Of a stretch of 32,175 nt of DNA, positions 1-32,175 are shown piece by piece (position 1 is the first letter of the stretch; every line of letters begins with the position of its first letter). A program made the position numbers and the translations under genes. Source of the DNA: an uncultured Candidatus Saccharibacteria bacterium (GTDB lineage: Bacteria > Patescibacteriota > Minisyncoccia > Phycocordibacterales > UBA6899). Below the pieces are notes generated by a model, which was not told the origin of the DNA, did no database searches, and saw only the letters and a program-made list of their open reading frames with translations. The DNA is taken from assembly GCA_964409985.1 (NCBI GenBank), contig CAYPEZ010000006.1:1-32175 (forward strand). Direction: 5' to 3'.

Positions 1-2361
1 ACACAAGGGTCTCCACTGAAAACATTTGCGAAAGTCTTTTCCCTTATGAAGGCTGGCGACGAACTCATCCTCCTTGATGGAACATACACAGGAGCAACGA
101 ATGGGTACATGAATTTCGATATGGCGTCGTACGGTGGATGTACGCCAAATTGTGCCCAGATTCCTTCAGGAACAGCGTCTGCACAAACCTACGTGCACGC
201 ACTGAATCCTGGAAAAGTAACCGTGATGGGTCGACTTTGGATAGGGCGGTCGTTCCGCAAAGATAGCTATATCAAAATTCAAGGTATCACCTTTGAGGGT
301 GGTGGGTCGCTCTACAATACGAGTTACGTCACCATCAAAGATGTTGGTTTTCACGGAGGACTTGATGTTGGGACGAATGACGGCAATTGGGGCAATACCT
401 ACAATCTCTTCGAAGACGTCTGGGTCTGGGCCACCGGTGCGCGGGGGATCGTCTTTAACTATCGCGCGCACAACAACGTCTGGCGGCGCGTGATTGTCCG
501 CGGTGATGGATGTGGAACGTCAGGATGTGCGGGAAGCGGCAACCCCAACATTGGGATTACCGTGTATGATTCACACGACGTTTCGCTCCAGAACGTCATG
601 GTTGTGGATCGCGTCCTCTCCCCCACCGATAGTCCGTACAGCGACTTTGCTTCGGCGCAGCATACTGCAGACCCGCAATACTATTATGGACGCAATGAGT
701 GGCTTGGCATTCTTTCCGTGAATGCGCCAGATACGTCGCTCTATTTCGAACCTGACCTTGGGCAGACAGTCGATCCGACCGTTAAAATCGTCGACGGCAT
801 TTTCTATGGGAGTACCGATGTGGGAATCAATCTTGCCAGAGCAGGAACTAACAACCTCATTGATAAGGTGACGGTAAAAGTATTTGGGTCTTCAGGACAA
901 GGGATCCGAGTTGCGCCAGAAATGACCACCGGAATTCTCCGAAATGCCATTGTCTTGGGTTCTGGAGTGTGGGGGATTAACTCATCATACAAACCAGAAA
1001 ACGTGACGGTGTTTTTCACAGGGACGCCATACAACCAAACAACCTGCTCTGTGGGGTGTAGCACTGCGGATCCAAACATGCGGTATATCGTCCAATCTCC
1101 CGATGCTACGAAGGGAGCAAATATGCTCTATCGCTACGGGGCTGAAGGAACTCGCTATGGCGACGCGGGGTATAACACACTGACAAGCAACACCTTGTGG
1201 CCGTGGCCAAACGAAGATCGCATCAAGCAAGAAATGTGTGCAAACACCACACGAGGATTTTGTTCAACAGGAAGGCAGCTCAATGGGACGAGTCCGGTCA
1301 CACTCACGTCATATATATGGGAACTCCTCGGATATACGATGCCCACGAACCTCTATGCAGGAATTGTCCCTCCACCAGCACCAACTCCGTCACCAACCCC
1401 CACCCCAACACCGACACTGTTTACGTTCAATGTGACAAAAGTCGGGAGTGGAACAATTTCTTCTAGCAACAGCTCTATCGCCTGCGGAACAACTTGTACC
1501 ACAACAGGAGTCAGTGGCACTGTTGTGACGCTCTCTGCTACGCCAAATACAGGATATGTCTTCTCTGGGTGGAGTGGAGCATGCACTGGAACTGGATCAT
1601 GCACGGTCACTTTGAACGGAAACATGAGTGTTACGGGAACCTTTAGCACAGCTCCTGTCACACCCCCTCCTCCACCGGCCCCGACGCCCAATCCAACACC
1701 AACTCCGACACCTTCTCCAACTCCCACACCAGTACCACCACCCGCACCTGCATCAGGGGGTGGTGGAGGAGGGGGAGGAACAACTACAGTGAGCCCTCTT
1801 CTACTCTCAACCCTAGAACCCATTCTGCGTATCAATACGTTCACTAAAGTCACCGCATCTGGAGGAGTCCCCCCTTACACATGGAGTGCTCCTACCGGAG
1901 AGATCACACATGTTCCATCTGATTCTTACTCCATTCTATACAGAGCACCGGACACAGAAGGCAAAGCAGTGGTCACTGCCACGGATGCTGTTGGAACTCG
2001 TAAGATTCTCGTCCTCACTATCGTAAACAACAGCACTCCCCTTCCATCACCAGTTCCTCCTACAAACACCGCATCGTCATCAGCGACAACCACAGAAAAG
2101 CTTGTACTCACAAAAAGTCTCTGGAGAGGAATGATCCACCCTCAGGTGAAAATTCTTCAAAAGATTCTGTCCCAAAAGGGATATCCTGTTGCGCAGACAG
2201 GACCCGGATCAAAGGGGCAAGAAACAACCTATTTCGGACAAGCAACCGAGAGTGCGGTCAAACGCTTTCAGTGTGCAGCCATGCGCATCTGTAGTGGATC
2301 ACCAAGCACAACGGGATATGGATTTGTTGGATCTCGAACTCGAATAGAATTGAATAAATAA
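1..2361 (+). CDS. Secreted right-handed beta-helix (pectate-lyase-fold-like) protein with Pro/Thr linkers, an InlB-B-repeat-like module and a C-terminal peptidoglycan-binding (PG_binding_1-like) domain. The 5' end is probably outside the window.
   Basis: Frame 1 is open from nt 1 (TQGSPLKTFAKVFSL precedes the first Met at 46), so the gene is likely 5'-truncated. KAGDELILLDGTY is followed by about 350 aa of short G/N/V/I-rich turns typical of parallel beta-helix repeats. PT linkers lie at about 1366-1420 and 1660-1750, and there is a Gly8 run. FNVTKVGSGTISS...GYVFSGWSGAC..GSCTVTLNGNMSVTGTF resembles the Listeria/Bacteroides repeat. The C-terminal LWRGMIHPQVKILQKILSQKGY...TTYFGQATESAVKRFQ fits the PG_binding_1 pattern. 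The stop is followed by a hairpin terminator. Confidence 0.85.
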   Translation, partial: TQGSPLKTFAKVFSLMKAGDELILLDGTYTGATNGYMNFDMASYGGCTPNCAQIPSGTASAQTYVHALNPGKVTVMGRLWIGRSFRKDSYIKIQGITFEGGGSLYNTSYVTIKDVGFHGGLDVGTNDGNWGNTYNLFEDVWVWATGARGIVFNYRAHNNVWRRVIVRGDGCGTSGCAGSGNPNIGITVYDSHDVSLQNVMVVDRVLSPTDSPYSDFASAQHTADPQYYYGRNEWLGILSVNAPDTSLYFEPDLGQTVDPTVKIVDGIFYGSTDVGINLARAGTNNLIDKVTVKVFGSSGQGIRVAPEMTTGILRNAIVLGSGVWGINSSYKPENVTVFFTGTPYNQTTCSVGCSTADPNMRYIVQSPDATKGANMLYRYGAEGTRYGDAGYNTLTSNTLWPWPNEDRIKQEMCANTTRGFCSTGRQLNGTSPVTLTSYIWELLGYTMPTNLYAGIVPPPAPTPSPTPTPTPTLFTFNVTKVGSGTISSSNSSIACGTTCTTTGVSGTVVTLSATPNTGYVFSGWSGACTGTGSCTVTLNGNMSVTGTFSTAPVTPPPPPAPTPNPTPTPTPSPTPTPVPPPAPASGGGGGGGGTTTVSPLLLSTLEPILRINTFTKVTASGGVPPYTWSAPTGEITHVPSDSYSILYRAPDTEGKAVVTATDAVGTRKILVLTIVNNSTPLPSPVPPTNTASSSATTTEKLVLTKSLWRGMIHPQVKILQKILSQKGYPVAQTGPGSKGQETTYFGQATESAVKRFQCAAMRICSGSPSTTGYGFVGSRTRIELNK

Positions 2362-2370
2362 TCATAAAAT

Positions 2371-2399
2371 ACCCCCGATCACTCGGGGGTATTTTATTT
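2371..2399. terminator. Bidirectional intrinsic terminator between convergent genes
   Basis: acccccga-tcac-tcgggggt forms a perfect 8-bp GC-rich stem (2371-2390). It is flanked by an A-rich run upstream and attttattt downstream, so it reads as hairpin plus U-tract on both strands. Confidence 0.75.
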
Positions 2400-2821
2400 C
2401 ATTTCACTGTCGTCGTGCCCATCATGGGAGTGCCTGTGCCCATCATCGGCATCATGCGCCCCCCTCCCGGAAATTGCCCGTATATGCCCCCGGGGCTCCG
2501 ATCATCCCAGCGCTCACCGCGAATCTTGTGATCGAAGTCACCCCGATAGCCACGATGACCACCGACCTGTGTCCCAAGACAAAATGCCCCAAGAAGAAGG
2601 AGTAGTGCCACTGCGATTCGGAGCCAAGAGGCTCTTCCGTGCCAGCAGTGACCATGGCACCCTCCCCCGCACCCACCGCCCCCGTGCCCGCACGCACAAG
2701 TGTGTGACGGCTGTCCTGTGCTCGCACTCCCCACTGTCTTTGAGTCCTTTGTGTCGCCCTGTTCCATATAGCTCTGTGATTGAGATTGTAATGGGCCCCC
2801 TCGCATGGCGAGTACTGCCAC
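2399..2821 (-). CDS. Hypothetical single-pass membrane protein with a Cys/His/Gly-rich N-terminal segment and a Gly/Met-rich C-terminal tail (possible metal-binding protein)
   Basis: This is the longest ORF in a locally very GC-rich stretch, where several frames are open. It contains HTCACGHGGGGCGGGCHGHCWHG, then a TM-like segment WLRIAVALLLLLGAFCLGTQV, then GGGRMMPMMGTGTPMMG. The start is uncertain: GTG at 2821, ATG at 2806 or ATG at 2767, none with a clear SD. No family was recognised. Confidence 0.5.
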   Translation of the reverse strand: MAVLAMRGGPLQSQSQSYMEQGDTKDSKTVGSASTGQPSHTCACGHGGGGCGGGCHGHCWHGRASWLRIAVALLLLLGAFCLGTQVGGHRGYRGDFDHKIRGERWDDRSPGGIYGQFPGGGRMMPMMGTGTPMMGTTTVK

Positions 2822-2886
2822 TTATATAGTACACCCCTCCCTCACTTTTCTTTCAACATCTTTATTGCGCTACACATACACAATAC

Positions 2887-2915
2887 TTGACACAAGTGTA
2901 ATTAATTATTATTGT
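2887..2915 (+). promoter_or_regulatory. Sigma70-like promoter for the ClpP-family gene
   Basis: TTGACA (2887-2892), a 17-nt spacer, then TATTGT (2910-2915). It lies about 50 nt upstream of the GTG start at 2966, which is preceded by AAAGGAG (2952-2958). Confidence 0.5.
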
Positions 2916-2965
2916 ACGAAAAGACCTGTACTCACCTCTTCAGTCATCCATAAAGGAGTCAGCCA

Positions 2966-3607
2966 GTGAAAGATGAAAAATCGAATGCTCCGATAGATCC
3001 AATCGTCGAAGGACTCATTGATCGTCGGACTGTCGTTATGAGTGGAGAAATGACAGACGAAAGCACCAGTCGCCTGGGGCAACGTCTTCTCTCTCTGCAA
3101 ATGAAGTCATCCGATCCCATCAACCTCATCATCGACAGTGGAGGTGGGTCAACGTTTGCGGCATTGCAACTGTGTGACCTTATCACCACCATGATGACCG
3201 CTCCAGTGCGAGGAATTGCTCTCGGTTCCTGCGGTTCCGCTGCGACGTTCATCATGCTCCATTGCCATGAGCGCATCAGTACACCGTATTCTCGGTTCTT
3301 GGTTCATTCAGGAACAAAGAGTAGGATTTCTATTCCGGTTAATCAAACTAGTTCCGAGCATCTCGAGCAGCTGCTCAAGGATGTACGAACGACGGAGGAG
3401 ACTGTCCTTCAGCTGTATGTCAAACGGCTGACTCCTCGGGAGTGGAAAGAAAAAAATCATAGCAACGAGGAACGGCGTGCATACGTTCGTAAACTCATTG
3501 CCAGAGGTGACCAGAACTTCAATGCCTGGATCACAGCCGAAGAAGCAGTGGAAGTTGGACTCATCCAATCCATTGTGACGGAAAAGCTGGATATCTTTTC
3601 CAAGTAA
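2966..3607 (+). CDS. ClpP / S14-family serine protease-like protein
   Basis: GTG start with SD AAAGGAG 7-8 nt upstream. LIIDSGGGSTFAALQLCDLI aligns to the ClpP INSPGGsvtAglaIyDtm block. GSCGSAATFIM aligns to GqAASMGafLL with the catalytic Ser retained. FLVHSG aligns to imiHQP with the His retained. GDQNFNAWITAEEAVEVGLIQSI aligns to DRDfwmsAeEAleyGLiD with the Asp retained. The protein is divergent from canonical ClpP, and no clpX or clpA is in the window. Confidence 0.75.
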   Translation: MKDEKSNAPIDPIVEGLIDRRTVVMSGEMTDESTSRLGQRLLSLQMKSSDPINLIIDSGGGSTFAALQLCDLITTMMTAPVRGIALGSCGSAATFIMLHCHERISTPYSRFLVHSGTKSRISIPVNQTSSEHLEQLLKDVRTTEETVLQLYVKRLTPREWKEKNHSNEERRAYVRKLIARGDQNFNAWITAEEAVEVGLIQSIVTEKLDIFSK

Positions 3608-3618
3608 AGAAGCACCTC

Positions 3619-3652
3619 AAGCCCCGCATCTCATGCGGGGCTTTTCTTTTTT
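3619..3652 (+). terminator. Intrinsic terminator after the ClpP-family gene
   Basis: aagccccgcat-ctc-atgcggggctt is a perfect 11-bp stem followed by ttctttttt. Confidence 0.8.
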
Positions 3653-3667
3653 ATATGCACATGACTC

Positions 3668-4801
3668 TTACGTATCTTTCAAATACTCCTTCCCTTTGAG
3701 TTTCTCCGGCAAATAGCTCTCAGCGTCATATTTCTCATACCCCTTCCCGTAGCTAAGCTCTTTCATGAGTGTTGTCGGAGCGTTCCGTATATGAAGCGGG
3801 ATCGGAAGATTCCCATGTTGCTTCACATCCAAGAGCGCTGCCCCTATCGCATCATATGCACGGCGATCCTTCTTGCACTCTGAGAGATACGCCACGCCAT
3901 GCGCAAGATTGATGTGGCATTCTGGGTATCCGATATTTCTACATGCTTCAAAGACGGCATTCGCAACAACGAGTGCGGTGGGCTGTGCGAGGCCGATATC
4001 TTCACTTGCGAAGATCACCATCCGGCGGGCAATGAAGAGTGGGTCCTCCCCTGCATCAATCATGCGTGCAAGGTAATACAGTGCCGCATCAGATTGCCCC
4101 GCACGCATCGACTTAATGAATGCGCTAATGGTGTTGTAGTGTTCCTCGCCTTTTTTGTCATAGCGAAGATGTTTTGACTGCACGGCATCCTTGAGATGCT
4201 CAAGAGTAATATCTCCATAGAGTTTATGGGCAGCATCAAGCACCGTCAGCGCTTGGCGGGCATCTCCATCAGCGATGGCGATGAGCCACTCACGAGCATC
4301 CTCGGGAATATCTATCCCCGCGCGAGAGAGAATCTCCCCCATATCACGCTCTGATAAACTCTCAAGGACAAATACTCTCGCACGAGAGAGGAGTGCCGGA
4401 ATCACCTCAAAACTCGGATTCTCCGTCGTCGCACCAATGAGCGTGAGTTTCCCAGACTCGACAAACGGGAGGAGAAAATCTTGCTGGGCTTTGTTGAAGC
4501 GGTGAATTTCGTCGAGAAATAATATCGTCGGACGTACTTGTGTCACTTGATTTACCACTTCACGGATATCATCTTTCCCAGCAGAGACCGCAGAGAGCTC
4601 GTGGAAGTCTGCATCCAGTGCGGAAGCATAGATACGTGCGAGCGTTGTCTTCCCCACTCCGGGCGGACCCCAGAGAATAAAGGAGAAGAGATGTTTCCCT
4701 TCTATCGCCATTCGAAGCGGCTTACCAGGACCCACAAGATGGTGCTGGCCAATAAAATCATTTAATGTTCTTGGTCGTAGTTTTGCAGGAAGAGGCTCCA
4801 T
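3668..4801 (-). CDS. rarA: Replication-associated recombination protein A (MgsA/RarA AAA+ ATPase)
   Basis: N-terminus [23 protein letters not shown]. Walker [12 protein letters not shown] and Walker [29 protein letters not shown]. The C-terminal MgsA block is [34 protein letters not shown]. Confidence 0.92.
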
Positions 4802-4850
4802 AGACTAATGGTACTCCGAACAAGCCATATCGTCACAGTCGATAGAGGGA

Positions 4851-5567
4851 TCAAGATTTCGCCTGCTTAAGAAGAGGAAGGAGCACGGGGAGAATATTCT
4901 TCTCAGCAACAATGCGTGCACCAGCGGCATTTGGATGAATGCCGTCTGACTGATTGAGGGTTGGATCTAGAGCAACTCCATCAAGAAGGAACGGAACAAG
5001 AGGGACGTCGAATGTTTTTGCAAGATTGGGGTAGATTGCATTAAAGGTGTTCACATACTTAAATCCCAAGTTGAGTGGAGCTTTCATCCCCACGAGGACA
5101 ACACTGATCCCTGCGTTTTGAAAGGCTTTCAGCATCCCCTCAAGGCTCGATTGAGACGTCTCAGGATCAATTCCCCGAAGCACATCATTTCCCCCAAGGG
5201 CAAGGATAATGATGTCTGGCTTCTGCGAAATGGCAAAATCAACTCGCCGAAGACCACCTGAAGTTGTCTCTCCAGAGACCCCTGCATTAATGACACGAAC
5301 GGCATACCCCTTGTCTTTGAGTATCTGCTCAAGTTGCGCTGGATACGACTCAGAAAGCGCTAACCCATAGCCAGCCGTCACACTGTCACCAAAGGCCATC
5401 ACCGTGAGTTTCGGTGAATCCGGCTCTAGTGTCACAGGAGATTCGGATTGTGCTTGGAGCTCAGCACTCTCACGTGGAATGAGTACGTATACCCCCACAC
5501 ACACAAGAACAATAGTGAGGCCTCCAATGATGAGCCATGTAGAGATGCGAGATGTTGGTCCATTCAT
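4851..5567 (-). CDS. SGNH/GDSL-family lipase/esterase (TesA-like arylesterase) with an N-terminal signal anchor
   Basis: The four SGNH blocks are present: FGDSVTAGYG (Ser), GVSGETTSGG (Gly), LGGNDVLRG (Asn) and DGIHPNAAG (Asp-x-x-His). The N-terminal hydrophobic segment is WLIIGGLTIVLVCVGVYVLI. Confidence 0.9.
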   Translation of the reverse strand: MNGPTSRISTWLIIGGLTIVLVCVGVYVLIPRESAELQAQSESPVTLEPDSPKLTVMAFGDSVTAGYGLALSESYPAQLEQILKDKGYAVRVINAGVSGETTSGGLRRVDFAISQKPDIIILALGGNDVLRGIDPETSQSSLEGMLKAFQNAGISVVLVGMKAPLNLGFKYVNTFNAIYPNLAKTFDVPLVPFLLDGVALDPTLNQSDGIHPNAAGARIVAEKNILPVLLPLLKQAKS

Positions 5568-5581
5568 GGTGGGATGATACC

Positions 5582-6256
5582 ATGGGGGCCATGATTGAAC
5601 TCACACATGTATCAAAAACATACCACCAAGGAGATTCTGTTATCTCTGTCCTCAAAGACGTGACGCTTTCCATTAAAGAAGGTGAACGTGTTGCGATTGT
5701 CGGTGCATCCGGATCTGGAAAATCAACACTGTTATCACTCATGAGTGGGATGGATACTCCTGACAGCGGATCAATAAAAATTGACGGGCAAGAGCTGGGA
5801 TCGCTTTCGGAGGCAGACCTCTCACATCTTCGAAACAAGACCATCGCCATTATCTTTCAATCATTCGAGCTTGTTCCATCTTTTTCTGCGCTTGAGAATG
5901 TCATGCTCCCTATCGATATTCGTCGTGAGAATGGGAGAACAAAGGCAGAACAAGCGCTCGCCGATGTGGGCCTAGAACACAGAATGGAACATCTTCCCTC
6001 AATGCTATCCGGAGGCGAAGAACAACGTGTTGCCATCGCACGCGCTCTCGTTGGTGATCCAAAAATCATCTTCGCAGATGAGCCTACGGGCAACCTCGAC
6101 CGCACGACAGGAGAACAGGTGCTGTCCCTCATCACTCGTGCGGCCAACAACAGCACTAAAACCCTCGTGATGATCACGCACGATCGAGAAATCGCAAAAC
6201 GTATGGATCGTGTATTGGAGATCCGTGACGGACAAGTCCATAGCCTGTCTCTATGA
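5582..6256 (+). CDS. ABC transporter ATP-binding protein (MacB/LolD/YbbA type)
   Basis: Walker A GASGSGKST, Q-loop, signature LSGGEEQRVAIARAL, Walker B IIFADEPTGNLD and H-loop ITHD. The ORF opens at 5552 but would then overlap the divergent lipase start. I prefer ATG 5582 (GGTGGGA about 8 nt upstream) or ATG 5591 (MIELTHVSKTY is a typical N-terminus). The 3' end overlaps the permease start in ATGA. Confidence 0.9.
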   Translation: MGAMIELTHVSKTYHQGDSVISVLKDVTLSIKEGERVAIVGASGSGKSTLLSLMSGMDTPDSGSIKIDGQELGSLSEADLSHLRNKTIAIIFQSFELVPSFSALENVMLPIDIRRENGRTKAEQALADVGLEHRMEHLPSMLSGGEEQRVAIARALVGDPKIIFADEPTGNLDRTTGEQVLSLITRAANNSTKTLVMITHDREIAKRMDRVLEIRDGQVHSLSL

Positions 6257-8751
6257 GCACATTCACTCTCCTTCTGCGTCTCCTCCGTCGGAACCCCGGG
6301 CGATTCTTGCTCACATTTGGCAGTCTCGTTGTGGGAGCGATGACTCTGGCAACGGTGCTTGCGCTCATCGGAAGCGTGCAGCGTTTCTTCGACCAAGAAT
6401 CACGCTCGCTTCTTGGAGGAGATATCACTATCGAACATGATGGACCTATCGACCGCACGGCACCTCTTTTTCAAGACCTCGAGAAGATAGGAGTGGGTCT
6501 TTCCACTCGAATCGACACACTGATTGTTGTTCAAAACGATGCGCCCTCAGACAAGAGTGCGCTTGAAAGTCTGTTGGTCTCACTCAAAGTTGTCGACCAC
6601 ATGTACCCGCTCTACGGAACACTCGAGAGCAGCGTCGGGACACGCACACCGACTGCCGAAGAAGTTTTTGTCGCTCCCGATGTCTTATCGCGCATGGGAG
6701 TTTCCGTTGGCGACTCGCTCACAATCGGAAACACGCGCCTACGCATTGCAGCGACCATCGCGCGTGAGCCAGACAATATTGGGGGAGGATTCCGTCTTGG
6801 ACCACTTGTCGTGATCTCGTCTGACGCATGGAAAAAGATTGGGATCGATGGAAAGCAAAGTCGCATGGACTACACCGTCTCGGTGAGGTATCCAGAGACA
6901 ATGAACGCAGAGCGTAGAGGCACATACACAGCGATGATGAGAGATGCGTATCCGCGACCTGCATACCGAGTCTCTGTAGCAGAAGATGGCCCTGGGTCAC
7001 TCGTGCGCATCCTCGATGCAGCAGAACGGTTCTTCTTTACAACGATTGTCCTTGCTTTGTTCCTGGTCATCGTGAACATTAGACTCAACCTTGTCTATGT
7101 TCTGACATCTTTCCAAACAACTATCGCAATCATGCGGTCGCTTGGTATGCGACGTTCCCAGTTGTTTGTCCTCTTCCTTTCTCTTCTTCTCGCAATCGCC
7201 ACAGTCGCTGGTGCTATCGGAGGAATATTGGGAAATATTCTTGCAGAGCTCGGTCGTCCACTCATTGAAGGATACGTGAATGCGTCACTTCCAGCCGTTC
7301 CTCTCTTTGGAGGACTGTGGGTGGTCACACTTTTTACAGGCATGTTGTGTATTTTTGCCGCAACAGGATTTATTGCACGCGTGCTCTCGATCGAGCCAAA
7401 GATGCTTCTCCTTGGATATGGGACAGAACATGGTCGGCTCACGCAAGTCCTCAAAGAATTGCCAACGCTTGTGCTGACTCTTCTTGGACTTTATGGTGGC
7501 GTGTACTATTTGACCGAGAGAGCACTCGTAGCACTTTATGCAGTAGCAAGTATCGCAGGCATTTTTACTCTCCTGTTTTTCTTTGCACGTACCGGGATTG
7601 CGCTCGGGTATCGATCCCGTTTTTCTCTCCCATTTGCCCTCCGCAGTATTATGAACTTTCTCAAGCATCAAGGTCTCGTAGGGACTACCGCAATCGCCTC
7701 CCTCACTATTGCCCTTGCAAGCATCTTCTCCATCGCCCTCATTGAGCGCAATGTTCTCGGTAACTTGAGCGCAGAATTCAAGGCTGATGCTCCAAATCTC
7801 TATCTCATCGACATCCAAGAAGACCAACTCGAAGGCGTACGATCGATCATGGGGCCCACATGGAAGGAATTCTCAGTCATACGTGCTCGCTTCATCGAGC
7901 GTGACGGGTATGACATACAAGGGAATCTTGCTACAGAAGATCCAGAACTTCGTCGTGAGTTCAACATCACTTCTGGAACAGAGCTCATCGAAGGAGAGCG
8001 TGTGATCGACGGAACATGGCATGGGACAGACGGGACACAGGAGGTCTCTGTAGAGAAGGATTTCGCAGAACGAGCAAAGCTCCGGCTCGGTTCTTCTGTG
8101 CGATTCTTTGCCCAAGGAACCACCCTCGAAGCACGTGTGACATCCATTCGTGAGGTCACAACAACAAACGGTCTTCCTTTTTTCTTTCTCGTTTTTAGTC
8201 CTGATGTTCTTGAAGGGCTCCCCCGCTCAAGCTTTGGATACGCATATATTGAAGACGAGAGAATCCCTGCACTTCAGAATGAGCTTGCTCGGACGTATCC
8301 AAACATCTCTTCGGTTCCTACAACACAAATTATCGAGACGATCGGGCGCGCAGTTGGAGCTCTCTCCGGTGCTGTTGTTGCAACAACCATTCCTGCACTG
8401 ATGCTTGGATTCTTGCTCATTATTGCCATGCTTGCCATCTCTGTGCGAGAACGAGGAAATGACATGCGTGTATTCACTGCGTTTGGAGCACAAACTCCTC
8501 TTCTCTTCTCGATGTTTGTTCTCGAGTCTGTCATGGTTGTAGTGCTTTCGGGCATCTTCGCCGGGATCATCGCACACACGAGCGCATATCTCCTTGGGCT
8601 TTATCTCTTTGACTTTACGAGATTCTACTTCTCTCTGACGACCCTAGTGATCTTCGTGACGATCCTTACAATCACCATCGTGTTCGCATATCTCTTTGCG
8701 CGAAGATTTGTCAGACTCTCACCAATGGATCTTCTAAGAGAAAGACGCTAG
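6253..8751 (+). CDS. FtsX-family ABC transporter permease, double-module YbbP-like (832 aa)
   Basis: An N-terminal TM is followed by a large extracytoplasmic domain and a 3-4 TM bundle. This arrangement then repeats, giving about 10 TM segments in total. It is translationally coupled (ATGA) to the ATPase gene. Size and architecture match YbbP-type permeases. Confidence 0.88.
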   Translation: MSTFTLLLRLLRRNPGRFLLTFGSLVVGAMTLATVLALIGSVQRFFDQESRSLLGGDITIEHDGPIDRTAPLFQDLEKIGVGLSTRIDTLIVVQNDAPSDKSALESLLVSLKVVDHMYPLYGTLESSVGTRTPTAEEVFVAPDVLSRMGVSVGDSLTIGNTRLRIAATIAREPDNIGGGFRLGPLVVISSDAWKKIGIDGKQSRMDYTVSVRYPETMNAERRGTYTAMMRDAYPRPAYRVSVAEDGPGSLVRILDAAERFFFTTIVLALFLVIVNIRLNLVYVLTSFQTTIAIMRSLGMRRSQLFVLFLSLLLAIATVAGAIGGILGNILAELGRPLIEGYVNASLPAVPLFGGLWVVTLFTGMLCIFAATGFIARVLSIEPKMLLLGYGTEHGRLTQVLKELPTLVLTLLGLYGGVYYLTERALVALYAVASIAGIFTLLFFFARTGIALGYRSRFSLPFALRSIMNFLKHQGLVGTTAIASLTIALASIFSIALIERNVLGNLSAEFKADAPNLYLIDIQEDQLEGVRSIMGPTWKEFSVIRARFIERDGYDIQGNLATEDPELRREFNITSGTELIEGERVIDGTWHGTDGTQEVSVEKDFAERAKLRLGSSVRFFAQGTTLEARVTSIREVTTTNGLPFFFLVFSPDVLEGLPRSSFGYAYIEDERIPALQNELARTYPNISSVPTTQIIETIGRAVGALSGAVVATTIPALMLGFLLIIAMLAISVRERGNDMRVFTAFGAQTPLLFSMFVLESVMVVVLSGIFAGIIAHTSAYLLGLYLFDFTRFYFSLTTLVIFVTILTITIVFAYLFARRFVRLSPMDLLRERR

Positions 8752-8804
8752 GGCAAAAAGAGGTATACTTATCGCATTAACCAGGCAATCAACATCCAAA
8801 CGTT

Positions 8805-9023
8805 ATGATCAAAAAGAATGTGGGCGGGATCGACCGTGTGCTCCGTGCAGTGATCGGCATAGCGATCATTGCTGCAGGCGTGTACTACTCTTCGTGGTGG
8901 GGTCTCCTCGGTGTAGCACTCCTTGGGACCGCAGTCTTCAAGACCTGCTTCCTCTACAATATCATCGGCGTCTCGACATGCCCGGTAGATGAGTCAAAAA
9001 ATCCTCCCACCCCAACACCTTAG
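8805..9023 (+). CDS. Small inner-membrane protein, DUF2892 (YgaP-like) family
   Basis: KKNVGGIDRVLRAVIGIAIIAAG...LLGVALLGTAVFKTCFLYNIIGVSTC matches the DUF2892 pattern: N-x-G-x-x-D-R, two TM helices and C-P/F-x-Y-x-x-x-G. Confidence 0.85.
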   Translation: MIKKNVGGIDRVLRAVIGIAIIAAGVYYSSWWGLLGVALLGTAVFKTCFLYNIIGVSTCPVDESKNPPTPTP

Positions 9024-9041
9024 CTAACATTTCTCGTGTGT

Positions 9042-9079
9042 ATCAAAAAAGTGGGACGTATACGTCCCACTTTTGTATT
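9042..9079. terminator. Bidirectional intrinsic terminator between convergent genes
   Basis: gtgggacgta/tacgtcccac is a perfect palindromic stem (9051-9070), flanked by atcaaaaaa and ttttgtatt. Confidence 0.8.
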
Positions 9080-9337
9080 CTACTGTGCCGTGGTCTTGGA
9101 GTTGATCAGAGACGCCATCCCGCAAGGAGAGCAGAGCTGACCTCCGCCTTCCACATAGTAGGCCCCTGACGCATAGCGCGCAGGGTGGTCGATGTGGGTT
9201 CTTGCCGGAAATCCAACCCCCTTAAGACAAGAGACGCAGAACTCTTCTCCTGTCTCTTGCATACGCCTGGTCGCCTCTTCGAATGTCGTGCGAGATCGAT
9301 TCGCTTCCATCAGACACCTCTTTTGCGCATTATCCAT
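9080..9337 (-). CDS. Hypothetical small protein with two CxxC pairs (zinc-ribbon-like)
   Basis: 85-aa ORF with ATG start. CVSC ... 32 aa ... CSPC suggests a 4-Cys metal site. No family was recognised. The gene ends at the bidirectional terminator. Confidence 0.55.
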   Translation of the reverse strand: MDNAQKRCLMEANRSRTTFEEATRRMQETGEEFCVSCLKGVGFPARTHIDHPARYASGAYYVEGGGQLCSPCGMASLINSKTTAQ

Positions 9338-9455
9338 TCATGAGACTATCAATCTTTTGCAAAAGCGCAACCCTTATTTACAGAAAATGACAAGAGGGGT
9401 GAATATTTTGACGTAGAGTAAAGGTAGATAGCAAAATCAACCTCACTGCGATGTT

Positions 9456-9770
9456 TCATGATGAGTGCGCACCAGAAAGACGCTTCTTTCTTCTTCTCGT
9501 TGATATCTTTTTAAAGATGAGCGCTGTGATCGACGCAAGGAGAGTAAGCGAGAGTGCGTACCCTAGCTTTGTCATAGGTTCCCCCAAAAGATCAAACACA
9601 TAGACAAAAAGCCCATGAAATACTTCATCCCAAGCAAATGCTGCGAGCAAACCGAGCGCTGTTGCGATGACAAACATGAGTCTGTCTAGAAAATCATAGT
9701 GGAGACTCTTGAGTTCGTATTTCTTAATAAACTCTTCTGTCGTGGTCGGAATCGTTTCGTGTTCATTCAT
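9456..9770 (-). CDS. Hypothetical small membrane protein (2 predicted TM, basic C-terminal tail), immediately downstream of lexA
   Basis: 104 aa. TM-like segments are LMFVIATALGLLAAFAW and LGYALSLTLLASITALIF, followed by KKISTRRRKKR. It starts 21 nt after the lexA stop. Confidence 0.65.
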   Translation of the reverse strand: MNEHETIPTTTEEFIKKYELKSLHYDFLDRLMFVIATALGLLAAFAWDEVFHGLFVYVFDLLGEPMTKLGYALSLTLLASITALIFKKISTRRRKKRLSGAHSS

Positions 9771-9791
9771 GGTATCAAGTATACTTTTTTG

Positions 9792-10460
9792 TTATTGCTT
9801 TACGACTGCAATAATCTTTCCATTCACCACCCAATTGTCTCCCTCCATGACAAAGATGGGCTTGAACTTTTCTGTTGACTCCGAGACGAGCATGACTTGG
9901 CCTTTCTCTACAGTATATTTCTTGAGATTTGCCGCACCGTCAATGATCGAGAGCACATAATCTCCATTGCGTGCTGCGCGATCTTCCCCGTCGATGAGTA
10001 CAATATCGCCTTCTTCAATGGATTTTCCCTTCACGTTCGCACGGTTGAGTGACTTTCCAACCGCACGCACCGCAAAGATCCCGCTCTTTTTATGCACAAG
10101 AGATTTACGAACAGAGACATATCCAAGAATGTTGTCTTCTGCAAGAAGCTCTGCGGGACCGCAGTTGGCAGACCCAAGAAGTGGAATAGAGACGAACTCA
10201 ACACCAAGCATGTCTCCCGAGACAGACATGCCGACAAAATCAAATGGCTGGAGTTCAATCGCACGTGCGCGACCAATCGCCCGATCAAGAAAGCCCCCTG
10301 CTTTTAATTTTTCAAGATGGTAGTGCGCCGTCGAGACAGAAACAAATCCAAAATGTTTTCGTATCTCGTCGAGCGAAGGAGCAATGGTGTTCTGTGACAT
10401 ATACTCTTTCACATAATCGAGTACGTCTTTCTGTTTTTTTGTTAATGTAGCGGAGATCAT
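9792..10460 (-). CDS. lexA: LexA-family SOS repressor (S24 peptidase)
   Basis: The N-terminal winged-helix region is LTKKQKDVLDYVKEYMSQNTIAPSLDEIRKHFGFVSVSTAHYHLEKLKAGGFL. The linker IPLLGSANCGPAE aligns to LPLVGRVAAGEP. Catalytic Ser is in AVGKSL (the GxSM position) and catalytic Lys is in ANLKKY. Confidence 0.92.
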   Translation of the reverse strand: MISATLTKKQKDVLDYVKEYMSQNTIAPSLDEIRKHFGFVSVSTAHYHLEKLKAGGFLDRAIGRARAIELQPFDFVGMSVSGDMLGVEFVSIPLLGSANCGPAELLAEDNILGYVSVRKSLVHKKSGIFAVRAVGKSLNRANVKGKSIEEGDIVLIDGEDRAARNGDYVLSIIDGAANLKKYTVEKGQVMLVSESTEKFKPIFVMEGDNWVVNGKIIAVVKQ

Positions 10461-10475
10461 ATATTTGTGGAGATC

Positions 10476-10493
10476 ATGTTCCTAATAATGTTC
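10476..10493. promoter_or_regulatory. Candidate LexA operator: direct repeat ATGTTC-N6-ATGTTC (GTTC-N8-GTTC) in the lexA 5' region
   Basis: atgttcctaataatgttc lies 16-33 nt upstream of the lexA start, downstream of a TATACT -10-like element on the lexA strand. It resembles, but does not equal, the alphaproteobacterial GTTC-N7-GTTC SOS box. This is purely a sequence observation. Confidence 0.3.
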
Positions 10494-10628
10494 TAAATTC
10501 ATCTCTCAGTATAGAAAATAATTAGAAAATCTGAAAGTCGGTAGTCCACACCCAAATAGACCCTTCTTTATAGCCATTTATGGGTCGTCATGTAACATTC
10601 TTGTATACAAACTGAATACACCCCACAT

Positions 10629-11345
10629 ATGGACAAACAGATTATTGAAAAAGCAAAGCGAAATTATTTTCTTATTGGAAGCATACTCACCTTCTTTGTG
10701 GTTGGTGGTGCAACACTCTACGCAAAAACCGGGAATGATGGGCAATCACTCAGTCAGCTCCTTGGAATAGAGAATCGGACCAATGCTGGCCTTGAGCAAG
10801 AAGTTGAGATTGAGCATGGAGTCATAACACCAGCACTCAAGCCCCATGGAAGCGATCGGACTATGGAACCTTCCATAGAGTCACCTTCCCATGAAGGGAT
10901 TGAGCAAGAAGTTGAATTTGAACACGGTGTCATGACCGTTACAACGAAATCACACGGAGATGATGGTGATGAAGAGAATGAACACCGCCGAGGACGAGAT
11001 GACGATGATGAAGATGAGGATTGGGGCGATGATCATTCATGGAATGGAGAATCAGCACCAACAACACCAACGCCTTCCTCCCCCACTCCAACCCCATCGC
11101 AGCCCGTGACAACATTCACAATGGCTGAAGTCGCAACTCATGCGAATGCACAAAGCTGCTACACAACAGTCAGCGGCGGAGTCTACGATGTGACGAGTTA
11201 TATCCCTATTCACAAAGGCGGATCAGCAGCGATATTGGCAATTTGTGGAAAAGACGGATCATCGCTCTTTGCAGGCCAGCACGCAGGTGAACCCAAACCA
11301 GAGCAAGCTCTCGCAAGTTTCAAGATTGGGACACTCGTTCAATAG
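10629..11345 (+). CDS. Membrane-anchored protein with a C-terminal cytochrome b5-like haem/steroid-binding domain
   Basis: N-terminal TM YFLIGSILTFFVVGGATLY. Tandem His-rich repeat G(L/I)EQEVE(I/F)EHGV.T...K.HG(S/D)D at about 10788-10856 and 10896-10964. An acidic run DDDDEDEDWGDD is followed by a PT linker. The C-terminal region is FTMAEVATHANAQSCYTTVSGGVYDVTSYIPIHKGG...GKDGSSLFAGQHAG. This follows the cyt b5 layout, with HKGG in place of HPGG and a second His about 24 residues later. Confidence 0.8.
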   Translation: MDKQIIEKAKRNYFLIGSILTFFVVGGATLYAKTGNDGQSLSQLLGIENRTNAGLEQEVEIEHGVITPALKPHGSDRTMEPSIESPSHEGIEQEVEFEHGVMTVTTKSHGDDGDEENEHRRGRDDDDEDEDWGDDHSWNGESAPTTPTPSSPTPTPSQPVTTFTMAEVATHANAQSCYTTVSGGVYDVTSYIPIHKGGSAAILAICGKDGSSLFAGQHAGEPKPEQALASFKIGTLVQ

Positions 11346-11370
11346 CATTCGTCTTCGCTTCTTACTTAAT

Positions 11371-11396
11371 ACACCCGAAAGGGTGTTTTAAGTTTT
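11371..11396 (+). terminator. Intrinsic terminator after the cyt b5-domain gene; overlaps the stop of the convergent small gene
   Basis: acaccc-gaaa-gggtgt is followed by tttaagtttt. Confidence 0.65.
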
Positions 11397-11564
11397 CTGG
11401 GATTCTTCTCTATCCTCATCTCTATCGAGACGCCCATAATGTTTTCCATCCGCACAATCGCATGGAGTGAGTGGGTCACCGTGTTTTGGACATGTTACGG
11501 CCTGACACGTTCCCACTTTATCAGAAACTCCTCCGCACCCGCCCGTACAAATGTAGTGTTCCAT
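11388..11564 (-). CDS. Small Cys-rich protein (putative metal-binding), acidic C-terminal tail
   Basis: MEHYICTGGCGGVSDKVGTCQAVTCPKHGDPLTPCDCADGKH has 7 Cys and 3 His in 42 aa. The ORF opens at GTG 11588, but ATG 11564 gives the compact Cys-rich N-terminus. No family name is assigned. Confidence 0.6.
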   Translation of the reverse strand: MEHYICTGGCGGVSDKVGTCQAVTCPKHGDPLTPCDCADGKHYGRLDRDEDREESQKT

Positions 11565-11609
11565 ATATCTTTCAGTATACACCCGCACGACGGTGTATAC
11601 TTGGCGTTA

Positions 11610-11840
11610 ATGACAAAAAGAAAACACCATGATATTCACGCCCGTACACTGGCAAAGGCGGTGACGTGGAAGCTCCTCGCAACTATTCTTGCATTCAGCA
11701 CGACGTACTACTACACAGGAAGCGCTGAGATAGCAGGACGCATGGCTGGGACAACCTTTTTCCTAGGCCTCCTTGCTTATTATGCGCACGAGCGTGTATG
11801 GAACGCAGTGCATTGGGGACGAGAGACCAGCGACAACTGA
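11610..11840 (+). CDS. DUF2061-family small membrane protein
   Basis: RTLAKAVTWKLLATILAFSTTYYYTGS...FFLGLLAYYAHERVWNAVHWG matches the DUF2061 signature (K-A-x-x-W-R, Y-x-x-T-G, YY-x-HER-x-W). The long ORF from 11439 overlaps the opposite-strand gene, so the internal ATG at 11610 is preferred. Confidence 0.8.
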   Translation: MTKRKHHDIHARTLAKAVTWKLLATILAFSTTYYYTGSAEIAGRMAGTTFFLGLLAYYAHERVWNAVHWGRETSDN

Positions 11841-11841
11841 C

Positions 11842-12444
11842 CTAGAGCTTTTCAATCCCGTCTAAAAGGGTTTCAAATATTGATGGAGTCACCTCTTCCT
11901 GAGAAAGGAGCGAGAGGAGAATCGTCCCATCTCTATTTTCAGCAAAAGCCCAGTCAAAATACTTTCCTTCGACAATCCCTGTTGCATGTCTGACGACAGT
12001 GAAGGTCACTCCAGAGGGATTAGTGTATTCACTTGTTGTTGCCGAAGCAAGGAATCCTCCCATCCGAAGCGCATCCATCACAGCCGGGATTGTCCGCCCA
12101 TCACTTGTACGCTCAAAGAGTACAGAACCACGAGAAACACGGGACACCGACCCGCTGATGTACTCATTGAGTGAAAAATAGAACGCCTTGGGAACGATCT
12201 GAAGACTGGAATCATCTGGGAAAATACGGTGCGGAAGAATGCAATATTCTGATGGCACCGAAAAACGAAATCCGTACGTAGGTGTTTCAAATGTCGGATC
12301 GCCAAATGTACACTCACGCAATGATTGGATCTGGCGGTCTGCCATAATCCATGGATAGGAGAGTGTTTCTGTATGCCACATCCACCCAACACAGAGGAAA
12401 AGGAGTGTCACACTTGCGCTCGCCCATGGATGTGTTTTCAACAT
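11842..12444 (-). CDS. Hypothetical exported or membrane-anchored protein
   Basis: About 200-aa ORF with an N-terminal hydrophobic segment ASASVTLLFLCVGWMW. ATG 12453 has GAAGGG directly abutting it. ATG 12444 has the same element at a workable spacing and is preferred. No family was recognised. Confidence 0.6.
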   Translation of the reverse strand: MLKTHPWASASVTLLFLCVGWMWHTETLSYPWIMADRQIQSLRECTFGDPTFETPTYGFRFSVPSEYCILPHRIFPDDSSLQIVPKAFYFSLNEYISGSVSRVSRGSVLFERTSDGRTIPAVMDALRMGGFLASATTSEYTNPSGVTFTVVRHATGIVEGKYFDWAFAENRDGTILLSLLSQEEVTPSIFETLLDGIEKL

Positions 12445-12534
12445 TGTAACCATCCCTTCATCGTAACATATTCACATAAAAGCCGTATCCCAGCGGTGTA
12501 TTTGCGATATACTAAAGACTGACAATGAACATCT

Positions 12535-14976
12535 ATGGAAAGTGACACTACACTCCGCGGCATTATCTTTTTTTTGTCGACACTACTTGTATTTAGCATC
12601 GGGACAACAGTATGGGTCGTTCAGACGAACAAACGTGAGACGAGAAGGCTTGAATCTTTGATTACAAAAAACTCTCAAGCTCCAGAAGAATCACAGAGCG
12701 GAAACACAGAAACGACATCATCTGGATTGTCTGAAGTCGTCTCGCCTACACCATCACCTTCGCCAAATACCTCAACAGCACCAAAGAACGGCACAGGTAC
12801 AACAAAACCTTCTGGAAGTGCGTCGTTTCTCAGCATGACAGACGTCGCCAAACATGCGAGTGCATCATCGTGTTGGTTTGTCATTTCAGGAAAAGTCTAT
12901 GATGTCACGGCGTTTGCAAGTAAGCATCCTGGAGGAAAAAATCCGATTATTGATTCGTGTGGCACTGACGCAACAAAGCTCTACCAAACAAAAGGCGGAA
13001 ATCCTGGTCGTCCACATTCTGGAGCAGCAGACAGCATGCTTCCAACATACTTTGTCGGAGAGCTTGGGAAAACGCTCGCAACCACTCCCACGCCAGCACC
13101 TGCCAAGAATCCAACCCCCTCTCCCGCACAATCACAATCGCCAGACACCACCCCTCCAACGGTGAGTATTACTTCACCAGTCCAAAATATTTCTGTTAGT
13201 GCGACAGACGCATCTGGAATCGCATATGTTGAGCTCTCAATCGACAACATCGTTACCGGAAAAGACACCGTGAGCCCTTTTGTATTTACTTCGACTTTTA
13301 CAACGGGAGGACATAGCGTAAGCGCGCGCGCTGTTGACCCGAGCGGGAATTCAAAGACCTCTACGATCACCATCACCGCAACGGCACCGACGACAGAGAC
13401 GCCCGTCACCCCCACACCTTCTCCAACCCCAACATCACAGAATACGTATACACTTACTGAAGTCGCCACACATAACACTCAAGGAAATTGTTGGCTTGTG
13501 ATTTCTGGCAATATTTATAACGTCACTTCCTTCCTCTCAAGTCACCCAGGAGGAGTTTCCACCATCACCCCGCACTGCGGCACTGATGCAACGACAGCGT
13601 TTCAGACCAAGGGATATGGGAACAATCACTCGAACTATGCGTATTCCCTCTTACCAACGTATTTTGTTGCGAGTGTGGGTTCGGCAAGCCCTTCTCCGAC
13701 ACCTACTCCAACACCAAACCCTCAAGCTGACACTACCCCACCTACAGTGACGATGCTTACCCCGGTCAACAACGCTTCTTTCCCCGCTAATCAAAGCATA
13801 ACGATCAGTGCTTCAGCCTCTGATGCTTCTGGGGTGTCCTATGTTGAATTTTCCGTCGATGGAACGGTAGTGTCTACTGATTATTCAAGTCCTTACTCAG
13901 CAGTGACAACGATTGCAATAGGCTCCCATACAGTGACCGCACGTGCGGTAGATGCGAGTGGGCATTATGCCATTGCAGCAATTACTGTTGTTGCAACTGT
14001 TCCTCCTACCCCGTCACCTACTCCTACGCCCACACCGACTCCAAGCACAACAACATACACTGCATCACAAGTTGCTACACATAATGCTCAATCAAATTGC
14101 TGGCTGACCATCTCAGGCAAGGTATATAACGTCACTTCCTTCCTCTCAAGTCACCCAGGAGGAGTTTCCACCATCACCCCGCACTGCGGCACTGATGCAA
14201 CGACAGCGTTTCAGACAAAAGGCGGTGGCGGAAACAATCACTCAACATTCGCATATTCTCTGTTGCCAACGTACTATGTTGGCGACCTCTCGACAGGCGT
14301 AACCCCAACACCATCACCTACTCCTACCCCAACGCCAACTCCTACACCCACACCGACTCCAACGCCAACGCCATCAGGGACAACATATACCGCAGCAGAT
14401 GTTGCGACCCACAACTCTTCTGGTAATTGTTGGCTTATTATCCTCGGGAAAGTCTACAATGTGACGTCGTTCATTAATTCTCATCCTGGAGGAAGGTCCG
14501 CAATTACCACACACTGTGGAACGGACGCAACAACAGCATTCACCACAAATGGGGCTGGTGGACATGCTCACAACGCATCGACGTACAATATGCTTCCCTC
14601 GTACTATGTCGGCGACCTCTCGACAGGCGTAACCCCAACACCATCACCTACTCCTACGCCAACGCCAACTCCTACACCCACACCGACTCCAACCCCAACG
14701 CCTAGTGGAGCACCAACAACTGCGACTATTTCTGTGAATAGCTCTGGAGTGTTCAGCCCAACAAGCGTGACGATTGCGGCAGGAGGATCGGTGACCTTCA
14801 ATTACACTTCAGGTTCAAATGAAGCAAAAGTGCGATTCTCTCCATCAACAATCACAGGGTTTACACTTGATGGCGAAAACTCGTCACGAACTCGCACATT
14901 CTCCTCTGCCGGAACATGGACCGTCAGTGTCCAGGATAAGCCTTCTGGAAATACGGCGACGATTACCGTTCAGTAG
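12535..14976 (+). CDS. Large signal-anchored surface protein: four cytochrome b5-like haem-binding domains, two Ig-like domains, PT linkers and a C-terminal beta-sandwich (cupredoxin-like shape, no Cu ligands)
   Basis: N-terminal TM IIFFLSTLLVFSIGTTVWVV. The four cyt b5-like modules lie at about 12826-13062, 13444-13674, 14053-14289 and 14380-14622. Each has V(A)(K/T)H..(x)..CW..I.GK(V/I)Y(D/N)VT.F...HPGG...CGTDAT..F....G....H(S/N). Both the HPGG His and a second His are at the spacing of the b5 axial ligands. Two DTTPPTV...ASG(I/V)(A/S)YVE(L/F)S(I/V)D...H(S/T)V(S/T)ARAVD modules look like bacterial Ig-like domains. Extensive (TP)n linkers are present. Confidence 0.88.
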   Translation: MESDTTLRGIIFFLSTLLVFSIGTTVWVVQTNKRETRRLESLITKNSQAPEESQSGNTETTSSGLSEVVSPTPSPSPNTSTAPKNGTGTTKPSGSASFLSMTDVAKHASASSCWFVISGKVYDVTAFASKHPGGKNPIIDSCGTDATKLYQTKGGNPGRPHSGAADSMLPTYFVGELGKTLATTPTPAPAKNPTPSPAQSQSPDTTPPTVSITSPVQNISVSATDASGIAYVELSIDNIVTGKDTVSPFVFTSTFTTGGHSVSARAVDPSGNSKTSTITITATAPTTETPVTPTPSPTPTSQNTYTLTEVATHNTQGNCWLVISGNIYNVTSFLSSHPGGVSTITPHCGTDATTAFQTKGYGNNHSNYAYSLLPTYFVASVGSASPSPTPTPTPNPQADTTPPTVTMLTPVNNASFPANQSITISASASDASGVSYVEFSVDGTVVSTDYSSPYSAVTTIAIGSHTVTARAVDASGHYAIAAITVVATVPPTPSPTPTPTPTPSTTTYTASQVATHNAQSNCWLTISGKVYNVTSFLSSHPGGVSTITPHCGTDATTAFQTKGGGGNNHSTFAYSLLPTYYVGDLSTGVTPTPSPTPTPTPTPTPTPTPTPTPSGTTYTAADVATHNSSGNCWLIILGKVYNVTSFINSHPGGRSAITTHCGTDATTAFTTNGAGGHAHNASTYNMLPSYYVGDLSTGVTPTPSPTPTPTPTPTPTPTPTPTPSGAPTTATISVNSSGVFSPTSVTIAAGGSVTFNYTSGSNEAKVRFSPSTITGFTLDGENSSRTRTFSSAGTWTVSVQDKPSGNTATITVQ
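13516..13607 (+). repeat. 92-nt tract, 100% identical to 14125-14216 (inside cyt b5 domain 2)
   Basis: tataacgtcacttccttcctctcaagtcacccaggaggagtttccaccatcaccccgcactgcggcactgatgcaacgacagcgtttcagac occurs twice. The flanking sequence of the two domains is clearly diverged. Confidence 0.95.
14125..14216 (+). repeat. Second copy of the 92-nt identical tract (inside cyt b5 domain 3)
   Basis: Identical by eye to 13516-13607; offset 609 nt, in frame. Confidence 0.95.
14271..14372 (+). repeat. 102-nt tract (end of b5 domain 3 plus PT linker), repeated at 14601-14702 with 3 mismatches
   Basis: gtactatgt(t/c)ggcgacctctcgacaggcgtaaccccaacaccatcacctactcctac(c/g)ccaacgccaactcctacacccacaccgactccaac(g/c)ccaacgcc; offset 330 nt, in frame. 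Confidence 0.9.
14601..14702 (+). repeat. Second copy of the 102-nt tract (end of b5 domain 4 plus PT linker)
   Basis: See 14271-14372. Confidence 0.9.
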
Positions 14977-15004
14977 CTAATAAGGTTCGTGGTAAACTAT
15001 ACAC

Positions 15005-16171
15005 ATGCCACGAAAACTATCTCCAAAAAACAAGAAAGACTTTGCTGCCCTTGCACTTACCATTCACAAATCGCTTAACGGAAAGATCAGCATAGCTCCA
15101 AAGAAAAAAATACGTTCGCGGGATGATCTTGCTGTCTTTTACACCCCAGGAGTCGGTGCAGTCTCTACGTTTCTTTCAAAAAATAAGGAAAAGACCAAAG
15201 AGTATACGCTTAAAGGAAATGCTGTTGCCGTCGTTTCTGACGGATCAGCAGTTTTAGGCCTCGGTAACATAGGTCCAGAAGGGGCCTACCCCGTCATGGA
15301 GGGCAAGGCAATGCTCTTCAAGGCACTTGCAGATATTGATGCAGTGCCAATCCTCCTCTCAACACAAAATCCTGATGAAATTGTCGCAGCAGTGAAGGCA
15401 ATTGCCCCAACATTTGGAGGAATTAATCTTGAAGATATCGCTGCGCCAAAATGTTTTGAGATTGAGCGAAAACTTCAGGAGGCTCTTGATATTCCCGTCC
15501 TTCACGATGATCAGCATGGGACAGCAATGGTCGTCCTTGCGGGACTCATCAATGCACTCAAGGTCGTAAAGAAATCTCCACACAAAATTCGTGTTGCAAT
15601 TTCAGGGGCGGGAGCCGCGGGGGCAGCCATTGCATTCTTTTTGAAAGCATACGGTATCACAGAGATTCTCGTTGTCGACAGAGTGGGTGTCATCTACAAA
15701 ACTCGCCCGGACCTCAACCCTGAAAAACGTAAACTCGCCGAAGAAACAAACCCTCACAATGTTGGTGGAGGCCTTGCAGATGCGATGCGGGGAGCGGATG
15801 TCTTTATTGGCGTGTCCTCTGCAGGACTTGTCACCGAAGAGATGGTGAGAGGCATGGCACCACGTGCGATTGTTTTTTCGCTCGCAAATCCTGTTCCCGA
15901 GATCATGCCTGATGTTGCACTCAATGCCGGAGCAATGGTGGTCGCCACAGGACGATCCGACTTCCCCAATCAAGTCAATAACTCTCTCGGTTTCCCTGGA
16001 ATCTTTCGTGGCGCTCTCGACAATGGGGTAACACGAATCACTGATCTCATGCTGGTTCAGGCAGCAAAGAATCTCGCCTCACTCGTCAAAAAACCCACGG
16101 CAACAAATATCATGCCAGGGCCTCTCGATAAAAAAGCAGTGAGCGCAGTTGCTCGTGCGATCAGGAGTTAG
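15005..16171 (+). CDS. NAD(P)-dependent malic enzyme (short, MaeB-N-terminal/YtsJ type)
   Basis: DDLAVFYTPGVGAVS; VAVVSDGSAVLGLGNIGPEGAYPVMEGKAMLFK; FGGINLEDIAAPKCFEIERKL; IPVLHDDQHGTAMVVLAGLINAL; Rossmann motif ISGAGAAGAAIA; FSLANPVPEI; NNSLGFPGIFRGALD. Confidence 0.93.
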   Translation: MPRKLSPKNKKDFAALALTIHKSLNGKISIAPKKKIRSRDDLAVFYTPGVGAVSTFLSKNKEKTKEYTLKGNAVAVVSDGSAVLGLGNIGPEGAYPVMEGKAMLFKALADIDAVPILLSTQNPDEIVAAVKAIAPTFGGINLEDIAAPKCFEIERKLQEALDIPVLHDDQHGTAMVVLAGLINALKVVKKSPHKIRVAISGAGAAGAAIAFFLKAYGITEILVVDRVGVIYKTRPDLNPEKRKLAEETNPHNVGGGLADAMRGADVFIGVSSAGLVTEEMVRGMAPRAIVFSLANPVPEIMPDVALNAGAMVVATGRSDFPNQVNNSLGFPGIFRGALDNGVTRITDLMLVQAAKNLASLVKKPTATNIMPGPLDKKAVSAVARAIRS

Positions 16172-16532
16172 CCCTGTGATCCTCCGATTTTTTCGAAAAG
16201 TGTTCAACAAACAAATTGCTTGTTCTCTCTTTTTCTGCGGCAAGTAGATCTCTGAGCTCACAAAGATTATCTAGTGCAGCGTTGTACCCATCCGTGCCAT
16301 CATAAAGCGTGCCGTCTAAACGCTCTCCTTCCACAACGAGCTTCTCAACCTCGGAATGATAGCCATCAATACTTCCTGCGTATTCGGAACTTTCGTGGTC
16401 ATACATTCCCTCAATTTGTCCATTCACTTCAGCGTATTTTTCCTTCATTCGGCGAACAAGATCATCAAAATACTCCTGGGTGTGTTCTGGGTTTGAAGGA
16501 CTTACATTTTCTTTGTACGACTCGTGTTTCAT
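16161..16532 (-). CDS. Hypothetical small acidic protein (123 aa)
   Basis: ATG start 6 nt after the stop of the upstream 86-aa gene. The protein is strongly acidic with helix-prone composition and no TM or signal sequence. The 3' end overlaps the convergent malic-enzyme gene by 11 nt. No family was recognised. Confidence 0.55.
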   Translation of the reverse strand: MKHESYKENVSPSNPEHTQEYFDDLVRRMKEKYAEVNGQIEGMYDHESSEYAGSIDGYHSEVEKLVVEGERLDGTLYDGTDGYNAALDNLCELRDLLAAEKERTSNLFVEHFSKKSEDHRANS

Positions 16533-16538
16533 ATATTT

Positions 16539-16799
16539 CTAGTGTACTCGTGCAAGTATTCCTTGCAAGCGGTGTATTTCACTCTTTATGAGTTGATATT
16601 TCTCATCCACCAGAGGACCCAGCTCCCCAGCGTCTCTGAGGGCAACCTCAACGCTCTGTAATCGTTCTAAAATCTCCCGAATCATGCCAAACTCTTTAGA
16701 AGAGTCGTCAATCTCAGCTGCCTCTTCAAGAACCCCATCAAGGGCATCCATATTGACGGGAGAACCTTCTGGATTGAGTGAAGACACCCCTTCTTTCAT
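16539..16799 (-). CDS. Hypothetical small acidic, helix-prone protein (86 aa)
   Basis: ATG preceded by AAGGGGG. TACAAT lies 8 nt upstream of the start. Composition is acidic and Leu-rich. No family was recognised. Confidence 0.55.
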   Translation of the reverse strand: MKEGVSSLNPEGSPVNMDALDGVLEEAAEIDDSSKEFGMIREILERLQSVEVALRDAGELGPLVDEKYQLIKSEIHRLQGILARVH

Positions 16800-16821
16800 A
16801 CCCCCTTATTGTACTCTTCTC

Positions 16822-16865
16822 AAAAAGGAAAAGAAAAGAGCCTAGATTCCGTAGAATCTAGGCTC
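16822..16865 (-). terminator. Strong intrinsic terminator ending the two-gene exported module
   Basis: gagcctagattc-cgta-gaatctaggctc is a perfect 12-bp stem (16838-16865). On the minus strand it is followed by ttttcttttccttttt. Confidence 0.9.
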
Positions 16866-16885
16866 TCGATCAGTGAAGGAACATT

Positions 16886-18133
16886 TTATTGCTTTTGTAT
16901 ACCCTTTTCCATTGTTGCGAACGCGTTCGAGGTGACCCCCGTTCCCGCTTTCTGGCGAAGGAACACCACGGTGAGCTCGGGCGTCCAGTCGTTTGTGGCG
17001 GTACCACTCGACCTGCCCAGAGTACCAGTCACAGATCCGATCGCCTCTCCCAGAGGGCCACCCGCACCTGGAGCAATACTCCAGCCTCGCCCCGTCGTCG
17101 CAAGGGTCGCATGCATGATGGTTGCCTTGCGGCTCATGACCATCAGGAGTGTTTCGTCCGTGCGCAGATACTGTCCGACTTGCGCCGCACGAATACGGAG
17201 CTCATCGACAGTGACCATATGAGCTTCCTTGCCTGCCGCTTGAACGCTCACCGAGGCGAGACACTCATAGGTTCCTTGGTCGGGAACCCTATTGGCTACC
17301 GCTGCGACGATCTTGGCACTCCCACGTTCCTTGCGGAGACCAGGAAAACCGGACATGGTCGTCATCGTCGGAAAGACATCTTTGGCCACAAAGAGCTGCT
17401 TGCCCTTATAGACCTCGATGTCTCCTCCTGTAGATCCACATGACTCCAGAATGGAGTACAGGTAGTCCACGAAGCATGTAGCACATTCTGCAATGACGGG
17501 CGCTGGAGCAAGTGACGGCGTCGACGGCGGGACGAGCATGACATTCAAATTCTTGTCATGGCTGTCGATCTTGAGGTCGACATTTCCCGCATTCGAGACA
17601 TTGCCTGTGTTGGAGACGTTGCCACTCGAATTATTCGTCGAGTTGCCGCTCCCCGAGACACTCTGCGACTGGCTCGAATTTCCACTTCCATTCATGGATT
17701 GGGACTGATTCGAGTTTCCACTCCCAGTAATAGACTGTGATTGGTCCTGGTTGGAATTCCCACTACCAGTCACTGCTGCTGAGGAATTGGAAGTCTGCTG
17801 CTGAGTCTGCCCTTGATGCTGACTCGCAGAGGAATTCGAAGTCGAATTCCCGCTGTTGCTCACAGACCCGCCTGTCGCGGAAGCATTGCCCCCTCCACCA
17901 CCATAAGCCACAGGATTTGCTGTGACCGTAGTGGTATTCGAAGCATTCCCTCCAGCACCACCTTGTCCGCCTTGCGGCTGATTGATGGTCTGACTCGGAA
18001 TCGTCGTGCAGTTGAAGCAACTGCCGGACTGATCGATGACCTGAGGCGTCGGTTGGCTTCCTCCTGTTGCATGCGCAACAGAAGCAGCACACATGAGTAC
18101 GGCCACGAGGACCGTTTTTCCCTTCATCTTCAT
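16886..18133 (-). CDS. Secreted protein: signal peptide, G/S/N/Q low-complexity region with GSGNSxQSQS-type tandem repeats, and an unassigned C-terminal domain of about 225 aa
   Basis: The ORF opens at TTG 18163, which overlaps the upstream stop as TTGA. ATGs follow at 18139, 18133 and 18127, and AAAGGGG sits 6 nt before 18133. The signal peptide is MKMKGKTVLVAVLMCAASVAHA|TGG. The low-complexity region spans about 17573-17980. The C-terminal domain contains ECATCFVDYLYSILESCG and YECLAS. No family was recognised. Confidence 0.75.
   Translation of the reverse strand: MKMKGKTVLVAVLMCAASVAHATGGSQPTPQVIDQSGSCFNCTTIPSQTINQPQGGQGGAGGNASNTTTVTANPVAYGGGGGNASATGGSVSNSGNSTSNSSASQHQGQTQQQTSNSSAAVTGSGNSNQDQSQSITGSGNSNQSQSMNGSGNSSQSQSVSGSGNSTNNSSGNVSNTGNVSNAGNVDLKIDSHDKNLNVMLVPPSTPSLAPAPVIAECATCFVDYLYSILESCGSTGGDIEVYKGKQLFVAKDVFPTMTTMSGFPGLRKERGSAKIVAAVANRVPDQGTYECLASVSVQAAGKEAHMVTVDELRIRAAQVGQYLRTDETLLMVMSRKATIMHATLATTGRGWSIAPGAGGPLGEAIGSVTGTLGRSSGTATNDWTPELTVVFLRQKAGTGVTSNAFATMEKGIQKQ
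17576..17773 (-). repeat. In-frame tandem coding repeats (36-nt then 18-nt period)
   Basis: VTGSGNSNQDQSQS / ITGSGNSNQSQS / MNGSGNSSQSQS / VSGSGNSTNNSS / GNVSNT / GNVSNA / GNVDLK. Confidence 0.85.
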
Positions 18134-18159
18134 CTTCATCCCCTTTACTTGTTTGAGGT

Positions 18160-19500
18160 TCAAAAAAGATCGAGGGAAGGAGATTGCTCCCCTTTCCTCA
18201 CCGTTCCATCAGGAAGGCATACAAGTGCCATTCCTTTATACTCAACATCCGGTGTTTGCCGGCAAATGTCTTCTGGCGAAGATGCTGTGACCATTGCTCC
18301 ACCAAGGACCGTGAAGGTTGCCTTGGGGGTTAGATTTCGCATTCTTTCGTCGACAGGACACAATCCATCACATGCGAGAGTTCGCCTTTCATAGGAAGGC
18401 GAACCAGAATTCGGTTGAGTGGGCGCGCAAGAGGCGTCACACGAGGGACTTGCGTCGGAGAGTGGAGCTCCCGAGACGCAGCCGGTCGTGGCGCAGTCTT
18501 GGGGCAGTCTCATTGGGACGCAGGGTCCTGTGTTGCATGTGGGTGGATCTGGTGGGGGGATCACCTTTGCCTCAATAGGCACTGGTGGAGGTCCCTCCGC
18601 TTTCCGTTCGACGAGAAGTGCGTAGTTACAGCACATGACTGGCATGCTTAGGGTCATGATAATGCGCATAGGCACACCATCAATAACCTCACGTCTTTCG
18701 TGTCTATAAACAACGACCATGTCTCCGTCACCAGGAGTGAATGCGACTCGCGTATTGGGATAGACTTTTTTCTTCCCCAACATGTCGCCAATCACTTCTC
18801 CTTTTTCGAGATCCCTTGCTACTTCCTCATTGGCGTTGATCTTTCGGAGAAGCTCCTTACGATCAGCTTCAGTCAACTGAGGAAAACGCTTAAGCGCTTC
18901 CTCGGGGCTGACATCGCATCCAAGAGGATCAGTGCCCCGATATTTCCACTCAGTGTATTCACCTTGGGAGGCGATACCCTGGTTGGAGCGAAATACCGGA
19001 ACTACTCTATTGACCTCAGCACGAGACGCAAAATGAACCGGTGTAGAGATCTGCTCTCCGCAAGCATCAGTCAGCTCAAGTCTCTGCCCAGGATAAATGA
19101 GGTCAGGATTCTTGATGTCGTTTTTGGTCGCAACGTTCTGCCAATCGTTAGGACAAATCGTCGACAACCAATCGCCTTCTTCCACAACGTACTCAAGAAC
19201 ACTGTCGCTCTTAAGCACAACCGGAGTGACTTGCGCCACCTCGGACTTCTTGGAAGGAAGTTTGTGACTTCCCTCGTTTATGGCCATCTGTTCTGACGCA
19301 TCGACGAGCGTTGGCTCGCGCAGAGTCTTCTGAACAGTGAGCCAAACCAAGCTCAATGCCACAAGCACCAGAAGAGTGAAAGCGATGATGGCTTTGGAGC
19401 CAATCACAACCCTCTCAACTGGAACATCACGCAGCTCGGGATCGATGTCAGGAATGACATCTCCGAGTTTCTCTGTCTTTGGAACTTTTTCGTTTTCCAC
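18160..19500 (-). CDS. Signal-anchored protein with a LysM domain, an unassigned central domain, a Pro-rich linker and a Cys-rich C-terminal domain
   Basis: GTG start with AAAAGGGG about 7 nt upstream. TM AIIAFTLLVLVALSLVWLTV. The LysM-like region YVVEEGDWLSTICPNDWQNVATKNDIKNPDLIYPGQRLEL lies at about 19072-19194. PPPVPIEAKVIPPPDPP is followed by about 13 Cys in about 115 aa (TCNTGPC...DCATTGC...SCDASC...ACDGLC...). Confidence 0.78.
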   Translation of the reverse strand: MENEKVPKTEKLGDVIPDIDPELRDVPVERVVIGSKAIIAFTLLVLVALSLVWLTVQKTLREPTLVDASEQMAINEGSHKLPSKKSEVAQVTPVVLKSDSVLEYVVEEGDWLSTICPNDWQNVATKNDIKNPDLIYPGQRLELTDACGEQISTPVHFASRAEVNRVVPVFRSNQGIASQGEYTEWKYRGTDPLGCDVSPEEALKRFPQLTEADRKELLRKINANEEVARDLEKGEVIGDMLGKKKVYPNTRVAFTPGDGDMVVVYRHERREVIDGVPMRIIMTLSMPVMCCNYALLVERKAEGPPPVPIEAKVIPPPDPPTCNTGPCVPMRLPQDCATTGCVSGAPLSDASPSCDASCAPTQPNSGSPSYERRTLACDGLCPVDERMRNLTPKATFTVLGGAMVTASSPEDICRQTPDVEYKGMALVCLPDGTVRKGEQSPSLDLF

Positions 19501-19579
19501 GAGTATCCCCTTTTAAGCGTTTTGGGTTTTACAAAATCAACAAACAGTCTGGTCTCGAAACTACCAGAAAATTGGCTTC

Positions 19580-19607
19580 TGTCAAGTTATCTTCCGTTCA
19601 AGATAAC
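19580..19607 (-). promoter_or_regulatory. Candidate promoter -35 (TTGACA on the minus strand) abutted by a perfect 8-bp inverted repeat GTTATCTT-N6-AAGATAAC
   Basis: Plus-strand tgtcaa at 19580-85. The inverted-repeat arms are 19586-93 and 19600-07. The element lies between the upstream terminator and the GTG start at 19500. The -10 is weak (TAGTTT at 16-nt spacing). Confidence 0.3.
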
Positions 19608-19608
19608 G

Positions 19609-19649
19609 CAAAAAAACACCCCCGGAAGCGCATGCCTCCGAGGGTGTTG
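19609..19649 (-). terminator. Intrinsic terminator after the 232-aa exported-protein gene
   Basis: The minus-strand RNA cacccucggagg-caugcg-cuuccgggggug forms 12 bp including 2 G-U pairs, followed by uuuuuuu. Confidence 0.85.
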
Positions 19650-19671
19650 AGTGAATCTATCGTGGCGCTAT

Positions 19672-20370
19672 TTATGGACGTTTTTTAAGAAGGATAAGCC
19701 CAAAACCAACCGCCAAGAGACCGAGTGCGATTTCGACAAAATGGAACTCTCGATTGACTGTTTCAAGGATCACTCCGTGTGTGCGAAGAGTTTCCGACAT
19801 GCTCCCTACTGAAGCCGAACGAGCAGGAAACCCGAGCTCAGCTTTTTCCATCGGACACCCAAAGGAGCCGGATGAGTGGTATCGTGTTACTCCCTTTCCC
19901 ATATCTTTTGGTGTCATATCAGGTGCACCCCCCATCACATGACCACCGGGGTGGCAGGTAAACGTAAGGTCAACATCAGCATTCTCAATAGTACCGAAAA
20001 TACGGTAGGAGAGGACGGTTGCTTGTGTAGGGTAAAAGAGTGAAGTGTACGCACCTGGCTGTCCCCACACACCCGTGATGTCTTGGGTCCTTTTCTGCCC
20101 GCTAGCCGAAATTTCAAGCTTGAGTGAACTTTCTAATCCTAGTACTGGAGTGCCACTTGAGGCTGTGGGTGAAGACAGTTTTTGGACACGCAAATCTAAT
20201 CCTGACCGATCATCTACCACTACCGGCTCTCCCTGACTCCCAATAGTGAATTGATAATATTGCCCTCCTATCTCAAAGACTCCGTGCTCATGAGCACTTG
20301 CCGTGGTCCCAAATGAGACGAGAGAGGCAAAAAGAAGGAGTCCCCCTGCTAACATTCGATGCTTCATCAT
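19672..20370 (-). CDS. Hypothetical exported protein with a C-terminal TM anchor; the predicted mature N-terminus begins HEHG
   Basis: Signal peptide MMKHRMLAGGLLLFASLVSFGTTASA|HEHGVF. The C-terminus IALGLLAVGFGLILLKKRP is a TM with a basic tail. An internal FTCHPGGHVMGG motif is present. No family was recognised. Confidence 0.7.
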   Translation of the reverse strand: MMKHRMLAGGLLLFASLVSFGTTASAHEHGVFEIGGQYYQFTIGSQGEPVVVDDRSGLDLRVQKLSSPTASSGTPVLGLESSLKLEISASGQKRTQDITGVWGQPGAYTSLFYPTQATVLSYRIFGTIENADVDLTFTCHPGGHVMGGAPDMTPKDMGKGVTRYHSSGSFGCPMEKAELGFPARSASVGSMSETLRTHGVILETVNREFHFVEIALGLLAVGFGLILLKKRP

Positions 20371-20414
20371 GTCAAAATGTACAATAGAGATAATAAAGAA
20401 AAAGCTATCACATA

Positions 20415-20447
20415 TCTCAGGAAAATTTTTCTCTTTTCTCAGGAAAA
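20415..20447. repeat. Direct repeat TCTCAGGAAAA x2 (22-nt period) in the divergent intergenic region upstream of infC
   Basis: Copies at 20415-20425 and 20437-20447. Function unknown. Confidence 0.6.
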
Positions 20448-20592
20448 GATTGAATATGCGATACCTAACAAGAAGTATATACCCTCAAGCCGTCGAGGTA
20501 TTGTCGTTATGCACGAATAATATACGTAATGCGAAAGGTGTGGTATATTAGGAGCTCATTCATTATTTAGCATTTCTTAATCCCCCACTGTC

Positions 20593-21144
20593 TTGAAAGA
20601 AAAAGTCCGCATCAACAATCAAATCCGTGTCCCTGAGCTCCGCGTTATTGGCCACACAGGCGAAAACCACGGAGTGATCTCGATTGAGAAGGCACTTGCC
20701 CTCGCAAAAGAGGTGAATCTCGACCTTATCGAGATCTCGCCAAACGCCATTCCTCCGGTTGCAAAAATCATGGATTATGGTAAGTTCCAATACGTCGAGC
20801 AGAAAAAAGAGAAGGAAGTCAAGGCTAAAAGTCATGTGACTGAAACCAAGGGCATCCAGATCAAGATTGGCACTTCCGAGCGCGACCTAGAGCTTAAAGC
20901 AAAAAAGATCAGTGAGTGGCTCGAGGAAGGACATCGGACGAAACTCGATTTATACCTCCCGGGACGCACGAAATATATGGATCCTAAGTTCCTCCAAGAA
21001 CGCATGGAACGTATCCTCCGCCTCGTCTCAACAGAGTATAAAATCGCTGAACCTCCCGTTAAGGGACCAAAAAGCCTTTCGATGACACTCGAACGCTCAG
21101 GAAAGAAAAAGACCGAAGCGCCAAAGCCGGCAAAACCATCCTAA
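20593..21144 (+). CDS. infC: Translation initiation factor IF-3
   Basis: KEKVRINNQIRVPELRVIGHTGENHGVISIEKALALAKEVNLDLIEISPNAIPPVAKIMDYGKFQY is a canonical IF-3 N-domain and linker. The start is TTG at 20593, because an in-frame TAA at 20578 excludes anything further upstream. No SD is evident. Confidence 0.93.
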   Translation: MKEKVRINNQIRVPELRVIGHTGENHGVISIEKALALAKEVNLDLIEISPNAIPPVAKIMDYGKFQYVEQKKEKEVKAKSHVTETKGIQIKIGTSERDLELKAKKISEWLEEGHRTKLDLYLPGRTKYMDPKFLQERMERILRLVSTEYKIAEPPVKGPKSLSMTLERSGKKKTEAPKPAKPS

Positions 21145-21155
21145 ACAACATTTTT

Positions 21156-21347
21156 ATGGCAATGAAAACCAACAAATCATACGCAAAGCGCCTCAAAGTC
21201 ACCAAGAGTGGAAAGGTGCTTGCGCGCCGCGCCGGCATCAATCATTTCAACGCAAAGAAGAAGCGTACACACCAGCTCAAGCAGCGCAAACTCATGAGCT
21301 TTGGTATTTCACACAAAGCCAAGAGCCGTTTTTTGGTGAACATGTAA
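21156..21347 (+). CDS. rpmI: 50S ribosomal protein L35
   Basis: MAMKTNKSYAKRLKVTKSGKVLARRAGINH. The protein is 63 aa and basic, and sits between infC and rplT. Confidence 0.93.
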   Translation: MAMKTNKSYAKRLKVTKSGKVLARRAGINHFNAKKKRTHQLKQRKLMSFGISHKAKSRFLVNM

Positions 21348-21369
21348 TAAACATAGTAACGAGAACAAT

Positions 21370-21714
21370 ATGACACGCGTAAAACGAGGAACCATTAGTG
21401 CAAAGACCCGCCGATATACCCTGAAGGCCGCAAAGGGATATCGCTTTGGTCGCTCAAAGAAAGAAAAGATGGCATTTGTGGCGCTCACCCATGCTGGAAA
21501 ACATGCATTTGCCCACCGCCGAGACAAGAAAGCAGCATTTCGCCGTGACTGGCAGACCATTATCAGTGCTGCGGTTCGTCCAGAAGGACTCTCCTATTCA
21601 CGCTTTATTGCGGGGCTGAAGAAAAAAAACATCACGCTTGATCGCAAAATCCTCGCTGATCTTGCAAAGAATGCTCCTGACACCTTCAAGAAGGTTGTCG
21701 CCGAAGTGAAGTAA
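21370..21714 (+). CDS. rplT: 50S ribosomal protein L20
   Basis: MTRVKRGTISAKTRRYTLKAAKGYRFGRSKK...AFAHRRDKKAAFRRDWQTIISAA is a canonical L20 sequence. Confidence 0.95.
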   Translation: MTRVKRGTISAKTRRYTLKAAKGYRFGRSKKEKMAFVALTHAGKHAFAHRRDKKAAFRRDWQTIISAAVRPEGLSYSRFIAGLKKKNITLDRKILADLAKNAPDTFKKVVAEVK

Positions 21715-21720
21715 CACAAT

Positions 21721-21748
21721 AAAAAACACCCACACGGGTGTTTTTTAT
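21721..21748. terminator. Bidirectional intrinsic terminator (rplT / ung)
   Basis: aaaaaa-acaccc-acac-gggtgt-tttttatt. It overlaps the ung stop codon. Confidence 0.8.
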
Positions 21749-22419
21749 TGCCATACAATCTCTTCTCTCCCCTTTTCTTTTAAAAATGCATTCGCTTTTT
21801 TGAAATGGCCGTTGCCGAAGAACCCTTTGTGAGCAGAGAGTGGAGATGGGTGCGCGGATTCCAGAACAAGATGTCTCTTCTGGTCAATCAATCCTGCTTT
21901 CTTTCGAGCAAAGCTTCCCCAGAGCATGAAGACGACATGTTCACAGTGTCGATTGATGACAGTAATCACAGCGTCAGTAAATGTGTGCCATCCAAAATCT
22001 GCATGCGAATTTGCATCTCCTGCACCAACAGTAAGTGATGCATTCAGAAGAAGGACTCCTTGTTTTGCCCACCGCGTGAGATCCGGGGTTCGCTCACACC
22101 CCACTCCAAACTCTTCTTCAATTTCTTTATACATATTGAGAAGCGATGGAGGAATAGGATTCCCCGCAACACTCGAGAAAGCGAGACCGTCAGCGACACC
22201 AGGAGTATGGTACGGGTCCTGTCCCAGGATCACCACTTTTACACCTTCTGGAGAGACCTCCTCAAATGCACGGAACATTCGTGTTGGGTGTGGATACACC
22301 TTGCCTTCCATGTATGCAGCGCGAACTCGCTCTCGAAGCTCTTTGAAGTACGGTTTTTCAAACTCGTCACTGAGGAGCACCTTCCATGAAGGAGCAATAT
22401 TCACCGTCTCAGTGGTCAT
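21745..22419 (-). CDS. ung: Uracil-DNA glycosylase, family 1
   Basis: WKVLLSDEFEKPYFKELRERV, GQDPYH, GVLLLNASLTV and HPSPLSAHKGFFG. The ORF opens at 22461, but ATG 22419 (MTTETVNIAPSW) sits 1 nt after the upstream gene's stop and removes a 41-nt overlap. Confidence 0.93.
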   Translation of the reverse strand: MTTETVNIAPSWKVLLSDEFEKPYFKELRERVRAAYMEGKVYPHPTRMFRAFEEVSPEGVKVVILGQDPYHTPGVADGLAFSSVAGNPIPPSLLNMYKEIEEEFGVGCERTPDLTRWAKQGVLLLNASLTVGAGDANSHADFGWHTFTDAVITVINRHCEHVVFMLWGSFARKKAGLIDQKRHLVLESAHPSPLSAHKGFFGNGHFKKANAFLKEKGREEIVWQ

Positions 22420-22420
22420 A

Positions 22421-23797
22421 CTACAAATCAAGAGTAACCTTGTCGTTTGGTCTTGGAACAACAGCGTCTTTTCCTAACTCATCGCGAATGCGTTGCGCAA
22501 GGAACATGGAGGCTTTAGGCTCGCCCATAACGAGAAAGTACTTTTCAACAGTCTCCATGCCCGTCTCAGCAAAATCAACAAGACCATTCGAGTCTTTGTG
22601 CCCAGAGTACCCTTGAAGGGAGAGGATGTTTGCTCGCACGGCGGTCTCCTCGCCATGAAACGTGAGCGTCTTCACTCCTTCCTGCATGAGCCTCCCCGGG
22701 GTTCCTACTGCTTGATACCCCGCCAAGAGAACTGTGGTGTTTTCTTTTGGTAGATAGTGCTTCAGGTGGTGCACAATACGTCCGCCCGTAGCCATCCCGC
22801 TCCCTGCCATGATCATTTTTGGACCCTGATGCTCCCAAATGGCCATCGACTCCTCTTTTGTCTCAGTAAAATGAAGTCCTGGAAAATTAAAGAGACTATC
22901 CCCTGTCGAAATGATGTGTTGTGCCTCTTTATTAAAGAACTCATCTGCGCGTCGATACACATCTGTCGCCTTGATCGCAAGAGGTGAGTCTACGAACACA
23001 GGAATGCGAGGCATCGTATGATGCTCAGCAAAGTCATTGAGTTCATAGAGAAGCTCCTGAGTGCGTTCCATCGAGAATGCTGGAACAACGAGTGTCCCTC
23101 CGTCCTTCACAGCGTTCACAATGACCTGGCGAAGAACCTCCTTTCGTTCATCTCGATGCTCGTGGTTTCGGTCGCCATACACACTTTCCATGACCACATA
23201 ATGTGCGCCTGTGATTGGATCTGTGTCTCGGAGAAGCGGAGCAGGAGAATTTCCTAAATCCCCAGTAAACACAATAGTTCGCGCATTCCCCCCGCTACCG
23301 GTCGTCACAAAGACCATGACTGACCCGAGCATATGGCCAGCCTCTTTGAATTCAACGGTGATGTTCTCTCCCACAGAAAACTGCTCATAGTACCCACGCG
23401 TGCGCCATAATTTCATCGACTCCACGACATCTTCTGCTGTATAAATGGGATCACGTTCTTCGTGTTCAGCCTCCCGTCTCAAAATATCTACCGTATCATG
23501 GAGCATAAGCTCAGCAAGATCTTTTGTCGCCCATGTTGAAATAATTTCCCCTCGAAATCCTTCACGAACAAGTTTGGGGATTCTTCCAATATGATCAATA
23601 TGTGCATGTGTGACAAAAAGGATATCAATGTCTTTTGGTTCAAAAGGAAATGCTTCACGATTCCGGTCGTCCCCCATTTTATGTGAAGATTGGTAAAATC
23701 CACAGTCTGTCAGCATATTCTTCCCTCCAACATTGAGAAGAAAATTTGCACCTGTGACGCTATCAACCCCACCTGCGAATGTTAATATTCCACTCAT
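22421..23797 (-). CDS. MBL-fold beta-CASP ribonuclease (CPSF/Ysh1-like, COG1236 type)
   Basis: VTHAHIDHIGRIP (HxHxDH), FTGDLG, MESVYGDRNH, a beta-CASP insert, and the C-terminal GYSGHKD with the conserved His. Confidence 0.88.
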   Translation of the reverse strand: MSGILTFAGGVDSVTGANFLLNVGGKNMLTDCGFYQSSHKMGDDRNREAFPFEPKDIDILFVTHAHIDHIGRIPKLVREGFRGEIISTWATKDLAELMLHDTVDILRREAEHEERDPIYTAEDVVESMKLWRTRGYYEQFSVGENITVEFKEAGHMLGSVMVFVTTGSGGNARTIVFTGDLGNSPAPLLRDTDPITGAHYVVMESVYGDRNHEHRDERKEVLRQVIVNAVKDGGTLVVPAFSMERTQELLYELNDFAEHHTMPRIPVFVDSPLAIKATDVYRRADEFFNKEAQHIISTGDSLFNFPGLHFTETKEESMAIWEHQGPKMIMAGSGMATGGRIVHHLKHYLPKENTTVLLAGYQAVGTPGRLMQEGVKTLTFHGEETAVRANILSLQGYSGHKDSNGLVDFAETGMETVEKYFLVMGEPKASMFLAQRIRDELGKDAVVPRPNDKVTLDL

Positions 23798-24198
23798 ACC
23801 GATTGTTGATGTTGATGAATGTGGCCAAAAATCCCAGCGATAACACCTCCAATAAAATCATTAAGGAGATCTGAGGTCGTGTCGACAGGATCATACACAT
23901 AAGGCTCTAGTGCAAAAGATAAATCAGTTAAAAGTTCAAACATCTCCCACAGTATTCCGATACCAAACGCAATAAGAAAGGCGTATGCAAGGCGTTCTTT
24001 CAATGGTAATGCGCGCTTGAGATAATGCTGAATAATCGTCAATGCTGTAAACCCGATCCAGAAACCACCAACGATGTGCATAGGAATATCCAGCCACCAG
24101 TAGTAAAAATACAAATCTTTTGTGACGGCAAAAATATTGAAGACGCAAATCGCAACAATGAGCGTAACAACAATGACCAAGGCGGTTCGGGATGACAT
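23794..24198 (-). CDS. Hypothetical 4-TM membrane protein
   Basis: 134 aa with four hydrophobic segments. It has WEMFELLTD and DLLNDFIGGVIAG motifs. Its stop overlaps the downstream start (ATGA). No family is named with confidence. Confidence 0.7.
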   Translation of the reverse strand: MSSRTALVIVVTLIVAICVFNIFAVTKDLYFYYWWLDIPMHIVGGFWIGFTALTIIQHYLKRALPLKERLAYAFLIAFGIGILWEMFELLTDLSFALEPYVYDPVDTTSDLLNDFIGGVIAGIFGHIHQHQQSV

Positions 24199-24446
24199 TC
24201 CCCCATTGTACGTGACCTGATGCGCGAGAGCAAAAGAAAACGCCCCGATCGCAACTGCGGATCGGAGCGTCTTCGAGAACAGTATTAGGATGAACCCAAG
24301 AGATCCAGGTGGGAGGTCTCAATTCGAAGCCCAAGAGCTTGAACAATTTGACCCTGCCCGAAAATTTGGTTTGTGGATTTTCCTAATACCTTTTCACTGT
24401 AACACAAGCTATGTATTTTGGCGCTGTGCATAAATCCAAAAATACA

Positions 24447-24489
24447 CGAAAACACATCGCTCGTCAGCAGACCTAGCGATGTGTTTTCG
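24447..24489. other. Perfect 14-bp inverted repeat with a 15-nt loop in a non-coding gap. It reads as a hairpin plus U-run on the minus strand.
   Basis: cgaaaacacatcgc (24447-60) pairs with gcgatgtgttttcg (24476-89). On the minus strand the stem is followed by tgtattttt. Confidence 0.7.
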
Positions 24490-24920
24490 AAAACCTGCAT
24501 TCGGTCTATACACGTGTGTAACAAACGTGGGTGGCTCAAGGTAAAGAAGGTCTCCTCAGTCTTCCTTGCCATATCGGCCCCCTAAAAAATGTTCATTGTG
24601 CCGAATGCATATGTATTGTCCTCCTGAATCAGAAGCATCGTCAAAAATTTTATAATATGGCTCTATCCAGCCGTTTTCCACAGCTTTATCCCCGAAAAAA
24701 GACTTCACTGTTGAAAACCCTGTGCATAAAAAGTGAATTTGCCCACAAATGAAAGGCGAAAAGAAGTATCACAGAGGAATGGTTTTCAGATTTTAAAGAA
24801 AATCCAAACTCCACAAAACCCGAGGTGGTGAGTAAATCAAGATTTTGGATGCAGTGTGCGAGAACATGTGACGGTCACGAAAGTGAATAATTTTCAGATT
24901 TTGATGAAATTCTAGGCGTC

Positions 24921-24970
24921 AAAATCAAAATACCCCAGAGCCATACTCTTGTATGGTGACGGGGTTTTTG
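24921..24970. terminator. Intrinsic terminator downstream of ndk (hairpin with internal loop, U-rich on both sides)
   Basis: cccc-agag-ccata / tatgg-tgac-gggg (24933-24964), flanked by aaaatcaaaata and tttttgatt. Confidence 0.6.
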
Positions 24971-25006
24971 ATTGTAGGCAACGACGAAGTTCGCAAAATC
25001 TGGAAA

Positions 25007-25618
25007 TTATTCCAAGATGCCGTCGAGGTTGACATCGTAGAGGATCGCCTCAGCTACCAAACGATAATCAATGAGTTCTTCTTTGTTGAGCCAGAGGTCA
25101 ATTTCACGCTTTGCCTCCCCTGCTTCATCTGAACAGTGCACGAGATTGCGGACGGCACGGTCATCAACAGTAGAAAGCGCATAAGAGTCCATTGTAAAGT
25201 CGCCACGAATAGTTCCAACATCACTTGTTGAAGGCTCTGTCCCGCCGACAAGTTTCTTCACAACTGTTACCGCTTGATTCCCCTCAAGGGCCATGACAAC
25301 GACGGGTCCCGATGTCATGAAGCCTGCAAGAGCTCGGATAATATCTTTTCCATACTCGACCGGCTCTTTCTCAATTTTCATACCGGCTTCTTTCAGATTG
25401 GCAACGATATTGTTCCCCTTTTTTAAGAACCACGCCTCATCTTTGTTGTAGTGATCCCAAATTTTCTTTTCATCAAGAACTGCCATTTTCATGGATACAA
25501 TCTTGAGACCTGCACGTTCAAATCGCTTGATAATTTCTCCAATAAGACCTCGCTGCACTGCATCGGGCTTAAGAATAACAAACGTGCGCTCCTTCTTTGG
25601 GTGAGGGTGGACTGCCAT
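25007..25618 (-). CDS. ndk: Nucleoside-diphosphate kinase, long form (about 30-aa internal insertion plus a C-terminal extension)
   Basis: RTFVILKPDAVQRGLIGEIIKRFERAGLKIV, FMTSGPVVVMALEG, TIRGDF and NLVHCSD (catalytic His). The ORF opens at TTG 25639; ATG 25618 is preferred. Confidence 0.9.
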   Translation of the reverse strand: MAVHPHPKKERTFVILKPDAVQRGLIGEIIKRFERAGLKIVSMKMAVLDEKKIWDHYNKDEAWFLKKGNNIVANLKEAGMKIEKEPVEYGKDIIRALAGFMTSGPVVVMALEGNQAVTVVKKLVGGTEPSTSDVGTIRGDFTMDSYALSTVDDRAVRNLVHCSDEAGEAKREIDLWLNKEELIDYRLVAEAILYDVNLDGILE

Positions 25619-25651
25619 AATGTCCAAAATATAGCACAAAATAGCCTATAT

Positions 25652-28516
25652 TCAAGAGGCAGTTGACGTTGGAGAGGATATTGATGAACGAACTGCTGGT
25701 TGAGTCTGCTGGGAGGCTGCGGGTTTCTGTGCGAGGACACTTGCGCTTGCGTACTTTGCGAGAATAATTTCGTCCACGGCGTGACGATCCTGTCCATATT
25801 TAAGATATGAAAGCGTTTTTATGTTTTCTACTTGCGAAGGTTCTCCTGGGCGAATATCGGGAGTGACGATATTAAATGGCGTTGAGGGAACACCGTTTAC
25901 CAACATTTTAACGTACGCATTACGATTATCGAGTGACATGATATCTTTTGCGGTAAATGTGGGTGAAAATTGTTTCTCAAGGAACTCAGCGTCTTCTGTC
26001 CCCACACGAAATGTCACCATATTCCCTACGTTACCAAAGACACTGTCCCTGATGCCCTCCTCGAGTTGAGCAAGAAACTGGTGAGCGACAGTGAGCGAGA
26101 GTCCGTATTTTCGAGCCTCAGAGAGTATGGCTGAGATGGAATCTGTCGTGACATTTTGGAATTCATCGATATAGAGATAAAAGGGTGGGAGCTGTTTCCC
26201 ATACGAATCGACGCGAGAGAGAGCAGCCATGAGAATCTTCCCCACGAGGATAAGACCAATGAGATTCGCATTGATGTCTCCGAGCTTCCCTTTCGCAAGA
26301 TTGACGAGGAGAATTTTGCGATTATCCATGAGATCTCTGAAGTTGAATGAGCTTTTCTCCTGGGCAATAATTGGACGCATGATATCGTTCGACAAGAAGA
26401 CGTCGAATTTGTTGGTGATATAAGGCACCATGTTCGCAAGTCCTGATTCTCCACTCGTCTTCTCCGCGATCTCTCGCCAGAATTGGACGACAATCGGATT
26501 TTTGCATTTGGAGAGCTTCAACGCGCGGAAATTCTTGTCTGCGAGGACACGGGAGATCTCAAGGACGGTGTTTCCTGTCTCAGGATCATCCATGACGAGC
26601 ATGGTGGCATTTCGAAAATACTGTTCGAATGCAGGACCCATCGACTCGGGAACTGCCGCATAGAGTTTCTTGAAAATCGAGAGGAGCTCATTGACGACGA
26701 AGATCTTCTGCTGCGGATCGCGCACATCATATTCCAGCATATTGAGCCCGAAGGGGCGTGGCGCATAGCTCGGGTCAAAGTAAATCACATCATCAATGCG
26801 CTCTTTTGGAATCTGCGCAAGAATATCTTGGACATCAGTCCCGTGCGGGTCGATAAAACACGCACCGTCTCCCCTCATAATGTCATCGATAATCATGCGC
26901 TGAAGGAGCTTGGACTTTCCGGTCCCCGTCTGTCCTATGACATACATATGGCGCAAACGATCGATAGGGCCGATGCGGACCTCGGTCGCCTTCCCTTGAT
27001 AGGTATTAACCCCAATAAGCACACCATCAGAAACGGTATTTGTCGCAACAGGAGCGTAAGACGCTTTTGTCTGGGTCAACTGTGGGGCCACCTTGGCTTC
27101 AACCATTGCTGGGAAATGATATAACGTGGCGCACTCTTTGGTATTGAGATAGACAATTTCGTCCTCGTCAGCGAGTCGATATGTGAAATGATATAACAGT
27201 GATTCAAGGCGAGATTTTTCAACGTGGCGAAAACGAATCCTCCCCCCTTCTGCATCAGTAAACTGAGAGAAGGCTGATTCAAGATGATTCACAATCTCAC
27301 GAGTACGTTCATGCGTCCCCGCTGAAGCAACAACACGAAGATTCGCCATAACAATTTGCTTAGAGAGTTTTTCTTCAACTTTTTTGATTATTCCCTCGTC
27401 AACAGTTGGGGGTTTGTCTTCTTTTTTCTTTTGGTCTTGCGTAAATAATGTTTCACCAATCGTTCGAGAAAGAGATGAGAAAGTCGAGAGAGGTAGGTCG
27501 AGTGCTTCTCGGGGTTTCTTCTTTCCTTTCTTTATTGAAGAGAGTCCCTCTCGAAGACGTTCTGAAAATACGTGGCTTCCAGGAATAAGAACAAACTGTA
27601 TGGCCGCGCCTTCTCCGTCGCGCTCAAGATGAGTGAAGGCATTCAAAATGACTTTGATTGGATCTTCATCGTATTCAGAAGTCCGGATAGGAAGAACTGC
27701 GCTAGACGAACCCGTGCGTTCAAACAACGGATTTGTGAGTGTTGCGTAGGATCCAGAGGCTTTCCCAAATTCATTAAAGACATTGTAGTCATCGTGACGA
27801 AGTTCAGCTTTTGCGGTTGGAAAGAGTGCAAGCAAGTGTTTTACAAAGAGGTCTGAAAGATGCGCAGGAACTCCAATAAAAAATTCAATTGCGTGTGAAA
27901 AATTTGATTGAGCAATCTCAAATGTGAATACCACACCCTTCCCTTCACTTTTTCCGACAGCAAGAAGCCCGAGATAGAGCTGCTCCATGACCGACATAAG
28001 TGCTCGAATTTCTTCTGTTTTTTGTTTTACCTCTCCAGGAAGTAGTGGAGGAAGAGAAACAGCAAATGTATTCATGTGGAGTGCTCGGTCCAAGAGTTTT
28101 TCCTTTTCAAGTCCTGGAATCAGACCGCCGTGAGATATATATTCAACGAGCACACGATGAAAATCATCCTCAAGATGTGGACTCTGGAGCCCTCGGGAAA
28201 CCTTGATGGCGTATGCGATTCCCTTTTGTGCGAGATACTGATATAGCTCGCGCATTCGCTCTCGATGAGGGAGTGAGGAGAGATGCCCGACCGCACTTTC
28301 AAATTCCTGATTATCTGTAATGTGTTTTTCTTGAGAGGCGGCAACTTTGGCATACTCATGCACAACCTGAGAAACAGCAGCCTGAGTGTCCGTCGGGACA
28401 CTATCTTCCCATGACTGATGGTCAATCTCTGCAACTCGCGTGCGCAGGTACTTGAGCTCTTCTTCTGGAGAAGAAAAGGTCGGTAGTTCTATCCGCGCTC
28501 CCTCTTTAGGTTCCAC
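25652..28516 (-). CDS. Large soluble P-loop NTPase. The C-terminal half is VirD4/TraD/TrwB-like (T4 coupling-protein type, FtsK/HerA superfamily). The N-terminal ~500 aa are unassigned.
   Basis: GTG start. Walker A YVIGQTGTGKSKLL (about 26912-26938), then FIDPHGTD and IYFDPS...PFGLNMLE. Walker B YLYIDEFQNV (about 26152-26181). LTVAHQFLAQL...GNVGNMVTFRVGTEDAEFL. No TM segment occurs anywhere in the 954 aa. Confidence 0.8.
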   Translation of the reverse strand: MEPKEGARIELPTFSSPEEELKYLRTRVAEIDHQSWEDSVPTDTQAAVSQVVHEYAKVAASQEKHITDNQEFESAVGHLSSLPHRERMRELYQYLAQKGIAYAIKVSRGLQSPHLEDDFHRVLVEYISHGGLIPGLEKEKLLDRALHMNTFAVSLPPLLPGEVKQKTEEIRALMSVMEQLYLGLLAVGKSEGKGVVFTFEIAQSNFSHAIEFFIGVPAHLSDLFVKHLLALFPTAKAELRHDDYNVFNEFGKASGSYATLTNPLFERTGSSSAVLPIRTSEYDEDPIKVILNAFTHLERDGEGAAIQFVLIPGSHVFSERLREGLSSIKKGKKKPREALDLPLSTFSSLSRTIGETLFTQDQKKKEDKPPTVDEGIIKKVEEKLSKQIVMANLRVVASAGTHERTREIVNHLESAFSQFTDAEGGRIRFRHVEKSRLESLLYHFTYRLADEDEIVYLNTKECATLYHFPAMVEAKVAPQLTQTKASYAPVATNTVSDGVLIGVNTYQGKATEVRIGPIDRLRHMYVIGQTGTGKSKLLQRMIIDDIMRGDGACFIDPHGTDVQDILAQIPKERIDDVIYFDPSYAPRPFGLNMLEYDVRDPQQKIFVVNELLSIFKKLYAAVPESMGPAFEQYFRNATMLVMDDPETGNTVLEISRVLADKNFRALKLSKCKNPIVVQFWREIAEKTSGESGLANMVPYITNKFDVFLSNDIMRPIIAQEKSSFNFRDLMDNRKILLVNLAKGKLGDINANLIGLILVGKILMAALSRVDSYGKQLPPFYLYIDEFQNVTTDSISAILSEARKYGLSLTVAHQFLAQLEEGIRDSVFGNVGNMVTFRVGTEDAEFLEKQFSPTFTAKDIMSLDNRNAYVKMLVNGVPSTPFNIVTPDIRPGEPSQVENIKTLSYLKYGQDRHAVDEIILAKYASASVLAQKPAASQQTQPAVRSSISSPTSTAS

Positions 28517-28555
28517 TGGGCAATATTATATGACACCGGAGAGAAAACCCCAAGA

Positions 28556-30157
28556 CTATGTTCTTAACTGATCTTTCTTTTCTTTAAGAAGAGAGGAGAA
28601 GGAGTCAATCACATCAAGGGCAAGTTGGTACGGGGTTTCAATAATAAAGTCGAGGATAAAGACCATGACATTCGCATAATCAAATTTCCTGATAAGCCAC
28701 CTCCCCATAAGGACAATAGGGAGCGTCAGCACATCAACAAAGAATGCCCCCGCTTTCTCTGGCCCCCCAGAAAGAACCCATTGTTGTGCACGCACTCGAA
28801 TACGGTATCCAAAAAACGAGACAAGAACAAGGAAAAGGAGGAAGAAGCCGATCCCCAAAATGTTGAAATGGAGAGCAACGAGAACCTTTAAAATAATGAA
28901 GAGAATCGTAAGGAGAACCGCACCATAAAGCCCAAAGGCAATCTCTTTCAAGAGGGACGTTTTGGGAGCGGCAATAAAGATACGTTCTCGTTTCCCCCCA
29001 TCAACAATTCCATTGAGAAACTGTGCGACCCGCTCAGTATTTGCCTCCTTTGGGAACCTGACACCCATAGTGACCAAAAAAAGAAGAACAGGGTGAAAGA
29101 CAATATTAATAAGGAGAGGGATGGGGTTGATCCCTTTTTTTGCGATAAACATATCATACGGAACCTCAAGGCCAATGGCGAGTATGGTTTTTGTGGCAAA
29201 AATATACACAATCGCCTGAAGTGCGCTCCGAGAAATCCGTTTCTCTTCTTCGCGATATTTCCCCGAGAGAATAATGCGTGCCTCCCGTTCAATGTCTTCG
29301 TGGTGTGAAAGGAGCTTTTCCCGACCTTCTGGAGAAGGTTCTTTTTTGAGAGATTCGTATAAAATACGGTACGCTATGGCATCATTGCGAGACAGACCTA
29401 GAAGTTGATCGCCAATGGGTAAACCGATTTGTGCTGAAAGAAGTCGTTCATCTTGAGGAAAGGCCTGAGCAATTTCTTGGAGTGTTTGGTCATCTACGCC
29501 CCCTAGCCATGCGGGATAGCGCATAAGCCAAAGTCGATAAAAAAGTCCCGCAGGTTCACTTTGAAAGAGAGACCGCCACGAACAAAGATAGAGTTGAATT
29601 TCCCGTGTTTTTCCTGGGAATTGTTCTTCGATTACTACTCGCTCATCAAGCATTCGATAGAATGCGTGCACCATAGCTTCTTCACGAATCGTCGGAAACA
29701 AATATTCTTCAATCTCACTTGAGCAGAGGTGGAGCATGCGCTTTTTCCAGTGCCCACTGTTTGGGTGTTCCGGACAACGAACAGCAACAAGGTCAGCAAA
29801 ACGGAAAACTTTTGTAATGATGACATCAATGTCTTGGATGATACGCTCAGGAAATGTATCGTTTGGCAAATATCCCGCTCGGATGAGCTCAATAAGAAGC
29901 GCTTCAGCGATTTTCTCTCCCCGATAATCAAACATGAGCATGCGACGAAGCATGCGCTCAATCGCATTGCGTCGAAGAAGATGCTCGTCTTTATTATCAA
30001 CGGCGTAACGCACTTTTTCATAAAATAGTGCTGCCTTGGATGCGACTGCGCTTACTTTGAGCCTAGGTTCGCCATCACGAGCGATGAGCCGGTCTTCCCG
30101 TTCCTGATGAGATCGAAATTCCCCAAGTAGGGCCTCCATTTCAGGGTTTTTGAGCAT
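28556..30157 (-). CDS. Hypothetical polytopic membrane protein: a helical cytoplasmic N-terminal region of about 330 aa plus about 6 TM segments
   Basis: 533-aa ORF with ATG start. TM-like segments include AIVYIFATKTILAIGL, IPLLINIVFHPVLLFLVTMGV, FGLYGAVLLTILFIILKVLVAL, ILGIGFFLLFLVLVSFFGY, FFVDVLTLPIVLMG and VMVFILDFII. It lies 39 nt upstream of the ATPase gene. No family was recognised. Confidence 0.8.
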   Translation of the reverse strand: MLKNPEMEALLGEFRSHQEREDRLIARDGEPRLKVSAVASKAALFYEKVRYAVDNKDEHLLRRNAIERMLRRMLMFDYRGEKIAEALLIELIRAGYLPNDTFPERIIQDIDVIITKVFRFADLVAVRCPEHPNSGHWKKRMLHLCSSEIEEYLFPTIREEAMVHAFYRMLDERVVIEEQFPGKTREIQLYLCSWRSLFQSEPAGLFYRLWLMRYPAWLGGVDDQTLQEIAQAFPQDERLLSAQIGLPIGDQLLGLSRNDAIAYRILYESLKKEPSPEGREKLLSHHEDIEREARIILSGKYREEEKRISRSALQAIVYIFATKTILAIGLEVPYDMFIAKKGINPIPLLINIVFHPVLLFLVTMGVRFPKEANTERVAQFLNGIVDGGKRERIFIAAPKTSLLKEIAFGLYGAVLLTILFIILKVLVALHFNILGIGFFLLFLVLVSFFGYRIRVRAQQWVLSGGPEKAGAFFVDVLTLPIVLMGRWLIRKFDYANVMVFILDFIIETPYQLALDVIDSFSSLLKEKKDQLRT

Positions 30158-30247
30158 GTACGACTATTATACACGAGCTCACTCCTATTGATAACTTCGT
30201 CAAGGAACGCCATACTACCAATGGAAGTTCTGTACGGAGGACTGCCC

Positions 30248-30496
30248 ATGTCAGTATTTACTGCTCTTGTTGGCTGGCTCATAGGAACCATGGTTCCCTT
30301 GGCGCTTGCCGCTGGATGTCTTTGGGCAATTTTTGCGAAAGTTGTTCCAAGGATAGGCGAACTGTCCATGCATCAGACGTCAGGAGAAGAAATATATTTT
30401 GGACTTCTCTACGCAGCAGCCGCACTGGGATTGGCTTTCGTCGCAATCATTCTTGCTGCCTACGCCCTCGTGAGAAACTGGCGTATGTGGAAATAA
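30248..30496 (+). CDS. Hypothetical small membrane protein (3 TM-like segments)
   Basis: The ORF opens at TTG 30188. ATG 30248 has GGAGG 7 nt upstream and is preferred. The sequence is MSVFTALVGWLIGTMVPLALAAGCLWAIFAKV...FGLLYAAAALGLAFVAIILAAYALV. A weak hairpin follows (30502-30525). Confidence 0.55.
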   Translation: MSVFTALVGWLIGTMVPLALAAGCLWAIFAKVVPRIGELSMHQTSGEEIYFGLLYAAAALGLAFVAIILAAYALVRNWRMWK

Positions 30497-30525
30497 ATAT
30501 TCACCCTCGGCTTCTGTCGGGGGTG

Positions 30526-31299
30526 TTATGTTGTCAGAATCTCTGGCTTACCTTCAGTGATAAGAATTGTGTGCTCAAAATGAGCTGCGAGTGATCCATC
30601 TTGAGTCACGATGGTATACCCATCTTCGAGTGTTTCGATATATCGCTTTCCTAGGGTAAACATGGGTTCAATGGCCAAAATCATTCCTGGCTTTAGGAGC
30701 GTCCCCTCGCCTTTTTTCCCATAATTTGGAACATATGGATCTTCGTGTACATGGTACCCAACACCATGACCCGCAAGCTCACGAATAACTCCGTATTTCT
30801 CTTTCTTCGCAACCGCCTCTACCGCTGCGCCTATATCTCCAGTGTGTGCTCCGCCACGGGCAGCAGCAATACCAGCCATGAGTGCTTCTTCAGTACGAGA
30901 TAGTAATTTTTGAAGACGCACGGAAATGTTCCCAACCGGAACAGAGATAGCCGCATCAGTAATCATTCCCTTGTGGGTGAGTCCAAGATCAAGCCCAACA
31001 ATATCCCCCTCTTGAAGTACGCGATTTCCAGGAATACCGTGAACGATTTCGTCATTCACTGAAATACAGATACTCGCTGGAAATGGTTCGTCAGCACCGT
31101 ATGGCTGATACCCTTTAAATGAGGGAATATCACCACCTGCTCTGATCATCTCTTCGGCAATCGTGTCCAGTTCTTGCGTCATTATCCCAGGCCGTACAGC
31201 TTCCCCTACAGCGCGGAGTACGCGCCCCAGTCGCTTCCCACTTTCTCGGAGAAGCTCAATCTCTGCGGGTGTTTTTACTGTAACTCCCATGCGGGACAT
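30526..31299 (-). CDS. map: Methionine aminopeptidase, type I
   Basis: KTPAEIELLRESGK, SVNDEIVHGIPG, GDIVGLDLG, HGVGYHVHEDP, MILAIEPM and HFEHTILIT. All five metal-ligand positions are present. Confidence 0.94.
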   Translation of the reverse strand: MSRMGVTVKTPAEIELLRESGKRLGRVLRAVGEAVRPGIMTQELDTIAEEMIRAGGDIPSFKGYQPYGADEPFPASICISVNDEIVHGIPGNRVLQEGDIVGLDLGLTHKGMITDAAISVPVGNISVRLQKLLSRTEEALMAGIAAARGGAHTGDIGAAVEAVAKKEKYGVIRELAGHGVGYHVHEDPYVPNYGKKGEGTLLKPGMILAIEPMFTLGKRYIETLEDGYTIVTQDGSLAAHFEHTILITEGKPEILTT

Positions 31300-31307
31300 A
31301 GATTTCG

Positions 31308-31925
31308 CTATCCTACCCTGTCATCTGGAAAAATGCGAGCAACGAGTTCTTTGTGGACCTCCTCGATTGGTCGTGTTCCATCAATCTCCAAAAAATCATA
31401 ATCTCTGTCTCTTTTGTAGTAGGCAATCGCAGGTCTCACATCAATATCAAACCATGAGAGACGTTTTTCAATTGATTCTGGTGTGTCGTCTTTTCTGCCT
31501 TCTCGTTTTGCACGGTCAAGAAGATGCTCTCGAGACCACCGACGCGGAACATTGAGATAGATCACTGTTGGTTGCTTTCGATTAAAAAATTTCATTGCAA
31601 GATCCAGATTTTGCGCCTCATTGAGCGAACGAGGTGATCCATCCAAAATAATATGTTCTTTGCCTTTCAAGTTTTTTATGAATGTATCTGCCCAAATCCA
31701 CATTGCCAAAAAATCCGGTTGACGGTCTCCAACATCTTGTGCGTGTTTTGCAATAGACGCAGCGTAATTATCAGTTTTTACAAAATCACGAAAATACTGA
31801 CCAGTCTGCATAATAAACACTGGGTGTTCCGCATCGCGCCGCTTGAGTTCCTCCTCGAGAAGGCGGACCTGCGTGCCCTTCCCCGATCCTGATGCCCCAA
31901 TGAAGATAAACGTTCGAAGTTCCAT
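31308..31925 (-). CDS. adk: Adenylate kinase (short form without a zinc-lid)
   Basis: P-loop FIGASGSGKGTQ, ILDGSPRSLNEAQ, RAKREGRKDDTPESIEKRL and AIAYYK. ATG 31925 (MELRTFIFIG) is preferred over TTG 31943. The gene lies directly upstream of map, as in many bacteria. Confidence 0.85.
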   Translation of the reverse strand: MELRTFIFIGASGSGKGTQVRLLEEELKRRDAEHPVFIMQTGQYFRDFVKTDNYAASIAKHAQDVGDRQPDFLAMWIWADTFIKNLKGKEHIILDGSPRSLNEAQNLDLAMKFFNRKQPTVIYLNVPRRWSREHLLDRAKREGRKDDTPESIEKRLSWFDIDVRPAIAYYKRDRDYDFLEIDGTRPIEEVHKELVARIFPDDRVG

Positions 31926-32175
31926 GTTTACACTATAACACAAGAGTGGTAGGATGCCTTGGTCGAAAAAGGAGAAAGGGTCAATGTTTCAGAAATCAGG
32001 TTCCTGGATACCACAAACGACGAACAATGTGCACTCCCAAAAGGATGATGCAAAACAATTCGAAGAGGGTCTCGCAAGGAATTTGCAGCAATGGACGAAG
32101 TCTCGTCAGCCAATATACCCAATGCAGCAAACGCAGCTACGCCCCCCGGGTCTCAAGAAGAGAACTTAATTACAG

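Follow-up and report, generated by a model that had tools for sequence, protein, structure and literature searches.

Two adjacent minus-strand genes in a 0.87-Mb Saccharibacteria genome encode a membrane-tethered LysM-type protein and an exported partner, which we read—tentatively, and with somewhat less than even confidence—as a surface pair that is specific to the lineage, probably expressed at a high level and anchored in the cell wall through LysM. In the window, that is, the whole 32,175-nt stretch of DNA analysed here, gene 1 (18160..19500) is a 446-aa ORF specifying a bitopic membrane protein, and gene 2 (16886..18133) specifies a secreted protein; both lie on the minus strand, as do all features described below. 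The two ORFs of the original prediction, 18160-19500(-) and 16886-18163(-), were recovered. Both genes are real and under selection, since comparison with the L015 locus of the same genus gives a dN/dS of 0.31 (gene 1) and 0.055 (gene 2); both also figure among the NCBI and JGI gene calls, which for gene 2 give proteins of 413, 417 and 418 aa.

Gene 2 had been taken to start at TTG 18163 and to overlap gene 1 in a TTGA, which is probably an ORF-listing artefact. An AAAGGGG Shine-Dalgarno (SD) sequence does precede both genes, as had been noted; that of gene 2 (18146-18140) fits ATG 18139, 18133 or 18127, and no SD is found before TTG 18163. With 6 nt between SD and ATG 18133, and with L015 gene 2 starting at an ATG 42 nt past the gene 1 stop, ATG 18133 is the most likely start, 18139 and 18127 being alternatives and TTG 18163 unlikely; the genes therefore do not overlap. 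The GC3 of gene 2 (0.585, against a genome mean of 0.437) falls within the range of translation genes (0.47-0.64), compatible with a predicted high expression.

The pair was found in five lineages: this locus, L015, L003, L004 and L005/L006. Whether the genes are neighbours elsewhere had been set beforehand as a check, and they are adjacent in 5/5 of the lineages that have them, with the order gene 1–gene 2–86-aa gene kept in every case. Homologues of gene 1 occur only in L003, L004, L005 and L015; all three genes are missing from the family's 27 remaining genomes, and the search of the order (401 genomes, 224 genera sampled) showed no gene 2 counterpart in any of its 400 other genomes. The system is restricted to one genus and a few close uncultured relatives. 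Three globular regions had been singled out as lacking a known family, and profile and structure searches left all of them as orphans, so that on both counts, adjacency and lack of known families, the outcome favours the initial reading. A sequence search of 5.8 billion proteins returned only the gene 1/gene 2 family itself, a profile search of 1.84 billion representatives found no outside relatives of the gene 2 C-terminal domain, sequence and profile searches of Pfam, NCBIfam, PHROGs, PADLOC and PDB gave nothing beyond LysM, and viral contigs, phage records and metagenome contigs held no relatives. Between lineages, identity is 36-38% for gene 1 and 27-42% for the 86-aa protein, as compared to 87% for IF-3; such fast evolution is usual for exposed surface proteins.

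The regulatory signals around the pair are conserved. An upstream terminator (19615..19648; 15-bp stem followed by a T run) ends a 232-aa YcnI-like gene, and an equivalent lies 5' of the promoter in L003, L004 and L005. The promoter (19548..19586) combines the previously noted −35 box TTGACA (19585-19580) with a 16-nt spacer and an extended −10 box, TGgTAGTTT (19566-19558). A palindrome, TCTGGT (19568-19563)/ACCAGA (19553-19548), spans the −10 box and is conserved in relatives as TCTGG(T)-N9-(A)CCAGA; a different, 8-bp inverted repeat proposed earlier does exist at 19607-19580 but is not conserved. The promoter block CTTGACAGAA-N5-TTTTCTGGTAGTTTC-N4-CCAGA is invariant in this locus, L003, L004 and L005, occurs once in this genome and, across the family, is found only in G000 and G001. 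A promoter or operator heading a regulon or other cassettes was ruled out, the block being unique in the genome and family-wide present only with this cassette. An A/T-rich 5' leader (19501..19547; TTGTTGATTT..., DNA alignment A6) ends in the SD AAAGGGG (19513-19507); a structured leader RNA or riboswitch was likewise rejected, with no Rfam match and no covariation.

At the gene 1/gene 2 boundary lies a hairpin with a T run (18173..18193), and a hairpin of other sequence with a T-rich run occupies the same place in L015, L003, L004 and L005. In those four loci the gene 1 stop codon sits in or beside the hairpin loop; here, a CAA at this position makes gene 1 10 aa longer. Gene 2 is followed by a strong terminator (16836..16867; 14-bp stem plus T run) that is kept in L015, L003, L004 and L005; in L003, an A:T pair has changed to G:C in compensatory fashion. 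Both terminators of the original prediction stand (19648-19615 and 16867-16836), and promoter, leader, junction hairpin and terminator are all conserved between loci whose gene 1 products are only 36-38% identical.

Gene 2 begins with an N-terminal, signal-like helix, as anticipated, and its A-x-A cleavage site is invariant in the family. Its C-terminal domain (16889..17584; 232 aa, alignment A1) is a conserved orphan with 51-66% identity across lineages and a dN/dS of 0.036 relative to L015. It has ECAxC as an invariant motif, as well as a segment rich in Gly, Ser and Thr, TTGxGWS..PGxGG..AIGS..GT.G.SSGTATNDWTPE, whose Gly-rich stretch with GxxxG spacing is the most conserved segment of the family. 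We found neither an LPXTG motif nor a C-terminal transmembrane helix (the protein ends ...NAFATMEKGIQKQ), and no SLH domain (Pfam), LysM or lipobox. A 361-aa secreted protein in G014 was considered as distant kin and rejected (hhalign probability 0.3%), and a weak HMM match in G021 (E 0.04) is noise.

Contrary to the initial view of a self-contained two-gene unit, the module comprises more than two genes. Past the terminator, an 86-aa gene (16539..16799) shares the exact presence/absence pattern of genes 1 and 2. Its product (dN/dS 0.185 relative to L015) is acidic and helical, lacks a signal peptide, and has an N-terminal LNPEG motif that is invariant as well as a C-terminal His. A GTACAAT element (16801..16814; GTACAAT at 16814-16808), invariant at 5/5 loci, lies directly 5' of the SD of this gene, AAGGGGG. 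None of the five family members matches WXG100 at E ≤ 10, and their central motif is (L/V)-G, with no Trp. The product of the following gene (16161..16532) is acidic and 123 aa long. In 4/5 lineages a small acidic gene is found here; the L005 contig stops before it, and L006, of the same lineage, has the gene. Sequence conservation is lacking even inside the genus, the 123-aa protein being unalignable with its 101-aa counterpart in L015. PADLOC defence models matched none of the five locus proteins.

This arrangement brings up the rival that we consider unlikely but take most seriously: gene 2 would be a secreted effector or bacteriocin-like toxin whose Gly-rich segment acts on the envelope of a host actinobacterium or of competitors, the 86-aa and 123-aa proteins would be protective, and the LysM protein would serve as an accessory for release, activation or self-protection. 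Large bacteriocins place a conserved C-terminal domain behind an N-terminal region that is unstructured and rich in Gly, Ser and Asn, a layout that gene 2 recalls. The strict co-occurrence of the 86-aa protein, the replacement of the next small gene even within the genus (typical of fast-evolving, immunity-type genes), the conserved GxxxG-spaced stretch, the very narrow distribution and a synonymous divergence below that of flanking genes (dS 0.35 versus 0.69-1.17) all point this way. However, no toxin, lysin or immunity family is matched in Pfam, NCBIfam, PHROGs or PADLOC, gene 2 and the small genes have a strong, conserved terminator between them, and cytoplasmic immunity against a Sec-exported protein would be unusual. 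Moreover, gene 2 is under very strong purifying selection and its C-terminal domain (dN/dS 0.036) gives no sign of arms-race diversification, which is better suited to a structural protein.

The architecture of gene 1 is that of a membrane protein with a probable wall association: from the N-terminus, a transmembrane helix is followed by a LysM-like domain, a middle domain that is an orphan, a Pro-rich linker and a Cys-rich C-terminal domain. The single hydrophobic helix that had been predicted is found at aa ~35-57 (19330..19398) by hydropathy and at aa 35-60 as a helix in the AlphaFold2 (AF2) model. The LysM domain proposed earlier (aa ~100-145; 19066..19203) stays below threshold in Pfam, yet Pfam, PHROG, PDB and AF2 agree on it. 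Residues 104-142 match PF01476 over profile positions 1-41 of 43 (E 0.008; 16.5 bits, the cut-off being 20.9), PHROG endolysin models that bear LysM match the same residues (E 8e-7 to 4e-5), and PDB LysM chains (E 0.03-0.17) and LysM-containing NCBIfam models match the region. The LysM fold is a beta-alpha-alpha-beta arrangement of about 44 residues, and AF2 places E102-105, H112-115, H120-126 and E140-143 in that order, with a pLDDT of only 50-60. LysM is the sole part of gene 1 with matches in other genomes of the family, and it presumably binds peptidoglycan.

The Pro-rich linker that had been described (aa 301-321; 18538..18600; EGPPPVPIEAKVIPPPDPPT, read from the translation) has a Pro-rich counterpart in all homologues. 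Beyond it, the Cys-rich domain (aa 322-436; 18193..18537) contains 10 Cys, rather than about 13 as first counted, of the 15 in the protein; seven of the 10 do not vary across the family, an eighth occurs in 4/5 members, and we infer that this head contains disulfides. It has no family or structure match in Pfam, NCBIfam, PDB profiles or Foldseek against PDB. The AF2 models of full-length gene 1 (5 sequences; pLDDT 42.2) and of the gene 2 C-terminal domain (4 sequences; pLDDT 36.7) are both unreliable, so that no fold supports a structural role. Foldseek with gene 1 and the gene 2 C-terminal model returned nothing from PDB at E ≤ 0.001; the weak top matches of gene 1 (MTC28, DcrB, EagT6/SciW and PA94; E 0.05-0.4) are only a lead, given the quality of the model.

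A LysM protein might instead behave like NlpD and ActS, which are hydrolase activators containing LysM, and recruit or regulate gene 2 as a partner acting on the septum or wall of its own cell. Weak NCBIfam matches of gene 1 to NlpD, ActS and SafA and the proximity of LysM to the membrane anchor speak for such a remodelling or division accessory. These matches, however, are confined to the LysM region, and no M23, amidase, GH or transglycosylase domain is present in either protein. Nor would one expect a core function of the wall in just one of 224 genera sampled in the order, and we regard this role as distinctly unlikely. Improbable, too, is a genus-specific device at the host interface, in which the wall-anchored gene 1 stalk would present gene 2 and the Gly-rich segment of the latter would assemble into, or insert in, the host envelope—a new pore-forming or feeding/attachment module with the acidic proteins as chaperone or antidote.

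Between signal peptide and C-terminal domain, gene 2 carries a low-complexity S/G/N/Q spacer (17585..18064). The stretch noted at the outset is present and spans 161-164 aa. S, G, N, Q and T make up 78% of it, with 27% Q+N, 18% Gly, 2% charged and 9% hydrophobic residues. The 12-aa and 6-aa peptide repeats seen at the outset are there (three to four and three copies, respectively); three diverged 36-nt DNA copies lie at 17664-17777 (69-75% identity), and TRF returned nothing. Within the genus, the spacer is under purifying selection (dN/dS 0.063). Conservation in the family is lowest here, with lengths of 115 to 175 aa and a variable composition among homologues: A/E/K/N-rich, 9-15% charged, and with 0-1 GSGNS motifs. 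The GSGNS/QSQS repeats are specific to the genus, and amyloid propensity is therefore not a family property.

The initial idea of a curli-like or amyloid-prone partner is not supported. A gene 2 fibre subunit of curli-like or prion-like type, its Q/N-rich repeats forming an amyloid nucleated or anchored by the LysM protein, would draw on the high Q+N and low charge of the spacer, on its repeats and on the selection acting on it within the genus. Its resemblance to CsgA/CsgB—G-, S-, N- and Q-rich repeats including G-x-G-N—is compositional only. Curlin repeats span ~19-23 residues (S-x5-Q-x-G-x-G-N-x-A-x3-Q), whereas the units here have a period of 12 or 6 aa rather than about 20, almost lack hydrophobic positions, which together with the Gly content favours disorder, and give way to charged sequence in orthologues. 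Pfam shows neither Curlin_rpt (PF07012) nor another amyloid family in gene 2 at E ≤ 1, the only match being SOG2 (E 0.46). None of the five locus genes matches a curli accessory family (CsgB, CsgG/E/F), so that the locus lacks an export apparatus of the CsgG/E/F type, and the organism, a Saccharibacterium, is of the monoderm type. We hold a fibre to be very unlikely.

A YcnI-like gene adjoins the pair in four lineages, CopCD does so in L005, and a multi-cytochrome-b5 surface protein at this locus and in L004. The 232-aa YcnI-like gene was ruled out as a module member, as it occurs beside CopCD in six family genomes that lack the pair. An extracytoplasmic metal or redox function tied to these copper and cytochrome genes, in which gene 2 would provide thiol or metal sites through its invariant ECAxC (CxxC) motif and gene 1 through its Cys-rich head, is accordingly the least credible reading: terminators part the YcnI-like gene from the operon, no thioredoxin, HMA or cupredoxin match was obtained, and inherited synteny among close relatives can explain the neighbourhood.

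We return to the wall-anchored surface pair. A sigma-70-type promoter with an extended −10 box would drive both genes, the junction hairpin may set the gene 1 to gene 2 ratio, and the strong terminator would close gene 2, with two small acidic cytoplasmic proteins encoded past it. An extracytoplasmic location is supported for both products. Gene 1 would span the membrane, its N-terminus facing the cytoplasm. Some 45 residues away from the membrane, its LysM would grip the cell's own peptidoglycan, and the middle domain and proline-rich stalk would hold the disulfide-rich head outward. Gene 2 would be exported via Sec and cleaved after A-H-A, leaving the S/G/N/Q spacer, flexible and uncharged, and the C-terminal domain, which comprises about 230 aa under strong constraint. 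Since it has no recognisable retention module (LPXTG, SLH, LysM, lipobox or C-terminal TM), which counts against a surface pair, it would most likely be docked on the gene 1 head or the wall, giving a two-protein surface structure that faces the environment or the host bacterium. We infer that the two products interact and are displayed at the surface, possibly with a role in host contact or attachment. A purely structural complex, however, leaves the strict co-occurrence of the cytoplasmic acidic proteins unexplained.

Saccharibacteria live attached to other bacteria and, type IV pili aside, little is to our knowledge known about the proteins at this interface. The locus is a small, well-delimited, strongly selected and clade-specific gene set with clear promoter and terminator signals. 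It is a clean case of an envelope module that arose de novo or evolved fast and, if the surface complex holds true, a candidate for what determines the clade's host or niche specificity. Orphan exported proteins are very common in Saccharibacteria genomes; nothing yet indicates a new mechanism, and the locus is mainly a lead for structural and expression work.

Among known systems, large bacteriocin and polymorphic-toxin loci with small acidic immunity proteins are similar to this one in several respects: the N-terminal part is unstructured and rich in Gly, Ser and Asn, the C-terminal domain is conserved, and acidic helical proteins of small size, strictly co-occurring, are encoded directly downstream. 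They differ from it in the Sec signal peptide, the terminator before the small genes and the lack of a toxin or immunity family here. LysM-anchored surface proteins of monoderms (B. subtilis SafA, lactococcal AcmA and the NlpD/ActS type) resemble gene 1 in its single LysM-type module on a membrane-tethered protein, with model matches covering nearly the whole 43-residue profile. Unlike them, gene 1 falls below the Pfam threshold, has one LysM copy next to orphan middle and Cys-rich domains, and contains no hydrolase or coat-protein domain. Compared with exchangeable or lineage-specific surface cassettes, such as S-layer gene cassettes with their strong promoter, long leader and strong terminator, the locus has no SLH or other S-layer anchor, gene 2 has Cys and a long disordered N-terminal region, and the promoter heads only this cassette in related genomes; like them, it combines a consensus-like strong promoter, a conserved leader, a strong terminator and a narrow distribution with elevated GC3 and one fast-evolving partner.

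Both long minus-strand open reading frames (ORFs) at the centre of the prediction are real genes. On contig C6 of a 0.87-Mb genome that is roughly 90% complete, gene 1 (18160-19500, minus; 446 aa) and gene 2 (listed in its long form as 16886-18163, minus) were found exactly where they had been placed, were called by both the NCBI and the JGI annotators, and have dN/dS ratios of 0.31 and 0.055, respectively, against L015, a locus from the same genus. JGI samples 3300045392-3300045398 and 3300045333 contain assemblies of this species. The gene 1 product contains a single hydrophobic helix (approximately aa 35-57) and, C-terminal to it (aa 104-142), a LysM-like module. Its match to Pfam LysM is sub-threshold (16.5 bits versus a threshold of 20.9) and covers nearly the whole profile, and the same residues are matched by LysM-bearing PHROG endolysin models (E 8e-7), NCBIfam LysM proteins and PDB LysM chains. 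An orphan region of ~150 aa, the linker EGPPPVPIEAKVIPPPDPPT and a C-terminal domain (aa 322-436) complete the protein. This domain holds ten cysteines—seven of them invariant in the family—rather than the about 13 originally counted, and the entire protein contains 15.

The gene 2 product begins with a typical Sec signal, the A-x-A site of which is invariant in the family; the mature protein is predicted to start with TGGSQPT. Its listed TTG start at 18163 is an unlikely one: it lacks an upstream Shine-Dalgarno sequence (SD), the SD AAAGGGG lies at 18146-18140, with three ATGs (18139, 18133 and 18127) after it, and in L015 the ATG start falls 42 nt past the gene 1 stop. The previously noted TTGA overlap of the two genes would thus be an artefact of mechanical ORF listing. 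Database versions of the protein comprise 413, 417 or 418 aa. A 6-nt tandem repeat at 18122-18140 (CTTCAT x3.2 on the plus strand, that is, ATGAAG x3) encodes M-K-M-K-M-K at the gene 2 start; being in frame, it is no frameshift switch, yet it provides three alternative start codons.

The mature gene 2 protein opens with a spacer of ~160 aa (78% S/G/N/Q/T, 2% charged), which does harbor the predicted 12-aa and 6-aa repeats. These are supported at the DNA level by three diverged 36-nt copies; TRF returned no array for them. The conserved part of the protein is its C-terminal 232 aa (51-66% identity across lineages; dN/dS 0.036), in which the ECAxC motif is invariant and a Gly/Ser/Thr-rich segment nearly so. 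The curli-like, possibly amyloid-prone protein first proposed is not supported: there is no curlin match, the repeat period is wrong, hydrophobic residues are very few and, above all, it is in the repeats that family members vary. Judged by its sequence, this region behaves as a flexible spacer. The GC3 of gene 2 (16886-18127) is 0.585 versus a genome mean of 0.437, which ranks it in the top 5% when ORFs of 250 aa or more are compared. GC3 is likewise high in IF-3, L35 and EF-G (0.51-0.64); a high level of expression, and not a foreign origin, may be behind the elevated value.

Among 5.8 billion proteins, the gene 2 C-terminal domain matched just five clusters, and its profile retrieved only its own family from 1.84 billion representatives. 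Gene 1 outside the LysM module gave a corresponding result. Within genomes, both proteins were limited to the window's genome and one same-genus genome of the 29 in the family. The gene 2 domain was found in none of 400 other genomes sampled from the order (224 genera), and scans of viral, phage and JGI metagenome contigs recovered nothing. The claim that these are orphan domains holds. Four more lineages (L003, L004, L005/L006 and L015), all known only from short contigs, keep the gene order of the window, in which genes 1 and 2 are followed by an acidic protein of ~88 aa and a second small acidic one. Family alignments were too shallow for reliable AlphaFold2 models (the gene 2 C-terminal domain reached a pLDDT of 36.7, and gene 1, modeled as beta-alpha-alpha-beta at the LysM residues, one of 42.2), and Foldseek searches of the PDB with these models gave no match at E <= 0.001.

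The predicted promoter and terminators were confirmed and, moreover, proved conserved. The block CTTGACAGAA-N5-TTTTCTGGTAGTTTC-N4-CCAGA, in which 16 nt separate the -35 box from an extended -10 box, does not vary among four lineages with a gene 1 identity of just 36-38%, and a palindrome, TCTGG(T)/(A)CCAGA, spans its -10 box. The genome contains a single copy of the block, and within the family it is found only alongside the gene 1/gene 2 cassette. By contrast, the 8-bp inverted repeat 5' of the -35 box is present in the window but not conserved in relatives. The leader sequence is conserved, with neither an Rfam match nor covarying structure. Every lineage has a hairpin and T run across the gene 1 stop (18173-18193 in the window), with a stem sequence that differs from lineage to lineage. 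The relatives have this stop in or beside the hairpin loop; at the window's junction (18160-18199) the position reads CAA, which adds ten codons through the hairpin, and gene 1 ends at a TGA within the T run. The junction hairpin could serve as a partial terminator setting the gene 1 to gene 2 ratio. The terminator past gene 2 is conserved, including a compensatory change in L003. Right after it, with only 0-3 nt left before the SD of the first small acidic gene (86 aa in the window), lies a GTACAAT (within 16801-16814) that is invariant between the window, L015, L003, L004 and L005—a candidate -10 box that could give rise to a near-leaderless transcript. A similar TACAAT is found 5' of the gene 2 SD in L003 and L005.

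The presence/absence pattern of the 86-aa protein (16539-16799, minus) is identical to that of genes 1 and 2, so the unit is bigger than the self-contained two-gene module initially envisaged. For the second small acidic gene (16161-16532, minus, 123 aa; L015:2975-3280, 101 aa), not even the same-genus counterparts could be aligned; either it was replaced or its evolution is extremely rapid. Only its first ~6 residues (MKHxESY) are shared with the L015 counterpart; the surrounding genes are 77-99% identical between the two loci.

Synonymous divergence from L015 over 16886-19500 forms a mosaic and stays below that of the flanking genes. The dS of genes 1 and 2 is 0.35 (LysM segment, 0.03; gene 1 Cys-rich domain, 0.10; gene 2 spacer, 0.22), compared to 0.69-1.17 in five neighbouring genes and 0.47 in the upstream YcnI-like gene. 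Either synonymous sites are under selection, or lineages have recently recombined across the stretch from the 3' end of gene 1 to the 5' end of gene 2.

We rejected the YcnI-like gene as a member of the unit: it is present in six family genomes without the pair, adjoining a CopC/CopD gene, and a terminator lies between it and the operon. The data support a putative YcnI-like copper role for it, independent of the gene 1/gene 2 operon. Its 232-aa exported product (19672-20370) has HEHG as its mature N-terminus, a C-terminal transmembrane helix and no Pfam match. In other genera of the family (e.g., L031, G014:C24 6354-9072), it lies directly upstream of a CopC/CopD fusion and also adjoins genes for a ZIP-like transporter and a His-rich membrane protein. 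Near the end of the latter contig (12208-13958, minus), two adjacent orphan secreted proteins are encoded. The larger (361 aa) combines a Pro-rich stretch with a C-terminal coiled coil, and the smaller (194 aa) is rich in G/S/N. Pfam gave no match for either, and no homology to gene 2 was detected (hhalign probability, 0.3%). The genome of the window itself encodes a second exported S/G/N/Q-rich protein on contig C19 (408 aa, minus), with a signal peptide and a C-terminal transmembrane anchor, which is not homologous to gene 2.

The best fit, at a little less than even confidence, is a lineage-specific surface pair. The topology signals argue for it: gene 1 would encode a wall-anchored, displayed protein with LysM near the membrane, a proline-rich stalk and the Cys-rich domain distal, and gene 2—always adjacent—a secreted partner without an anchor of its own. 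So do expression signals that are both strong and conserved, and the rapid change of gene 1 relative to a slow core genome (IF-3 is 87% identical between the same lineages). The strict co-inheritance of the small acidic proteins and the hypervariable fourth gene would also suit a toxin-plus-immunity locus, which we consider unlikely. An accessory role in wall remodelling is slightly more doubtful still, and a metal or redox role highly improbable. With the above corrections, the original observation was largely right, except for its curli-like and self-contained two-gene elements. The locus represents a well-delimited, clade-specific envelope operon without a recognised fold. In this it is typical of Saccharibacteria, whose genomes abound in orphan exported proteins.

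What the first reader, a model, noticed from the sequence alone, without database searches (positions are those of the whole stretch)
25652..30157. Orphan VirD4/TraD-like ATPase lacking its own membrane anchor, paired with an unassigned 533-aa polytopic membrane protein
Seen in the sequence:
- The two genes are co-directional and 39 nt apart, and ndk follows them.
- The C-terminal half of the ATPase has, in order, GQTGTGKSK, FIDPHG, IYFDPS..PFGLNMLE, YLYIDEFQNV and LTVAHQFLAQL..GNVGNMVTFRVG. I associate this pattern with TrwB/TraD/VirD4 coupling proteins and their HerA/FtsK relatives.
- Its N-terminal ~500 aa have no motif I can place, and the protein has no TM segment.
- The partner has a helical soluble region of about 330 aa and about 6 TM segments, with no recognisable family.
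- Nothing else in 32 kb looks like a relaxase, VirB4, VirB6, pilin, competence or phage-packaging gene.

Established knowledge: canonical type IV coupling proteins are anchored by their own N-terminal TM helices and work with a relaxosome and a VirB-type channel.

Inference: this may be a split architecture in which the membrane partner supplies the anchor or channel. It could form a minimal two-component nucleic-acid or protein translocation system, for DNA uptake or export in an organism dependent on salvaged nucleotides, or for another substrate.
Basis: partly seen in the sequence, partly recalled or inferred. Interest (0 to 1): 0.66.

Follow-up and report, generated by a model that had tools for sequence, protein, structure and literature searches.

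The report
Core CPR motor ATPase, incidental membrane neighbour
The ATPase is the local copy of a conjugation-type motor protein that nearly all ultra-small Patescibacteria carry and whose job is still unknown. The membrane protein beside it is an unrelated, patchily distributed gene that sits there in only one small family, so the two are not a conserved two-part machine.

Summary
The proposed pairing does not hold.

**The ATPase (25652-28516, minus strand)**
- It is soluble and belongs to the Patescibacteria-wide "orphan T4CP homologue" family, whose members carry PF26449 in a precomputed annotation.
- Its motor domain is TrwB/VirD4-like. The whole predicted structure matches VirB4 best.
- Its first ~135 residues are a separate small gene directly upstream in other lineages, so the conserved partner is already fused in.
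- It sits in an order-wide block, secY-adk-map-[X]-ATPase-ndk.

**The membrane protein (28556-30157)**
- It fills slot X in only 17 of the 29 genomes of this family.
- Elsewhere it occurs in about 30% of Patescibacteria and is not next to the ATPase.
- The ATPase is nearly universal without it.
- It matches no Pfam family and no PDB fold.

**Wider context**
- The genome has a monoderm-type T4SS cluster on another contig, plus a second T4CP-like paralogue.
- Published Tn-seq data in Southlakia score the probable orthologue, and its small upstream gene, as essential.

**Verdict:** a known kind of gene whose function is unknown; the two-component translocon idea is not supported.

The parts
25652..28516 (-). 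954-aa soluble T4CP/VirB4-like ATPase. This is the fused Saccharimonadia form of the Patescibacteria-wide family whose members carry PF26449.
   Evidence: ORF. Pfam TraG-D_C, TrwB_AAD_bind and T4SS-DNA_transf. More than 8000 homologues at 50-97% identity, most carrying precomputed PF26449. A full-length copy is present in about 50 of 61 relatives. Foldseek matches VirB4/TrwK at 5e-16 and TrwB at 4e-9.
28112..28516 (-). Residues 1-135: a helical module that is a separate small gene directly upstream of the ATPase in other Patescibacteria, and is fused here.
   Evidence: Phylum orthologues align only from profile position ~135. An HMM of residues 1-140 hits the 126-182-aa ORF immediately upstream of the ATPase in 8 of 10 distant loci, with E from 2e-15 to 1.5e-5.
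27077..28099 (-). Residues ~140-480: the family-specific alpha/beta N-domain, with no sequence match to a characterised domain.
   Evidence: Most of this domain is modelled at pLDDT 80-95; the loop at about 340-370 is below 60. It is found in 321 of 401 genomes of the order at E <= 1e-10. The whole-model Foldseek alignments to VirB4 span about 930 columns. hhalign against the genome's own VirB4 aligns only the Walker A region.
25742..27022 (-). Residues ~499-925: TrwB/VirD4-like P-loop motor. Walker A GQTGTGKS lies at 26912-26935 and Walker B YLYIDEF at 26159-26179. A helical insert spans residues 586-731.
   Evidence: K534, D784, E785, Q813 and R837 are invariant in 69 sequences. TrwB is the only PDB match by sequence, at 8e-5. 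TrwB reaches TM 0.50-0.56 normalised to the target. The insert has pLDDT below 55.
28556..30157 (-). 533-aa membrane protein of an uncharacterised Patescibacteria family: a helical cytoplasmic N-domain of ~305 aa followed by 5-6 TM helices. It is a lineage-specific occupant of the slot between map and the ATPase.
   Evidence: ORF. No family match. 849 cluster representatives. AF2 pLDDT 89 and pTM 0.86. No PDB fold match, best E 0.48. Distribution.
28525..28530 (-). TATAAT 8 nt upstream of the ATPase GTG start, with no Shine-Dalgarno sequence: a probable own leaderless-type promoter.
   Evidence: Sequence. Genome-wide, -10-like hexamers peak 6-11 nt before ATG starts and there is no SD peak.
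30166..30171 (-). TATAAT 8 nt upstream of the membrane-protein ATG. It is preceded by TTATCA at 17-nt spacing.
25007..25639 (-). ndk. It is the conserved downstream neighbour of the ATPase across the order, and has its own TATATT at 25628-25633.
   Evidence: Pfam NDK 1.2e-40. Across the other families of the order (one genome each), it lies within about 1 kb downstream of the ATPase in 18 of 32 genomes; it is also adjacent in the window's own genus. Promoter scan.
30526..31943 (-). map and adk, the end of the secY-adk-map block that precedes the slot.
   Evidence: Pfam. The same order adk-map-X-ATPase is seen in G006, G019 and G060.

Best explanation
**What the ATPase is.** The 954-aa gene is a vertically inherited core gene, not part of a mobile element. 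It is the fused, local form of the Patescibacteria-wide soluble T4CP/VirB4-like ATPase. It has three modules:
- a small helical partner module (residues 1-135), which is a separate upstream gene in other lineages;
- a family-specific alpha/beta N-domain (residues ~140-480);
- a TrwB/VirD4-like P-loop motor with intact Walker A, Walker B and arginine residues.

**Where it sits.** It occupies a conserved housekeeping block, secY-adk-map-[variable slot]-ATPase-ndk.

**What the membrane protein is.** The 533-aa protein is an unrelated Patescibacteria membrane protein of unknown function. In one family it happens to occupy the variable slot. It is not an obligate partner, anchor or channel for the ATPase.

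**Mechanism (inferred, not shown).** The ATPase forms an NTP-driven ring, like other FtsK-HerA/VirD4/VirB4 proteins. It reaches the membrane peripherally through its N-domain and small partner module, not through TM helices of its own. In this class it most likely serves the chromosomal monoderm-type T4SS, which has no coupling protein in its own cluster, by energising or feeding it. A role independent of the T4SS is almost as likely.
For: **Family and domains**
- Family assignment and conservation of catalytic residues.
- No TM helix.

**Distribution and synteny**
- A full-length copy is in about 50 of 61 relatives, and every genome also has a shorter paralogue.
- The N-domain is in 321 of 401 genomes of the order.
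- The ATPase is present in 57 of 59 sampled phylum genomes.
- Synteny secY-adk-map-X-ATPase-ndk.
- GC content is flat across the region and the window has no integrase or relaxase.

**The real conserved partner**
- The small upstream partner gene is homologous to residues 1-140 in 8 of 10 distant loci.

**The membrane protein is not a partner**
- It is confined to 17 of 29 genomes of one family as a neighbour, and is unlinked elsewhere.
- The slot is filled by unrelated genes where it is absent.
- hhalign finds no relation between the membrane protein and the ATPase or the T4SS membrane protein.

**T4SS context**
- The genome's own T4SS cluster on C4 has VirB4 (P-loop_TraG, 1.5e-26) and PrgI/VirB3, but no T4CP.

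**Literature**
- PMC12102498 counted 5,713 VirD4-type homologues in 2,918 of 3,026 Patescibacteria assemblies. Only 148 lie near virB4.
- PMC10633639 Table S1 scores SEML1_0142 (1019 aa, core, Patescibacteria-enriched) and the 139-aa gene directly upstream, SEML1_0141, as essential. SEML1_0293 is non-essential, and its Pfam coordinates match the C24-type paralogue shifted by 372 residues.
Against: - No experiment or expression data for this genome.
- The link to the T4SS is inferred only from co-presence and from the lack of a T4CP in the cluster.
- T4CP homologues occur in more assemblies (2,918) than the Patescibacteria-clade VirB4 does (2,407 of 3,026). At least some of them therefore work without a T4SS.
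- The VirB4-like reading of the N-domain rests on Foldseek alignments with low TM-scores (0.24-0.29). The model itself has pTM 0.51.
- Orthology of SEML1_0142 with this gene was inferred from length, domain coordinates and elimination. The sequences were not aligned.
- Adjacency of the membrane protein and the ATPase has persisted across two genera in which the membrane proteins are only 33-37% identical. A lineage-specific functional link therefore cannot be excluded.
Confidence: 0.6

Rival explanations
1. The ATPase is a cytoplasmic housekeeping motor that does not depend on the T4SS. It would be a ring translocase or remodeller acting on DNA, RNA or protein, working with its small helical partner. 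Its conserved place beside ndk and adk may reflect a role in handling salvaged nucleic acids.
For: - T4CP homologues are found in 96% of assemblies, against about 80% for VirB4, and only 148 of 5,713 lie near virB4.
- The gene sits in housekeeping synteny, with ndk within about 1 kb downstream in 18 of the 32 genomes from other families of the order.
- HerA, TdpA and the HerA-NurA complex are among the fold hits.
- The protein has no TM helix.
Against: - The genome already has a canonical FtsK.
- The best sequence and fold matches are to T4SS ATPases, not HerA.
- No nuclease partner of the NurA type was seen nearby.
- The ndk linkage may simply be inherited gene order, and it is broken in genera g2 and g4.
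Confidence: 0.3
2. One reading: the 533-aa membrane protein and the ATPase form a minimal two-component translocon, in which the membrane protein is the anchor or channel.
For: - The two genes are co-directional and 39 nt apart.
- They are adjacent or within 1.6 kb in 16 of the 17 family genomes that have the membrane protein, across two genera.
- The ATPase lacks a TM anchor.
- The membrane protein has conserved charged residues in or next to its first TM helix (K323, E331) and a large cytoplasmic domain.
Against: - 12 of the 29 family genomes, 30 of the 32 genomes from other families of the order, and about 70% of the phylum have the ATPase but not the membrane protein.
- In the 59 phylum genomes that have the membrane protein, the two genes are unlinked.
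- The slot is otherwise filled by unrelated genes.
- Each gene has its own -10 box.
- The conserved partner of the ATPase is the small helical protein, which is fused here.
- No membrane protein of about 533 aa sits next to the probable Southlakia orthologue.
Confidence: 0.06
3. The pair belongs to a mobile element or an anti-phage defence system with a HerA-like ATPase.
For: - PADLOC mad8 at 3e-17 and weak HerA hits.
- phrog_5156 matches the full length at 1e-69.
Against: - The PADLOC hits cover only the generic P-loop region.
- The gene is near-universal, single-copy and syntenic within a ribosomal/housekeeping block.
- There is no integrase, nuclease or Sir2 partner nearby.
- GC content is flat across the region.
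Confidence: 0.03

Closest known systems
Type IV coupling proteins (TrwB of R388, PDB 1E9R/1GKI; VirD4, TraD, Cagbeta)
   Same: - The P-loop motor is homologous. TrwB is the only PDB match by sequence (8e-5).
- Foldseek matches TrwB at 4e-9 with TM 0.50-0.56 normalised to TrwB.
- The Pfam families TraG-D_C, TrwB_AAD_bind and T4SS-DNA_transf all score above their cut-offs.
- A helical insert sits where the all-alpha domain lies.
   Different: - There is no N-terminal TM anchor.
- About 500 extra N-terminal residues are present.
- There is no relaxase and no linked T4SS genes.
- NCBIfam TraD/VirD4 equivalog scores are far below cut-off (47 against 366 bits).
- The gene is a chromosomal core gene of a whole phylum, not a plasmid or ICE gene.
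VirB4/TrwK (R388; PDB 7O42, 8RTB)
   Same: - It is the best whole-chain fold match (E 5e-16, about 930 aligned columns).
- Both are soluble two-domain proteins with an N-domain followed by a RecA-like C-domain.
- VirB4 is often fused to or paired with a small partner (VirB3). Here a small partner is fused too.
   Different: - There are no VirB4-type Pfam hits (AAA_10 only 14 bits; no CagE_TrbE_VirB).
- hhalign against the genome's own VirB4 aligns only the Walker A region.
- The small partner is a soluble helical protein, not a membrane VirB3.
- TM-scores are low (0.24-0.29).
'Orphan T4CP homologues' of Patescibacteria (PMC12102498); proteins carrying PF26449, called DUF8128 in earlier notes of this scan
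   Same: This gene is a member of that set. It has full-length homology at 50-97% identity to proteins carrying PF26449. It lies far from virB4, and there are about two copies per genome.
   Different: Nothing essential differs. The local features are the fusion with the small partner module and the neighbouring membrane protein.
Southlakia epibionticum SEML1_0141/SEML1_0142 (PMC10633639)
   Same: This is the probable orthologous pair. It consists of a 139-aa gene 13 nt upstream of a 1019-aa 'TraM recognition domain' protein, whose P-loop domain spans residues 381-800 and whose N-part is unassigned. Both were scored essential.
   Different: - The two genes are unfused there.
- No ndk gene and no 533-aa membrane protein sit beside it.

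Membership tests
Type IV coupling protein (VirD4/TrwB/TraD) | P-loop nucleotide-binding domain homologous to TrwB, with Walker A and Walker B motifs | tested here: met
   Pfam hits score above their cut-offs. TrwB is the only PDB match by sequence. Foldseek matches TrwB at E 4e-9. K534, D784 and E785 are invariant.
Type IV coupling protein (VirD4/TrwB/TraD) | N-terminal transmembrane anchor | tested here: not met
   No TM segment was found in the hydropathy scan. The only hydrophobic 19-mer lies inside the motor domain.
Type IV coupling protein (VirD4/TrwB/TraD) | All-alpha domain inserted in the nucleotide-binding domain | tested here: inconclusive
   A helical insert at residues 586-731 lies between Walker A and Walker B, but it is modelled at pLDDT 34-55.
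Type IV coupling protein (VirD4/TrwB/TraD) | Genetic linkage to a relaxase and/or a mating-pair-formation (T4SS) gene set | tested here: not met
   The window has no such gene. The T4SS cluster is on a different contig, C4. In the literature only 148 of 5,713 homologues lie near virB4.
Type IV coupling protein (VirD4/TrwB/TraD) | Score above the curated equivalog cut-offs for TraD/VirD4 (NCBIfam) | tested here: not met
   The best score is 47.4 bits for TIGR03743, against a cut-off of 366.
VirB4 | Sequence match to VirB4-type models (CagE_TrbE_VirB, AAA_10, P-loop_TraG) | tested here: not met
   None appears. AAA_10 scores 14.2 bits. TIGR00929 scores 19 bits against a cut-off of 643. The genome's true VirB4 is on C4.
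VirB4 | Two-domain architecture, with an N-terminal domain followed by a RecA-like C-terminal domain | tested here: inconclusive
   TrwK/VirB4 gives the top Foldseek hits over about 930 columns (E 5e-16). TM-scores are only 0.24-0.29 and the model has pTM 0.51.
Patescibacterial T4CP-like ATPase carrying PF26449 | Full-length homology, including the N-domain, to proteins carrying PF26449 | tested here: met
   The listed homologues, mostly carrying precomputed PF26449, have 50-97% identity, nearly all over 95-100% of the query. The PF26449 model itself is not in the local Pfam copy, so no direct score could be obtained.
Patescibacterial T4CP-like ATPase carrying PF26449 | A small helical partner encoded directly upstream, or fused to the ATPase | tested here: met
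   An HMM of residues 1-140 matches the immediately upstream 126-182-aa ORF in 8 of 10 distant loci.
FtsK/SpoIIIE | FtsK_SpoIIIE motor domain above cut-off, with alpha and gamma domains | tested here: not met
   The score is 14.3 bits against a cut-off of 24. A canonical FtsK is on contig C5.
Any known membrane-protein family (for the 533-aa protein) | Match to a curated sequence family or a solved fold | tested here: not met
   - Pfam gave no hit for the protein itself, and no family was matched by more than 3 of 68 relatives, even at E <= 1.
- NCBIfam gave only a spurious 17.7-bit hit.
- A PDB profile search found nothing relevant.
- The best Foldseek PDB match had E 0.48 and TM 0.14, even though the model has pLDDT 89.

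The most novel reading that the evidence does not exclude
The ATPase, with its fused small partner, would be an essential Patescibacteria-specific motor that imports host-derived nucleic acid. It would act either at the base of the T4SS or on its own. Its long-standing position beside ndk and adk would reflect direct channelling of salvaged nucleotides. In this family, the 533-aa membrane protein would have been recruited as an accessory membrane dock.
Probability: 0.08. Interest if true: 0.8.

Novelty: new member of a known kind. Interest (0 to 1): 0.33.

Why it matters
**The open question.** About two T4CP-like ATPases per genome are among the most conserved genes of unknown role in Patescibacteria. 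How these bacteria take nucleic acids and other building blocks from their hosts is also unresolved.

**What this window contributes.**
- It does not supply the missing membrane partner. The neighbouring membrane protein is a local accident of gene order.
- The real conserved partner is a small helical protein, which is fused to the ATPase in this order.
- The published statement that the Southlakia T4CP homologue is dispensable probably concerns the other paralogue (inference from published tables). The orthologue of this gene, and its small partner, appear to be scored essential.

**A secondary point.** The membrane protein belongs to an unannotated family of at least 849 sequence clusters. 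Its predicted structure is confident and matches no solved structure.

Tried and rejected
**Family and fold searches on the membrane protein.** None gave a usable result.
- Pfam, NCBIfam, PADLOC and PHROGs.
- A PDB profile search.
- Foldseek against PDB.

**Tests for hidden homology.**
- hhalign of the membrane-protein profile against the ATPase profile, and against the 849-aa T4SS membrane protein, found no relation.
- hhalign of the ATPase profile against the genome's own VirB4 aligned only the Walker A region. Against the 211-aa gene between VirB4 and PrgI it found nothing.

**Search for conserved neighbours of the membrane protein.** I examined 24 loci across the phylum. The only recurring pattern was dnaE-thrS upstream of it, in three genomes from other orders of the class. 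That is housekeeping synteny.

**Attempt to locate the Southlakia genome.** I looked for it by coordinates among 401 genomes of the order and did not find it.

- The PF26449 model is not in the local Pfam library.
- Model coordinates could not be exported, so the N-domain could not be searched on its own.

**Readings considered and rejected.** The defence-system and mobile-element readings were rejected on distribution and synteny.
Full report
**1.

The window is contig C6 of an 870-kb, 64-contig genome. Names attached to homologues place it in Patescibacteria. Earlier unchecked notes of this scan place it in Saccharibacteria.

The minus strand carries, in order:
- adk (31308-31943);
- map (30526-31299);
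- a 533-aa ORF (28556-30157);
- a 954-aa ORF (25652-28516, GTG start);
- ndk (25007-25639).

The two focal genes are 39 nt apart.

The ATPase passes the Pfam cut-offs for TraG-D_C, TrwB_AAD_bind and T4SS-DNA_transf, each only narrowly. It falls far below every NCBIfam TraD/VirD4/VirB4 equivalog cut-off. It has no TM segment.

The 533-aa protein has a helical N-part of about 305 aa followed by 5-6 TM helices. It has no family in any library. None of the 20 other window ORFs scanned is a conjugation, pilus, competence or packaging gene.

**2. What the ATPase is**

*Distribution.*
- It has more than 8000 homologues, named only from Patescibacteria. The 120 listed have 50-97% identity, nearly all over the full length, and most carry precomputed PF26449.
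- Across 69 sequences the C-terminal half is extremely conserved. Walker A K534, Walker B D784/E785, Q813 and R837 are invariant.
- Among 61 relatives, about 50 have a full-length copy. Almost every genome also has a second, shorter paralogue that matches only residues ~505-920.
- In this genome the paralogue is a 624-aa protein on contig C24, next to a DUF4015 glycosyl hydrolase. That paralogue family is itself huge and conserved across the phylum.
- The N-domain alone is found in 321 of 401 genomes of the order.

*Structure.*
- By sequence, TrwB is the only solved relative.
- The AlphaFold model has mean pLDDT 74. The N-domain and P-loop core are mostly confident, and the helical insert at 586-731 is poor.
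- The whole model matches VirB4/TrwK best (E 5e-16, about 930 columns, TM 0.24-0.29). TrwB follows (E 4e-9, TM 0.50-0.56 normalised to TrwB), then HerA, TdpA and Cagbeta.
- At sequence level the genome's own VirB4 aligns only around Walker A.

In sum, the protein has a VirD4-like motor, and its overall layout resembles VirB4.

**3. The real conserved partner is already inside the protein**

Outside this order the orthologues are about 820-850 aa and align only from profile position ~135. I built an HMM from residues 1-140 and searched the ORFs around ten such distant orthologues. In eight, the 126-182-aa ORF immediately upstream matched, on the same strand with a gap of 1-62 nt, at E from 2e-15 to 1.5e-5.

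The first ~135 residues here are therefore a fused copy of a small soluble helical protein that is a separate gene elsewhere. I tested it independently.

**4. The membrane protein is not a conserved partner**

*In the window's family* (29 species, all searched):
- 17 genomes have the membrane protein.
- In 14 it is directly upstream of the ATPase.
- In 2 it lies within 1.6 kb.
- In 1 both genes sit at contig ends.
- The other 12 genomes keep the ATPase without it.

*In the order and the phylum:*
- In 32 other families of the order, 2 genomes have it. One has it on a different contig from the ATPase, and the other has no full-length ATPase at all.
- In an even sample of 201 genomes of the phylum, 60 have it.
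- In the 59 other than this genome, the ATPase is present in 57 but never adjacent. One case lies 2.3 kb away in the reverse order, against about 0.4 such cases expected by chance.

*What fills the slot elsewhere.* Where the membrane protein is missing, the position between map and the ATPase holds other genes:
- unrelated soluble proteins of 402 or 526 aa;
- MetRS;
- a 90-aa single-TM ORF.

*Its own neighbours.* In 24 loci across the phylum the membrane protein has no conserved neighbour. In three genomes from other orders of the class it follows dnaE-thrS.

*No hidden homology.* Profile comparison shows no relation to the ATPase or to the large T4SS membrane protein.

*Separate promoters.*
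- Each gene has a TATAAT box 8 nt before its start codon and no Shine-Dalgarno sequence.
- Genome-wide, -10-like hexamers peak 6-11 nt before ATG starts, and there is no SD peak.
- The 39-nt spacing is therefore weak evidence for co-expression.

**5. Context in the genome and in the literature**

*Gene order.* The order-wide arrangement is secY-adk-map-[variable slot]-ATPase-ndk-134 aa-beta-CASP. Of the 32 genomes from other families of the order, 18 have ndk within about 1 kb downstream of the ATPase. The window's own genus does too. In genera g2 and g4 it has moved 5-13 kb away.

*T4SS in this genome.* Contig C4 carries the monoderm-type Patescibacterial T4SS next to dnaA and dnaN. It includes the following:
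- VirB4 (P-loop_TraG, 1.5e-26);
- PrgI/VirB3;
- several unassigned ORFs with hydrophobic N-termini.

No T4CP lies in that cluster. The only T4CP-like genes in the genome are the C6 and C24 ones. A canonical FtsK is on C5.

*Survey of Patescibacteria (PMC12102498).*
- It counted 5,713 VirD4-type homologues in 2,918 of 3,026 assemblies, with only 148 near virB4.
- The Patescibacteria-clade VirB4 was found in 2,407 assemblies.
- The authors noted that the Southlakia homologue was not essential and may have been exapted.

*Southlakia Tn-seq (PMC10633639).* The tables list two such genes.
- SEML1_0293 is 921 aa, with PF10412 at 402-719, and is non-essential.
- SEML1_0142 is 1019 aa, with a P-loop domain at 381-800 and an unassigned N-part. 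It is a core, Patescibacteria-enriched gene scored essential at all three time points.
- SEML1_0142 is preceded at 13 nt by SEML1_0141, a 139-aa gene scored growth-defective at the first time point and essential at the two later ones.

The Pfam coordinates of SEML1_0293 equal those of the C24 paralogue shifted by 372 residues. SEML1_0141 plus SEML1_0142 fit the small-partner-plus-ATPase layout. I therefore infer, at about 85%, that the orthologue of the gene studied here is the essential one. This was not checked by alignment.

**6. Mechanism**

*Shown:*
- an intact, strongly conserved P-loop motor of the VirD4/TrwB type;
- a soluble protein;
- a conserved N-domain and small partner;
- vertical inheritance as a core gene;
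- no obligate link to the membrane protein.

*Inferred:*
- It forms a ring ATPase that reaches the membrane peripherally.
- In this class it most likely works with the T4SS, which lacks its own coupling protein.
- A T4SS-independent role is nearly as likely, because the family is more widespread than VirB4.
- The membrane protein is a separate Patescibacteria protein of unknown function. Its confident model (pLDDT 89) has no counterpart in the PDB.

**7. Novelty and score**

The ATPase is a new member of a family already counted in the literature and repeatedly seen in this scan. The two-component translocon reading is not supported. Three things remain of interest:
- the fusion with the small partner;
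- the probable essentiality of the orthologue;
- the unannotated membrane-protein family.

Interest is 0.33.

**Limits**
- No complex prediction was possible.
- PF26449 is not in the local Pfam copy.
- The N-domain could not be fold-searched on its own.

Noticed in passing
window 30188-30496 (+), hairpin at 30502-30525: A 102-aa ORF with about three hydrophobic stretches and a weak DUF2160 match. It lies between map and the membrane protein, converging on map and diverging from the membrane protein. A GC-rich hairpin after its stop codon could terminate both it and map. If the ORF is real, the membrane protein cannot be co-transcribed with map.
   Followed up: partly
whole genome (G000); examples at window 30166-30171, 28525-28530, 25628-25633: -10-like hexamers pile up 6-11 nt upstream of ATG starts. 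About 86 of 512 long ORFs show this, against a background of about 2-3 per position. There is no Shine-Dalgarno peak. This suggests widespread leaderless-type transcription and translation starts in this organism.
   Followed up: partly
G000 contig C4, about 8000-19800 (locus L009): A Patescibacterial monoderm-type T4SS cluster lies next to dnaN, dnaA and yidC. It holds VirB4 (600 aa), a 211-aa gene, PrgI/VirB3 (156 aa), an 849-aa protein with a hydrophobic N-terminus and several other ORFs with hydrophobic N-termini. The Southlakia T4SS cluster (SEML1_0006-0019) likewise starts just after dnaA-dnaN-recF.
   Followed up: partly
G000 contig C24, 3869-5743 (locus L010): A second T4CP-like ATPase of 624 aa without the N-domain, directly downstream of a DUF4015 glycosyl hydrolase. 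Its family is even more conserved than the focal one, at 55-78% identity across the phylum. It is probably the family of the non-essential SEML1_0293.
   Followed up: partly
window 25007-28516 and relatives: The ATPase-ndk neighbourhood is much better conserved than the membrane protein-ATPase one. Of the 32 genomes from other families of the order, 18 have ndk within about 1 kb downstream of the ATPase. Whether this reflects function or only inherited gene order is open.
   Followed up: partly
loci L012 (6734-8122 and 5001-6581) and L013 (4930-6138): In genus g2 genomes that lack the membrane protein, the slot upstream of the ATPase holds soluble proteins with no Pfam match. The 462-aa and 402-aa proteins share a C-terminal ...FTGNILPFGRLFNETFGRG.FRE.GHLQ... 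motif. The slot appears to be a hot spot of gene turnover.
   Followed up: no
window 25652-28516: phrog_5156, of unknown function, matches residues 197-923 at 1e-69. A family catalogued as phage-derived therefore contains this cellular Patescibacteria core gene, or phages of these bacteria carry it.
   Followed up: no
loci L032, L035, L038 (other orders of the class): In three genomes from other orders of the same class the membrane protein sits directly after dnaE-thrS. In two distant genomes (L001, L020) it lies a few kb from infC-rpmI-rplT, as it does in the window.
   Followed up: partly
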